Assembly: GCA_965113315.1 (NCBI GenBank)
Contig: OZ220369.1
Reading direction: 5' to 3' (one strand)
DNA from: Podarcis vaucheri
Taxonomy: Eukaryota
DNA: 64,000 nt
A program made the position numbers and the translations under genes. Of the stretch, positions 1 through 64,000 are shown one piece after another (the first letter of the stretch is position 1; each line of letters opens with the position of its first letter). Below the pieces are notes generated by a model. That model was not told the origin of the DNA and searched no databases. It saw only the letters and a program-made list of their open reading frames with translations.

Positions 1-412
1 GGAATTGGCTATAGTGAAAGTGTGATGAACCTCCAGTTGGCGCCACCTGCAATAGCTCTGACCCGTTGACTGGTCAGAAATGGTCATGCTCCCAAGAGCA
101 CAGAAAACCAGCTGCAAGTACAAGGGCAGAGTGAAGACTATTAGCAGCAGGAGCCCCCAGCCCGCCCCCGCTGGAAGTAACCCTCATCAGGGAGGCTGGA
201 ATTACTCATCCCACCTAACAGAAGTAGAGGCTGAAACTCAGAGCAGCTTGACCCAAGTCCCACTCCTGTGTTCACCTGCTCAGTTTACTGAATTTTGTTC
301 ATTGTTTCCCACAACCAAAGGAAGCCCCGAAGTGATTCACAAAACAAAGAATGAAAAGGCAATACATGCAGCACACAAGCATGGACTGTGTCACCTCCAG
401 AAAGGCACTTAC

Positions 413-536
413 CAGCCCGACTAGTTTTGGCACCTGAAGACACTGGCGAGGAGCTGTTACTGGTGTCGCCAGCGAGAGAAGTCCGGCTGGAGTGGAAAGT
501 GGGTCGCTTCAGCTTGCTGCTTGAAGAGGGAACGAC
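413..536 (-). CDS. MACF1: MACF1 exon [41 protein letters not shown] (Ser/Arg-rich tail)
   Basis: CCCAAG acceptor, G|GTAAGT donor, 124 nt, phase 0 to 1. Confidence 0.9.
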
Positions 537-3500
537 CTTGGGAGAAAGAGACGTTTATCTCAACAGTCATCATTTGCTTCCTAAACAGGTGCTGGTTGAG
601 AGGATCCCTGCACTCCAGCAGCCAGACTGCAGCCCCCACTGCATCTTAAAGGTCAACAAGGAATGAAGGAGCATCAAGTCCTGCTGTCCCCTCCCCATGA
701 ATCACAGAGGGGCTCAACAGTTGTTAAACAAGAACCCAGAAAGACTGAATTGTGGCTGCTGTAGCCAAGAAGTCCCACGTGGGAACTTCTGTGGACATCC
801 AGCTCTTCACCTGCCCATTTTGCTTTCTGCTAATGGACATGAACACATTTACAGGGCTGCCTGCCCACCCACCCCATGTTCCTCATGACCTTTAAGGTGC
901 TGCGGGCCAAGAAGAGAAGCAGACAGACAAGACACACCAAGAAGGCCATTCTCTGCTATTAGTCCTCTTTACCACCCAGCGCTGGATGGCAGGCTCATTA
1001 ATTGGACCCCTGTGCTTGCCGTCTCTAAAAAGGGCAGAAAAGAAGCTCCTGAGCACTTGAGCATGAGCAGCAAGAAGGCACCTTGGTGAGGTTTAGTCCA
1101 AGTCATCACACCTCTGTCTAGAAAGAGCAGGGGATCTGCTTGGCACTGAACAGTTCTATTTGTGCCCCATGGAAGAAGCAGGACAGAGAGCAGCTCGGAA
1201 CTGGAGTGGGCGGGGATCCTGCTCATTTTGGACACCACAGCTGCAGCTCCCATCAGCCTCTTTAAAGCAGGTGCAGAGCAGGACGCCAGCTACTATTTCA
1301 GTGGGAGGAAAAACTGGAGGAAAAAGCATCCTCCCAACTCCAGTTCCCAAGCACTAGATGTGAAGAGGGAGTCCATTGCTGGTGCACCAACTGTCTCTGC
1401 CTTTCTAGTGGCGCAAAGCAGGGAAATGCTTAATCTAAAGCACATGCTTTGCACATGCAGAAGGTCCCAGGTCCAGTCCCCAACAGCGGCTCCAGGTAGG
1501 CCTGGGAAAGACTCCTGCCAGAGACTCTGGAGAGCTGCTGCCAGCCTGTGTTGACAACACTGGGCTAGATGGACTCAGGCAGCATCCTATGTTCCAAAAA
1601 CAGCTTCACCAACTTGTTGCCTTCCAAACATTTTGGAGTATGACTCTGATCACCAGCACAGTGTGTCATCTAAGACATCTGGAGGGCACCCAGTTGGAGA
1701 AAAGCAAACTGAAGCAACAATCATTTCAGGTCTGAGCAACTTATATGGACACCAAGCCGGTAGCCTATCATTAATACCGCCCCCATTCCTCCTGTTTGGT
1801 TGGGACTTACATTCCCAAGACTGTAAGAACTGCCCTGGTGGGAGGGAGGGAAAAGGATGTCCATCTAACCCAGCCTCCTACCTCCAAGAGCATCCAGGCA
1901 GATGTTTCTAAGACGCTTCTCCCCTCCCAACATTCTCACCTGCATCGTATGTGGGATAACAAATTGAGGGGTTTCTATACAGGCACAGGCACTGATTTTC
2001 AAAGTGTTAATTCGGCTGTTTTATCCATGACTCCTGACTTTTAAGTGGTATTCTCCTTTATCATATCTCTTTCATTTAATGTTCTAAAACAGCCCAAAAC
2101 TTGAAAGATTTTCTCACTTTGAACTTCTGGGAAAATGTTTGTTGTTTCAACACAAACTGGTTGCAAACTGTGTGTTAACGTTCTGTTGGTTTTGAAAGTG
2201 TATTTCGAAGAACAAATATTTTTGTCTTTAAGAAACCAGAGTTAGAAGCCTCATGAGCAACACAGCAGCAGCCCTAGCGTGGAAAGAGGTGTTATCAAGC
2301 GCTGTTATAACAAGGAAAGCATTAAGAGAGGGGAAAAGGAAGCCAGGGGGCTCCTCCTTTTGCAACAGGGACTGGCCCATGTAAGCCATACTCTACCTCA
2401 GAAGCAGACAGGTGGAGGTCAGCATTATCGTAGCCCCTCAAAGGGGTACCTGCCTTGCTGTTTACCAACCAGGGTTTGTCATAACTGCGAGTGAAGTGAT
2501 GCGGAGTCTGTGAAATGGAAAATCCAAAGAGAAATTGAGGGAGAGGGAGGGAAGGGGGAAGGGAGTGAAAGGAAAGGAGGGATGGGGCGGGGAGGGAGGT
2601 GTACAGGATGGAAGGAAAATAAAAACAGAAAAGTAAATAAACCCTAAAATAAAATAAAAAACCAAACCCAACAGGTAATGAAAGGAAACATACAAAATGG
2701 GCGACGAGATATGAGTCACACAAGTAGGGGTTGTGCTCTGTGCCCACTGCCAACGTGGCCATCTCTCCCAGGCCAAGCGTCAGGGGAAAAAAGCTTCCCA
2801 GGATCACAGAAGCCAAGAAAACAAACCAGGGATGGCCCAAAAATTAAAATGAGACACAAACAGACAGGTGTAATTTGGGGGAGGGGAGGGGAGGGGGGGG
2901 AAGAGGAACTCCGCCATTTCACTCTACCCACCTGGATGTGACAGCATTTCATTGTCATCGTGGGCAGAAATAAATGTTTGAGTGACCCTGAAAGTTCTGT
3001 CCTCTGTGGACAGGCCCCACTGGACACTCGGAGGCCTGTACCTGTCCTGGAGCAACTGAGTGACAGAAGCCATTCTTAATGGTTAAAGAAGCCCTCTCAC
3101 CTTTGTCCCGCTTGCAGGTGTGGCTGGGGAGGAGGGCATCGAAGTGCAGCTGTGGTTGCTCTGGCTGGCGCTTGAGCTGGACCGCGTTGGGGAGGCTGCC
3201 CGAGAGGAGGGCTTTGACCTGCGCCCCCTGGACCGGAATGGCGCCATTCCCTGAGAAGCTCCCTCTGGGAGAATGAATTTCTCTCGAAGTTCAAGGTTAG
3301 TTCTTCCTCGAGCTGTAGGAAAGGAACCACCATAAAACATGAAGAAAAAAAGCCAAAGAAACCAGAGTCTGAGATATAAACAGATGGCAAAGCCAGGCAA
3401 AGCCAGATGCTTCTGACTCCCTGGTGCAGGCTTGCTGGGGTGTGCTTTGGATTCTTTCCTCCTCCTCCCAGTTAATTTTCTGTGAGACAGACCCCTTGGT

Positions 3501-6500
3501 CTTCCACTTTGCTACACCAGCAGCAGCTTAAAAGTCTCAAGATAGAGAGGAAAAGTCTTCCTAGGAGGGGAAAGATCTAGGAGCATTCTGTAGCTCATAT
3601 AGAAGCTCCCACCACAAACATCATTCAGAGCAGTGGTGTTTCAGCCTGCAACAGGGCAAGTCCACACACTTTTGAAAGGACTCAGATATGCACCCTCTAA
3701 GCACGTATAGACAGCGCCCGTCTCGTCTATACCACCAACGCCATCTATTACTCACGTCCTTCTGTACAATCTGCTTTACAGGCTAGTGAAGGATCCTCTG
3801 GAGTGGGGGGGGGGGGTCTTCTTTACCCAGTCTCAGTTCAGCACCAAAGAATTCTGGAATAGCTCAGTCAGCAGAACATGAGACTCTTAATCTCAAGGTC
3901 GTGGGTTCAAGCCCCAGACTGAGCAAAAGATTCCTGCATTGCGGGGGTGAATAGACCCTTGGGTTCCCACCCAACTCTACAATTCTATGCCCCCCCCAGC
4001 TGTGGGAAGCTTGCTGACCCAAAGCAGAGCTTGGTCAGCTGCTGGCACAGCACACTTAGCTAAGTTTATGCGGCAAGAGGTCTGGGAAACAAAGTGTCGT
4101 CCAAAGAGCTCTCAATTCATTTTCACCTGATTCTCAAGAAATGGAAGGAAATAAACCTGACTTAAAATTTGCAACCAGGATACAGGAACATAGGAAGCTG
4201 CTTTATACTGTGTCAGATCATTGATCCCCATAGCTTAGCATTGCGTACACTGACTGGCAGTGGCTCTCCAGAATTTCTGGCAGGAGTCTCTTCCAGCCCT
4301 ACCTGGAGATGCCATCAGGGACTGAACCTGGGACCACCTGCAGGCAGAGCAGTTGCTCTCCCACTGAGCTACACCCCTTCCCCAATTTTCAGTTTCCTTC
4401 CTCTGCAATTATACCACCTGCTTCATAGCAAAACAGCAAGCATATTCTTCAGTTTTACAGGAAAAACAGCAACAAACCTAACAAACAGATACACACAGCA
4501 AGGAGCAGTTTTGTTAATTGAGCAAGACACCATGCATAAAGCCTTGCCAGGCAGAAAAAGGGGCAGCTGGAGATTTCACACATTATCCACCCCAAGACAA
4601 GCAATTGCAGCTGCCAAGGGGACTTCCAGAGAGGGGCTTAGCTTGCAAACGAGCTATTGAGATACCACAAGTGGGTTGTTGGTAACTGGGTTTATATATA
4701 TATTTATCAGATTTTCCCCAGTAAGATCAAATTCAGAGTTGGTGCAAGCTGGCTTTTTGATGCCAACAATGTTGTGTGGACTCTGTAAAACACTTGCATG
4801 CATCAGGAGCACTGATTCCATGATAAACCCCCATCTGGAAGCACCCCTAGGATTGCGTCAGAACAATCTGCGGACGCCTAGCAGGAGTGCTCAAGAGCAG
4901 CACCAGGAACAGAAGAATCAGCAGTACCAAGAGGCAATCAAGAAACAAATCCTTTCAGCTTTCTTGAACCCTAGGCCCTCAGATGCTTTGAACTACAACT
5001 CCCGTCAGCCCCATTTTTCATAGTGCATGCTAGCTGGGAATGATGAGTGTTATAGTCCAAAACATCTGGAAAGCACTGACTGGCGAAAACTATCCCAGAT
5101 GTTTTACAACATGGCAGCATGCAGCCGCATTCAGACAAACTATCATGGGTGGGAAGGGGAAAATGGCCACCCAACAGCCACAGGCCAGAAGGAATAACCT
5201 GTCTTCAAAGGAAGGGGGCCCAGACTGCAGGCTGGAGGGTTGGGTGGGTAGCCATTCCCTCACAAAGCTCTAACACCAGCCTTTTGTCTTACAGAACACC
5301 ATATTTACTTACAGGCAATTTCTAGGAGAAAAGGTAAATGATATAATAGAAAAGGGGAGGATTTTTTGGGGGGGATTGAGGGAAATGCAGAAAAGGCAAG
5401 AAAGGAAGCTAGTCTGGTGTTGAACCAGGGCCCAAATCCCTGCTCCTCACTCGGGGCAAGTTGCTCTTGCTCAGCTGAACCCATCAAGGCTGCTGTGAGC
5501 ATAAGCTGGTGCAGAGGATACATGTTGCAACCCTTGGGAAAAAGTGAGTGGTGATTTCAGGGCCAATGTGACAGACATTGAGATGAGGCAGGGGCTGTGA
5601 AGCCTACTCAACTTGCAGCTTTCAGCCCAAACCAGCAAAAAAAAAGTTCTTTGTCTCTCTCTCTCTCTCTCTGCCCCCACCCCATGCCCTTCACTACAGC
5701 AAAATACTATTCTGGGCCAGAGGGGATGATGGGGAAGATCAAAGCAGGTTAGAGAAGCAAAGCCATTCCCAACAAGTGGAGGAGGAGTAGTGAGAGGAAG
5801 CCAAGAAAAACCGCCAACCTATCGGAGACTGACTGGCAATCGAAGAGCTGGAATCAGAGCGTTTTATTTTACTTCCCGGGTGGTGAACTAGAATAAAGAA
5901 AATACATATATACAAAGAAAAGATAGAGCAGGAAAAACAAACAGCAGTGGGGATCAAAGAGGAGGAGGAGGAGGAGGAAAAAGGCAAGGAGAAGTCTCTT
6001 ACACGCTGGCTGGCATGCAGGGCAGCCATTTTAGAGGAAAAATGGAAAGGGTACGAGAAGAGAGCTCAGCCCACAGATGTAAAGAGGTGGGTGGGGGCTC
6101 TGATGGATTCTACTTCTCCCCCCGCCCCAACATGTGAGTGTTACATAGGATGTCCTAGTCAAGTACTTATTGGTACTTATGCCGACATTCAGGATGGACT
6201 AGGGTCTGCTCAAGATATCATGGTGTTTGCAGCAGAGAACCTCACTGGCACTTCTCTCCCACTCATCAACACAGGTCACCCTCCTCAAGAAGTTCTTGGC
6301 TAGGCTGATCTTTTGACTGACCTCAAGAAGACTTCCTGCTGGGCTGGGCTGGGCTCCATGGGTGGTCCTGGCCCACTCACTTTTAATGGCAGACACCTCA
6401 AAGCCTTACCCTGGGGGAGGTTAAGAGCCCCATGTTTGTTAAGAATCACTCTCCATTTCTTACCTCTGCAAGGATCGTTCTTCACTAAAAACTCATCCAG

Positions 6501-9500
6501 GGCCATCCATCCTCCACCAACGCGAACCATGACTGTGCTACGCAGGATACGGACCAGCCGCAGTTGCTGCGAATCGCCAAACTGTGGAGGGAGCAGCAGA
6601 GGGGGAAATGGTTTAGATGAGCACCCACAAAAGAGCCCAAAAGGCACCTTGCAATTAAAAAAGAAAGGTGGCAGCACAGGGCCGCTTCAGGAGAGGGACT
6701 GCAGCAGGATGGGCTTTGACACGGGGACCTCTCTCCTGAACCTACTAACTGCCTTTAAGAATTTATTTTTTTTAATGTCTAAATGGGTTTATTATGGATG
6801 TTTATATTTTAAATGTTTGTATAACTGGTTTTCATGCTTTGTAAACCACTCAGAAATCTATAAGCAGTATATGAATAAATAATGGTGGTGATGATGTTAA
6901 TAAAACCAGAATGGATCCATTTTAATGCATTGCTAATTATAACTAAATGAAAATGAAGGAGGTGCACCCTTGTTTTGCTGGAGCTACCTCAGCTCAGTGG
7001 CAGGGCACCTGTTCTGTGCCCAAAAGCCCATTCCTGGAAGCATTTCAGGTTAAAATGAATCAGCCAAGCAGTAGGTGATGAGAAAGGCCTTTTCTCTCTT
7101 CCTGCCAGAGACTGCCCTGGAGATCATCGGCTAGACAGTTGCTATGGACCAGGCTATGCTATGGAACAGGTGGACCAAAGAGGACTCAGGGTGAGGTAGT
7201 GCCCAGAAATATCTCCTCTGCAGTGTTTGCACATCTATTGTGCTCCCTTAAAGGCTTGCCCATTTGTCTCTGGGCCAACTGTAACCATTGTGTTATGCGG
7301 AAGATGAAATAAAGTCAGAACTTCGAACTTTTGAGCAATTTCCCAACAAAGGCCTTGGGGGGTGTTGTTTGGAGCATGGTTCGAATTCAGCCACATGCCA
7401 GCCTTGATACAGTTCATTTCTGGAGAGAGGACAACTGGAATTCACATGAAATTCAGTAACAGAATCCCACCAATCACTCTCATCAAAAAGGAGAGAAGCC
7501 CTTCACCAGATCTGAAGACCCATAAAATTCATGGTACATGACATCCCCACCACCACGCAGAAGAGTTAATTGCAGCAGCCAGAGATGTGCAAACCTGCAA
7601 AGTGGTAGCCTTAAGGATCAGAAATACATTTACTGAAATGACCACTAGCAGTATGACATCTCCACAATTTGAAGCCTTGACCAATGGACTAAACAGCATG
7701 TCCTGCCTCACTAGAAATCTGCTCTGCAAAGATCAGCATCCATAATGCAAACTGGAAATGCCAAGTGCTATATGAATCTTCTTCAATGCCCTTAATTGTC
7801 ATCACCCTCATAGTAAAGTAGGTCATGTTTTACAGGTGAGGAATTTCTCATTTCTACATTACAATAGTGAGGGAAGGTAACTACAATCAGCTGCATGGAC
7901 CTTCTCTGTGTTTTTGGCTCACCGTCTGATTTTCTGAACAAGCAAGACTTTAACTGTGCTCTTTCCTACCAGTTCAAGGAAATTCAAGTCCTTTTTATAA
8001 TGTTAGGCTTTGAGGGCTCATTTGAAGTAAAACCAGTCCACCCTGTCCAGCAAAATTAAGGCACTGAAGACATTAGTTTCCTACCATCCTATCAACAGAG
8101 GGGCAGAACGCATCTCACAAAACAAGTTTAAAATGGATTTCTTCTCTGCATTGCTGAAACTCCCTCTGGAGTTATGATTTGGCTAAAAATTATGCAGGAG
8201 GAAATGAGAAGCATTTTTTTCATTTTATCTTCTTGAAGCCTTGAGTTATTTGACACGATCCATGCAGATGGCTTGAAGCTTTAGTGCTAATTATGGAAGG
8301 AAATTATCCAAATGGATTCAGCGCTTGCATTCCAAAAGCGGTGGAAAATTAATTGGAAGGCATCCAGATACTGGTATACAGAATACATTGCAAGAATTTC
8401 AACTCTGTGAAAGAGGCACAGAAGTTACACCTCCTGGAAGAACCAAGAGATGCTGCATTCTAAGAACTAGGTATCCTGCTGGTATCTTGCTCTGATGGTA
8501 CAGTGGAAGGACCAAACTTGTGAAGAACTGCAAGAAAAATGTGTCCTCTTGCCTCAAGTATGATATTAAAAATCTGAAGGTACACAATGGAAATGATAAT
8601 TAGCTTCCTGAGCTTGCTATTCACATGCCTCAGGGGTATAGATTTGCATGCACTGTATGTTCTGCTCTATGTGTCCTTGGTCAGTTCTGGATATTTTATT
8701 TTGGTGGTTAACAGCATAGCCTCAGTTGCTAGTGATTGAAAATATCCATCAATCCCCCACCAGCAAAGTTATGTGGCAGGTTCTGAAGTCATAGGATTAT
8801 GCAGTGCTCAGCTCCAATGGGAATCCTTTCTCTACATCTCTCAGACATGTAGGACTATGGCTGAGCTTACAGAATCAAACTGTGATTGTGCTTTAATACT
8901 TCTTATGGCTGAACAATGGGCTTCAGAGACTGGTTCAAGGGCTACAGCCTGGTTCAAGTTAAGCCCATTTGAGTTAGCTAACCAGTTTTGAGACATTCAG
9001 TCCTGCCTGCACAGTTTTCCAGCTTAGCTGCACAAGAAGTCAAATATGAGTTATTTTAAAGCAGACTTTGCCAATATGGTGCTCTTCAGATGGTTTGGGC
9101 TGAAACCCTCATCAGTCCCAACTAGCACAATCGGGGTTGATTGGAGTCACAGTCCAAACCATCAGGAGGGCACAAAGTTAGCGAAGGCTGCTTCACTACC
9201 AAGAGTTTCAATCTTCTAAAAAAGTGTCTGGCACACAAAACACAGGGAAGTTCCTTTGTGAGTGCCCATGTTTGTGTCTGTCACTAAGGGGGCATTTGCA
9301 CATTTGTAGCGTTGCTTCCATTCCATCCCTTGATCATTATGTCACTGTATACCAGAATCTTGGCTGTTAATACAGACAAGCTCTTACCACAGCATCCACA
9401 CCAGCACAACCACCCATAGCAATGAAAATATCAGTTTGTAAAGGGACAACACATGCGATTCTTTTAAGGGAAACAATCTATAAAAGGATGTAGAGACAGC

Positions 9501-12500
9501 ATTGCAAGGCACACTGTACCTGGTTGCCGAGGAAGAACTACAAAGGAGAAGAAAGTACAAATGAAAGAGAGAGAGAGGGAGGGAGGGAGGGAGAGAGAGG
9601 AAACAAAAAACATTGAGCAGCATTAACAGAGCATCGCTATGAAAAATGTCTTGTTAACCACAAGTACCACTGATGTGTATACTCGACATTACTCAGCATG
9701 CTAAACGTCACATTTTGGTACTTCCCTTTTATACACATTTATATTAACGAAGCAAGCCAAAGATCTTGTACACTTTAGAAATGTGACTAGGGCCAGTGCT
9801 GGTTATTTTACACTCTCTGCTCTTGTGCTAAATTCAGGGCAAGCTCAAGACATTTTGCCAACCCAAGTGATAATTATAACCCCCACTTTGTTCCTTAAAA
9901 ATGCAGCCACCAACAAGTGGCTGCTCAGATTGTTTGCACCTCAGCTAAAATTGTGCGCAGTTCAGGCACGTGGGAAAGCTAAGCTAGATGGTTCTATTGC
10001 CAGTGGAAGACTCTGAGAACTTGAGACAAAAACAGAAGCAGCACAGAAGTCGCCCATGAGCATTTTCAGAAGGACTGTGTTTAAATCTCAGAGGAACACA
10101 CAGGGCTGGAAAGTAAAACAGGCAAAAGGAAACACTTCCTGCCCCCCCTCCCAGTCAATCATGGAGTTCCCTGCTACAAAATGAAATGGGGGTCCACAAT
10201 GAAATTAGAGAACTTTTTTTTTAACCCTTTACAATGAAACCATCAGGTTGCCAGAGGAACCTCCCTCCCCCCCAACTGTCAATGCAAGCAAAGCCCCCTT
10301 CAGCTTACCCGGTATTTGTTCTCTCCAATCTGCTCCACTTGGAATCTCTTTGCGCATTTACACTGAGCCACCTGCCTGGTCACCTGTTGAGTAGAAAGAA
10401 AAGAAGAGATTCCATTAGGCTAAACTACAGGAAAGCTCTCCAACTGGTTTGAAAGGTTTTTCTTTTTACTTTAAGACAGTCCCTACTGAAAAACCACAAA
10501 GGGGAAAAAGTGGGCAATATTGTCCCAATTTATATTCATCATCACAACCCTGTGAGGATAAGAAGATTAGTGGTGACTGGACTATGGCTGTTTTGGTGAG
10601 CTTCATGCTTGAATGGGAGGGATTTTAACCCAAGACCCCAGTGGAACAAGTCTGAGAGTCTACTTATTGCACCACACTACCTTCCCCAGATAAGATTCAA
10701 AATCCCATTCTACTATATATTTGAAAGATTTATATCCCTCCTGTCATCACAAATGATCTCAGGGTGGGTTGCAAGAAGTTAAAATACAACAAAGCAATAA
10801 AATACAATTATCACCATGAAAACAACTCCCACTGTTTTTTATAGCAACTCTCTGGAACTCTGCAGCTACATTTGTAAAATTTAGAAGGCCTGGAGGAGGA
10901 GGAGGAGGAAGGTCTCCAGCTGGCCTAGGAATTTAACAAAGGTTTGCACCAGCTGAACTTTAGAGCAGAGGGGGTTCCACACCTGGATGTTACTGCATTG
11001 GCAAAGTCTCTCACTTCTTGACTCAAATTCTCACTCTCATGAATCTTGATTCCTTGACTTTTTACATATAAAAGAGATGTGACAGCCCTGAGCAAATGAA
11101 GGCTGGCACATGTGACTGTTATGATTATTCTTATGGCACTGTCCATGCATGTGGTGCTTTGCAAAGTATGAGAAAACAGGTCCCTTTCTCAAGGTGCTTA
11201 CAAACTAGAAAATAAGTAACAAGGGAGGATAGCAGGAGAAAAATATGGGGCTATTGAATTAGGGCATGGAGACCAGATAGTGGTTTTGCCAAAGGCTTTC
11301 TGGAAGAGGTGGGCTTTAAAGGGAGGAGGGCAGGAAGATTAAGCAGCCATCCTTCCACAACTTACGCAGCACCAACTGCATCCTAGGTGCTTGCAGAGCA
11401 GTGTGAGATTGAAACAGCTTAACTATCTCCATAGCTCCTGGATCCTTGCTGCCTTATCAAAATGTCTTACCTCATCCTCAATTTTGTCTGCATCTGTTGT
11501 TGGCCGATAAGCATCTTTGTTAGGGTGCAGAGCAGCTACAAACTCATAATAGTCAATGTAACCATCCCCATCACGGTCAAAGATGTCAGCTACCGCAGTC
11601 ATCTCCAACTTAGTAGTGGGGAATTCTGAATGGGAGAGAACAAATGGAAACTCCATTACCGATCCCAAATGCAAGATTTGTCAGACATCTTTGAGAGGCA
11701 GTGACTGGCCTAAGGTCACCTAGTGAGCTTTACGGCTGAGTGGGGATTTGAACCCTGGTCTCCCAGCTCCTAGTCCGACACTCTAACCACTATTACTTTT
11801 ATTACAGTTTTTACACTATACTGCACCACAATGGCTCTTCTTGCAGGCAGGGTTGTTTGCTTGACACTAAGCAGGAATTGCTTCCTGCTTCTCAATCTGG
11901 GGGAAAAAACAAAGTCAGCAGGTAAAGGCAGCTGAAAGTGTTTTAAGCATTAAAAGTGTTAGGGGGCTTACTGGATGCCAGGATGCCATCAATGAACTCC
12001 TGCCGGGTGATTTTCCCATCTTGGTCTTTGTCAATCCGCCGGAAGAAGTCCATCACACGTGACTTCTTGTGGTTCATCCAGCGCATGTACTTCTTCCGCC
12101 ATACATCAAAGTCAAAGTTTGCAAACTCTTTCAACTGGAGAAGGGAAGAGGAAAGGCTGTTTCACATCTCACTTGGAAAGAGGATCCACAAATATTTACA
12201 TCTCCTAAGATGCAGGAGACAACAGCACAGCTCTCTCTCCTCTCAAAGTGTAGGATTTGCCTGATTGACACCAAACTCACCAAAATAAGGAAGGGATACA
12301 GTGGGCTATGCATTTAGCCCTGGCCCCTCACGTCTTTAGGGTGAATGTCTGTAGCGGCAGAAGCCATCTAATGGCTTCCTGTGCAACTGAGAATCCTGTT
12401 TTACCAGGGCTCTTAATTGTACACCAAGGGCAAGGGGCCAAGAGCAATTGCATGGATTTGGGATGGGCTAAAAGTATGCCCTGCCAGTTCCCATCCATCT

Positions 12501-15500
12501 GTGTTTTTTCTTCTTCGTCTTTTAGTGAGTAATGCCTGGGCTATGGAGGAGTGGAAAAGTTGGACCTGGTTCCCCGAAAGCAGCATGGTTGGGAGGAAAT
12601 CAGTCAAGATACAAATTCCACACTTGCCCCTTTGCCCTGCTCTCCATTTTGGGCACTGCTGCTGTTGTACAGACTTTGCATTACCTGTTTTGCCTCAGTG
12701 GTTTTACCTTTGCTAATTATCTAGCTGGTATTGTCAAATTGTAAATGACTGTGAACTCATATGTGAATAGAGAGGCACAGAAATAGTAATTATTATTATA
12801 GTGGCATAGAATAAATTAAAAACCAGCCACTTTTCTAGCTTGCACAAGGCAAAATAGTCATGAAGTGGTTTAGCTGCTAGACTACCAAGATATTGCTCTC
12901 CTTTTTAGGGGGCAGGGATAGGTGAGGCCCCTGTCTAGGCTTGCTCACCCCAACAAGCACACCACACAGCACCAAGAGGGAAACAGGAAATGTGGTGAAG
13001 ACTTGCAGACCCTGAAAAGCAGCCTTAAAGCAGGGCCAGTTTGGAAAAGAAAATGAGAAGGCAGTTTGCCTTCCCCTGCTCCAGCCTCACTGCACTCATC
13101 TTCCCCCAAAGTGAGATAGAAAGGCTATATACAAGCTTCCACCCACTGACTTTCCTTTGAAGGGAGAGTGAGGCGCACCATCAAAGAAAATGAGGAAGCT
13201 ACAGTTCCTGTAGCTGGAAACTGGTAGCAGCACCTTCGTTTTGCTCCCAACAGGAAGAGAGCTCTGTACAGAAGCCCTGGAAGCCGGGCCTTTGGGAGAA
13301 CTGCTGCACCATCATGACCCAGCTTCTCTCAGCTGGGGCTTTGCTTGCCGTGCTGGGAAGGGGTTCCCTGTGCACATGAAAAAGGGAAAGTGGTTACCTC
13401 TTCCAGCCGATCCAGTGCATCGTTGAGCTTGCGTTGCCGCTCGAGCGCCAGCAACCACACCTGCTGCCAGCGGGCCGAAAGCTGGTTGATGCGCGGGTTC
13501 TTTGCTTCCGACTGGGAGAGAATTGGCATTGGGGGTGGGGCTGTCTGGTTCAGGGATTTTCCTGAGAGGAAAAAAAGACAGGGACAGGGAGGAAACATAG
13601 CAGAAATTGAGCAAAGTGAAGGGGCGTAATGAAAAAATTATGGGGAAGGGGCAAAGGAAGAAAGGCTTAAACTAAATACTGAGCTCTCCTTCTGCAGATG
13701 AAACTGGAAACTTCACTAAGATCATATCAACTCACAGGAACCCTGCAGTCTGCATGGGGCGTTTGAAGGCAGGGACAGGTAGCAGGTTTCCTGACAAGGG
13801 CTGTGTTTCCTTGGGGACCACATGCTGACTGTGGGCAGGGCTAAAGCCAGCAGTAGGCGGAGCCACCTCTCTTTCTCTCTTACCCCCCCCCCCGCTGCTC
13901 TCTCATGCCTCTTCCCCTTTCTTCCTACCCTGCCCAGCAGGCTGCTGGGACAGACTCCTGAGGCCTGAAATGATTGCTTGCGAAGGGCTTATTAAACTAG
14001 GCCAAAGGCTGCCCATCCTGGTCCAAGGAGGTGCAGAAAGTCACCCCAAGCTTGTACCTGAGCCAAGGCACATCAGAGCTACAGCCCAGACTTTTGTTTT
14101 AAAGACTGGTCTCAGCCATGGAATATGTAGTAGTAGCATCAGTAATTATCATAATAAAAGTAATAATCATAATGCTGCTGATGATGGGAGTGTTCCTGAA
14201 CACATATACAGTACTTATTTCTTGATCAAGGCCCAGTTCAAGATGCTAGTAGTGTTATTAGTGTTTAAAGCCCTAAATGAATTAGGCCCCAAATATTTAA
14301 AATTTGCCCAAAGGGTTGCCAACATACTATTGCTTCGGGATTTCTCAATGAAAGGTCCATGAGCCGGCTCTGTGGCTTTCCTCTTGTATGTTTTTGTGAC
14401 GCGATCCACATCTGGCTGCTTTCGGGTCATTACTTCCATAAAGGACTGGAAAATGCAGTAGGAAAGATGATTAGAGGTAGAAGAAGAGTGCAGCATTTTG
14501 TTACTATGCAACTAAATGTTGTCCTTTTGCTAATGTAAGCAGTCCTATCCCCAAACAACTCAAAGCACCTTTGGCTGATTAACATCTCATACCCTTTTAA
14601 ATGTGTTGTGGAAGGGGGGATTATTGGTTTGTTTTTGCTCTTATTTTTGTTATGCAGTTTGTGTTTATTATATTGTATTTTCTATTTTATTATATCTTTA
14701 TGTTGTGAATTGCCCTGAGATCTACAGATGAAAGGCCATACACAAGTACATGATACATAAATATTTATCACATTTATATTCTTTCCTATTTAACCCTACA
14801 ACAACCCTGTGAGGAGGTTAGGCTACTCGAGTGGGGATTTGAACCATCGTCTCCCAGCCCCTAGCCCAAACACTCTAACCACTACACCAGATTGGCTCTT
14901 GTTCTTATTCAGTCTCCTCTTTGGATAGTAACATTTCACCAGCCGTTGCCCATGTACCTTCAATATATCTTTGCCACCATAGGGGTTAGGAACTTAGTAC
15001 CTCACTCTCCAAATTAAGCACCAAATTCTCAGGAACCCAAATCTTGCATCTAATGCCACATTGTTTGTTCTTGCATGGCACTGCTAAATCAGTCTTCCCT
15101 CCAGCTGTTTTGGACTGCAGCTCCCATCAACCCCAGCCAACGTGGCCGTTTTGAACTACAACTCTCATCAGCCTCAACCAGCTCAGCTGCTGGGAGTCCA
15201 AAACATATGCAGCAGCAGGTTAGGGAAAGCTCCTCTGCGCCAAGGCTGGGGCTGATGGGAGCTGTAGTCTGAAAGGCTGGGCATCAGGTTCAGAAAGCCT
15301 GTGCTAGATATATATATAGCCCACTAGAGGTCAAAAGAAAAGAGGGTGAGCCAGGATTGGGGGTAGGGGCACCAGCCAGAGTGCCTCTAAGCAGTAGGAG
15401 CTGAAGGGGAAGACAATGACCCTCCATTCTGCTCTAAGCTTACAGGCACGTGGAGTCCTACTCCATGGCAAAACCAAAGCACTGCAAGCTCACACACAGC

Positions 15501-18500
15501 TAGGAAGAACGAAGTCAGGTGCTTTGTTTCACTTTAAAGCCACTGTGAACAGCTTTCTCAAACACACAGCATGCTCTTTTCTGGAAGGTGGCAAAGAGGG
15601 AGCCAACCAGGGCAGGGTTACCTGGTGCTCTGCAATGAGGGCTTTGACCTGGTCAATGTTCTGCGGCATTGGCTCTTGGTCCCTCTGAATCAGCGTTGTC
15701 TCAGCCCACTGAATCCATGCCAGGAGCTCCTCCAGCAGCTCTGCATTGGCCACCAGCTCTGAGAGGGCTGCTTCAAGCCGCTGCTGGTGTTGCTTTGCCC
15801 ATGTGAGAACCTGGCAGAGGATGAAAAGCAGGGAGGGTAATTGGCAGCAAATGAGAGGTATCTCTGCAGGGAGGGAAGGCAGCGGTATGTCTTTCCGGGT
15901 TACTCGCATGCCCCTTCCCTTGCCTAAGCATCTTCTTCACTTTTGCATTCCCCTCCTCTAGCTCACCTGGAACTTGTGTTTTACCCTGCAAGCTCTACAA
16001 CCTACTAACATTACAAACTTAGGGCACTATGAGTGAACTTGAACTAATGGTGCCAGTGATAAAATAGTCTAGAATCTAGATTAAGGGAGAAGACTGAAAA
16101 ATGCTTTAAGCTGAAGATGGAGGGAGTATACAGGAAAAATATTAAGGGTATGCTGTGTGTTCTTATGTGATTATCATATTATGTTTATTCACAAGCTACT
16201 CCAGAAAGGTTCATTCAAAAAGTGAAGTAATTTTTTTTCCATTTAAATAAATAAAAAGCTCTTGCTTGTTCCAAAAATAAAATCAAAACAAAAGCGCTTC
16301 TACCTAAGCATTTTAGGAACTGCAGTGAATTTCTACATTCTGTAGCTGGCTCCTCTCATCTCTGTAGCCAGCATTGTCATGAACCTTCTAAGATATCACA
16401 GCAGCTGAAGCAAGGTGGGAAGGGGATTCAAAATGCATTACTCTTCTTATACAGTCATAGAATTATTAAGTCTCTCAGCTCCATTCCTGCTGGCTGCAGC
16501 TGCTGAGAGGCAGAGCAAAGGCCTCTGTGACTCACTTCTTCAAACCGAGCTCGGATGATGGTGATCCAGTGCTTGATGGTGGTGATGCAGTCTGGGTGGC
16601 AAACGGCCAAGATGACCTCCCCCATCCCCACAGCGGAGTTCACATCCAGCCTTTTCTCTTCGACTTTCTTCATGAACTCCTGCAGCAAAGGGTAAAGTAC
16701 AACAGCTCAGCCTGGCTGCCTGGCAATCCCCTCAGGCTCCCGCCTTTCCCTTTTCTGATCAGCTACCCACCTTGTGGACATCGATGAGTGACTGCAGTGC
16801 TTCTGCGTCGTCGGGCAAAGCTCCCCGGAAGCGGAGGGTCTGCTCAGCTTCAGAGAGCCACTCCAGCAGAAGATGGACAGCAGTTCGAAACTCTTCTGCC
16901 TGGAAAGGGGAAACAGCACCCGTGAACCCTTCCCCATGGAGCACAGGCCTTTTGAGTTGCTGTACAGCAGGGATGGATAACTCTTCTCACAGCCTAAGGG
17001 CCACTTTCCTTCACAGGGAACCTTCCTGGGTAGGGGGACACACACCGTGGTGGGCGGGGCCAGAGGCAAAAGGGGTGGAGCAATAGATACAACAGTCACA
17101 GGGCTGGTATGGACCAAAGAGATGTGCAAGTTGCAGATGATGCCACCCTTCTCCCGTCTCTTACCTGCTTCAGGGCCTCCTCCAATCGAGTTTGCTTCAG
17201 GACAGACATCTTGCAGACGGTGTCCCAGCGGTTGCTTAGCTCTTGCAGCTGCACTTTCACCCACGTTGTGTCATCGCGGCTGTTCTCAATAAGTTCCCGG
17301 CCTGAGCGCTTGAGAACCGTGACGGTGCCTGTTCGCTTGCCAAGCTCCTTCTGGAAGACCTATCAAGGGGAACAGAGCATAGTTGCACCCTCTTTCTCCA
17401 AGCTCTCCACCCCTGTAAAGAGCACTAAGTTTGTTTTTTGATAGTTATCTGGAGACCTGTAAACCCGATCTTGGACCTTTTGCAAGTATATTTTCATTAA
17501 AAGGCAGTTTGGTTCTAATGGCCTTGCACTTTTCAAAACTCTGGAGGTATTAACTGCTCCCATTTTTTTATTACGTTCCAAATGATGTTTTAAACATTTT
17601 CATGTGTTATTGTATTATATTTGTATTCTTTTATGTTAGCTGCCCTGGGCTCCCTTTGGGATGAAGGGTGAGATGTAAAACTTAGAAACTCAAGTACATT
17701 TTCACAGGGACTCCAGTTCACTGCCTTAGTCCATAACACATTGAGGCTTACACAGTGTGAAGTGGCTTCCAAATGGATGGCTCTGTCCCCCAGCAGCCGT
17801 TACCTTGTGAGCATCCATTAAGTTCATGACCAGGTCCAGGTCCCCATGGACAGGTAGGTCTTCAGCCAGCTGGGGCTCCACCTTGTACAGCCAGTCAACC
17901 AGAGCTTGCAATGCATCCATGAACTGGCCAGAGAACAGAAGGGCCTCTTCCAGTTTGTGCTGCCTGTAAAAATGGAAAATGCAGGGGTAAGTGGGTGTTG
18001 CAGTTTCCCCTCAATTGGCCATCTCCTTGGGCACCATAATAAATGTGGCGTAATCAGAGCCTTATGCACACCTTAAGAAAAAATGGTGTGTTAAGGTAAT
18101 TTATTTATTAAAACAAATTACATGGCTTTGCATTTAAAAATCATAAAGCATGTACAGCACAATGTAAAAATTACAATAAAACCAAGAACTACACAATGAT
18201 AATAATGAAGAGGGGGGAAATCCAAAGCTAACAGATTAAGAACAAACTAGTGTGGATTACCAGCAAGGGCCTGGGAGAATCCAGATGTATCCAGAGCAAA
18301 TCCAGCAGGAACCTAGCTAAGGCCCCTGCCCTTTGGATGTGCAGTCAGTATACAAACTGGTCAAATATAGGTCTTGATGCTGATAAATGCCCCTCACACC
18401 CAATCCAAATAGGTGACTTAAAGCTGGTTTCTAAGACCCCCTTTTACGACCTGCAGGCACCTCAACTTACTACAGGATGTTACCTGTTAGGAAGCCCTTT

Positions 18501-19568
18501 CAGGCACTCACCTTTCCACTGATTTGCCACAGACAGTGTCCCACTTGTCACGGACTTCCCCAAGGAGATGGTCCAGGCTCTGGTTGTCATCTGGGAACTG
18601 AGCTTTTTCTTTCAGGGCCCTTCCTGTCCGGATCGTGGTATCATAAACAGGCTGCTTGCCACCCAGGGTTTTTTGGAACTCCTGATTTTCCCAAATAAAC
18701 CCACCCAAAACATAGGTTGAGAATGAGGCCAGTGACTACAGATAATTTCACAAGAAGCAAAGGAACTGTTTCACATGCAATTCTAACCTTGTGCTTAGAG
18801 AGCTGCAGTTTGATCTTGTCGGGATCATTTGAAATTTCAAGCTCAGAATCCAGGAGATTTTCTGCATCTTCTAACCAGTCAACCAGCTTCTTCCAAGCTT
18901 CATGGAACTATGAAGATTATTTTTTTCCATTTAATATATTATTAGAATTCACATGCTTCTCCAACTCCACTACTCACTGCCAATTTTCACCTATCCCCCA
19001 TCCCCTAACACCTGACCCACATTTCGTACTTCTGCAAACAGTGCCTAATACGCCAATGGCCCTCAATGAGCCCAAGAGAAACAGAAGTATTTTGTAGCTC
19101 TGAGCTGATGCCCTTTGTGCCTCCCTGGCTTCTAGCCTACAAAGGATTGTTCCTCACCTGCTTTGCCCGCTTCCTGGCATCGTCCAGAGCCCGCCCTCTT
19201 TCCACTGACCGCTGGACGACCTTCTCCCAGCGTGACTGGACACTGACCAGGAGGTTCTTGATCAAGACCACATCCTGCTTCTGGCTGAGAAACTTCAGCT
19301 GGTTTCCACTTTGGTCTAGGCCAATTATCTGGTCCCGGTGGGCGTTCACTTCATTGGCAAACACCTGACAAGGAAAAAATGAAGGCTGCTCTCCTGGGTC
19401 TCTTAGGCACCACATAATGCAGGGAAGGCCAATTCATTTGGGATGGAGGTTTTGTTCCAAGGTGAGATGGCACAAAGCTCAACTGTAGTCACTACGGCTG
19501 GCAAGGGAGTCCGAAGACTAGGCTGGGGCCTGCCATGGCCACAGATTGACTGGGTAGCCATGAGTGAG

Positions 19569-19604
<36 letters not shown>

Positions 19605-22600
19605 CCTCCAGTTCCCTACCTGCAACAAATGAATAATCTGACCCACCTCACAAGCCCCATCACTTGTTTTAGGGAACTACAGTGGTACCTCGGGTTACAT
19701 ACGCTTCAGGTTACAGACTCCGCTAACCCAGAAATAGTACCTCGGTTTAAGAGCTTTGCTTCAGGATGAGAACAGAAATCGTGCTTCGGTGGCACGGCGG
19801 CAGCAGGAGGCCCCATTAGCTAAAGTGGTGCTTCAGGTTAAGAACAGTTTCAGGTTAAGAATGGACCTCCGGAACAAATTAAGTACTTAACCTGAGGTAC
19901 CACTGTAGTAAAAGCCTGGGGTTGTAGTCAACTAACTTTTACTCAAACTAGACCCCATTGAAATTAATGGCCTTGACTAACTTAGGCCCACTAGTTTCAA
20001 TAGGTGTACTCTGTCTACAAGTTAGTAGAATACAACTGATAGTTATTTTTTTATTAACTGATTTTAAGTCACATTTTTAATATTACAGATTATTAATTTG
20101 TTAATGCTTCATAATTTATGACTGTGCTACTGCTCACTTCACTCACCGCTACTTGCCAATTTGCCTCCTTGCTTTAGACATCCTCCCAACCCTACTATTC
20201 ATACTGCCTGCCTCACGCCAAAGTTGCTGTTGCAACCTCAGTCGAAGAGGCAAAGAAGAGGGCAGTGGTGGGTGGCAGCAGAGTGGGATGGTTGCTGGGG
20301 AGATGCCCTGCCTTGCCCATTTCTAGGCAGCTTGCCTGGGGTGCCCACCTGCCTCTGTTTCTCTTTTTCCTCCAGTGGTGCTGAAATGGCATCATTGGTC
20401 TTAGGTAAGCAGCAGCAAAAGAGCAGGAGTTTTGGGGGAGCCACCCCAGCCTGTCCTGACAGTTCGTCCACGACTCAGGTGGACCATAGTCCTTCCCTCT
20501 TCTGCTTCCCTTCTTCTCAACCTCCAATGCAAGAGCCCAGCAGCTCTCAGAAATCTGTCATCATGCTGTAGTTCACAGTGCCCCCTACTGGCAGCCAAGC
20601 AAACTGCAGCATGACAACAGCCTTTCCTCTTTACTATATGTTAATATCTATCTATATATCTTGCAGTTTCAAAAACTTGGTTATTTGAAAACACCTATGA
20701 TGGAATATTTCCCTGTTTTAATTTTAAAGTCTTTCCTTATTTGGCTGCTATACCTAGGCATTGTTTATTGTTGTTCTTGTGGAAGTGCTTATTGTCTATT
20801 CTTGCTGTGGATAGAAGATACAGTGGTGCCTTGCAAGACGAAAAGAATCCGTTCTGTGATTCTCTTCGTCTAGCGGTTTTTTCGTCTTGCGAAGCAAGCC
20901 CATTGACGGATTAGCGCTATTAGTGGCTTTTAACGGCTTATCTGCTGATCGGATCAGCTGATAAGCGGCTTAGCGGCTTAGAAAAAGGGGGGGGAAGGGG
21001 AAAAAACCAGCAGGAACTCGCAAGACATTGTCGTCTTGCGAAGCAAGCCCATAGGAAATTCATTTTGCGAAGCACCTCCAAAACGGAAAACTCTTTCGTC
21101 TAGCGAGTTTTCCTTCTTGCGAGGCATTCGTCTTGCGGGGCACCACTGTACTATCTAGCTCTCATTTTATTTCTCAAGTTTCGAGCACTTGTGAATATGA
21201 TACAATTATAGAACCATAACTGAATTCTCTCAATACTCCACAGCTATTTTAAATAATTAAGTTTTTCTCTACCTTTTGGCAGCTTCACTATTCAAGTCAG
21301 ATAGCTCCTCCCACCCTCCCTCAATGCACACATGCACACCCAAGTGGGCATCATTACCTTGTGATCTTCTATCTGTGAGAGCACTGTGTTGAACATGAGG
21401 CTGGGTGGAGGAGCAACATTCAAGCTCTGCTCTGCAAGGGTGAGCCAATTGATGAAATCTTGCAGGGAATTTTGGAACTCGGTTGCCAAGCTGAGGGCCT
21501 CTTCCAACTTGGACTGAGTTTTAAAAGAAGGGGGAGAAAAAGCAGCAGAATGAGCACAAAAGGCAGAAAGAAAGGAGCACCAGCCAAAGTTCACAAATGC
21601 TGGCTTCTGAGACAAAGACCACAATTGTGTAATAAATGAGAGACTCCTTCTAGGCTGGACCTTCTCAGTCCAACCGATGAACGTGACTTGCATATTAACA
21701 GGTCACACTTCAAATGTTAATAACTCTTCCCCTTCATCAAAGCCATTCTGGAGCCAGGTTCTCTTCCAACAAAAAGCATCAGAACAAGAAGAGACCACCT
21801 ACTTGGCGGGGGGGGGGCAGCCAATGTGGTGCCCTCTGGATGCTGCTGCACCACAGTGTCCATCATCCTTGACCATTGACCATGCTGGCTGGGGCTCATG
21901 GGGGCTGGGAGCCCGAGAAGAGCCGGAAGGCACCACATTAGCTTCCCCTGCTCTATGGGACCATCACAATTTACCAATAATGGAATTGTGAAACAGCTGG
22001 ATTAAAACCAAAGCAAGGTTCTCTCTCCACTCCCTTTTCAAACACACACCTCTTTAATACCACCTCAAGTCCCAAAAGTTCCTCTGTATGAAGCTCCACA
22101 TGCGCAGAGCCTCGCTTTCCTGCGCAAGCTAGGGAATGTGTGGCACTCACACAAGAGTCCCCTGCTCTGCACCATGCAAATGTGAGTACAGTGATTTGGT
22201 GATTGGTACACCCGCACCCCTCCTAGCACATTACCTTTCTCTCCTCCATCTTCATACTGACGAGGCCCCACTTCTGCTCCAAGAGAGCCACACTTTGCTC
22301 TGTCTTTGATCCAGACCCAGAATCAGCGCGGCTCAGGAGCATCAGCCTCCCTTTAGCCAGGAGCTGGCTGTAGACCTCCTCGTTGGCTTTGAACTGGGCA
22401 TAGAGCTCCTGCACAACACAGAGGCATCGTAAACAAGGGATGCTTTGCAGGACAAATTTTCCTGACATGGGGGTTCATGTGGCATAGGCAAGACCTAATA
22501 GCACAGTTATGTGTGAAGATTGCTTCTGCTGCTTGCCAGGTGCACTTGGCTCTGGGGGTTGTCTGCCAAGTCCAGCTTCTCAGGGCCAACGCTTCATGTT

Positions 22601-25600
22601 ACTCTAAGCATGTGGTGTGCAGCTAGGCCTACAAAAATCACCCTTCCCGCTTGTGGCTTCAAAACCTAGGGGGTAGATTCCCACTGGTGAATAATCTTTA
22701 CACCTGACTGTGAACACATTTTTCTCTGTGACATCCTTACGTGTAAAAACTTCACATTTGTGCTGGTCCAGGGTTGCTGATGCCAGCTGATAGCTGAGTG
22801 ACTGGAACAACCTGGAACATCCACGAGTACCTTAGGTAGATACAGCTGTGCACTGTAAGCTGGAATGTAGCTAACCAAGCCTTCCCCCATTCCTTTTTCT
22901 CTGGCGCTTTCCCTTTTAGGTATATCACATCCCACGTGTGATGCACATTATCCTTCCCTCCCATATTAAGGGGCCATTCATTCCAGGCATCAGTTCGGCC
23001 ATCACAACTCACCATGTGGGCATTCAGTTGCTCTCGAGCAGTCTCTGGCAGCCCACCTGTCGGTTTGGAGGCAGACAGCTGGTTCTCCATCCTCGTGAGC
23101 CAGAGGAGGAAGTCTTCAATTTCACCATGGAAACCTTGAGCCTGCAATGGAACACAAAGCACATGCTGGACTGAAGGGCACAAGCAATTCACTCTGATGG
23201 TTTCGGAAACCTCAGCGGGAGGTACCAGGATTTTTAAAACCAAAAGTACAGAAATACATTTTGAGGTAGTGACATTAAAAAAGCAAAACCAAAGTGCCAA
23301 ACATAGGCTTAGGTTCAAATCCCAGCCTATTTCTAGCCATCTTCTTCTAGCCTAGCTCCCAGAAGTAAGAGAAGCTTTCCCAAAAAGACTCTGGCTCAAA
23401 GAACGAATCATCTCCAAAGTGAGGAAGCAGCTGAGAAAGACTCATCTGTACACCCAAACAAGTCCAGCCACAGAGCAAGTCTTGGTGGGCAATCATCTGA
23501 ACACACAAAGGGATAAATAAATAACCAGGAGGAGGGGCAGCACACACAAGGCCCACCCCCCCAAATCCCCTCCCCCAGGGGCACCAGCTGCTCTTCACAA
23601 CTCCTTTCACTTGTATATTTAACAAGAGAGTTATATCCCATCCTTCATCCTCCCCCCAAATAGTTAGAATGGTTTACCAAAAACAAAATAATATAAAAAC
23701 ATAATGTCAACTTGTGCACTGAAGATTCAGTTATTCTTATAGGGAGAACTTCAATTTGTGATAAGGTCTGAAGTGGTTTGTTTTTTAAAGAATTGGTAAT
23801 TAACTTGCTTAGAAACCCCCTGCTATTGGAAGCCTTCCTTTTTGTAAGGAGACAAACACTCCTAGAAACCCTCCAGACCTTGGTGCTCATTGCGAGACGT
23901 GCCCCCACCTTCCCCACTCTCATCTCAACCTTCTGTGTTGTTCAGGTGCATGCCTGAATGTGGCTCCTTTGAAATGTTGGGCGAGGAATGCAAGGAACGA
24001 GAGCGCTCTGAAGAGCACCCACTGCCCGCCTAACTAACTCTCTTCCCAGCTGACCTGCTGAAGGGTCATCTGCAGCTGCTGTTCTCGCTCCTCTGTCTTC
24101 TGCAGCACCGACTCCCAGCATGAATTCATTGTCTCCAGGCGGTTCCGGAGACTGCTAGCATCATCCCCTGCACTGGATTCCAAGAGCTCATTGCCAGCCT
24201 TGTTCACTGTCTCCACTGTGGACTGATGGGCCAGCACATCATTCTTCAGCACCTAGTGTGGTGTTGCAGGTAGAGAAGAGAAAATGCTTTAGGGCCCTTG
24301 CAAGCCTCTGTGGCACTAGCAAAGGATGGTGGTGATAGATGGTGGACCCAAGTTCAGCCCCTGTCAATCAGCATGGCTGGAGTCTCCTGCATCTTGGTTT
24401 CGGTGTACAAACTCAGGAAGCAAAGCACATGAGACAAGGCTTCCTGGATATTCTCACAAAACACTCTCAGCATCAGCAGCAAGTTACTGGCAATAACTGA
24501 CCAAATGTGGCCTGTCAAGCCCAAGCAAACACCCCAAGCTAGAGGAAAGGCTGTGGCTCAGTGGCAGGGCACTTGCTTTGCATGCACACAGTGCCAGGCT
24601 GGATCTCTGGTATCTCCAGGTAGGGCTGGCAAAGACTCCTTCTGACATCCTCGGGAACTGCTGTCAGTCAGGGTAGACAATGCTGAGTGAGATAATTGTC
24701 ATGAGCCCCATGGAGACATCTTGGCAGAGTTGGTTGGCATGGCATTGTGGACTCTGATTCTGGGGAGTGGCTCAGTGGGCCAGAAAGTGGGTTGTTGGAG
24801 AAAGACCCATCTCAGAATCATCAGGCATTCCAAGTGTCAGGGGAGTGACTCCGCCTCCTGCCAGTGATGCACTCCCTTCCCCAGGGAAGTGCCGGCTCAG
24901 GTCGGACTGTGAACAGACAGCATCCACCCACCCCAAGCCCAAGGACATGACTTGTGCCAACATGAGCAGGCCCAGCCTTCTCATAGAAGTGCTTGTTTGC
25001 TTGCCCAGCCCTGTGGCTTGGGACAGGATCCACATGAATGTGCCCAGCCAGCTCTTCAGAAGGGGACCCCAGGGGGACATGTCACATGTTGGGACAACAT
25101 CTTCACTTATGCCTAGCCATAGCCTAGCTTATGCCACAGCCCTTTTTAACCACTTATCTACACTCATCTCATGTCTGGGCCCTGCAGTGAATTCTGGAAG
25201 AAAGCTTTTGGAATAACTGCTCTGAGAGCCAGCATTGTGTCCGTAAGTGGGAGCCAGGACACCAAGGGTCTACCTCACTTAAGGCAGCTTCCAGTGTCAT
25301 CCGTTGTTGCTGCTCTCATAATATTCCCAGCTCTTTCCTCAAAGCAAGCCTCCGATTGAGCTATAATGGCACAGCTGCAATGACAGCCCAGAAAGATGAC
25401 GATTCCTGGGGCAGGACACAGAGGAGGGGACACTTTTGTCATCCAACAGCTCTGCGGTGGCCCAATGGCAAAAGGACAGAAAGGAGCTGACTTAACCAGA
25501 TCTTTGGCCCATGCAGCCATGCACTGCATTTAGCAGCAGCTCTCTAAGGTCTCAAGGAAATTTTGTGAGCCCAGTCACTAGAGATGGGCCAGGACCTTAA

Positions 25601-28600
25601 TCTGAGAACAGACACAGTCTGCTGCCAAGCTGGACTCCTCTCACTGAAGGACAGAAACAGGGACCTCTTTGCAAAAAGCAATCTGCAAGTATTACTACTA
25701 CTACTACTACTACAAAATTTGTATATCGTCCTTCATCCATTGATTTCAGGGTGGTTCACAATATAAAACCCCTTCCCCTGTACTTACATGGTGCTTAGCT
25801 AATTCCACCTCAATGACTTTTGGGTCGCCATTGATTGGCCTCTGGGCATCCAGCAGCTCTTCGGTGTGGGTCAGCCAGGCCATCAGCTCAGCCAGCGCAT
25901 GTTGGAACTGGCCAAGGGCCAAGAGGGCACCTTCTAGCTTGTGCTGTTTGTAGACAAGGTGAGAAGAGGAATTTGTTTTAAGAAAACAAGGCTAGGTGTG
26001 TGTCTGTATTTATTTTATAGGATTTTTAAAATCCTGTTTTCCTATGCACCAAGGAGGAGCACTTAAGGTTGCAGTACTTTTAAAAATAGTGCAAAGTATA
26101 CCAAAAACAGGCAAATAAATAACAGGACTCAACAAGTAAAAATAAAACAGGGAGACAGAAGGCAAGCAAAACATCAGCTTAAGCAGGGGGGGGAAGTGTT
26201 TAATAGATGATAAAAGACCATCAGCACAGAAGCTGCACAAATCTCTAGCACTCCAGTTAGTAATGGGACATACAGTGGAGGGCCTGGCCAGGCCCAAGGA
26301 GGAAGCAGCAGTGGCAGCCCTCAAGGTAACCTGGTCTGAGACCCTTTGGGGCTTCAAAAGGTGATAACCAGCCCCTTTATTGAACCTACGCCATCTTCAG
26401 ATGGAGCGAGGGCTTTAAAGGCTTTACCCACACCTCAGGCCCTGACAGTTCACCCACCATACCTGCCGATGGGCTATTTTCTCATTCAGGTTCTCCCACA
26501 GATGCTTCAGCTCCGTCAGAGGCTCCCGGATGATGTCTCGGTCTGTCTCATCCATGGCTTTTTTGAGCATGAGCCCTCCCTGGTGATTCAGTTTCTCCAT
26601 CTCGATCTGCTGCTGGTAAACTTCCATTTTAAATTCCTGCCAAGAAGGAGAAAGCAGGGAGTTTCATGCTCAGGACTGTGACTGAAGATTTATTTAAAGA
26701 ATTTATAAACCGCCCACCATTTGAAAAAAACCACAGTGCACAAACACACGCACCTTCATCTCGTTCAGTTGCTCTTTGACGGTGTTGAGATCTGTCCCCA
26801 CAGGGGGCATGTTGCAGAGTTTGATCACTGTGTTGTCCAGCCAGTCAAACATGGCCTGAAAAGGGAGCAGGCCCACAAATGAAGGGAGACCCAGCCAGCT
26901 ACCACCCAGAGGCGCAGCGTTGTGGCCTCCATGAAAAGAGTCAGCACCCAGTTCATAACTCTTTCCTTCAGTCTCTCCTCTTTCTCACAGGCTCAACTAC
27001 TCTTCTGAGATGCCTGGCCCTTAATACAAAATAACCCTGCCCGGTCAGACCAAAGATCCATGTCCAGCCTGGTATCCTGTTCCTAACAGTGGAAAGCTGA
27101 CAGGCAAGATTTGGATCATCCCCTGCTGCTTCTCCCCAGGATCAGCCACTCTAAGGTAGACTGCCCTTATACACAGAGGCTCCATTTACAATTATTATAA
27201 TAGAATCAGGCCTAAATTACATGAAGCAAGGTCTTTTCTGTAATGGAACCTGGTTGTGAAACTCTCTCACCTCAGGTGTGCAGATTGCTACAACTTTGCT
27301 GGTATTCCAGGTTGAAACATACCTGCTCTCGCTCTGGCCTTTGGAAGAACTTAGCTATTCTGCCCAAGGTCTAAGTACTATTCTGAGATGCTGTCATTTT
27401 TGACTAATAATTCATAACTGGGCACCAAGCCCTGGTCAGCCCTCGAGCTATTTTGAACAATAACTCCCACTAGCTCTCAACCAGTGCTGATGGGAGCTGG
27501 AGGGCGCCAGGTTTGCAAAGGCAGGTGTATAAGAACCTTTAATCAATAAACTAAAATGACACTGGCCCTCCCACCCTCCTAGAATCTGGTGTTCCTCCGA
27601 CTATGTGATGTTTATGCATTAAGCCTGGCACTACAATGAAAGATGCTCAGAATTAAGAGCCAGAATCCATTTCAGGCAGTAGCTAGAAATGATCCCTGCT
27701 TGCCTTAGGAAGCAGCATGGCTCAGTGGCAAAGCAGCTGCTTTTCATGCAGAAGGACCCTGGTTCAATCCCTGGCGGCATCTCCAGGTAGGGTTGGGGGG
27801 CCTTCCTGCTTGAAATCCTAGAGAGCCAGTGTGGATGGACCAGTGGTCTGGTAAAGCATCTCCCTTGGCTCTGCGCCTTCCCTACCCCTGCGCATCACCT
27901 CCACCCGTTGTCACCTGCAACGTGTCCTGGTACTGCACTGCCGACTGCATGGCCTCCTCCAGCCGCTCCAGCCGCTCCTTCCAGGTTTTGTTCAGGTTCT
28001 CCCAGGCACCATTCATCTGCAAAAGCAAGGAGAGGTTATTGGGGGTTGAACATCTTGCCAGTGTGGGAGCCAGATAGGCAGCACCGTGCGCAGGGTTGGA
28101 TTCAGTCAGGGGAGCCCCAGGCACCAAGCCCTGGTCAGCCCTGGAGATCATCGAATGTGCCTTTCTTTATTCAACTGCCAAGTGGCAGCCCAGACTATTG
28201 CCTGCTTTTCAGGAATCTGTAAAGGAACCTTTTTTTCGGGGGGGGGGGGGAGAGCCCTGGGCTACCTGTCCCCTGCCAGCTCCGATATCCCATTTGCAGC
28301 ACAGGTAAGCTAAGCTGGAGAACACACTTGCTAAGTATGGGTGGTGTATTGATGGCCCTGAGTCACTTTGCAGGATCCCTGCCTTCCTGGCCTCCCAATC
28401 TGACAACGAAGTGAGAGCAGCAGCAAAGTTCTACTGCAGACATGTCTCTTCATCTGGCTGAGGAACTTTCAGCAGTCCTCTGTGCCATAGGCTGGTTTCT
28501 ATACACACTCCCACAACCCTCTCTATCCTCCATCCAGGCAAACAAGAGGCATGATCAGGGTTCAACGACATGCCTCTAGCAAGGCAACAGCACTCAAGGA

Positions 28601-31600
28601 GGGTGTGACACCAGGCTGGTGAGAGGACGTGTGACAGAGGAAGGGTGTGTTACTTGGGGTGAGGTCCAACGGTCAGAGAGAGAGGCCCAGGGGCCACAAT
28701 CTACCCACCTCATCTATGCTTTTCTTCACTTCTGGTTTTTCTGTCTCACCGCAGGCAAAGATCAGGTCAGTCCCAAGAATCCGGATGAACTCCAGTTCTT
28801 CATGCAAACTGTCCGTTTCCTCCTTGATTGTCTGCAGGATTAACGTCACCACAGTGGTTGATGTTTTATTAGCAAGCACTGCTCCAAAATGGCATCTGGG
28901 TTGCCAGAGTGACTCACAATTTATAAGCCATCTTGTTTATTAAATTGCGCTTCTAATCAGAGATTAAATTCTAAAGAAAAAAGGCAGGAAGCTCAGGCAG
29001 CAGCACACATACCTTGCTATAACAATATGCAAGGCAGTTGCCAAAGCTGCTAAATGCAGAGATTTTAAAGACCGAAGAGCAGAAATCTGTTCTGCTTTTA
29101 AATAGGATTATTTGAATCATTTTCACCTTGGGAGGCTTTCTATTTATTATAGGTGAGCGTTATTATTCCATGCCTTGCGCAGCAGGCTATTCCGTTTGCC
29201 TACTGCAGAAATGTTTGCCTTTGCCATCCTTACCTCTGCTGCTTCAACCTGCTGTTTGATGATGGATGGGTCAATCCCCGGACTCTCCAAGTCATGGACA
29301 ATGTCCTGTGTGTCTCGGATGGTGGTCAGGAGGGCAGCCATGTCATACCAAAATTTCTCTGCCAGTTCCAAGACATCCAGGAATTTAATTTCACGTTCCT
29401 CGGCCCGGGCTTTGATGTCTTCCCAGAAAAACACCATTTGGTCTAATTTATCCTGGATTTCTGAAATGGAGGAAACATCACAAACCAAAATAATGAGAAT
29501 CTCTTTCCGTTGGGGTGGAATATAAGAATTTGCATGACAAAAAACCGAAAGGAGTGAACATGTGAGAGTTCCAATCCCCCTGACCTTTGGCTGCCAGGTC
29601 CTTGTCTGCACCTTGCGACCGTCCAATCAGCTCCTCCCCGCGGCGTTTCAGGGCCTCAAAGGACGGCTGCAGCTTCTCCAGCTCCATGGTGGCATTTTTG
29701 TTGTCGCCAATGCACTCTCGGATCTTCTCAACCTCAGCTGGGATCAGTGGAGGCATTCGCAGGCGGGAGGAGAGGGACTCCAGAGTCTCCAGCATGGGCT
29801 CAATCTTGTCATGGAACTGAGCAGGAAGAAGGAGGAGGCTTAGCAAGGGCACGACTGAGAGGCTGCACTGAACAGCCAACAGGAATCTACAGGCCCTTCA
29901 AAAAGGAGCAGCAGAAGCAGCGCCTGTTGCAATCAGCACAGGCTTCTAGACCAACACTCTTAAGTATGGTTAAATGCATAGTTTATCTGCTATGTTGCTA
30001 CGATTTGTTTTTCAATTTTTCAATTGAATGTAATGGTTTTGATAAGACTTGTCACTAAGACGAAGCCACTGTACCCTCAAGCTCCATCCAGCAATATGGG
30101 CATAAAACTGGCCTGCCTCACAAGGCTGTTGTAATTTAGAGATAATGTATGCAGAATGCTCTGAACCCTTCAAAGAAGTGCTAAGAGTCACCATAATCAG
30201 ATGCAGTGTGCATACACAGAACAACCTCCCCCAACCTGGTGCCCTCTAGCGCAACTCCTACCAGCTCCAGCCAGCACAACCTCCTCATTCCATGTCACAA
30301 ACTGTTTTTGACATTCCCCATGGTTGCAAAAGCAGCTAGTCATGGGGCATGGCTGAGAAGCTGCTGTCTGAGAACCAGGAGTGAATCACACAGTCCTTTG
30401 GATCCTGTCCATTAGCTGCACCATTCCCTCTTCGAAAACAGCTCCTCAAAGAGCAATCCGTAATTAGCTTAGATGAATTTGCAGCGATGGGCATGTTGCG
30501 GGAGTGCTTCTCCTGAGAACACACTTATAGGGAGAGGGAGGGAGGTCCAACTACAGAGCTACAGGAATTCTGCTTCAACCGAACAGCAGCTGAAAGGCAT
30601 GAGGCCAAGAGCAAACCTTTGCCAGTTGCCACCCCTTCTGAAGCTTAATGCTTTCATACCCCACTGGCCTTTCTGCCTGGATCAAAGTCTGCAAAAAGAC
30701 TTCCAAAAAGGGGGGAGTCCACTCCTAATTGAGCCAACCATTTAACTTTTTGATGTACTTTGAAAAAAATTCACACCAAGGAATTTAAATACGGTTGCAC
30801 CTGGGAGGTTTTTAAGCTTTACAAAATAAGGGAGGGTGTTTTGTGCTTCAAAAACCCAACAATACTTCCAGACGACAATAGATACATACAAAAAACCACT
30901 TTGCAAAGAAGGGGAGCGAAATTGCTAGCCAATGAAGACACCATCGTTTCTGGTAAGTCAGAGGGGAGAAGGATTGCAATGTGATGAAGAGGAGGGATTC
31001 TTACCTCTCCAATCTGTCATGGTGTGGTGCAGTCAACACAACAATGAAATGTGAAGAGCACGCAGGGAAGACGGGAACAGGCACCGAAACACACAACAGG
31101 GAACAAAATCCACAATGGGAGGGGAGATGAGACGGGAAATGGAGGAGGAGGAAAAACAACTCAGAGTTAATATATGAGCAAAAACCAGAACGTGGGGGGG
31201 AAATAAAAATGTATTGTTTTATTCAATATATTAAACAGATGAAACACAGAACAAAACCTAGGCTAGGGTACCATAGATTAACAGTGGTTAAAGTTTTACC
31301 AACTAACTTCCGAATAGCATGCAAGACAATTGCATGGAGTGGGGGAGAGTCTGAAATGAGGTGATAAGAACAATCTGTATGATTCCTGGCTTAAGCTCAA
31401 AATCACATGACACAGAAAAGGAAATTAGCAACAGCAAAGGGATTTGTGCCTAACAAAAATCCTTTGCCAAACTTAAATGTAGTTTCCCCTTGCACTGATC
31501 TCATCCCCACCCACCCCTGCTCTGATCGGGTGAGAAAACTGGTTCACTCCCCTAAGCAAAGGAACTCACTGCCTCCTATGTCATGGGCCAGCCCAGCCCC

Positions 31601-34600
31601 TGCCCAGCAGTTATTTGCTTCAGCAAAGGACCTAAAGAAAAATTTTGTTCCAGGCTATTAGCGGAGTTGGGGGAGGGGGAGGGTTGTTGGGGATCCTGGA
31701 ACAGGAGGAAGAAGTTGTGATTCTGTGATCTAGTTGAGATTCCTGCATTGCAGGGGGTTGGACTAGATGAGCATCAGAGTTCCTTCCTAACCTATGATTG
31801 AACAACCCCTGCCAGTCAGTGTAGACAATACTGAGCTGGCTTGACTAAGGCAGCTTCTTATGTTGGGCTGAGGAGTTGGTAAGTCTAATGCATTTGTGGG
31901 GACTGTGATCTTTCAAAAAGGTGAGGGGGTGGCAGCTAAGTATATCCCCCTCCTCTTCTACAGCGAGGGCAGATTGCAAACAATCTCCACCTAAGCCCCC
32001 ATATGATACCCACAGATTGCACTGAATCATTGAAGGATGGAGCCAGGGAATCACAAACCTGGGTTGACTGTGAGACGGCCTCGTCCATCGCCAGAGCCCG
32101 TTGGCGGACATCCTCCTTGATGCGGGAGTACATGGCTTCTGCCGTCAAGTATTTCTCCTTTACCATCTCTCCTTCTTCTGGGTTCAGCTCACTCAGCTGT
32201 GGCCCGATTTTCAGCAGCTTATCAATATGGGGTTTGTGTTCTGCAATCAACTCTCTCAGTTGCTGCAAGGCGAAGAATTGCAATGAGACTCAAAGATGAT
32301 ACCTCCTGCTTTATGCATTTCACTACACTGTGATCCCAGGTTCACAAATCAAACAAAAGAGCAGATTCTGCAATCAAACCAGCTGTGTTTATTGGCTCCA
32401 AAAAGCTAAAGAACTTGTGTTTGCTCAGCATCGTGTTATAAGATGCAGAGACCATATTAACCTCGAGCCGTAATGCTCAAAGCCAGCCTGGTGCCCTCCA
32501 GGGGTGTTGGACTACAATTCTCATCTCCTGCAGCCAGCAGACTGTGCTAGCTGGCATTGGTGGGAATTGTGCTTCAAAATATACTGAATATATACTAAAA
32601 TAAAGTGTGGAAACACTGGGTGGAATTCAAGGTCGCGCTAATGCAATCATTCCGTCAGCACACGCATTTCTGCTAGCCAGATGGAGCTATCTCCCCTCCC
32701 CCACCCCCAGTGCTGCTCTGGGTTTCTCCCAAAAACTCCAGAGTGGAATTGGGAGAGGGTTAGGGTGCAGAGAGCAGTCTCACTGTGCTAGTGGGAGTCC
32801 TTGTGCTGGCTTCTGCTACTGCACTGGGTTAGCTGAATCCGTCCCAGAGTGAATTCATAATCTGCATTGCAGAGATCTTTTATCACTACATGATTCGATA
32901 ACTACTTCTACCGGTTTCAGCAATAAGATGCTGCCTTGGGTGATCCAAAGGGGACCCAAAAAGAGTTGCCGGGGCAAATTTAACTGTCTTTCCAAAATTC
33001 CAACAGGGCTTTGGGATACAAAACCCTCACCCTCCTACCCAACCAATCACTAACTCCAGTCTTTCCCCTCCCTCCATTCCCTAACCCACTTGCTTCTCTA
33101 GTTGACTGCTGCCCCGTTTCCACATGTTCTGCTCACCAACCTCCCTCAGCTTGAAATGTCCGCTTGCAAACAACCTCCATCCCTCAGGAAGGGCCCCTGG
33201 CAAAGCTCAGCAACTCTCCTGAAGCCAAATGTTTTCATGGTCCGCACATTTGGGGCTTGCATTATCGCCCAAACACAGAGGGACTTTTGCTTGCTTCTCA
33301 CAATCAGAGTTCTAAAGGTCTATAGTTTTTCAAGCTACACAGATTCATACCATGGGCGTCTGCAGAACCCTTTTTTGAGGGGAAAATCAACGCAAAGTGG
33401 GGAACAGGCTATTTCCCCCCGCCACAAACACAAAAGAGAAAACTAAAGCCTGCAAATTTAGCCTCATATCTCAGGTTATACAGGTGTGAGAAACTTAACT
33501 TTTACAAAACGGAAAGCTGGTGGTCTGGGCCTTCATGCTTCTCTCTCATGCCCCACCCCCTTCTTACCCTCATGTCTTCCTGCTGCTGCTTGAGGTGCTC
33601 GTGGTCAATGGCCAGAGGGGGCAACTGCCCAATCAACACCTGTGTCTCTTCCAGCCAAGGGTTGAGCTCTTCGTAGGTCTCCCAGAACTGGTTGACTAAG
33701 ACCTGGGCGCGCTCCAAGCGGGCGTAGCGCTCTGAATTGAGGTGGCTGATGTCATCGTACTGCTTCAGAAGACACTCCGTCTTCTCCTGCAGGAAGAGTA
33801 AGATGTGAAGCTCAGGGAAGAGGTGCAAGGATTAAGAGGCCTAGGAGATGCTGGGTGATGCTTTTCATGACCCAGGTCAGCAGGTCTGCTCCATTCTGTA
33901 TCCATTTTCTTATAATTATGTTCCAGCCTGTTTTCCTAAATAAATCTCCCCACACTGCCTCTTGGGCCATTCACACAGCTCTTGCCACTAGCCAACAGGC
34001 ACACATCACTTGGTACTCTGCATTTTGGATATAATATATTTTAAGAGGAGGGGAAATGGTCTATCTGAGTCAAAGAACAAAAGCAGATGCATGGAGCGGA
34101 TACCAACTGGATTCTTTTTATTTATTAGTTTTATACCCCACTTTTCCTTCAAGGAGCTCAAAGGGGTGTATATGGCTCTCTGCCTCTAATTTATCCTCAC
34201 AACAATCCTGTGACGTAGGTTAGGTTCAAAGATGATGACGGGCCTCAGGTCATCCAGTGAGCTTCTTGGCTCAAATTTGATCCCTGGTCTCCTAGGTCCT
34301 AGTCCAATATTCTAACCACTACACCAAATCGCCTTTTGCTTTGCGCTAACTAGACATTTCTACGTACTGGCTATAAATGCATGATGCAACTTCCAGTAGC
34401 TAAGTACTAGCAAACAAAAAACAAAAAAAACTTGGTTAGCCACTGAAAACATGCACCAGTACAACAAGGCTGGCCCCTGGCTGAGTGTTGCCCTCTGCAG
34501 GTTTATTGTCTTTTACTAGAGCAGCCTTAGCCAACCCAGTGCCTTTTGGATGTTTTGACCTACAACTTCCACCAGCCCCAGCCAGCACTGGGGGCTGCTG

Positions 34601-37600
34601 GGAGTTGTAATGCAAAAGCAACTGGAGGGCAGCAAGTTGGTGCATGCAGGACAAGAGATTTACCTGCAGTGTGGCTTTCTGTTCTTCCCCACAGGTTCCA
34701 AAGATCTCATTCCGCTGGCTGAGCAGCTCGTCCACAGAATCTTTGTGTCGGATGATGTCAATAGAGAAAGCCTGAAAGGTTGAACAAGCACAAAGCAATT
34801 TTCTTTAAAAAGAAGTGGGTGATGAGAGACGGCGCAAGCACCCTACATCCATCCTGCAATGTCATTCTTGGCCTGAGTGAAGCCATCGTGCCTACACTTA
34901 TCAGGGCCATAGGGTTCAAGTCTGCCTGACTCTAACCATCTAGTATTATTCAAATCAGTCTTTGTCAACCAGGTGCCCCCACCCAAATGCCTTTAGGGTA
35001 CAGCTCCCATCATCCCTAACCCTTGGCTATGCTGGCTGATGGGTGTTGTAGACCAAAACATCTGGAAGGGACCAGGGTGGGGAAGGCCAATTTAAATTTC
35101 TATCCCACCCATCCATATAGTGGGACCCAAGACAATTACCGTATTTTTCGCTCTATAACACGCAGATTTTTTCTCCTAAAAAGGAAGGGGAAATGTCTGT
35201 GCGTGTTATGCAGCGAATGTGTGGTCTCTGGAGCCGAAAAATAAGGCAAAAATCAAACCGCGCTTCAGGGAGAAGGGAGCTCCGTGAGACAGGAAGTGGC
35301 AGCTTTCCTGCATTCTGCCTCAGGGTCTTACTGCCCGCCCTGCTCTGTTTCGTTGCTGTGTTTGCTCAAACGGAACAAAGAGCAGGGAAAGCCCCTCCCC
35401 TCCAGGCAAGTAGAGAGGAAAGCAGAGCGTCCGAACAAAGAGCAGGGGAAGCCCCTCCCCTCCAGGCAAGTAGAGAGGAAAGCAGAGCGTCGCTCTATCC
35501 TGTCCCTGCTCCGGAGGGAACAATGTTTGTGAAGGGAAGAGAGATTACAGGTTCGGCTTAAAATTCTGATTTGACTTCCTGCTTTTTGTTTTTGGAGACA
35601 CACAGCATTCAAATATGCTTTCTTCCATTTAAAAGGATGAAATCCTTAAACAGTGGCTGGCTTGTGTGGGTGGGTGGGGGGAAACTTTTGCCTTCCTTTC
35701 CTCACGTTATAGCCCTCTCCTGCATTCTTAGCCTTCTGTGTTTTTCCTTCCCTCCCCACTTAAAATGTGGTTACAAAGCATGGATCCACATGGATCCTCA
35801 GGATCTTTGCATTGGGTCAGCCAAAATTCACCATCAGAGCACATAGCATGTCCATGGCTACAGCCTGTCCCCCCCCAAAAAAATCACGCACCCACTGTTG
35901 CCTGGGGCTGCAATGGTGCAAAAACGTGGTTACAAAGCATGGATCCACAGGGATTCTCAGGATTTTTGCATTGGGTCACCCCAAATTCACCATCAGATCA
36001 CATGTCTGTGGCCACAGCATGAAGCACAAAAATGATACGTCCACTGTTTCATTCAGAATATTTTTTCCCTTGTTTTCCTCCTCTAAAAACGATGTGCGTG
36101 TTATGGTCAGGTGCGTGTTATAGAGCAAAAAATACGGTAACAACAAATAAGATAAAATACAACTTGAAGAACAAAGCTGTAAAATAAAAAAACCGCAAAA
36201 AGCCCACCCCCGACTGGTAAAAAACAGATCAAGGAAACAGCCCGTTAAAAATAACGAGAACAGAATTGGATGCAATATTGCCCTGATACAGTCTGTTCTG
36301 CTAAGCTGGAGTCCAGATGCCCCCACTTCCCCCAAAAAATATTCTATTTCAACTCCCTTGCCCACAACACCTCATCCAATCTGCCCAATCTGAACAGCAA
36401 CTCAGATTTTATTCAGAACCACCCAAGCCCGCTGATCCCCCCCTCCCCCTTGTCCTTCTTATCACTGTTGAGATCAAAACCCAAACACTGAATTGGTTCC
36501 AGAAAAAGCCAGTCATTCTTTAGACCAATTGAAATCAGCAGACTATGCAAGACAGTCATTACTAATCTGCTGTGGTGATTTCAATGGGCAGGAAGCATGG
36601 CTAAGTCTGGACCTAACCCATGGTTTCATCCATGATGCCTTTAGACCACCACACGACTCCCAATGCCTCGAGAAATCTCAAGAGCTCCAGCTTCTGCTTC
36701 TGCTTCCATGTTATTCTTCCCTGGAAGCACCCAGCCTCTCTGCTGGCTTCCCAGCACTCAGGGCCATCATCTACTCTTCTGCAACGGCACGGTTAAAAGT
36801 ACCACTTTGCCCTCCAGCTCACTCCATCCAGCAAGCGTTCAACCCAGATTCCCGCACCTTTTGGACCTGAAGCTGGGCTGTAGTCTGGTCTTGCTCCAGG
36901 CGAATTGGGCCAAGCGCCATCAGCTTCCGTTTCGTCTCAGCAACCCAGGCAAGCTCTGAATCAGCTGCCTGCTCATACTGTCCGGGGGAAAGAGAGGAGA
37001 ATTTAGAGCCGGCAAGCCACAAACCGGAAGAAGCCTGGCATCTGCCCTTCCATGTGGGGCAACTATGAATCTGCATGAGCATTAAATGAAGAGTAAGGTG
37101 GGGGAAAGGAAATCAGGCTAGATTTTGGCTAAAGCAGTACATTCGGACCAAGCTGCAGTTTCCTCTTAACCACAACATTGCTTTCTGACATATCCACAAG
37201 CCCCAATGCTGTTCTCCAGATGCTGCTGGGACTCAGACTCTCAGGGGTGATGAGTCCATCAGTAGTACCCAAAGGGCCATGTAAGAGAAGGCAGCTTCTG
37301 AGCAGTGTGTGAAAATAATCTTAAGTTTATAAGTGCTGAGAAATCAAAGTTTTAAAACTACCAGCCCTGTGCAAAGATGGAAAAGTCTTAGGAATCAACA
37401 TTAGTGTTTCAGGCACTTGACTGATCAAGAGATGAGATTTATGGAGTTAATTCCGTATCTGAAATGAATGAATGTGTGTGAGAAAGTTGAGCTGAAGCTT
37501 GTGGTTTTTTGGTTCACTATTCTCGAGTGAAAACTCTGTTTTCATCCAATTCTCCATCAATGACTCACTCATTACCCTTGAAACTGACCTTGGCCTCGCT

Positions 37601-40459
37601 AGTGTTACTCTGTCCGCGAAGCAGAAGACAGCCCAGAAAAAGGGCCACCCAAGACAGGCTAGAAAAATAAACTGATTTTACAAATGTTTGATTCCCTGAT
37701 AATATGCTCCATGAAGAAACATTATGTTTTGTGAGTTGATGTGCATCCTGTGGGTGAGATCCCTTGCTTTACTGACTGGCTGTACACATATCTTGAGTTC
37801 TTGTTTTGTGTTTGTGGCACATTGTTCCAGTACCGATTACAGCTTATTGATAGCAGAGTCTCCTGTCATCTGTGTGGAGGAGCAGGATCTATTTTCTTTT
37901 TAATTTAGAAGCCTGGCCACTCGCTGCCTTCTCTGCACCAAGCCTTTTTCCATAGAAAGTCTTTATGAGGGAAGAAACAAGGGCCACTAAAATCAAACTC
38001 TCAAACTCTACCTGCTGGGACCTCTGTATAGCAGCATCTATTTCTTCCACCCTTTGCTTGATGGTGTCACTGATCATCTTGTAACGCTCATTAGTATCCG
38101 AAACCAACTTATCCAGCCCTTCGCGGGCACGCCAGGGCACCAGCTCCAGGAGGGCACGGCTGACTTCGTTCACAGTATCCAGGATAAGCCTGTGTTCCAT
38201 CACCTCCTTCTTCAGTTCCTGGAAAAGAAAAGGAAAAAAGGTCCAGTTGTCTGTGGTTGTGAATCCACTTGCCCTTTGGGTTGTGCAAGAAGGGTATTTT
38301 TTCATGATCAAAGACCAGCACAGGGCCCCCTGATGTTGGAAATCCAAGCCTCCATTTGCTGAGATGGACAGAGGTATTTCATTTGTAGTGGAAGGAAAGA
38401 GGAAAGAACATTTCCCATCCCAGAGGAAGCAGGCAAGGCATCTTCCTGGCTGTGGATCACAGGCCAGTGTATGATAACAACCACTTTTACTTGCAGGTGC
38501 TTTAAACTAAAAAGCAGACATAGCTGTGTCAGTCCATTAAAAAAACCCTCTAAAGTCCGCAAATGCCTTTATTAGGACCAATCTAAAAGCTTCTAAGCTC
38601 TCCATAACTCTTCAGAATATCACAGAAGGCTGGGAGTATAGACAATTTTTTTTAACCCCCTCCCCCCAAAAAACCAGGGAAGTAGAGCAATTAGCAAGCC
38701 ATGAAGTCAGCACTTGTAGACACATTCCAAGAGGAGGATTGCAGACTGAGAAGGTCCCTCTCTGATGCTACAAACAACAGGTTACACAGTGAGGCTCATT
38801 TGGTAAAGTAACAATGGCTTCTTGCCTGCTGAGAAGTCCTAGAGAACTTACAAGCTGTTCACATTTTTGTGAGTTTTTGGTCCACTAACTACTTAGCACA
38901 CTCTCTGTTATTACCAAAGCCCACTCTCCTTTGAAAACACTCTGCCTGAGTGTGGAATGGCTCCTGACCTTCTGCCTCTGCTGGAACTGAGGGATCTGCT
39001 CCCCGACAGGAGAGTGCCCTCCACCCGACGTCAGCTCCTGTTCCACCAGACCCATCCAGTCTGTCAGCTCTTCATGCGTGGACTGGAACTTGGTGGCCAG
39101 CTGGCGGGCCTGCTCCAGAGTGCGGAGAGCCTTTGAGCTGGCTGTGGTGATATCCGAGTAGCGGGTCTTGATGCCGTCCAGCTTCTCCTGGATGAGCAGC
39201 ACCTCTTCCCCTGCAGGGAGCCACCAAGTGTTTAGCTGCAGCAAGCCCTAGTCATTTGGTTTAGAGACTTCTTTTGTTTTGCCTCTTTATCTGCAGGCTT
39301 AGAAACTACTTCTCTAACAAAAGCTACCGAAGTAGAATAAAATAAGATTAACTCCCCACATGTTATAGACTCAATAAGCTAAAAACAATAAAACAATTTC
39401 TATACTTAATGTTCTAGAAAATGACAAGCCTTCGTGAGCAAAAAGCAGCAAATACTTGGGATTTAAAGCCCCTGCTTTCAACCCCACTCCTGTTTGCCTG
39501 AAGCAACCCTTTATAAGAAAATAAGAAATGAAGTGGATGAATCTTCGGGGGGGGGAGGGGGAGTTGTACTATGTTCTGCAGCCATTGGCACAGAGGAGTC
39601 AATGAAGAATGACAGGAAGAATTGTGGGGAGCGCAACAGGTTGGCTAGTCTTACCTGTGGTTTGCTTCAGAAGGGCCTGCCCGTTCTTAATGGCCTGGTC
39701 TACATTCTTCTTGCGGTTCACAATCTCATCATTCAAGGCCTAGGCAGGGGGGGGGAAAACCTTGTGTCAAAAGAGTTCCCCTGGAGAGGCTCCTCTTTGA
39801 CCAAAACAAGTTTCCCCCACTGGGGCTCCAACAACACCAGCACATTGACGGAGTAAAGGTGGCACCCAAGAGACATCTGTGGCTCCCTTCCACACAGGAA
39901 GCCTCTGGGAGGGGACACAGAAGCAGCCTGAAGCCTAAGGAAGGCAGGGCATTGATGATGCTCACTACTTCTACCAAACAGAAGAGGAGGGAGAGTCCTA
40001 GGCAGACCACCACTGGACCCAGCTAGGAGGAATACTTACACCAGGCTTTCCTAACCAAGTCCAAATGTTCTGGAGTACAAACCCCATCAACCCCAGGATC
40101 ATGGGGCTGACGGGAGCTGTAGTCGAAAATCTATGGGGAGTGCCAGTTTGGGAAGGGCTGCTTTAAGCAGAGGGTGGCAGCCTTCTAAAAGGCTTAACTG
40201 GGACAAGGGTTGGTCATCATTCTCTCTCTTTTTTCCCCTTTGGCACAGAAATAACACCGGTTTGTGTGGTGGCTGTATGGGGCAGCAGCAAGGGTGGGGC
40301 TGGTGTTCTAGGGAGATATTAATGGCCCAGATCAAAATCAAAAGACTCAAAACAACAGAAACAAAGGAAAAGATAAGAAGGATAAGAATACATCATGGAA
40401 GATGGGAAAATATAATAATAATAATGATAATAATAATAATAATAATAATAATATAATAA

Positions 40460-40501
<42 letters not shown>

Positions 40502-43500
40502 GATGGGAAAAGGAGTCAGTACCAGGTGGTCGGCATGCTGCCTCTGCAGGATGTCCCGCTTGTAATCCTTGACGGCCACTGAGCTGAGCTTGTCCTCAAC
40601 CTCAGCCAGCCAGTTGAGCACTTCCACCTCGTCCTCCCCAAAGAGCTGGGCGTTGGACAAGGCCTGGTCAAGAAGGGCAGCCTTCCGGCCACACCGGTCG
40701 CAAACCTCTGCATACCGGGACTCAAGCAGGTCAAGCTTCTCAGCCAGCGAGGCCTGCTCAGCCTGACAGCTCAAGGAGGCCAGGGACTGTCCAGTGTTGA
40801 CCGCCAGAGCCACAGCTGAGCCATGACTCTCTATCTCCTCCTCGAGGGCCTGGAGATCCGTGAGATGGTTTAAGAGAAGGGGGAACACAAAACAAGCAGA
40901 CAGAAACTTATGACTGAAAATGGAATAAACGGGAAACAAAACTGAGAAATGAGCGTGTCTGATGAACATGCAAACTCAAAGTAAAAATATCCACCCACGA
41001 GGGCAATAACATATATGAAATAAATTGTTTAAATAAAGAAAAGTGAGAGATGGGAGTTTTGCTTCATTCTTCTCTGGAGGCCAGGTAATCTCATGAACAG
41101 GAGTTATAGCTGCGGGTGCTATTTTCATAGCTTAAAGAGGAAAAGTTACTGAATTTGGGAAACGGTGTGTGTGGTGGGGTGTATCTCTCACACAATTCCC
41201 TTCTAATGAGCCAGGATTCTTCCTACCCAGAGACCCCTGATTGACACCAACAATGATTCCTGCTTGCGATTGGCTGAGCTGACGTGACATCACTCAAGTG
41301 TTCAAACACTCTAAGGCTGCAATCCTATGCACAATTACCTGGGAGTAAGTCCCACTAAACCCATTGGAACTTATTCCAAACAGACCCATCCAGGATTGCA
41401 CCAAGTGCAGGATTCTAGGATTTAGTGATATGGGCAATATGCTAGGAACTACTAAAGTTAAAAACCTAAGAACAACCCTACTGCTGGATTAGTCCAATAG
41501 ATCAGTATCCTGCTCTTATACTGGCCAAATGAATGCCTGTAGGAAGTCTGCAAGCAGGACCCAAGTGTATCGGCATTCTACCTGTCTCTGATTCCCACAC
41601 CTGCTATTCAGGGGTATACTGTGTCTGACAGCGAAAGCAGAACATAAGTCATCACGGGTAGTAGTTATTGGCAGTCTTGTCCTGCATGTTCTGAGGCTCA
41701 ACATTTTGCTTGGATACAAACCATGAGAATCTTCAACCTGAATTCCAACCAACTCAACTTGGCTTAAGGATTGTTCTGTTATGACAAGCATGTTTCCACC
41801 CCCACAAAATTTTATTCAGGTACCCAGGTTCCACAGCAGCAGCTATTCTAACTGAAGTGGCTACCGCCCAGTGCCGCCCAGTCACCCCCACATTTCGCAA
41901 TTCCTTGGCAACCCTTTGCCCACCTTATGCCGGCTTATCTGCTGCTGGATCTTGGCTGTCTGAGTCCCAATGGGCTCAGAGTTGGCCAGTTTCTTCTCAG
42001 TCACCGACAGCCAGTCAGAGATGGGCTCTGATGTCTCGTGGAACTGCTTGGCCAAAACCAGGATCTCCTCCAGCTGGTTTTGCCTGTGGCAAGAAAAAAA
42101 CAAATCCATCAGCAACAATGGGGGGGGGGTGAGGAAGAAGATGAGGCTACTTTGCCATTCCTGCAATAACAAAGAATGAAATGAGCACCCAGAGTATTTA
42201 TCCTGAGAAAGTTGAGCAGATAACCAGGTTCAGTTTTTGCACCAGGGATTCTGCTAGAAAGCATTTTAAGAGACTTCCAGGACTGGCTGGAACAGCCTTC
42301 GCCAAGGTGATGCCCTCCAGATGTTTTGGACTACTACTCCCATCAGCCCAAGCCAACATCTGGAGGGCATCAACTTGGCAAAGGATGGGCAAGAGCCTCC
42401 AGGGTCATTAACTCCATTCCCCTTTTTTTAAAGACAGGATTAATGTATCAAGAGCCTGTCTCATCAACCTTTTGGAGTTTGAGAGTGCCATTAAGATTGC
42501 TGAAACATGTAGTCTGGCAGACACTGCATAGTTGAGCTTCCTGAAAGTTTTTAACAAGGCCCCTCTCCCCAAACACTTCTGAATAAACTCAGCAGTCACA
42601 GGGTGAAAGGACAGATCCTCTTAAGGATCAGCAGTTGGTTAAAGAACAGGAAACAGAGTGTGGGAATAAACAGACAGTTCTCACAATGGAAGGAAGGAAG
42701 CGCGCAGTAAAGTTCCTGAAGGATCTGTGCATTGGAGCTGATGGTGCCCCTGAACTTGTTCAGGAATGATCTGGAGATAGGAGTGAGAAGGGAGGTGACA
42801 AAGTTTGTGGATGACACCAAAGTATTCAGTATGATGAACAACCAAGTGGGCTGTGAAGAGCTCCAAAAGGATGTCTCCAAAACAGGGCAGGGGGTAACAA
42901 AATAATATATGAATAAAGTGATAGATGCATGAAGCAAAGCAACAACAAAAAACAAAAACAAACAACCCCCAAAACCTTAATGATATATACACTGATGGGG
43001 CCTAAAGAGGTGATGATTGACCAAAAAGGGAATTGTGGGTTCAGTGAAAATATTGGTAATTTTTGTAGCCCCATGCAAAAGATCTGATGATCTGAAATCT
43101 CATGTTTAGACATGGTGGGGCTAAGGAGGAGTGGGGTTCCCCCTTCTCCATGTGAATGAAACCTGTCTAGGAAATGTGGGAAAACCAAGGGGGGGGGGAG
43201 ACATACAGCTTGAAGAAATTGCTGATATAGGCCATTTTCACAGATGTTGGACTTGACTCTCTGTGGAGTTGCTGGAATGCAACTGCCAGGTTTAAAAAAT
43301 ATTAATGATAACCCTTTCCCTGGATTTTACACTTCCATCTAATTCCTGTGGAGCTGTGGAGAAAAGCTTCTCTCTCGCACACACACAGCCCCCTCCCCAA
43401 AGCAAAGCAGAAACTTCAAGGGACAGAGGGAGGGAACCTGCAGCTCTCTATACCCAGAACATGGTTCCTTAGCCCCCCTTTTTTTTGTCTGTGGGTTGCT

Positions 43501-46500
43501 TCACATATGTGGGAAAGCTGTATGCATGCAGTCATGCGTAATGATGAGCCCACAGGAGTGCCAATATAAATTGGGTTTGGAAGAAACACTCCATCCCAAC
43601 CCCAAGTACTTGAAAGAAGCAGGGTGAGTTAGCAGCTTGGGGGTAAGCTAAAGGGCAGCAGAGAGTAACACAGAGCTGATGCACAGGTCAAAATCCACTA
43701 ACATAAAGTTCTCCTGCACTGACTGCCTCCTCTGAAATGAACCACAGCTGTTATCTGTTCTTGCACAGCTACCATTCATTGAAAGGGGACCCTCCCCTTT
43801 TTCTTACATCTGCAAGGGAGCTCTTGAGGATAACCCTCCACAGACATTAAAACATCCTGGACTGGCCCTGGATGGCCAAAGGTTATCTGCTACCACTGCT
43901 GGTTTAATTGGTATCTGAATTCTGTATTTTTGTTTTATGCTGATTTAATCTTATAGTTTGATTTTGGTTTATACTGCACATATTTCTATCTTGGCACCTT
44001 CAAGTGAAGGGCAGGTGATAAATATTTTAAAGAAGAAAGAAATACTGTGGCACAGAAGCGTGTTCCACACGTGCTGCTCATGGTGCTCTGGGACTCACAG
44101 GATCAAGAGGGGGTTTTTGTGAGTTTTACAAGCAAGAGACTCTCCTGCAAGTAGTGCATCCCATCCTGCGGACAGAGTTTGTATTCTTCAGTCCTGCTAA
44201 CCACACTCAGTTGCAATGTCCTAGCCATATGGCGCAGAAGTTCAGAGTGATTTTATTCAGAGCACAGGCATGAGACAGCATCTTTAACAGCTTGTTTTGC
44301 AAAGTTATTGTGTGCAATGCACAGGCAGTCACAGTTCATAAAATAACTCGTGTTATGAAACAGCAGGGTTACCAGAGCAAAGGGCCACAGCTCAATGGCA
44401 GAGTATCTGGTGTGTATGCAGAAGCCCCCAGGGGTCCAGCCCCCAGCAGCATCTCCAGGCAGGGCTGGGAAAGGCTCGCTGCCTGAAACCCTAGAGAGCT
44501 GCTGCCGATCAGAGTAGCCTGTACTGAGCTAGATGGACCAATGCTCCAACTCAGTATAAGGCAGCCTACCAAAAGAACATCAAAGTATACTTTGCGGGGA
44601 GAGGAGAGCGCAAAGCAAAGGTCACTTTCTATCGCTTCAGTGCTAAATTACAACAGACAAGCTTGCATCCTACAGGCCTTGTAGCTTACCTGGCTGTAGC
44701 TTTGCTGAGAAGCCCTGCCCAGTGGCTTCCAAGGCTCTCCAGTTGGGCAACTATCTTCTCCCTGTCTGCTGGTTCAGCAGACTGAGCTATTCTCCCACCC
44801 TCTGCTTGGATCATCTCGACAGTAGCTTTCCGGTCATCCAGGAGACGCTGGAGCAGCTTTGGAATAAAGTATTAGAAAGTGATAATTATTCTGCTAAGGA
44901 AGGATTTACCCTTCTGCTTTCAGTAAGGCCAACAGTCCCCAGGGCTCTCCCTCTGCTAAACTCACATTTCCCTCCTACCGCTTTTAACTGTGCCCTCTTT
45001 CTCCCCTTTCACTCACCACCATCAACTTCAAGTTCCCAGACCTCACCCAGCAAAGGCTGCCTTTTATGCCATTCCTAGTGGGGGCTGTCTCCACACTAAA
45101 GGTTGGGTGTCTGTCCCCTATATTGTCCCCTCTCTGTTCTGCAAAGCTCACCAACTACCAGCCTCTTTCCTTCCTTTTCCTGCTTATTTGACATGGCACA
45201 GGTGGTAGATAGAAGCCGCCTGCCAAAAAGAAAAGCAAGTGAAACCTTTCCTGTCAGCTGGGGATACCTGGGGCTGCTGGTGGAGCTGAGTGCCCAAAGC
45301 AGAGAGAGGCCATGGAAGGTCCTGCCAGCCAGCTGTGCTCTGTGAGTTCAAGGTCCCCTGGCTCCCAACTCCTCACCTTTTGCTCCTGAATCTGAGCCTT
45401 CACTACTTTATATTCAGCAGATGGCGGCTTCTGGTTGGAGATGAGCTCCTCCGTGTCGGCCAACCAGCTGAGCAAAGGCTCCAAGGCATCCTGGAACTTT
45501 CCACAATGCAACAGGGCTTCCTGCAGCTGTGCAATCCTCTGCGCCACCTACATTTTGCCAGAACATAACAGTCACACATATATATTGCTACAGAAGCATT
45601 TACTGGTCAACCATTTGGAAAGTGTGCTTCTCAGATTCGCTTCATTTTCACAGTCACTGTGCAAGGTAGAACATTACTTCTCTTGAGTTCTTCACGGCCT
45701 AGGACCCTTGTACCTACAGGACCGCCTCTCCCAGTATGCCCCACGGAGGACCTTAAGGTCCATAAATAGCAACACCCTAGAGGTCCCAAGCCCTAAGGAA
45801 GTTAGATTAGCCTCAACCAGAGCCAGGGCTTTTTCAACACTGGCTCCGGCCTGGTGGAACGCTCTGTCTCATGAGACCAGGGCCCTGCAGGATCTGATTT
45901 CTTTCCGCAGGGCCTGTAAGACAGAGTTGTTCAGTCTAGCCTTTGGCTTGGAGTCAATTTGATTCCCTCCCTCTCTTTCTTTTTTCCTTTCTCTTCCTGT
46001 GATGAGGCTGCATTTTAATGTTTTAATGCTGTATTTTAATCTTGTTTTTAAGTTGCATTCATTCAACTTGTTTTTATTATTGGTTGTTAGCTGCCCTGAG
46101 CCTGGCCTTGGCTGGGGCGGGCGGGGTGTATATAACAATTACTATTATTATTAGTTTAAAAAGTGACTAATAACATTTATGTAAAAATCTATTTCCCAAT
46201 AATTGGTCACTCTCTAGGATGACCAAGCAACAGAATCCAGAATGAATCTATACAGAGAGAAGCAAACACAACTCACAATGGTGGACAGATCCACTGGGGG
46301 ACACAATTATCTCCCACCCCCAGCCACTTCCCTAAGTGTGCCCCTTTTACCTTCTTTTATACACAGGAATAGAAAAGTACTTGAAGACACTGTGTGTGTG
46401 TGTGTGTGTGTGTGTGGAAAGGCCCACATCCATTCTCCATGCCTAGCACTAGGTGGCCTGGACTTCACTGACAATGATCTTCACTCTGCTCATGGGCAGG

Positions 46501-46921
46501 CACTCTCCTTCTGCATCCTAACAGCTCCCATGCAATATAAATAGTTGAAGTGCATTTAAATCCCACCTTTCTTCCATTGTGGAACCCATAGTGGCATACC
46601 TGGGTTTCCCAAGGTGTCTCCCATCCAGGCATCAACCATGTTCAGGTCTGGTTAGTTCTGCAAGGTGGTCACCTTGTGTGCCTGCAGGCTGTATCCCACC
46701 GCCCCTCCCAGCAGAAGGATGTTGTTAGTAATGCCGAGGAGCCACCAAGTGCAGCTCACCTTCTTGTTGAGGGTGTTCCAGCGGGTGTTGATGTCCTCCA
46801 TGTCATGTTCCAAGCCCTGGACGTCACAATTCTTTCCCGCACTCTGGATGAGTCCCTGTCCGAGCCCATTGACTTGCTGCAGTTTTGCCTGAAGTGGGTC
46901 AACTTGCTCCTTCTGGAACGT
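413..46921 (-). CDS. MACF1: MACF1 (microtubule-actin crosslinking factor 1 / ACF7), C-terminal half, 43 coding exons: spectrin repeats, EF-hands, GAR domain, start of Ser/Arg-rich tail; gene continues beyond both window edges
   Basis: Exon translations join in frame with GT-AG boundaries and matching phases. Diagnostic peptides: [98 protein letters not shown]. The MACF1-type tail (vs DST) and nested KIAA0754 support MACF1. Confidence 0.96.
1440..1595 (+). mobile_element. tRNA-derived SINE (Squam2-like family)
   Basis: TGCAGAAGGTCCCAGGT...CTCCAGGTAGG..TGGGAAAGACTCCTGCC...GAGAGCTGCTGCCAG...GCTAGATGGAC...CCTATGTTC; the same motif order recurs in several copies in the window. Confidence 0.72.
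2397..2507 (-). CDS. MACF1: MACF1 cassette exon [37 protein letters not shown]
   Basis: 111 nt, symmetric phase 0, CACAG acceptor after long pyrimidine tract, GAG|GTAGAG donor; [10 protein letters not shown] motif recalled from MACF1 alternative tail exon. Confidence 0.85.
3101..3312 (-). CDS. MACF1: MACF1 exon [22 protein letters not shown]...PASGTK (GAR end / GSR-rich region)
   Basis: 212 nt, phase 1 to 0, TACAG acceptor, AAG|GTGAGA donor. Confidence 0.95.
3857..3988 (+). mobile_element. tRNA-Lys(CTT)-derived SINE with CR1-type 3' tail
   Basis: TAGCTCAGTC...GAGACTCTTAATCTC...GGGTTCAAGCCCC (A/B boxes, CTT anticodon arm), then GATTCCTGCATTGC...CAACTCTACAATTCTATG; a related tail occurs at ~31736-31800. 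Confidence 0.75.
4185..4378 (-). mobile_element. tRNA-derived SINE (Squam2-like family), inverted relative to the 1440 copy
   Basis: Reverse complement begins GGTGTAGCTCAGTGGGAGAGCA and ends GCAGCTTCCTATGTTC. Confidence 0.72.
5313..5321 (-). CDS. MACF1: Candidate 9-nt MACF1 microexon AAATTGCCT (inserts E-I-A and changes following Ala to Ser)
   Basis: ttttctcctAG|AAATTGCCT|GTAAGT, frame-preserving in a phase-1 intron, ~85-nt AG-free pyrimidine-rich upstream zone. Confidence 0.5.
5819..5887 (-). CDS. MACF1: MACF1 cassette exon [23 protein letters not shown]
   Basis: 69 nt, symmetric phase 1, TCTAG acceptor, TAG|GTTGGC donor; resembles a recalled MACF1/DST alternative exon after DPCR. Confidence 0.88.
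6464..6581 (-). CDS. MACF1: MACF1 GAR domain exon [39 protein letters not shown]
   Basis: 118 nt, GAS2/GAR signature VMVRVGGGW, phase 0 to 1. Confidence 0.97.
9520..9537 (-). CDS. MACF1: MACF1 18-nt microexon FFLGNQ inside GAR domain
   Basis: ttgTAG|TTCTTCCTCGGCAACCAG|GTACAG; phase 0; peptide recalled from MACF1/DST isoforms (KYR-FFLGNQ-FGDSQ). Confidence 0.92.
10309..10383 (-). CDS. MACF1: MACF1 GAR exon [25 protein letters not shown]
   Basis: 75 nt, CxC Zn ligands, CGG|GTAAGC donor. Confidence 0.96.
11471..11625 (-). CDS. MACF1: MACF1 EF-hand 2 exon [29 protein letters not shown]...KIEDE
   Basis: 155 nt, canonical EF loop [12 protein letters not shown]. Confidence 0.97.
11972..12134 (-). 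CDS. MACF1: MACF1 EF-hand 1 exon LKEFANFDF...[20 protein letters not shown]
   Basis: 163 nt, EF loop [12 protein letters not shown], phase 0 to 1. Confidence 0.97.
13398..13561 (-). CDS. MACF1: MACF1 exon [15 protein letters not shown]...LDRLEE
   Basis: 164 nt, phase 1 to 0. Confidence 0.93.
14328..14445 (-). CDS. MACF1: MACF1 exon [23 protein letters not shown]...KSRSN
   Basis: 118 nt, phase 0 to 1, GTATGT donor. Confidence 0.92.
15622..15810 (-). CDS. MACF1: MACF1 spectrin-repeat exon [10 protein letters not shown]...LIAEHQ
   Basis: 189 nt, GT-AG, phase 0. Confidence 0.94.
16536..16679 (-). CDS. MACF1: MACF1 spectrin-repeat exon EFMKKVEEK...RARFEE
   Basis: 144 nt, GTGAGT donor. Confidence 0.94.
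16771..16899 (-). CDS. MACF1: MACF1 spectrin-repeat exon AEEFRTAVH...LIDVHK
   Basis: 129 nt; followed by a 91-nt intron. Confidence 0.94.
17165..17359 (-). CDS. MACF1: MACF1 spectrin-repeat exon [11 protein letters not shown]...LEEALKQ
   Basis: 195 nt, GT-AG, phase 0. Confidence 0.93.
17804..17963 (-). CDS. MACF1: MACF1 spectrin-repeat exon (R)[14 protein letters not shown]...MDAHK
   Basis: 160 nt, phase 2 to 0. Confidence 0.94.
18512..18681 (-). CDS. MACF1: MACF1 spectrin-repeat exon [10 protein letters not shown]...GKSVER
   Basis: 170 nt, phase 0 to 2, GTGAGT donor. Confidence 0.94.
18788..18907 (-). CDS. MACF1: MACF1 spectrin-repeat exon [14 protein letters not shown]...LSKHK
   Basis: 120 nt, GT-AG, phase 0. 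Confidence 0.93.
19158..19364 (-). CDS. MACF1: MACF1 spectrin-repeat exon VFANEVNAH...RKRAKQ
   Basis: 207 nt, phase 0. Confidence 0.94.
19571..19603. repeat. (CA)n microsatellite
   Basis: Direct observation; other (CA/TG)n tracts at ~46392-46416, 51721-51742 and 53065-53084. Confidence 0.95.
19680..19905. mobile_element. Tc1/mariner (Tigger/pogo-like) MITE, 226 bp
   Basis: TA|CAGTGGTACCTCGGGTTA ... TAACCTGAGGTACCACTG|TA; terminal inverted repeats with TA target-site duplication. Confidence 0.9.
20821..21148. mobile_element. Tc1/mariner (Tigger/pogo-like) MITE, 328 bp
   Basis: TA|CAGTGGTGCCTTGCAAGACGAA ... TTCGTCTTGCGGGGCACCACTG|TA (20/22 TIR match); internal TTAGCGGC repeats. Confidence 0.9.
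21358..21513 (-). CDS. MACF1: MACF1 spectrin-repeat exon [10 protein letters not shown]...QIEDHK
   Basis: 156 nt, phase 0. Confidence 0.94.
22235..22408 (-). CDS. MACF1: MACF1 spectrin-repeat exon ELYAQFKAN...KMEERK
   Basis: 174 nt, phase 0. Confidence 0.93.
23013..23141 (-). CDS. MACF1: MACF1 spectrin-repeat exon [10 protein letters not shown]...EQLNAHM
   Basis: 129 nt, GTGAGT donor. Confidence 0.94.
24055..24252 (-). CDS. MACF1: MACF1 spectrin-repeat exon [10 protein letters not shown]...QMTLQQ
   Basis: 198 nt, phase 0. Confidence 0.94.
24545..24690 (+). mobile_element. tRNA-derived SINE (Squam2-like), partial
   Basis: GCTGTGGCTCAGTGGCAGGGCACTTGCTTTGCATGC...TCTCCAGGTAGGGCTGG. Confidence 0.65.
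25788..25943 (-). CDS. MACF1: MACF1 spectrin-repeat exon [17 protein letters not shown]...ELAKHH
   Basis: 156 nt, GTAAGT donor. Confidence 0.94.
26463..26636 (-). CDS. MACF1: MACF1 spectrin-repeat exon [10 protein letters not shown]...KIAHRQ
   Basis: 174 nt, phase 0. Confidence 0.94.
26754..26855 (-). CDS. MACF1: MACF1 spectrin-repeat exon [34 protein letters not shown]
   Basis: 102 nt, phase 0. Confidence 0.93.
27712..27862 (+). mobile_element. tRNA-derived SINE (Squam2-like)
   Basis: GGCTCAGTGGCAAAGCAGCTGC...GGTTCAATCCCTGGC..CATCTCCAGGTAGGG. Confidence 0.68.
27915..28016 (-). CDS. MACF1: MACF1 spectrin-repeat exon MNGAWENLN...YQDTLQ
   Basis: 102 nt, phase 0. Confidence 0.93.
28709..28831 (-). 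CDS. MACF1: MACF1 spectrin-repeat exon TIKEETDSL...KKSIDE
   Basis: 123 nt, phase 0. Confidence 0.93.
29234..29460 (-). CDS. MACF1: MACF1 spectrin-repeat exon [17 protein letters not shown]...QVEAAE
   Basis: 227 nt, phase 1 to 0. Confidence 0.94.
29585..29816 (-). CDS. MACF1: MACF1 spectrin-repeat exon [10 protein letters not shown]...DKDLAAK
   Basis: 232 nt, phase 0 to 1. Confidence 0.94.
31005..31013 (-). CDS. MACF1: MACF1 9-nt microexon IGE (between VSQSTQ and FHDKIEP)
   Basis: atgacAG|ATTGGAGAG|GTAAGA, phase 0, ~144-nt AG-free zone; positionally equivalent to the ITE insertion I recall in mammalian MACF1. Confidence 0.82.
32059..32262 (-). CDS. MACF1: MACF1 spectrin-repeat exon [10 protein letters not shown]...VSQSTQ
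   Basis: 204 nt, phase 0. Confidence 0.93.
33568..33786 (-). CDS. MACF1: MACF1 spectrin-repeat exon EKTECLLKQ...QQEDMR
   Basis: 219 nt, phase 0. Confidence 0.94.
34130..34326 (-). mobile_element. MIR/Ther1-related SINE (Squam3-like)
   Basis: Reverse complement GGTGTAGTGGTTAGAATATTGGACTAGGACCTAGGAGACCAGGG...AACCTAACCTACGTCACAGG. Confidence 0.7.
34664..34771 (-). CDS. MACF1: MACF1 spectrin-repeat exon [10 protein letters not shown]...KATLQ
   Basis: 108 nt, phase 0. Confidence 0.93.
35139..36137. mobile_element. Non-autonomous Tc1/mariner-superfamily (Tc2/pogo-like) DNA transposon, 999 bp
   Basis: TA|CCGTATTTTTCGCTCTATAACACGCA ... TGCGTGTTATAGAGCAAAAAATACGG|TA (25/26 TIR match), TA target-site duplication, no transposase ORF. 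Confidence 0.9.
35373..35491. repeat. 60-bp tandem duplication inside the DNA transposon
   Basis: GAACAAAGAGCAGGG(A/G)AAGCCCCTCCCCTCCAGGCAAGTAGAGAGGAAAGCAGAGCGTC present twice, near-identical. Confidence 0.95.
36858..36977 (-). CDS. MACF1: MACF1 spectrin-repeat exon [11 protein letters not shown]...LQVQK
   Basis: 120 nt, phase 0. Confidence 0.93.
38012..38218 (-). CDS. MACF1: MACF1 spectrin-repeat exon ELKKEVMEH...IQRSQQ
   Basis: 207 nt, phase 0. Confidence 0.94.
38969..39210 (-). CDS. MACF1: MACF1 spectrin-repeat exon [10 protein letters not shown]...QFQQRQK
   Basis: 242 nt, phase 1 to 0. Confidence 0.94.
39655..39739 (-). CDS. MACF1: MACF1 spectrin-repeat exon [28 protein letters not shown]
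   Basis: 85 nt, phase 0 to 1, GTAAGA donor. Confidence 0.93.
40411..40498. repeat. (AAT)n microsatellite, imperfect
   Basis: ~28 AAT units, ~25 nt into the intron from the 40523 donor. Confidence 0.95.
40523..40849 (-). CDS. MACF1: MACF1 spectrin-repeat exon [10 protein letters not shown]...HADHL
   Basis: 327 nt, phase 0, weak GTACTG donor. Confidence 0.92.
41924..42083 (-). CDS. MACF1: MACF1 spectrin-repeat exon (R)[14 protein letters not shown]...ISRHK
   Basis: 160 nt, phase 2 to 0. Confidence 0.94.
42450..43080 (+). mobile_element. Old, degraded CR1 LINE reverse transcriptase fragment
   Basis: Residual RT motifs (CLINLLEF-like, [19 protein letters not shown]) broken by stops and frameshifts. 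Confidence 0.7.
44380..44570 (+). mobile_element. tRNA-derived SINE (Squam2-like)
   Basis: CACAGCTCAATGGCAGAGTATC...CATCTCCAGGCAGGGCTGGG...GAGCTAGATGGACCAATG...CAGTATAAGGCAGC. Confidence 0.7.
44690..44856 (-). CDS. MACF1: MACF1 spectrin-repeat exon [21 protein letters not shown]...SKATAR
   Basis: 167 nt, AAG acceptor, phase 0 to 2. Confidence 0.93.
45377..45547 (-). CDS. MACF1: MACF1 spectrin-repeat exon [18 protein letters not shown]...IQEQK
   Basis: 171 nt, phase 0. Confidence 0.94.
45688..46153 (+). mobile_element. L2 LINE 3' end fragment
   Basis: [23 protein letters not shown]...[14 protein letters not shown]...[10 protein letters not shown] is a typical L2 ORF2 C-terminus, followed by a 3' UTR ending in a TAT-repeat tail. 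Confidence 0.8.
46760..46921 (-). CDS. MACF1: MACF1 spectrin-repeat exon [16 protein letters not shown]...WNTLNKK (first shared exon downstream of the KIAA0754-containing intron)
   Basis: 162 nt, phase-0 acceptor cctCAG|ACG, AAG|GTGAGC donor. Confidence 0.94.
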
Positions 46922-49900
46922 CTGAGGAAACATGGAAGCGGGGGGGGGGGGGGGAGAGAGAGAGAGAGACAAAGGGTGTCAGCCTCCATCACAAATCATC
47001 AGTTTCCTTACTTAGCCATTTTATTTGCTATAGTTTTATCAGGCCGGGAACTCAGGGCAGCATACTGTACATGGTTAGCCCCACTCCAATTTTATCCTCA
47101 CAACAAACTTGTGAGATAGATGATGCTTTAGTGGAGATTCTTCCTGTCCCAAGGTCAAGATGACTGGCTGTCAGTGAACATCAAGGCTATGGAGGGATTT
47201 GAATCCAGGTCTCTGTCAGCACACAACATTGATCTAAATCTAACACCAGACTGGCAAGAAGCTGCTCAGTACTTATGGGCACCCTTGGCCTGCCTCGTAC
47301 CCCCCCAAGACTTTTTGACAACAATTCCCATCATTCCTGAATATTGGCAGTGCTGGCTGAGCTGATACAAGTTGAAGTCCAAAATATCTGGAGCACACCC
47401 AGTTGATGGAGGCTGCCTTAGGGCAATCCCTGGAGGCTACTGGCTAACCATTTCATTCTGTCTCCAGCTGTGGCTGAGAGCATCTCCTACATATGAATGC
47501 CAGACTTCATTTACAGATCACACCAACCCATGAATGAAGCTTGCAGACATAGCAAGTTAATGAGAATGGACTAGCTTACTAATTGGCTATCAGTATCTTG
47601 AGCTGAGGATATAAAGGTATTTGCAGAGAGGAATCTGGAGTTTTGTTTCACTTCTGGAAAAAGGTTTTAAACACAAGCAAAAAAAGAAAATACTGTGTGC
47701 AGCTGAGCTATAAAGGGTATCTCTGTAAAAACCAGCCTGCCAACCTGATAGACAAAAAGAGTGTTAGCTCTGTTGCATTTAGAGCTGGGAGGAAAAGTCA
47801 TGGCAACAAATGAGGCTGTACTGAAACACAACATGTGGGCCTAGAAGGCAAAGTGGCCAGCAGCTACATCTCTCTCCACCACTACCTCCTGCGCCAGAAA
47901 AGCCAGATTAGCTACACACCTACACTCCTCTAAGCTTGACAGGCATAATTCACTCTCTCTCTTGGAGAAAAACTTATCCACTTCCCTCTCTCAACACCGC
48001 TGGAGAGAGCACCACATTCCACAGCATGTTCACACCAGCTGCACAACTGCTTCCTATACACTGCCTTCCACATGCACAAGGTATCATAAACATACTGAAA
48101 GTTTGCTGCATTATCACTCAAAAAGACAAAAGAAAGATGAGTGCAATTGCTCAATCTCCAAGATCTTCCCACGACCTTGTGAGAGAGAAAAAGCACCATA
48201 AGGCAAAGCAAGGTTTAGAAATAAAGGGAGGGAAGGATGTGAGAGATAAAATCAGGAGAAGGCTGCTCCTATCAGGGAGCCCTGGATCTTCTGAAAAGTA
48301 CGTGGTGACAGACAAGACTCTGACAAAGAGCTGCCATTTCTCCTTCCCAGGAAAGGGAGGCTCCTGTGAAGGGGAAATGGTAGCAGAGGAGGAATTAAGA
48401 AAAAGGGGAAGGCAGGTAGCTCCTTCACTTGGGAACACTACAACAGAAGAGGCCATTTAGCCATGTGGGCACATGAAACGCCAAACCTCTGCAACTCCCA
48501 GGAATACAGATGATCACAGGTAGGGAAGAATCCAATGGCTGGAATCAAGAGAGATTCATATGTCCACAAATTCCTACACAAAAGATGCTTCCCTGTTGGA
48601 ATTTGCACTGCCTATTCAAGGCTCAGGAAGGCAATCTCATCCAAACTGCTTACTGTCTAGCTAAAGCATCCCTGGAAAGAGACCCTTAGCCCACTAAGGA
48701 CCAGTTTAGATATGTTTTGGACTGCCCTGTTCTTAGCTTGTTGACTCCCAGCTGGACATGTAAACTGATCTCAGTGACGACAACAAGCCCTCTGTGTTTC
48801 TGGGAGTTCTGATAATATACCATGATATGGCGCACGGCATGTTACTCTTTCATGTCACTTGGTTCCCTCCCTGTGGAATGGGAAGAACAGTGGCCTGCTT
48901 CACGCAGAGCTGGGCAAACTCCAAGGAACCATCAACAGCAGCCACAGTGGCAGATGACATAGGACTGCTTGCCCTGGATGGTTGCTAAACAGCAGAGGCC
49001 CAAAGCCAAGCTGGCAGATGGAAATTAAGGAGGATATACTTTATGCTGCAACTCACTTCCATGTCTGGTGCAAAATTTTCACTGTGATCTTCAAAGTTCT
49101 TTATAGAGGGCTGGATTTACTATTTTTTTATTTAATGAACACAAAGGAGTTATCTGAGTCAATAAACACCTGAAGGTTTGATGCTGTCCTGGAGAAACAT
49201 CAACTGTCATTCCAGCGCCTCTTTCTCCCTCACCTGACCATATCATTCCTGCTTGATTGGTCTAGCACCCCATTCTCTTCCCAGCTGCCTCCCGCTCCTT
49301 TTGCTGCCCCTTCTCTTCCAGAACTTCCTTTTAAAATGCACACAGTCCCTTCTTCAGCTTACATTGATTCAACTTACGGGAAGGGCTGTAGCTGCATGGA
49401 AGAGCACCTACCACAAGATGCAGGAATAGTCACCAACCTAGATGGCTTTAAAAAGATTAGACAAATTCACAGAGGGGAAGGCTATCAATGGCAATTAGCC
49501 ACAATGGCTATGCTCTGCCTCCACTGCTGCATCCAGGTCCAGGCTTCCCATCTTGCTGGCCAGCTAGAGAACAGGATGCTGGATTAGTCAGTTCCTCTGG
49601 CCTATCAAGGCTCTTCTTATAATTAAGTGCTTTGCATGCTGAAGCTCCTAGATTCAATCCCCACCATCTCCGGGCATACTGTATTTACAGGAGGAAAACA
49701 GGGCAGTTGCCCAGGGTGGCAAATTAAAGGAAGAGGCATTGCATTTAATCTGTTGGGAGCTGCCCAGAGTGGCTGGGAAACCCTGCTGGATGGGTAGGGT
49801 ATAAATATATTATTATTATTACCACCTCCCCACTGCCCTGCAAGGCAGCTGCGTGAAGAGCACCTGAAGTGGTCAGAGGCCACACTGAGAGTGTCACTCA

Positions 49901-50345
49901 AAGGGTAGCTGCCCTTGAGCAAACTCCTCTCCTCAGGAGGAGGCGAGAAGAAGGGCAGAAGGGCCTCCCATCCCCCATGCCCTTTGAGCCACACCAGCTG
50001 CATGCAGCCCCTGGACTGGTTCTTACTCTTGGCAAGAAGGCTGCCATCATGCACTGCAAGAGACAGTTCTGTGCACACCTTATTTCAGAGGCAGCAAACC
50101 TTTTCTGCTTGGGACAGAAGACAGAATAAATACATCACTGTATCCAGGTAGAGGTGGGAAAGAATCCCCAGAGACCTGCTGTCAGTCATGTAGATACTCC
50201 TGAGCTATATGGACCAATAGTCTGATTTAAGATTAGGCATCTTCCTACATCCTGGCAGTCCTCCTTTGGACCTCCATTTTAAAACAAAAAGTTGTCTTTA
50301 ATGCTTCTTCTTATTGAGCCAACATCTATTGGTGTATCACTGAGA

Positions 50346-50478
50346 CCAGGTGCACGGAACCTTTGGCCCTCCAGATGTTGCCAAACTGCAACTCCCATCA
50401 GCTCCAGAAAGCATGGCTGAAGACCAAGGATGGTGGGAGTTGTAGTTCGGCAACAACCTGAGGTTCTGCACATCTGGT
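50346..50478. mobile_element. Short fold-back (MITE-like) element, representative of a family with >10 copies in the window
   Basis: CCAGATGTTG..ACT(A/G)CAACTCCCATCA ... TG(A/G)TGGGAGTTGTAGT palindromic core; also at ~4975-5075, 9064-9190, 15085-15300, 32485-32580, 34503-34640, 34960-35085, 40045-40160, 42293-42390, 47300-47415, 52240-52350 and 63835-63935. Confidence 0.7.
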
Positions 50479-52610
50479 CTAGGGCAAGGAGGTTTGTGTT
50501 ACTCAAAAGCTACAGACATTGGTTCAGTTATAACAGAGAGCTTTCTCTTGCTGGGATCCTGCCAAGATACGCCACCCAGAAGAGCCTCTTTCTCATGCTT
50601 CATTGGGAGAACCCTTTTTTTTATTAACAAGATTTATCAGGTGCCTTTCCAAAAGATCAAGTCAACACACAGCAATTCTGTAAATATCATATTAAAATGC
50701 ATGATTTGTTCAGGTGTAAGTGGTAGAATTCATCTGCTGTGGCATTTAAACACAATTACTTCCAACTACAGACTTTTCTTTTATAACAAAACAAAAAAAA
50801 TATAGATGTGTGATTAAATCCCACAGGGCATTTAACTATGACCGAATGTATTAAGGTCCAGAGCTGAAAAAACACTCAAATTTCAAGCAGTGCATTACGC
50901 AACATGCCCCCCCCCCCAATTTCTTAGTACCTGGTTGCTGGGGGTTTTTTAAGCTGCTGAGTAATTGCTAGAACACAAAACTCCCAATACCAAGTCTCTT
51001 ATTCATCCAATAGCTCTGAATCACCACTATTTATCAGTCTGCCCTACCTCATAGGGGTGTCATGATAAATGTCAGCAGCAGGAGTGGGAGAAAGAAAAAG
51101 CACACTCATTCACAGCCTCCCCAGGTGCTCCGGACCCCCACTTCTGCCAACACAGACAATGGTGAGGGATGATGGGAGTTGTAGTCCAAAACACCTGGCA
51201 AGGTAGTTTTTGGTGATCTTTAAGGAGCCCTTTGCTCCCAGGGAGAAAGTGGCACATGAAAAGTAAATCAGCAGCAAAAACCACCAAACTGAAGCAACAA
51301 ATTGCTCTGTTCATAAGAAAATGAGGAACAGCATCACATTTCTAAAGCTTTGCAGCCAGCTAAAGATTTAGCAGCCACTTCCAAAAAAAACTGTGCCCAA
51401 ACTTCCCTATGGTTTACAGAGGGCCCTGAGCGAGACAGCTGCGATGCAAGACAGAAAGGATCTAAGCTTGGAAAAGTCAGGGGAAAATGTTTTCCTCCCT
51501 TGCAACGTTCAGCAACTTGTCTCCAGAAATGGGAACATGCCAGGATATTAAATGAAGATGCTGTCCAGAGCTATAGAGCCGTTCTGCCATAAGAAGGATT
51601 GATGGCAACATAACAGCAAACGACTCACCCAGCCCTTCTGCTGGGACTGCTTATTTTATATTATATATTTTATAGATAGATATAAATGGAAAGGGCCCTC
51701 CTACATGCAACAGCAGCCAGACACACACACACACACACACACCCCAGACCGATAAGCCAGGCATGCAAGCTCTCTGAAGGGACATGCCGCCACCTCTTCC
51801 TACACGCTCTGGCCATAACCTCAAATACAAAACTTATTTTTAAAACGAACACAGGAGAGGACTCCAAAGCATTTCGCTCTGTTCAAGCAAAATCCCCACC
51901 CCCACCCGCAATCAGGAACAGCTGCCATATTTGGGTGGGAATGATCCAGAAACCAGAGACAGGTTTAGTGGGGGAGGCTTAAAAACGCAAAACCCAGCCT
52001 TAACAACCGCCTCGGCAGAAAATACTTGGAAGCATAGCTTAGAGCTTCAAATACAGAACGCGGAGAGGATGCCAGAGCGCTGGCTGGCTAGCTCTCACTT
52101 GGACAAAGGCACAAACCTTTCCCTGATTCAGAGAAGCAAAAGCAGCAGGAGGAGGAAAGACTGGAGGGCAAAAGAAAAGGGAGGGCAGACACTAACTGCC
52201 TTGCAATAGGAGGGCCAGCATGCGGCCCTTTTCCTCACACCAGCCTTCCCCAACATGGCGCCTTCAGGACACACGGACCTACAACTCCCGTCAGCCCCAG
52301 TCAGCACAGCCATACTGTAGTTCAAAAAATCTGGATGGTGCTACACTGGGAAGGGCCATTTTTAGACAGTAAATATGTAAGGGGAGGGGAGGGGGGGTCT
52401 ACCTCTTCCCACTCTTCATCTTAAGACTCTTACCAGATGCAGAAATGGATGGCTTGACAAAAGTACCTTCTTCCCATCTAGACCAATGAAAAGTTTTTGT
52501 GAACTTAAAAGCTTCTGTACCATTTTGTGACATTTGAGTTCGCCCAATAGAGAAACTAAATGTGCGTGTGTTTGGGGTGGAGAATGCCAGTCGGTGTTCC
52601 TATTCACAGG

Positions 52611-52843
52611 AGTCAGTGTGGTGTAGTGGTTAGAGTGCTGGGAGATCAGGCTTCAAATCCCCGCTCAGCCATGATGCTCACTGGGTGTGGTCTTGGGCCA
52701 GCCACTCACTCTCAGCCTAACCTACCTCACAGGATTATTGTGATTAAGAAATGGGGAGAAGCTTGTAGGCCGTATTGAGCTTCCTGGAGAAAGGTGGGCT
52801 ATAAATGGAATGAATGAATGAATGAATGAATGAATGAATGAAT
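52611..52843 (+). mobile_element. MIR/Ther1-related tRNA SINE (Squam3-like) with (GAAT)n tail
   Basis: GTGGTGTAGTGGTTAGAGTG...TTCAAATCCCCGCTCAGCCATG...CAGCCTAACCTACCTCACAGG; ends in a GAAT microsatellite. Reverse copies at ~10545-10680, 11693-11790, 14795-14890, 34130-34326 and 47060-47248. Confidence 0.75.
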
Positions 52844-53333
52844 TTGGAAGCAAGTCCTGCAGAATTGCCCAGAAAATACACAGAATTCATCTGTTTGTTA
52901 TTCTCTGCTTCCCTGCCCTCCTAATGATGCTACCAGGCTCTCATTTACAAGATGCTTCTCTCAAGACCCATTTCTAGTATCCTGTTCCCATTCTTCATGG
53001 TAAACCTGCTGACCTCTTTCTCCTACCTAACAGCTGGTTTATATTTTATCCAAGTGCAAATGCAACACACACACACACACACACTTGCAATAAATGTATC
53101 ATGCAGACACACCAATCAGAAAGCCAGGAGAAGTCATGGCTTCTTGCCTAATGTACTTGCCCGTTCCCCCATCATGGCTAAAGTGAGAATGGAGGATTAG
53201 ATCAGGAAAACAAGAGAGGGTAAGTGAGTGGTGGCGGCTAAACACTCTCTCCCTAGTGCAGTTCCAACAATCCAGTTTGGGGGCTCACAGCTGCTTTGCA
53301 CCATATTAAAAAGTGGGAGGTCCTATCTCATAC

Positions 53334-53402
53334 CCAGCAGCACAACATTTCGTTTGGCAATGACCTCTCATAGCTTCTCTTCTCCCCTGTAGAATCAACC
53401 AT
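53334..53402 (-). CDS. Candidate alternative first coding exon MVDSTGEKRSYERSLPNEMLCCW
   Basis: gccATGg Kozak context, 23 codons, TGG|GTATGA donor in phase 0 matching the 46921 acceptor. Confidence 0.4.
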
Positions 53403-54596
53403 GGCAACAGCTAAGAACACCTTCCATATACTTCCCTGGCTGTTTTGACCCTGGCGTGTTGAGCAAATATCTCCCACTCTGGGCACCATAGAACTGAGAA
53501 TGTTTCCTATCAAATAGCTCTCTCTCCTCAGATATCTCTCTCTCCTCAGACTCAGCTGGACAGACTGTAATAAACCCAGAGCGATAATTCATGTCAGTTT
53601 GGCTTAGCTTGGCATCCCCTGCTCCCCCCCCTTTCTTCCTAATTACAGGTCTGAACTGTACAGTCTTGGCTGTGGGTGCTGCAATTTTTCACTGAGAAAA
53701 ACTCAGCCTTTTGCCCACAGTTGGAGACTGTTTTCCACATGTGAATTGAACACTACATCATAGCCCTTCTCAAGCCTCTGGCTACTTCTGCTTTTCTTGT
53801 TTTTGAAATGTGCAACTGTCTGAAGCGTGAGAAATTGCAACCAAGCCAAGTTCCTAGGCAGGGGGGTAGGGGGGAAAAACCAACGTCATGACAGTTTAAA
53901 AAGTACAAAAAACTAGCTTAGCTTGGTTGACAACTGTCAAAATCAGTATCCAAAAGAAAACAATGCCCTTTTATAGACGTTTGGTGCTGCAAACAGACTT
54001 GGCACAAAAGCTTCTCTTTTCCAAACCCTTTCTTTACTTGGAGATTTAAATAAAAAGTTTTCAGCAACTTCTTTTCTTCTCTACGGATTCGAAAGAGCCT
54101 TGACTAGGCAGTTGGTTGGTTTTTATCACTTATGTAATGTTGTTAGCCGGAATTTGCCTTATACCATTTCCCTCTTAGCAACACATTTTCCCATCTATGA
54201 GCTCTGCAGCTACCCACACTTAATCACAATCTTTCAGAAGAAAATGTATAATTTGCTTCTGAGTGCATGAACATAATGCTACTTGAATAAGTCAGTTCAA
54301 GACACTGGTGGTGGCAAGAATATTTTTACGTAAGCAAGATAATGACAGGTTTGTTCTTGTTTGAAACCCTCCCCACACCTGAAAAGAAAAAGAAACCCAC
54401 CAACCCAACACTGTTTCTATCAAGACCATTAAATCTGCCTACAAAATGTAACCCCCTTTCAAAGGGAAGGAGAAGCCAAATTTTAACAAAAGGGGGAAAA
54501 GTCAGGCATGCTTTGTACTCCAAATTACATCAGTCAGTCAACTATGGATTAACTCCTCACTTCCTCCCCAACTCCCTTCCTACAAAAAAAGTAATT

Positions 54597-57500
54597 TTAT
54601 GTCTGATATGGCAGCGTGTGGGGACCAGGGGAAACAAATACCTCATTATCTGGAACCAATCCATCCGTTTCAGCAGGAGGCCCTTCAGCAACGAGGGAAG
54701 AAAAGGAGGTACTTTCTGAGTTTGGCACAGCAGAGGTCAGCTCCTCCTCTCCACTTGCAGGTGCTGCAGAAGAGGGCAGCTGTGCTGTACTGCAAACTGT
54801 ATCCCACACTGCTCCAGGTGCCAGAGAGAAACCAACTTCTGGTGGCTCTGGCACACCATCTGCACCCAATGGCATAGAGATGGCAAGGCCTTTAATCGCT
54901 TGGGCCACCTGAACAGGCTCCTTGGTGGAGGTGGGCATTGTGGCATTGGCCAGCTCTTCCAGAGCAGGCCGTTCCTCTCTACTTAGAGGCATATTTTCCA
55001 AGGAGAATGGCACAGAAGCAGAGGACATCTCCTCTGCATTTGGTAAGAATGGTATCAGGTCCTCTGCTTTGGGCTCCGAAGTGACTCCTGGAAGACCATC
55101 TTGACCACAAACTTCTTTATACCTGGACATGCAGGCAGCATCCACAATAGGCCCCTCTGCCTCTGGGGTTGAAGCAAGTGAGGATGGCAAAGGCAGGGTG
55201 GAGCATGTTACAGCTGCTGGACCATCAGTGATGGAAGGCCCCACTCCAGTAGAAGGAAAGGGGTCAACAAGCTCCTCTGGGCTATCTGGAGGGGCATCAA
55301 GAGTCTTGTCACTAGGGAGGGGACTGACAGAAGCAGATTCCTCTCCAAAAGAAGAGGCCAAGTCTTCTGAACTGGGCTGTGCAGCAAACAAATCTTCAAC
55401 AAAAGCTTGTGAGTTGGTACACACAAACTTGGCACTACATTCCTCATCCTTTGTTATCTCACTGTCCCTGCTCTGCCCAAAAAGGAACTCCAAGTCTCCA
55501 GGTTCCAAGCAATATCTCTTCTCTTCCACTGGGCTGCCTTTGGCTGCTGCAGCTGCTCCCTGCTCAACTACCTCTGGTGTTTCCTCCTGGAGAAGGGCTG
55601 CACTCGCTGACACTTCTCCATCACACAGCAGCCTTGTTAAAGCCTCAGGTTGACACACAGCCTTCAAGTTCTCAGAGGAGCCTACATGTTTTAGAGGCTC
55701 CTCAGAGTCCCGCAATGCAAACTCACTTTGTGAAGGCACCCAGGAACTATCTACATCCTCTATGTCACTAACGTGGCCCCCACAAAGGAGGTTTTCTTTA
55801 TCCAGTTCTGCAACTTCATCCTCAGAAACCAGCTCTGGGACATCCCAGTTGGAGAAGTCAGTCCTTTCTGATGGGTTGAGCTCATCGCAAGCCTGCAGCT
55901 CTTTCCCCATAGCACTCATCATCTCTTTTGCCAAGTCAAAATCTGGTTGGGAGTCCAGCTCCTCAGCAGTTGTGGCAAGTTCATCATGGCTCGGGGATGC
56001 CTCCTTTGCTCCATAGCAAATGACAGGCTGCATTTGCTGCTGCTCAGTTTCTCTGCCTATGGCAAGAACATGGATGCAAGGAGGTGGTTCTCTACAGCAA
56101 GGGAAATCAACTGAAGCCACAGGTTCACCCATGGCAAAGTCCAACAATCCTTTGACCCTCTGGCTTTCTGCAGGGTCATGACCTGCCAACAGTTCTGCCC
56201 CATACTCCTCTATCTGACTAACTAAGGATGAGAGTGATTGTTGGGATACAGCATCTTTTTCAAGCGGAGGACTGGAAGACGTCACCTTTTCAGAGTCACC
56301 AGAAGTTTCCCGTTCAGAGTAGCACTCTGAAAGGGTAGCTTCTGCTGTACTTACTGCTTGAGAACCACATGTGGCATCAAAGTCCTCCAGATCTGAGACC
56401 ACAGCAGAGTCTGCCATGCTGACTTCAAGGTGAGTCAAGGGCTGGGAGGCTCCCGCCAAGTCCTTCTGCATGTCCAGCCCTTCTGAACACTGATTAGCAT
56501 TCTGTACCTCCAGATCACCTGGAGCCACTCCATCCCCTCCTTCTTCGAGCATGCAAAGCTTTTCTAGTTCAAGGAACATCTGCACAGAATCCGTGTCAGA
56601 GAACTGCTCTGGGGCAAGGGAGATGGCACAGGCTTCTAGGCCAGAAGCAAATTCCTCCTCTTCAATTTCGGCTGCTACAGCTTCAGCATTGCAGGCACCA
56701 GCCTCCTCCACCTCCTCCTCAAGAGTAGCGTTTAAGTCTTGGTGCGTTTCCTGGGGAACGAGAGCAGAGTTGACAGCTCGCAGCTGTGAGTCATCCCACA
56801 GCTCTTGCCAGTGAGATGGGTGGTTAGAGGTCCCTTGGACACCAGCAAAACTCTCTACAGCTTCCGTAAGTGTCACGGCTGGAACACTTAATTGTTCCTT
56901 TTCTTCAGAAATATCTGTCAAGTAACAACTTCTTTTCTCAGCAGCCTTCCCTGACAGCAAGCCTTCCTCCCACTCCTCCCCAGCCTCCATCATGATCAAT
57001 CGCTCATCCTCCTCAAACCTCAGCTCCGACTCAGTCTTTTCCCGGAGGTTGGGGGCGATGAGAATGCTCATCCCTGGGTCCAGGAGCTCTTCACTCAGGC
57101 AAGGAGACAGTGGCACTGTTTCTATGACACAGTCTGTGTTGTCTGCCTCCAAGGTGTCATGATGCCCACTGCCAAGGCCTGCTCTGATGGCATTTTTCAT
57201 CACCCTTGGCCACGTGGCGCTCGAGAGCCTGTGGTCCCGCCGCCTGCCGCCGGTCAGGTCAATTACCATGTCCTCTGGTCCCAGAAGAGGCTGGCACTCA
57301 TCCTGAGACAACTCACAGAAGGCTTCGCTTAGCTGCTTCACTTCCTGAATTTCTGGAACTCCAGACAGTTTGGGAATGTGCTCCAGGGTCAACGGCTCTG
57401 ACATGCATTCCCCCTGGTCGGACTGCCTAGGGCTCTCTGCCAACATGGCAGTGGACTCCTGCTTCTCTTGCAAGGATGGGTTAGAAACTCCAGCTTCTGA

Positions 57501-57962
57501 GACTTCACTCAAGGAGGCCTCAATTCTCTCAGCAAACTCGGGGAAATTGGGTGGCATAAAGGACTTCCATGACCGCCTGTTGACATTCTCCTTCTTCTCC
57601 GGGTTTGGCCGCCGCCTTGGGGGTGCCGGTGCTGACTTGGAGACATCACTGCTAAGTTTCAAGGCATCAAAAATGACCCTCTCGTCTAACTTTTTGCTCT
57701 CGGGTGCCTTTGATTCAAAGACACTGGGTGCCCCTAAAGTCCCATTGCTAGAGATTGTGCTGCCATCCCCTTTTTCAAGGGTACTCTTGGAAGGCTGGCT
57801 AGTCTTGGACCCCTGATCAATTTGCTCATTTATCCTCATGGTGTCGTAGATGGACCTCTGAGGGACGTAACAGTCTTCTATATACCCATCCTCATCCTCT
57901 CCTTTCCCCAAGCAAGCAGGACTCTGCCTTAAACAGTCAGGCCTGCTGAGTGGCTTGCCCAT
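54597..57962 (-). CDS. KIAA0754: KIAA0754-like large acidic, largely disordered ORF nested in a MACF1 intron (1121 aa to stop; or 1107-codon alternative first exon ending at donor 54642)
   Basis: Uninterrupted ORF. N-terminus MGKPLSRPDCLRQ...YIEDCYVPQRSIYDTMRINEQIDQGSK and internal motifs NRRSWKSFMPPNFPEFAERIEASLSEVSE, REKTESELRFEEDER and SDTDSVQMFLELEK match my recollection of KIAA0754, which lies within human MACF1. Start is in strong aagtATGg context. Confidence 0.9.
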   Translation of the reverse strand: MGKPLSRPDCLRQSPACLGKGEDEDGYIEDCYVPQRSIYDTMRINEQIDQGSKTSQPSKSTLEKGDGSTISSNGTLGAPSVFESKAPESKKLDERVIFDALKLSSDVSKSAPAPPRRRPNPEKKENVNRRSWKSFMPPNFPEFAERIEASLSEVSEAGVSNPSLQEKQESTAMLAESPRQSDQGECMSEPLTLEHIPKLSGVPEIQEVKQLSEAFCELSQDECQPLLGPEDMVIDLTGGRRRDHRLSSATWPRVMKNAIRAGLGSGHHDTLEADNTDCVIETVPLSPCLSEELLDPGMSILIAPNLREKTESELRFEEDERLIMMEAGEEWEEGLLSGKAAEKRSCYLTDISEEKEQLSVPAVTLTEAVESFAGVQGTSNHPSHWQELWDDSQLRAVNSALVPQETHQDLNATLEEEVEEAGACNAEAVAAEIEEEEFASGLEACAISLAPEQFSDTDSVQMFLELEKLCMLEEGGDGVAPGDLEVQNANQCSEGLDMQKDLAGASQPLTHLEVSMADSAVVSDLEDFDATCGSQAVSTAEATLSECYSERETSGDSEKVTSSSPPLEKDAVSQQSLSSLVSQIEEYGAELLAGHDPAESQRVKGLLDFAMGEPVASVDFPCCREPPPCIHVLAIGRETEQQQMQPVICYGAKEASPSHDELATTAEELDSQPDFDLAKEMMSAMGKELQACDELNPSERTDFSNWDVPELVSEDEVAELDKENLLCGGHVSDIEDVDSSWVPSQSEFALRDSEEPLKHVGSSENLKAVCQPEALTRLLCDGEVSASAALLQEETPEVVEQGAAAAAKGSPVEEKRYCLEPGDLEFLFGQSRDSEITKDEECSAKFVCTNSQAFVEDLFAAQPSSEDLASSFGEESASVSPLPSDKTLDAPPDSPEELVDPFPSTGVGPSITDGPAAVTCSTLPLPSSLASTPEAEGPIVDAACMSRYKEVCGQDGLPGVTSEPKAEDLIPFLPNAEEMSSASVPFSLENMPLSREERPALEELANATMPTSTKEPVQVAQAIKGLAISMPLGADGVPEPPEVGFSLAPGAVWDTVCSTAQLPSSAAPASGEEELTSAVPNSESTSFSSLVAEGPPAETDGLVPDNEVFVSPGPHTLPYQT

Positions 57963-58299
57963 ACTTTTCAAAACAATAAAAGAAAACAGAACAGAATAGA
58001 ATGGGGGGACCCGCAAAGAAGAGCCCCACAACAAGAAGGAAAAAAAAAAACCTCCCCTGCCTCACAAGCTCTCCATTCAAAGCAAAAAGAAATAGATTAC
58101 GGTGGAGCAGGGTGTCTTTTGAAAATCCCTAATAACGACTTGGGAGGCCACAATTTTGTATTCCACAGAAGTTACAGAGCTTTCCAGAGAGAAGTCATCT
58201 TCCACCGTGGAAGTCCTTGAAAGAGGCAAGGCATTCCATGGCTCCTGCGGAAACGCTAGCAGTCCAAGGCCAACACATAAAGCCGTTTTTGCCGATCGC

Positions 58300-59950
58300 T
58301 ATTTGCAAGCCCTCCGCCTCCTCCGGTTGCTCGGTAGGGCTGTTCTCCTTAAGGCAAGTCTTCCAGCCCGCTCCGACAAAGCCTCTTCCAGAGGGCGCCC
58401 CGGTCGGAAGCTCAGCAGCGGCGGCGGCGAGGAAAAGGCCAGCTCTCGGGAAGGCGGCCGCAGAGCGCGCTCTCCTGGCGGAACAAAGGCCCGGCCTCCC
58501 GCGCGCCTCCATGCCCGGGCAGAACTGCGCTTTGCAGAGGCTGCTTCGCCGGCCCCTCGGCGCGGCGCGGCTGGCTCGGACTGCGCCTGGCGGCGGAGAT
58601 CCCTCGCGATCCCAGCGCAGGAAGTTCTTCATGCCGGGCGACGTCGGGCGCCTCCAATCTGCCCAGCATCCTCGGCCAGCGGGCGGGATAACTGGTTCAG
58701 CGCCGCTAGCAAAGGCCCTGGAAGGTAGGCGGGCAGATCTCCCCGTGCAGTCAGGAAGCGACCGGTGATCTCGTGGCGAAGTCTGCTCGGCGTTTCTCCC
58801 TCGCTCAAGGGCGGCGGCAGCCGGCGGACAGAAGCAGAGGCACCCCCGCAGGGAACGGGCCGGGACAGCCGGCTGCCGCTGTCCTCGCCGGGCTGCTCTC
58901 GGCTCCTACCATGCTCGGGCCGCGCAGACGTAGCTCTCCCCGCTTGCTCGCTCTCCAGGAGGGAAGTTTAGTTGGAGCCTTTTGTGCGTCGCGGCGGCGG
59001 CGGCGGCAAGAGCGGGGCCCGCCTCCCCCGGCAGCCGTCCCCGCCGAGCCGAGCCGTGGGCTGCATGTCAAGCGAGCAGCAGGAGCCGCCGCCGCCGCCC
59101 CCTCTTCTGTGCTCCCGAACGGGGCTGCAGCTGTCACGGCCCTTCTCCGCGCACAAACTTCTTGCCGGGGGAACAAAAGGCTGCGCGGCGAGGCTCGCTC
59201 GGATGGAGGGATGCAGAGCGCGCGACGGCTGGCTGGCTGGCAGGCCGCTCCTTTTGCTCGCCCTTGGAGGAGGCCGGCGGGGCGAGACCCAGCAGCAGCC
59301 CGCCCCCCGCCCGGGAAGCCCAACTCCGGCAGGAGAGCTCCGGCCCTCAGCGCCAACGGCTGCGAGATTCCGGCTGGGCCACCGAGCTGCCAACTCCGAG
59401 GGGAGGGGACGCGCCGAGTGGCGGGGAGGGAGAGAGGGGAGGGAGGAAGGAGGCGGGGACCAGCAGGCAAGGCGAGGCGGAGCGGGGAGGAGGTAGGATG
59501 GGGGCGGCCTTAGTGAGCCCCAGGCGGGCTCGGCGAAGCCAACGGCCACGGGCGGATCGAGGCGCGGAAATCGAGCCCCGCCAGTCAAGGACCCGGCCGC
59601 TCAGCAGCGGAAAAGGCGTCTGGGCGCTGAGCCTGGTCCGCGGGGGAGAAAAGGAATATTGCTGGTTCAAGGGGAGAAACAACCCCTCCCGCGCCTTGTC
59701 TGGGTCTCCCCCTCCTCCTCTGCCCCCTTCGCCTGGGGCGGGGGTCGCAGCGCAAATCCCTTGACAAAGAGCAGCGGCGCCCTGCTTCCCTCCAGCGCGC
59801 CTCTCCGCTGACTCCGGTTCGCGGAGGCCAAGACTTTTTTTGAGGGGCGGGAGAGACGCCTTGCGATCAGCAACCGCCCGCACGACTGCCAGCGTATCTC
59901 TCCTGCAAACAACCGTCCCCCAAACCAGAGAAATACCGGTATAAGGTTCT
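58300..59950. promoter_or_regulatory. Intragenic CpG island; probable internal promoter / 5' leader of the KIAA0754-MACF1 short transcript
   Basis: Abrupt shift to very high GC and CpG density, with GCC/CGG runs and GC-box-like GGGGCGG motifs (~59280, 59450-59510), immediately upstream of the minus-strand ORF; the rest of the window is CpG-poor. Confidence 0.85.
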
Positions 59951-60663
59951 GCCTCGAGTAGCACACTGGTGCCGCAAAGATAGTAGAGACGTTTAGTTGG
60001 AGCGTGAGAACGCGCCGCTTGAACATGTGCAGAGTGCAGAGCAAACAATCCTCACAAAGCTGCAATTTTCACTAGGGGGAGGAAATGATAGTGCCTCACC
60101 ACTGTCTTCCTCCTAGGCATACAAAACCACTATTATAAATTGCTGACGTTGGGTTTTTCCAGGAGAGGGCAGGGGAAATAACTTGCAGATGAGCTTATTA
60201 ATTTGATGGAGCAGGGGAGGTACCTGTGCAGAGTAAATCCCTCTTCCTTAGCTCTTATTTGCTATCCAGCAATTGGCTAAGGAGTTGCAGGTCATTTACA
60301 GCCTTACAGCTTTGACAACACTGTATGAAAGCATCCTCACTTCCATTTATTTTTTTTAAAGCACAGGTGTGCACGTGTGAGAAAACAGCAGGACAGGGTC
60401 AAGATGTGTCTTTATGTGGAAATATCTGCACAAAGGTATGCTAGGATATTTCAAATGGGGCTAAAGTTTCATAGTTGGATTTCAAAGGCGTTTGCCCGAC
60501 ATTTCCCTTGCAACACACCACCATAGGAAGGCCATAGCAAAGACCCAACATAACCTGCTTCTAACTACATGATAGGATTAAGCACTGTGAAACGAAGAAT
60601 AAAAGAGTTCCTCTTTTGGGGGCCTTTCTCACACAACATCACACCCACAACCAGCCCACATGG

Positions 60664-61355
60664 TACTGAGGACAGGATCACACTTCAAAACGACCTTGAC
60701 AGATTAGCGAACTGGGCCAAAACAAACAAGATGAACGGTTAACAGGGAGAAATGTAAAGTATTGCACTTGGGCAAAAAAAATGAGAGGCACAAATACAAG
60801 ATGGGGGACACCTGGCTTGAGAGCAGTACATGTGAAAAGGATCTAGGAGTCTTGGTTGACCACAAACTTGACATGAGCCAACAGTGTGACGCGGCAGCTA
60901 AAAAAGCCAATGCAATTCTGGGCTGCATCAATAGGAGTATAGCATCTAGATCAAGGGAAGTAATAGTGCCACTGTATTCTGCTCTGGTCAGACCTCACCT
61001 GGAGTACTGTGTCCAGTTCTGGGCACCACAGTTCAAGAAGGACACTGACAAACTGGAACGTGTCCAGAGGAGGGCAACCAAAATGGTCAAAGGCCTGGAA
61101 ACGATGCCTTATGAGGAACGGCTAAGGGAGCTGGGCATGTTTAGCCTGGAGAAGAGGAGGTTAAGGGGTGATATGATAGCCATGTTCAAATATATAAAAG
61201 GATGTCACATAGAGGAGGGAGAAAGGTTGTTTTCTGCTGCTCCAGAGAAGCGGACACGGAGCAATGGATCCAAACTACAAGAAAGAAGATTCCACCTAAA
61301 CATTAGGAAGAACTTCCTGACAGTAAGAGCTGTTCGACAGTGGAATTTGCTGCCA
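60664..61355 (+). mobile_element. CR1 LINE 3' ORF2 (reverse transcriptase C-terminal) fragment, relatively young, truncated at both ends
   Basis: ORF 60762-61427 has CR1 motifs [45 protein letters not shown] and [12 protein letters not shown]-like; similarity stops at WNLLP. Confidence 0.93.
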
Positions 61356-64000
61356 ATCTGGCTTCCCTGCAACATGACTATTTGCAGAAACAAAGCACCA
61401 AGAGCAAGCAAAGGTGAAGGTTTCTAAGCTCTAGCAACACTGCAGGAGCTGGCAGGAGAAACATTGCACAGGCGTTTGCCTCAATGAGGCCCTGAATCCT
61501 TAATGCTCAATAGTCCCAACTCCTTGTAGTTACACAGTTTTCAAGCTTTTCTACATTGAACTTTGCCCACCTTGTCATGTAGGAGGGCATCATTCTCAGC
61601 TCATACCAGGTGTTCTGGGCTTCTCCCTGGAAACCAAAAGCACAGCCTGCAACACTCTGTGGCTGGTGAAGGAAGTTGCTGGTAGTCTTGGGGCAAACAC
61701 TCTTTCAAGGAAGATTGTCAACCTTGACTTGAGGAACCCACAGTGAACACTTGACAAAGCACAGATTTCCTCATTATACGATCTGGAAAGCATGGCCAAA
61801 GAGCAAAAAGCAGTTGCCTCATCTGCAACAGCACGTTCACACATCTTCTCCCCACAAAACCTGCAAGGTTGTGATTACCGGTAAAAGCAACAACTGAACC
61901 CGGATTGTATGGGTGGGGGGAGAAGTGGGCGAGTGCAATTCACTTTCCATGCAAAGGTAGCTCACACTCCTACCCAAGAAATTACCCTCCTAGGAGCTTC
62001 CTCCCACAATCAACCGAAGCAACCCAGGCCACAGGTATGCTGCATAGAGCAAGTGCACAATCCAGCAAGGCAATTCTGGGGGAGGAGCAATTCTTGTCAA
62101 TCAAATCAAACTTTAAATATGATTTCCTCCCCCAAGGCGAGGGAGAAAACTTGGCAAACAGTTAAGGGATGGGCCAAGTAAAGTTGATCCAGATTATCTG
62201 CTTGGATTCTGGTGCCACAGAGCATTCATCTCATTAACCAACATTCATTGCATCATTTATACCAAACAGGAAATTTCACCACTAAAAAGCCCTATAGCAA
62301 CAGCTGCATACCGGGTTAGAGAGACTGCCCAGCCTCCTCTCTTCCCAGAGCACCACCAGTCAATATACTGTTTTGTGTGCACACAGAGACCCCCTTCCTG
62401 GCCTTTCCCTTGCTTGGCTCAGGAGCGCAGCAGACAGCCAGACATTACAGTCACAGAAGAACGTCTAGGCTAGCTGTAATAATTGGATGCAGCTGCAACA
62501 ATAATCTGGCCAGTAGTTTCACCAAAGCAGGCCCTTCATGTGCCACCGGCGCCTTCGCTGTTCAAACTGCCTTCAATTGCGCAGGGCGAGTTTTTCTTTT
62601 TTAACGGCTCTCCCAGCTTCCTGCAGGAAGAATCAGGAATTCCATGTGAGGTTTCCCCCCTCACTTATAAAAGGACGATGTGTTGAGTTTGCAGCCAGGA
62701 ATTCTTTGGCTATTTCCTCATCAGGTCACATGCCAACAAAAGGAGTGCCAATATACATTCATTCCCCTCCTCCTTGGAAGAGGGAATGTAGGCCTATCCC
62801 CTTCCCCACTAAAATCAAATATGCACATAAAGATACTGACATCGAAATTGGTCTGTCCTTCATCACACGAACTGACTCTCTTGAAGCTGAAATATTTGCT
62901 TTGAACTGGCATTACTTCAAGCCTGCTTGACGGTCTTGGAAAAATTCCAAGTGGCAACAACTCACACAAGATGCCCACGTATAAGAATGGCAACATTTCT
63001 TCCACTCCACCCACTTCCTTGAAATGGTCTCTAAAATTTCAGCTCTGGCAACTAAGAATCTGAAATATCTCTTCTCCCTCCCCAGCTGATTCTTTAAGAT
63101 GGGGTAGGGAACCTGGAGTCTAAATACTACAGACCTCCCTTTCTGGTCCTTGGGAGTCTCCACAGGCCACACCTTTCACTGGTCCTGCCTAAAACCACTA
63201 TCCTAGAGCAGTTTTGCCTGGCTTAAATGTGTCCTCGAACTTGGATAATGCCTCTTCCTTGCCTGGAGAGAGTAGGAACTAATGCCTCCCTGCTCCTATA
63301 TATGTTTTTCAAAAACCTGGAGGGACATTTTACCTGGTGGGGGAGTGATCCTTTTGGGTTCATAACAAGAGGGCACTCCTTTAAATGAATAATGGCTACT
63401 TCCTTATGACTGTCTTCAGCACTTTGAGTGTTCTGGGGTCCTTCCAATAAGATGCTCTGAGCACCCAGAAGATTGGCTCAGGTGTAGGAGATGGGTGGAG
63501 TACAAGATTTCTGAGGGATCTATGGGGACCATGGTTCCTTTTGCATTTCTTGCAGTGTGATGTAGAAAGACCAGCCAAGCAGCCAGCTGTGGCACTGAAC
63601 TATATTTACCTGATGATGGAACTCTGTATCCCCTAGCGACAATTTAGAAGGAAGGGGGTGAGAGAGAGGGAGAACAAGCCAAAGGCACGTCTGCTAATTT
63701 CAGTTTATTTGTGGGACTACAGTATGCCTGGTGAGCAAAGAATCCCAAGGCAAATTCAAGCAAACTCCCAAGCCCACGTGCACAGCAAAGGTTTGTTAGC
63801 TCAAGAGGCTCATCCTTTCGAGCAGCCCCAACCTGACACCTTCCAGATGTTTTGGACTACAACTCCACCAGCATGGCCATGTGATGCTGGGGCTGCTGGA
63901 AGTGGTAGTCCAAAATGCCTGGAGGACAACAATTTGGTTAGGAGGTGGGGGCACTTTTAAGCCAAAGTTGGTTTCCTTCTGTAGCCAGCAGCTTTTCACA

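Follow-up and report, generated by a model that had tools for sequence, protein, structure and literature searches.

A KIAA0754-type alternative first exon of lizard MACF1, with a probable promoter in an intragenic CpG island and a likely splice to the final third of the gene

The minus strand of a 64,000-nt stretch of lizard DNA, the whole of which we refer to as the window, carries an open reading frame (ORF) of 1121 aa that runs from 57962 to 54597. It lies in the MACF1 intron that precedes the exon starting with xFQKEQVDP; some 33 kb upstream of position 46921, the preceding exon of the canonical transcript ends in phase 0. From the ATG to 54642 there are 3321 nt, that is, exactly 1107 codons, after which GTATTT follows. 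A previous sequence-only reading of this DNA had claimed a phase-0 donor, GAG|GTATTT, at this distance from the ATG, a phase-0 acceptor at 46921 and, if the donor is left unused, a stop 14 codons further on. The count is exact, the acceptor is there with its pyrimidine tract and CAG|, in phase 0, and the ORF does end at 54597. The features of the locus are as follows.

54642..57962, minus strand: coding part of the alternative first exon (KIAA0754), 1107 codons (ORF and donor position)
57912..57962, minus strand: predicted myristoylation (Gly2, Ser6) and palmitoylation (Cys10, Cys17) motif (conservation; putative function)
57498..57962, minus strand: module of about 155 aa in common with dystonin, with short motifs and isolated helices (alignment, motif tallies, AlphaFold)
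57963..59419, minus strand: unspliced 5' UTR of about 1.45 kb with 10 upstream ATGs (one contig piece spanning 54642-59419)
58250..60000, no strand: intragenic CpG island with a likely internal transcription start (GC 0.64-0.74, CpG observed/expected ratio 0.75-0.98, RNA contig ends)
54636..54644, minus strand: phase-0 splice donor GAG|GTATTT, a weak match to the consensus (sequence; contig ends in X1, X5 and X9)
54597..54641, minus strand: read-through tail of the single-exon form, 14 codons and stop (ORF; zero RNA depth in X1, X5 and X9)
50620..50625, minus strand: first AATAAA on this strand after the stop, 4 kb into the intron, with no sign of use (sequence)
46760..46921, minus strand: first shared MACF1 exon (acceptor in the sequence; spliced onward in reads and contigs)
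414..45547, minus strand: remaining MACF1 exons, encoding spectrin rod, EF-hands (~11468-12131), GAR (~6465-10386) and Ser/Arg-rich tail (tblastn; Pfam on fused orthologues)

The locus is the lizard orthologue of KIAA0754, which is annotated as 'MACF1 isoforms 6/7' and which we take to be UniProt O94854. Identity to human isoform 7 is 85% over residues 1-100, 75% over residues 101-200 and 8-51% beyond. Among the 120 of 269 similar-length matches that were listed, the closest named proteins are squamate, and many bear the name 'KIAA0754 homolog' or 'isoforms 6/7'. In a 22-row tree, the rows of which do not include the window's own protein, the MACF1-type clade is separate from the DST-type one. 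Both the spliced and the single-exon form are already annotated in human and mouse databases, in line with the earlier statement that the gene-in-gene arrangement is not new. Isoform 6 is presumably the spliced form, judging by the names, a sequence being attached to 'Isoform 7' only. Since the gene structure has already been catalogued, its occurrence in a lizard is ordinary.

The CpG observed/expected ratio is 0.73-0.98 in all eight 500-nt windows between 58001 and 60250, and 0.20-0.36 in eight flanking ones. The RNA evidence comes from relatives that differ by about 2%, in data labelled 'RNA?': the contig sets X1, X5, X9 and X14, and the raw runs X21, X23 and X24. Among runs recorded as RNA, none was listed as containing the stretch; X1 and X5 were taken as RNA because they contain GT-AG joints and empty introns. 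A single contig covers 54642-59419 in X1 and 54642-59257 in X5; in X9 a contig covers 54642-57123 and a second piece extends up to 58431. According to these contigs of close relatives, the exon is transcribed as one unspliced piece of about 4.8 kb. The X1 and X5 contigs reach into the island, as does a low-depth piece that ends at 59591, and none goes beyond, although contig ends do not fix a transcription start site exactly. Their unbroken course from the ORF into the island supports the internal promoter that had been claimed. The claim of a CpG island upstream of the ORF also stood, except for the word 'directly', because a 5' UTR of about 1.45 kb separates island and ATG. The ten upstream ATGs in this UTR may limit translation of the exon. 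Stranded reads give the exon the same orientation as the reads across MACF1 junctions.

On a rough scoring matrix, the donor ranks tenth among the 228 GT sites of the region and scores 1.6, versus 6.6 for one downstream donor. In X1, X5 and X9, which represent two organisms and three studies, the alignment of the contigs ends exactly at 54642, with 28 letters overhanging, and the contig of the downstream exon begins at 46923. The 28 overhanging letters and two shared letters add up to the 30-letter overlap of neighbouring 31-mer contigs, and the geometry therefore fits a splice from 54642 to 46921. The contig sets list no 54642-46921 joint, and the search for junction reads that the sequence-only reading had proposed gave none in X21, X23 and X24, of which about 6-12% each was covered, with near-zero depth at the donor. 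Word depth, a poor measure of expression according to the tool's own warning, was 64.6/126.2, 35.5/98.1 and 11.9/37.1 for first exon over shared exon, that is, a third to a half. In X14 the shared exon is present and the first exon is not found at 96% likeness, through either divergence or absence; this set also has a small unexplained depth of 2.97 at 53964-54417.

Orthologues bear on the same junction. A search for longer proteins returned 71 matches of 1,980-3,424 aa, from snakes, birds, mammals, frog and fish, in which the N-terminus encoded by the exon is followed by spectrin repeats, and which are named MACF1, 'MACF1 isoforms 6/7-like' or dystonin. Because many of them are gene models, several with wrong junctions, they are not independent evidence of splicing. 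In the human and chimp models the junction is at the equivalent glutamate. A spliced form that uses the donor after the conserved glutamate is thus indicated by the contig ends at 54642 in three of the four contig sets and by the same junction in human. From the contig geometry and the orthologues together we infer a 54642-46921 junction in the lizard lineage, as the claim of splicing into the rod implied. Conservation of the donor, for which a check had been suggested, was found as well: among the 120 of 269 matches listed, the position equivalent to the donor could be located, at the protein level, in 84 of 106 tetrapod and coelacanth proteins; 79 of the tails begin with Val (GT), and two models terminate at the donor.

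The last coding exon lies just beyond the start of the window. With 10 kb past that start added, the downstream exons cover 2240 of the 2249 residues from rod to C-terminus of a bird protein, and the spliced product is therefore predicted to have about 3,360 aa, in agreement with the earlier figure of more than 3300. Spectrin rod, EF-hands, GAR domain and Ser/Arg-rich tail with SxIP are retained. Pfam finds no calponin-homology actin-binding domain in the exon or in the fused orthologues, and the plakin domain is absent, as the exon is fused to the rod at a point some 2,250 residues from the C-terminus; the predicted loss of both domains is thereby corroborated. The first shared exon begins in the middle of a spectrin repeat, helix A of which is missing in the isoform (a weak match to PF00435, positions 47-94 of 105, E 0.0009, under the curated cut-off).

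Dystonin (DST) has a counterpart of this exon. A search of the lizard's own genome with the single protein found two places, the second of which, on contig C17, is a dystonin copy of 430 codons with a phase-0 donor; it occupies the same intron, is followed by the dystonin equivalent of the 46921 exon and has no CpG island. The question whether DST has a paralogous exon is thus answered in the affirmative. Logan contigs of 9-10 kb contain complete spliced dystonin ORFs of 2,636-2,690 aa, with one sequence present on 81 contigs, and they must be cDNA, because four such exons alone span 5 kb in the lizard genome. Conservation of the exon extends from hagfish to mammals and to both genes, MACF1 and dystonin. 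A whale-shark DST-type protein and a hagfish protein with the exon fused at the same rod position date it to the base of vertebrates. A profile search of 1.84 billion representatives gave 63 matches, most of them unnamed, and identified no invertebrate relative; the ten distant or unplaced matches that were looked up are teleost (5), hagfish, human or unnamed (3).

The most conserved feature of the exon lies at its very start. Of 400 homologues collected with the core motif, 341 begin with the conserved eight residues, including Gly2, Ser6 and a basic residue 7. In all 341, Cys10 is accompanied by a second Cys at 15-21, and in 339 the net charge over 21 residues is +3 to +5. The other 59 comprise 13 without the motif and 46 called proteins, mostly dystonin-type, that start 5-234 residues upstream of it, which, if these starts are used, would bury Gly2. 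A divergent teleost copy, too, keeps Gly2, Ser6 and Cys10 and has a Cys pair. Gly2 and Ser6 followed by a basic residue at position 7 are typical of N-myristoylation sites, and cysteines close by point to S-acylation; the arrangement resembles a dually acylated, SH4-type membrane anchor. Because Gly2, Ser6, Cys10 and a second Cys are kept in 341 of 341 motif-starting homologues, attachment to membranes through N-terminal myristoyl and palmitoyl groups is likely, as judged from residue conservation.

Behind the motif, short blocks within the next 140 residues recur in 136-148 of 148 MACF1-type and 21-29 of 29 DST-type proteins. AlphaFold places helices at residues 38-49, 94-104, 132-135 and 141-152 (pLDDT 55.5). 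A folded domain in the first 180 residues was considered and is unsupported, the model having no global fold (pTM 0.19); isolated helices of this kind are as expected for partner-binding motifs, as far as the model goes. No Pfam family was found in the exon at E<=1, and there is no transmembrane segment, the best 19-residue hydropathy being 1.03. The best ESM Atlas score was 0.79, a lead only. Whether the conserved N-terminus might supply the missing half of the spectrin repeat at the junction was put to a complex prediction made without alignments, whose score of 0.00 favours neither answer. The acidic disordered arm that had been claimed is confirmed by a net charge of -138 and by disorder in 15 of 23 windows according to the charge-hydropathy index. 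Past about residue 500 its identity to mammals drops to 8-30%, which at the sequence level is as expected for a spacer.

How the exon is used can be read in other ways. It might be a cassette exon joined to upstream MACF1 exons, or a nested gene with no relation to MACF1; a pyrimidine tract with AG just before the ATG, and a dystonin copy that lacks a CpG island and has CAG two bases ahead of its ATG, would suit a cassette. Yet the contigs are continuous across that AG and unbroken from the ORF into the island, and the fused proteins start at the exon's own Met, which makes this reading highly improbable. A regulated switch at the donor, by which some tissues would purposely make the 1121-aa protein as a stand-alone membrane adaptor or competitor of the long form, deserves more weight and still seems unlikely to us. 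In its favour, databases carry the single-exon forms of human (1427 aa) and mouse (1115 aa) under the curated name 'Isoform 7', RefSeq NP records had been issued for both, the donor is weak, tails within a clade resemble one another over their first four residues (VIVA in 30 and VFVA in 24 of 84 orthologues, from the 120 of 269 matches listed), and for the dystonin exon there is a human cDNA whose 424-aa product has no rod. However, depth falls to nil at the donor in X1, X5 and X9, where bin means equal the exon's share (4.2 = 64.6 x 38/584; 2.31 = 35.5 x 38/584), and is zero over 52928-54095 in four runs, in contigs that omit rare variants and sample few tissues, so that absence of read-through is not proven. 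Moreover, the read-through tails range from 4 to 62 residues across the 84 orthologues, and the nearest AATAAA, at about 50620-50625 as the sequence-only reading had noticed by eye, is 4 kb off. As the donor is conserved, the tail varies in length and read-through depth is missing, the regulated switch to a stand-alone protein, which that reading had put forward, is unsupported. Leakage at this weak donor, at the end of a 4.8-kb exon, likely yields the single-exon form in minor amounts and accounts more simply for the single-exon cDNAs; a switch in tissues other than those sampled is possible.

A further reading accepts the spliced isoform and not its lipid anchor: the invariant N-terminus would bind a protein, so that microtubules would be linked to a protein partner. 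Conservation goes beyond the needs of acylation, a tyrosine-containing block being present in 148 of 148 MACF1-type and 29 of 29 DST-type proteins, and the myristoylome data gave zero matches. The available parts of the HeLa myristoylome supplements (PMC4200515) contain no match for the motif or for KIAA0754, nor do those of PMC10696250 (3 files) and PMC6593224 (2 files), which perhaps do not include the full tables. In the parts of PMC4200515 that were accessible, MACF1 is a caspase-generated myristoylated substrate at D/G5087, 9 of its 10 MACF1 peptides lie past the junction, and MACF1 is missing from both non-apoptotic tables. This MACF1 signal was rejected as evidence for the isoform; one peptide is missing from four isoform models, and it matches just after the caspase site. 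On the other hand, negative proteomic searches do not establish that the isoform is expressed in those samples, and Gly2, Ser6 and two cysteines are invariant at the extreme N-terminus wherever the motif starts the protein. We therefore regard a purely protein-binding N-terminus as improbable, slightly more so than the switch.

The reading that we favour, and hold to be probable, is that the exon opens an alternative MACF1 transcript whose promoter is the intragenic CpG island, and that a likely splice at 54642 links it to the final third of the gene. The predicted isoform of about 3,360 aa has no actin-binding or plakin domain and likely tethers microtubules to membrane by lipid. Transcription would start inside the island and yield the giant first exon, whose donor at 54642 would be joined to 46921, entering the MACF1 rod in phase 0. 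Gly2 would be myristoylated co-translationally, and S-acylation of Cys10 and Cys17 would follow. Beside the membrane, the short conserved motifs might dock partners, the fast-evolving acidic arm might act as a long flexible spacer, and the shortened rod would connect it to the microtubule-binding end, so that microtubules would be tethered to the membrane.

More tentatively, and with somewhat less than an even chance in our estimate, all vertebrates may possess another class of spectraplakin, encoded by both MACF1 and dystonin: an abundant, dually acylated tether between membrane and microtubules that has no actin/plakin end and predates the MACF1/DST duplication. In some tissues it could account for a third to a half of the MACF1 transcripts with C-terminal exons. 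Knock-outs and truncating variants in the 5' two-thirds of the genes would leave it intact, GAR and EF-hand variants would hit it, and it might thereby explain part of the MACF1/DST genotype-phenotype split. The structure is known; the gap concerns function, although both spectraplakin genes have kept the exon from hagfish to human. If there is indeed a lipid anchor, cells could attach microtubule ends to membranes without the help of actin, and the isoform would escape alleles or antibodies that target the N-terminal half of MACF1 or dystonin.

In the accessible parts of the literature, KIAA0754 has been described as exon 1 of NM_015038, overlapping MACF1 (PMC4450850), and the papers that name it are apparently association or expression studies; outside subscription journals and preprint supplements, no functional study of the isoform was found. 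Six MACF1 isoforms are described in the available text of PMC4914211, PMC8012552 and PMC12918444, and five in that of PMC3352950; the KIAA0754 isoform is not among them, and none of them is without a plakin domain, which according to the part of PMC8012552 available is present in all known MACF1 isoforms. The legend of Figure 1 in Voelzmann et al. (2017, 10.1101/122010) mentions a further exon, conserved in dystonin and MACF1 alike, which may form an isoform of its own or an alternative start, and this is probably the KIAA0754 exon.

The closest known systems are the human and mouse MACF1 isoforms 6/7 (NP_055853.1, NP_001161390.1), with which the lizard locus shares the exon, the intron, the donor residue and the two products. 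The human arm is longer (1404 aa versus 1107 aa), and the RNA of lizard relatives supports the spliced form only, whereas both products are annotated in human and mouse. The short DST isoform has the same N-terminal module, intron and phase-0 entry into the rod, but it differs in an arm of about 430 aa, in the lack of a CpG island in the lizard genome, and in five MACF1-only motifs, each found in 0 of 29 DST-type proteins. MACF1c and MACF1-4 likewise do without calponin-homology domains and retain the C-terminal microtubule-binding end; they have a plakin domain and about 600-670 kDa, whereas in the KIAA0754 isoform the plakin domain is missing and just the end portion of the rod is left. BPAG1a3/dystonin-a3 is likewise a spectraplakin lead with a lipid-anchor (myristoylation) motif, but there the lead is a different exon, which precedes CH2, plakin domain and full rod. 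Finally, the caspase fragment of MACF1 (D/G5087; Thinon et al., PMC4200515, as far as its accessible parts describe it) is also a myristoylated C-terminal piece without the actin-binding domain, but it arises post-translationally, is enriched in apoptosis, lacks the long acidic arm and has peptides that cluster near the cut; the equivalent site in the lizard genome lies 190 residues before the junction.

The 5' UTR of the alternative first exon of MACF1 (KIAA0754) contains 10 upstream ATGs, some of which open ORFs of 145, 105 and 85 codons, and translational control is therefore suggested.

Features (window coordinates unless a locus of the own genome, G000, is named):
57963-59419, 5' UTR
57964-58050, pyrimidine tract with terminal AG, immediately before the ATG
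56560-57220, short MACF1-only motifs of the arm
60735-61427, plus strand, ORF
45336-46503 and 47088-52927, several short interspersed repeats
L005:7934-9223 and L006:3311 (contig C17), dystonin paralogue of the exon
L004:6077-6650 (contig C26, upstream of the window), canonical upstream MACF1 exon with an Asp/Gly site

The pyrimidine tract and its AG are possibly an unused acceptor; the RNA contigs from relatives show no break there. The plus-strand ORF looks like the terminal portion of a reverse transcriptase from a CR1-type LINE. The interspersed repeats draw many unrelated RNA reads and contigs.

Among 148 MACF1-type proteins, the arm motifs recur as a TWP block (140), LxPCLS (117), TESEL (116), SDTDS (108) and an LxxIxE match (92), which we take, by resemblance, to be possible kinase, 14-3-3 or PP2A-B56 sites. 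A divergent teleost copy (proteins P0412-P0435) retains Gly2, Ser6 and Cys10; its residues 16 and 17 form a pair of cysteines.

The dystonin copy comprises 430 codons and has no CpG island at its locus. The short dystonin ORF is absent from the isoform tables consulted; many cDNA-sized Logan contigs carry it.

Finally, the canonical upstream exon retains the Asp/Gly equivalent of human D/G5087, 190 residues ahead of the junction, so that caspase cleavage there could yield a myristoylated MACF1 fragment similar in layout to the short isoform.
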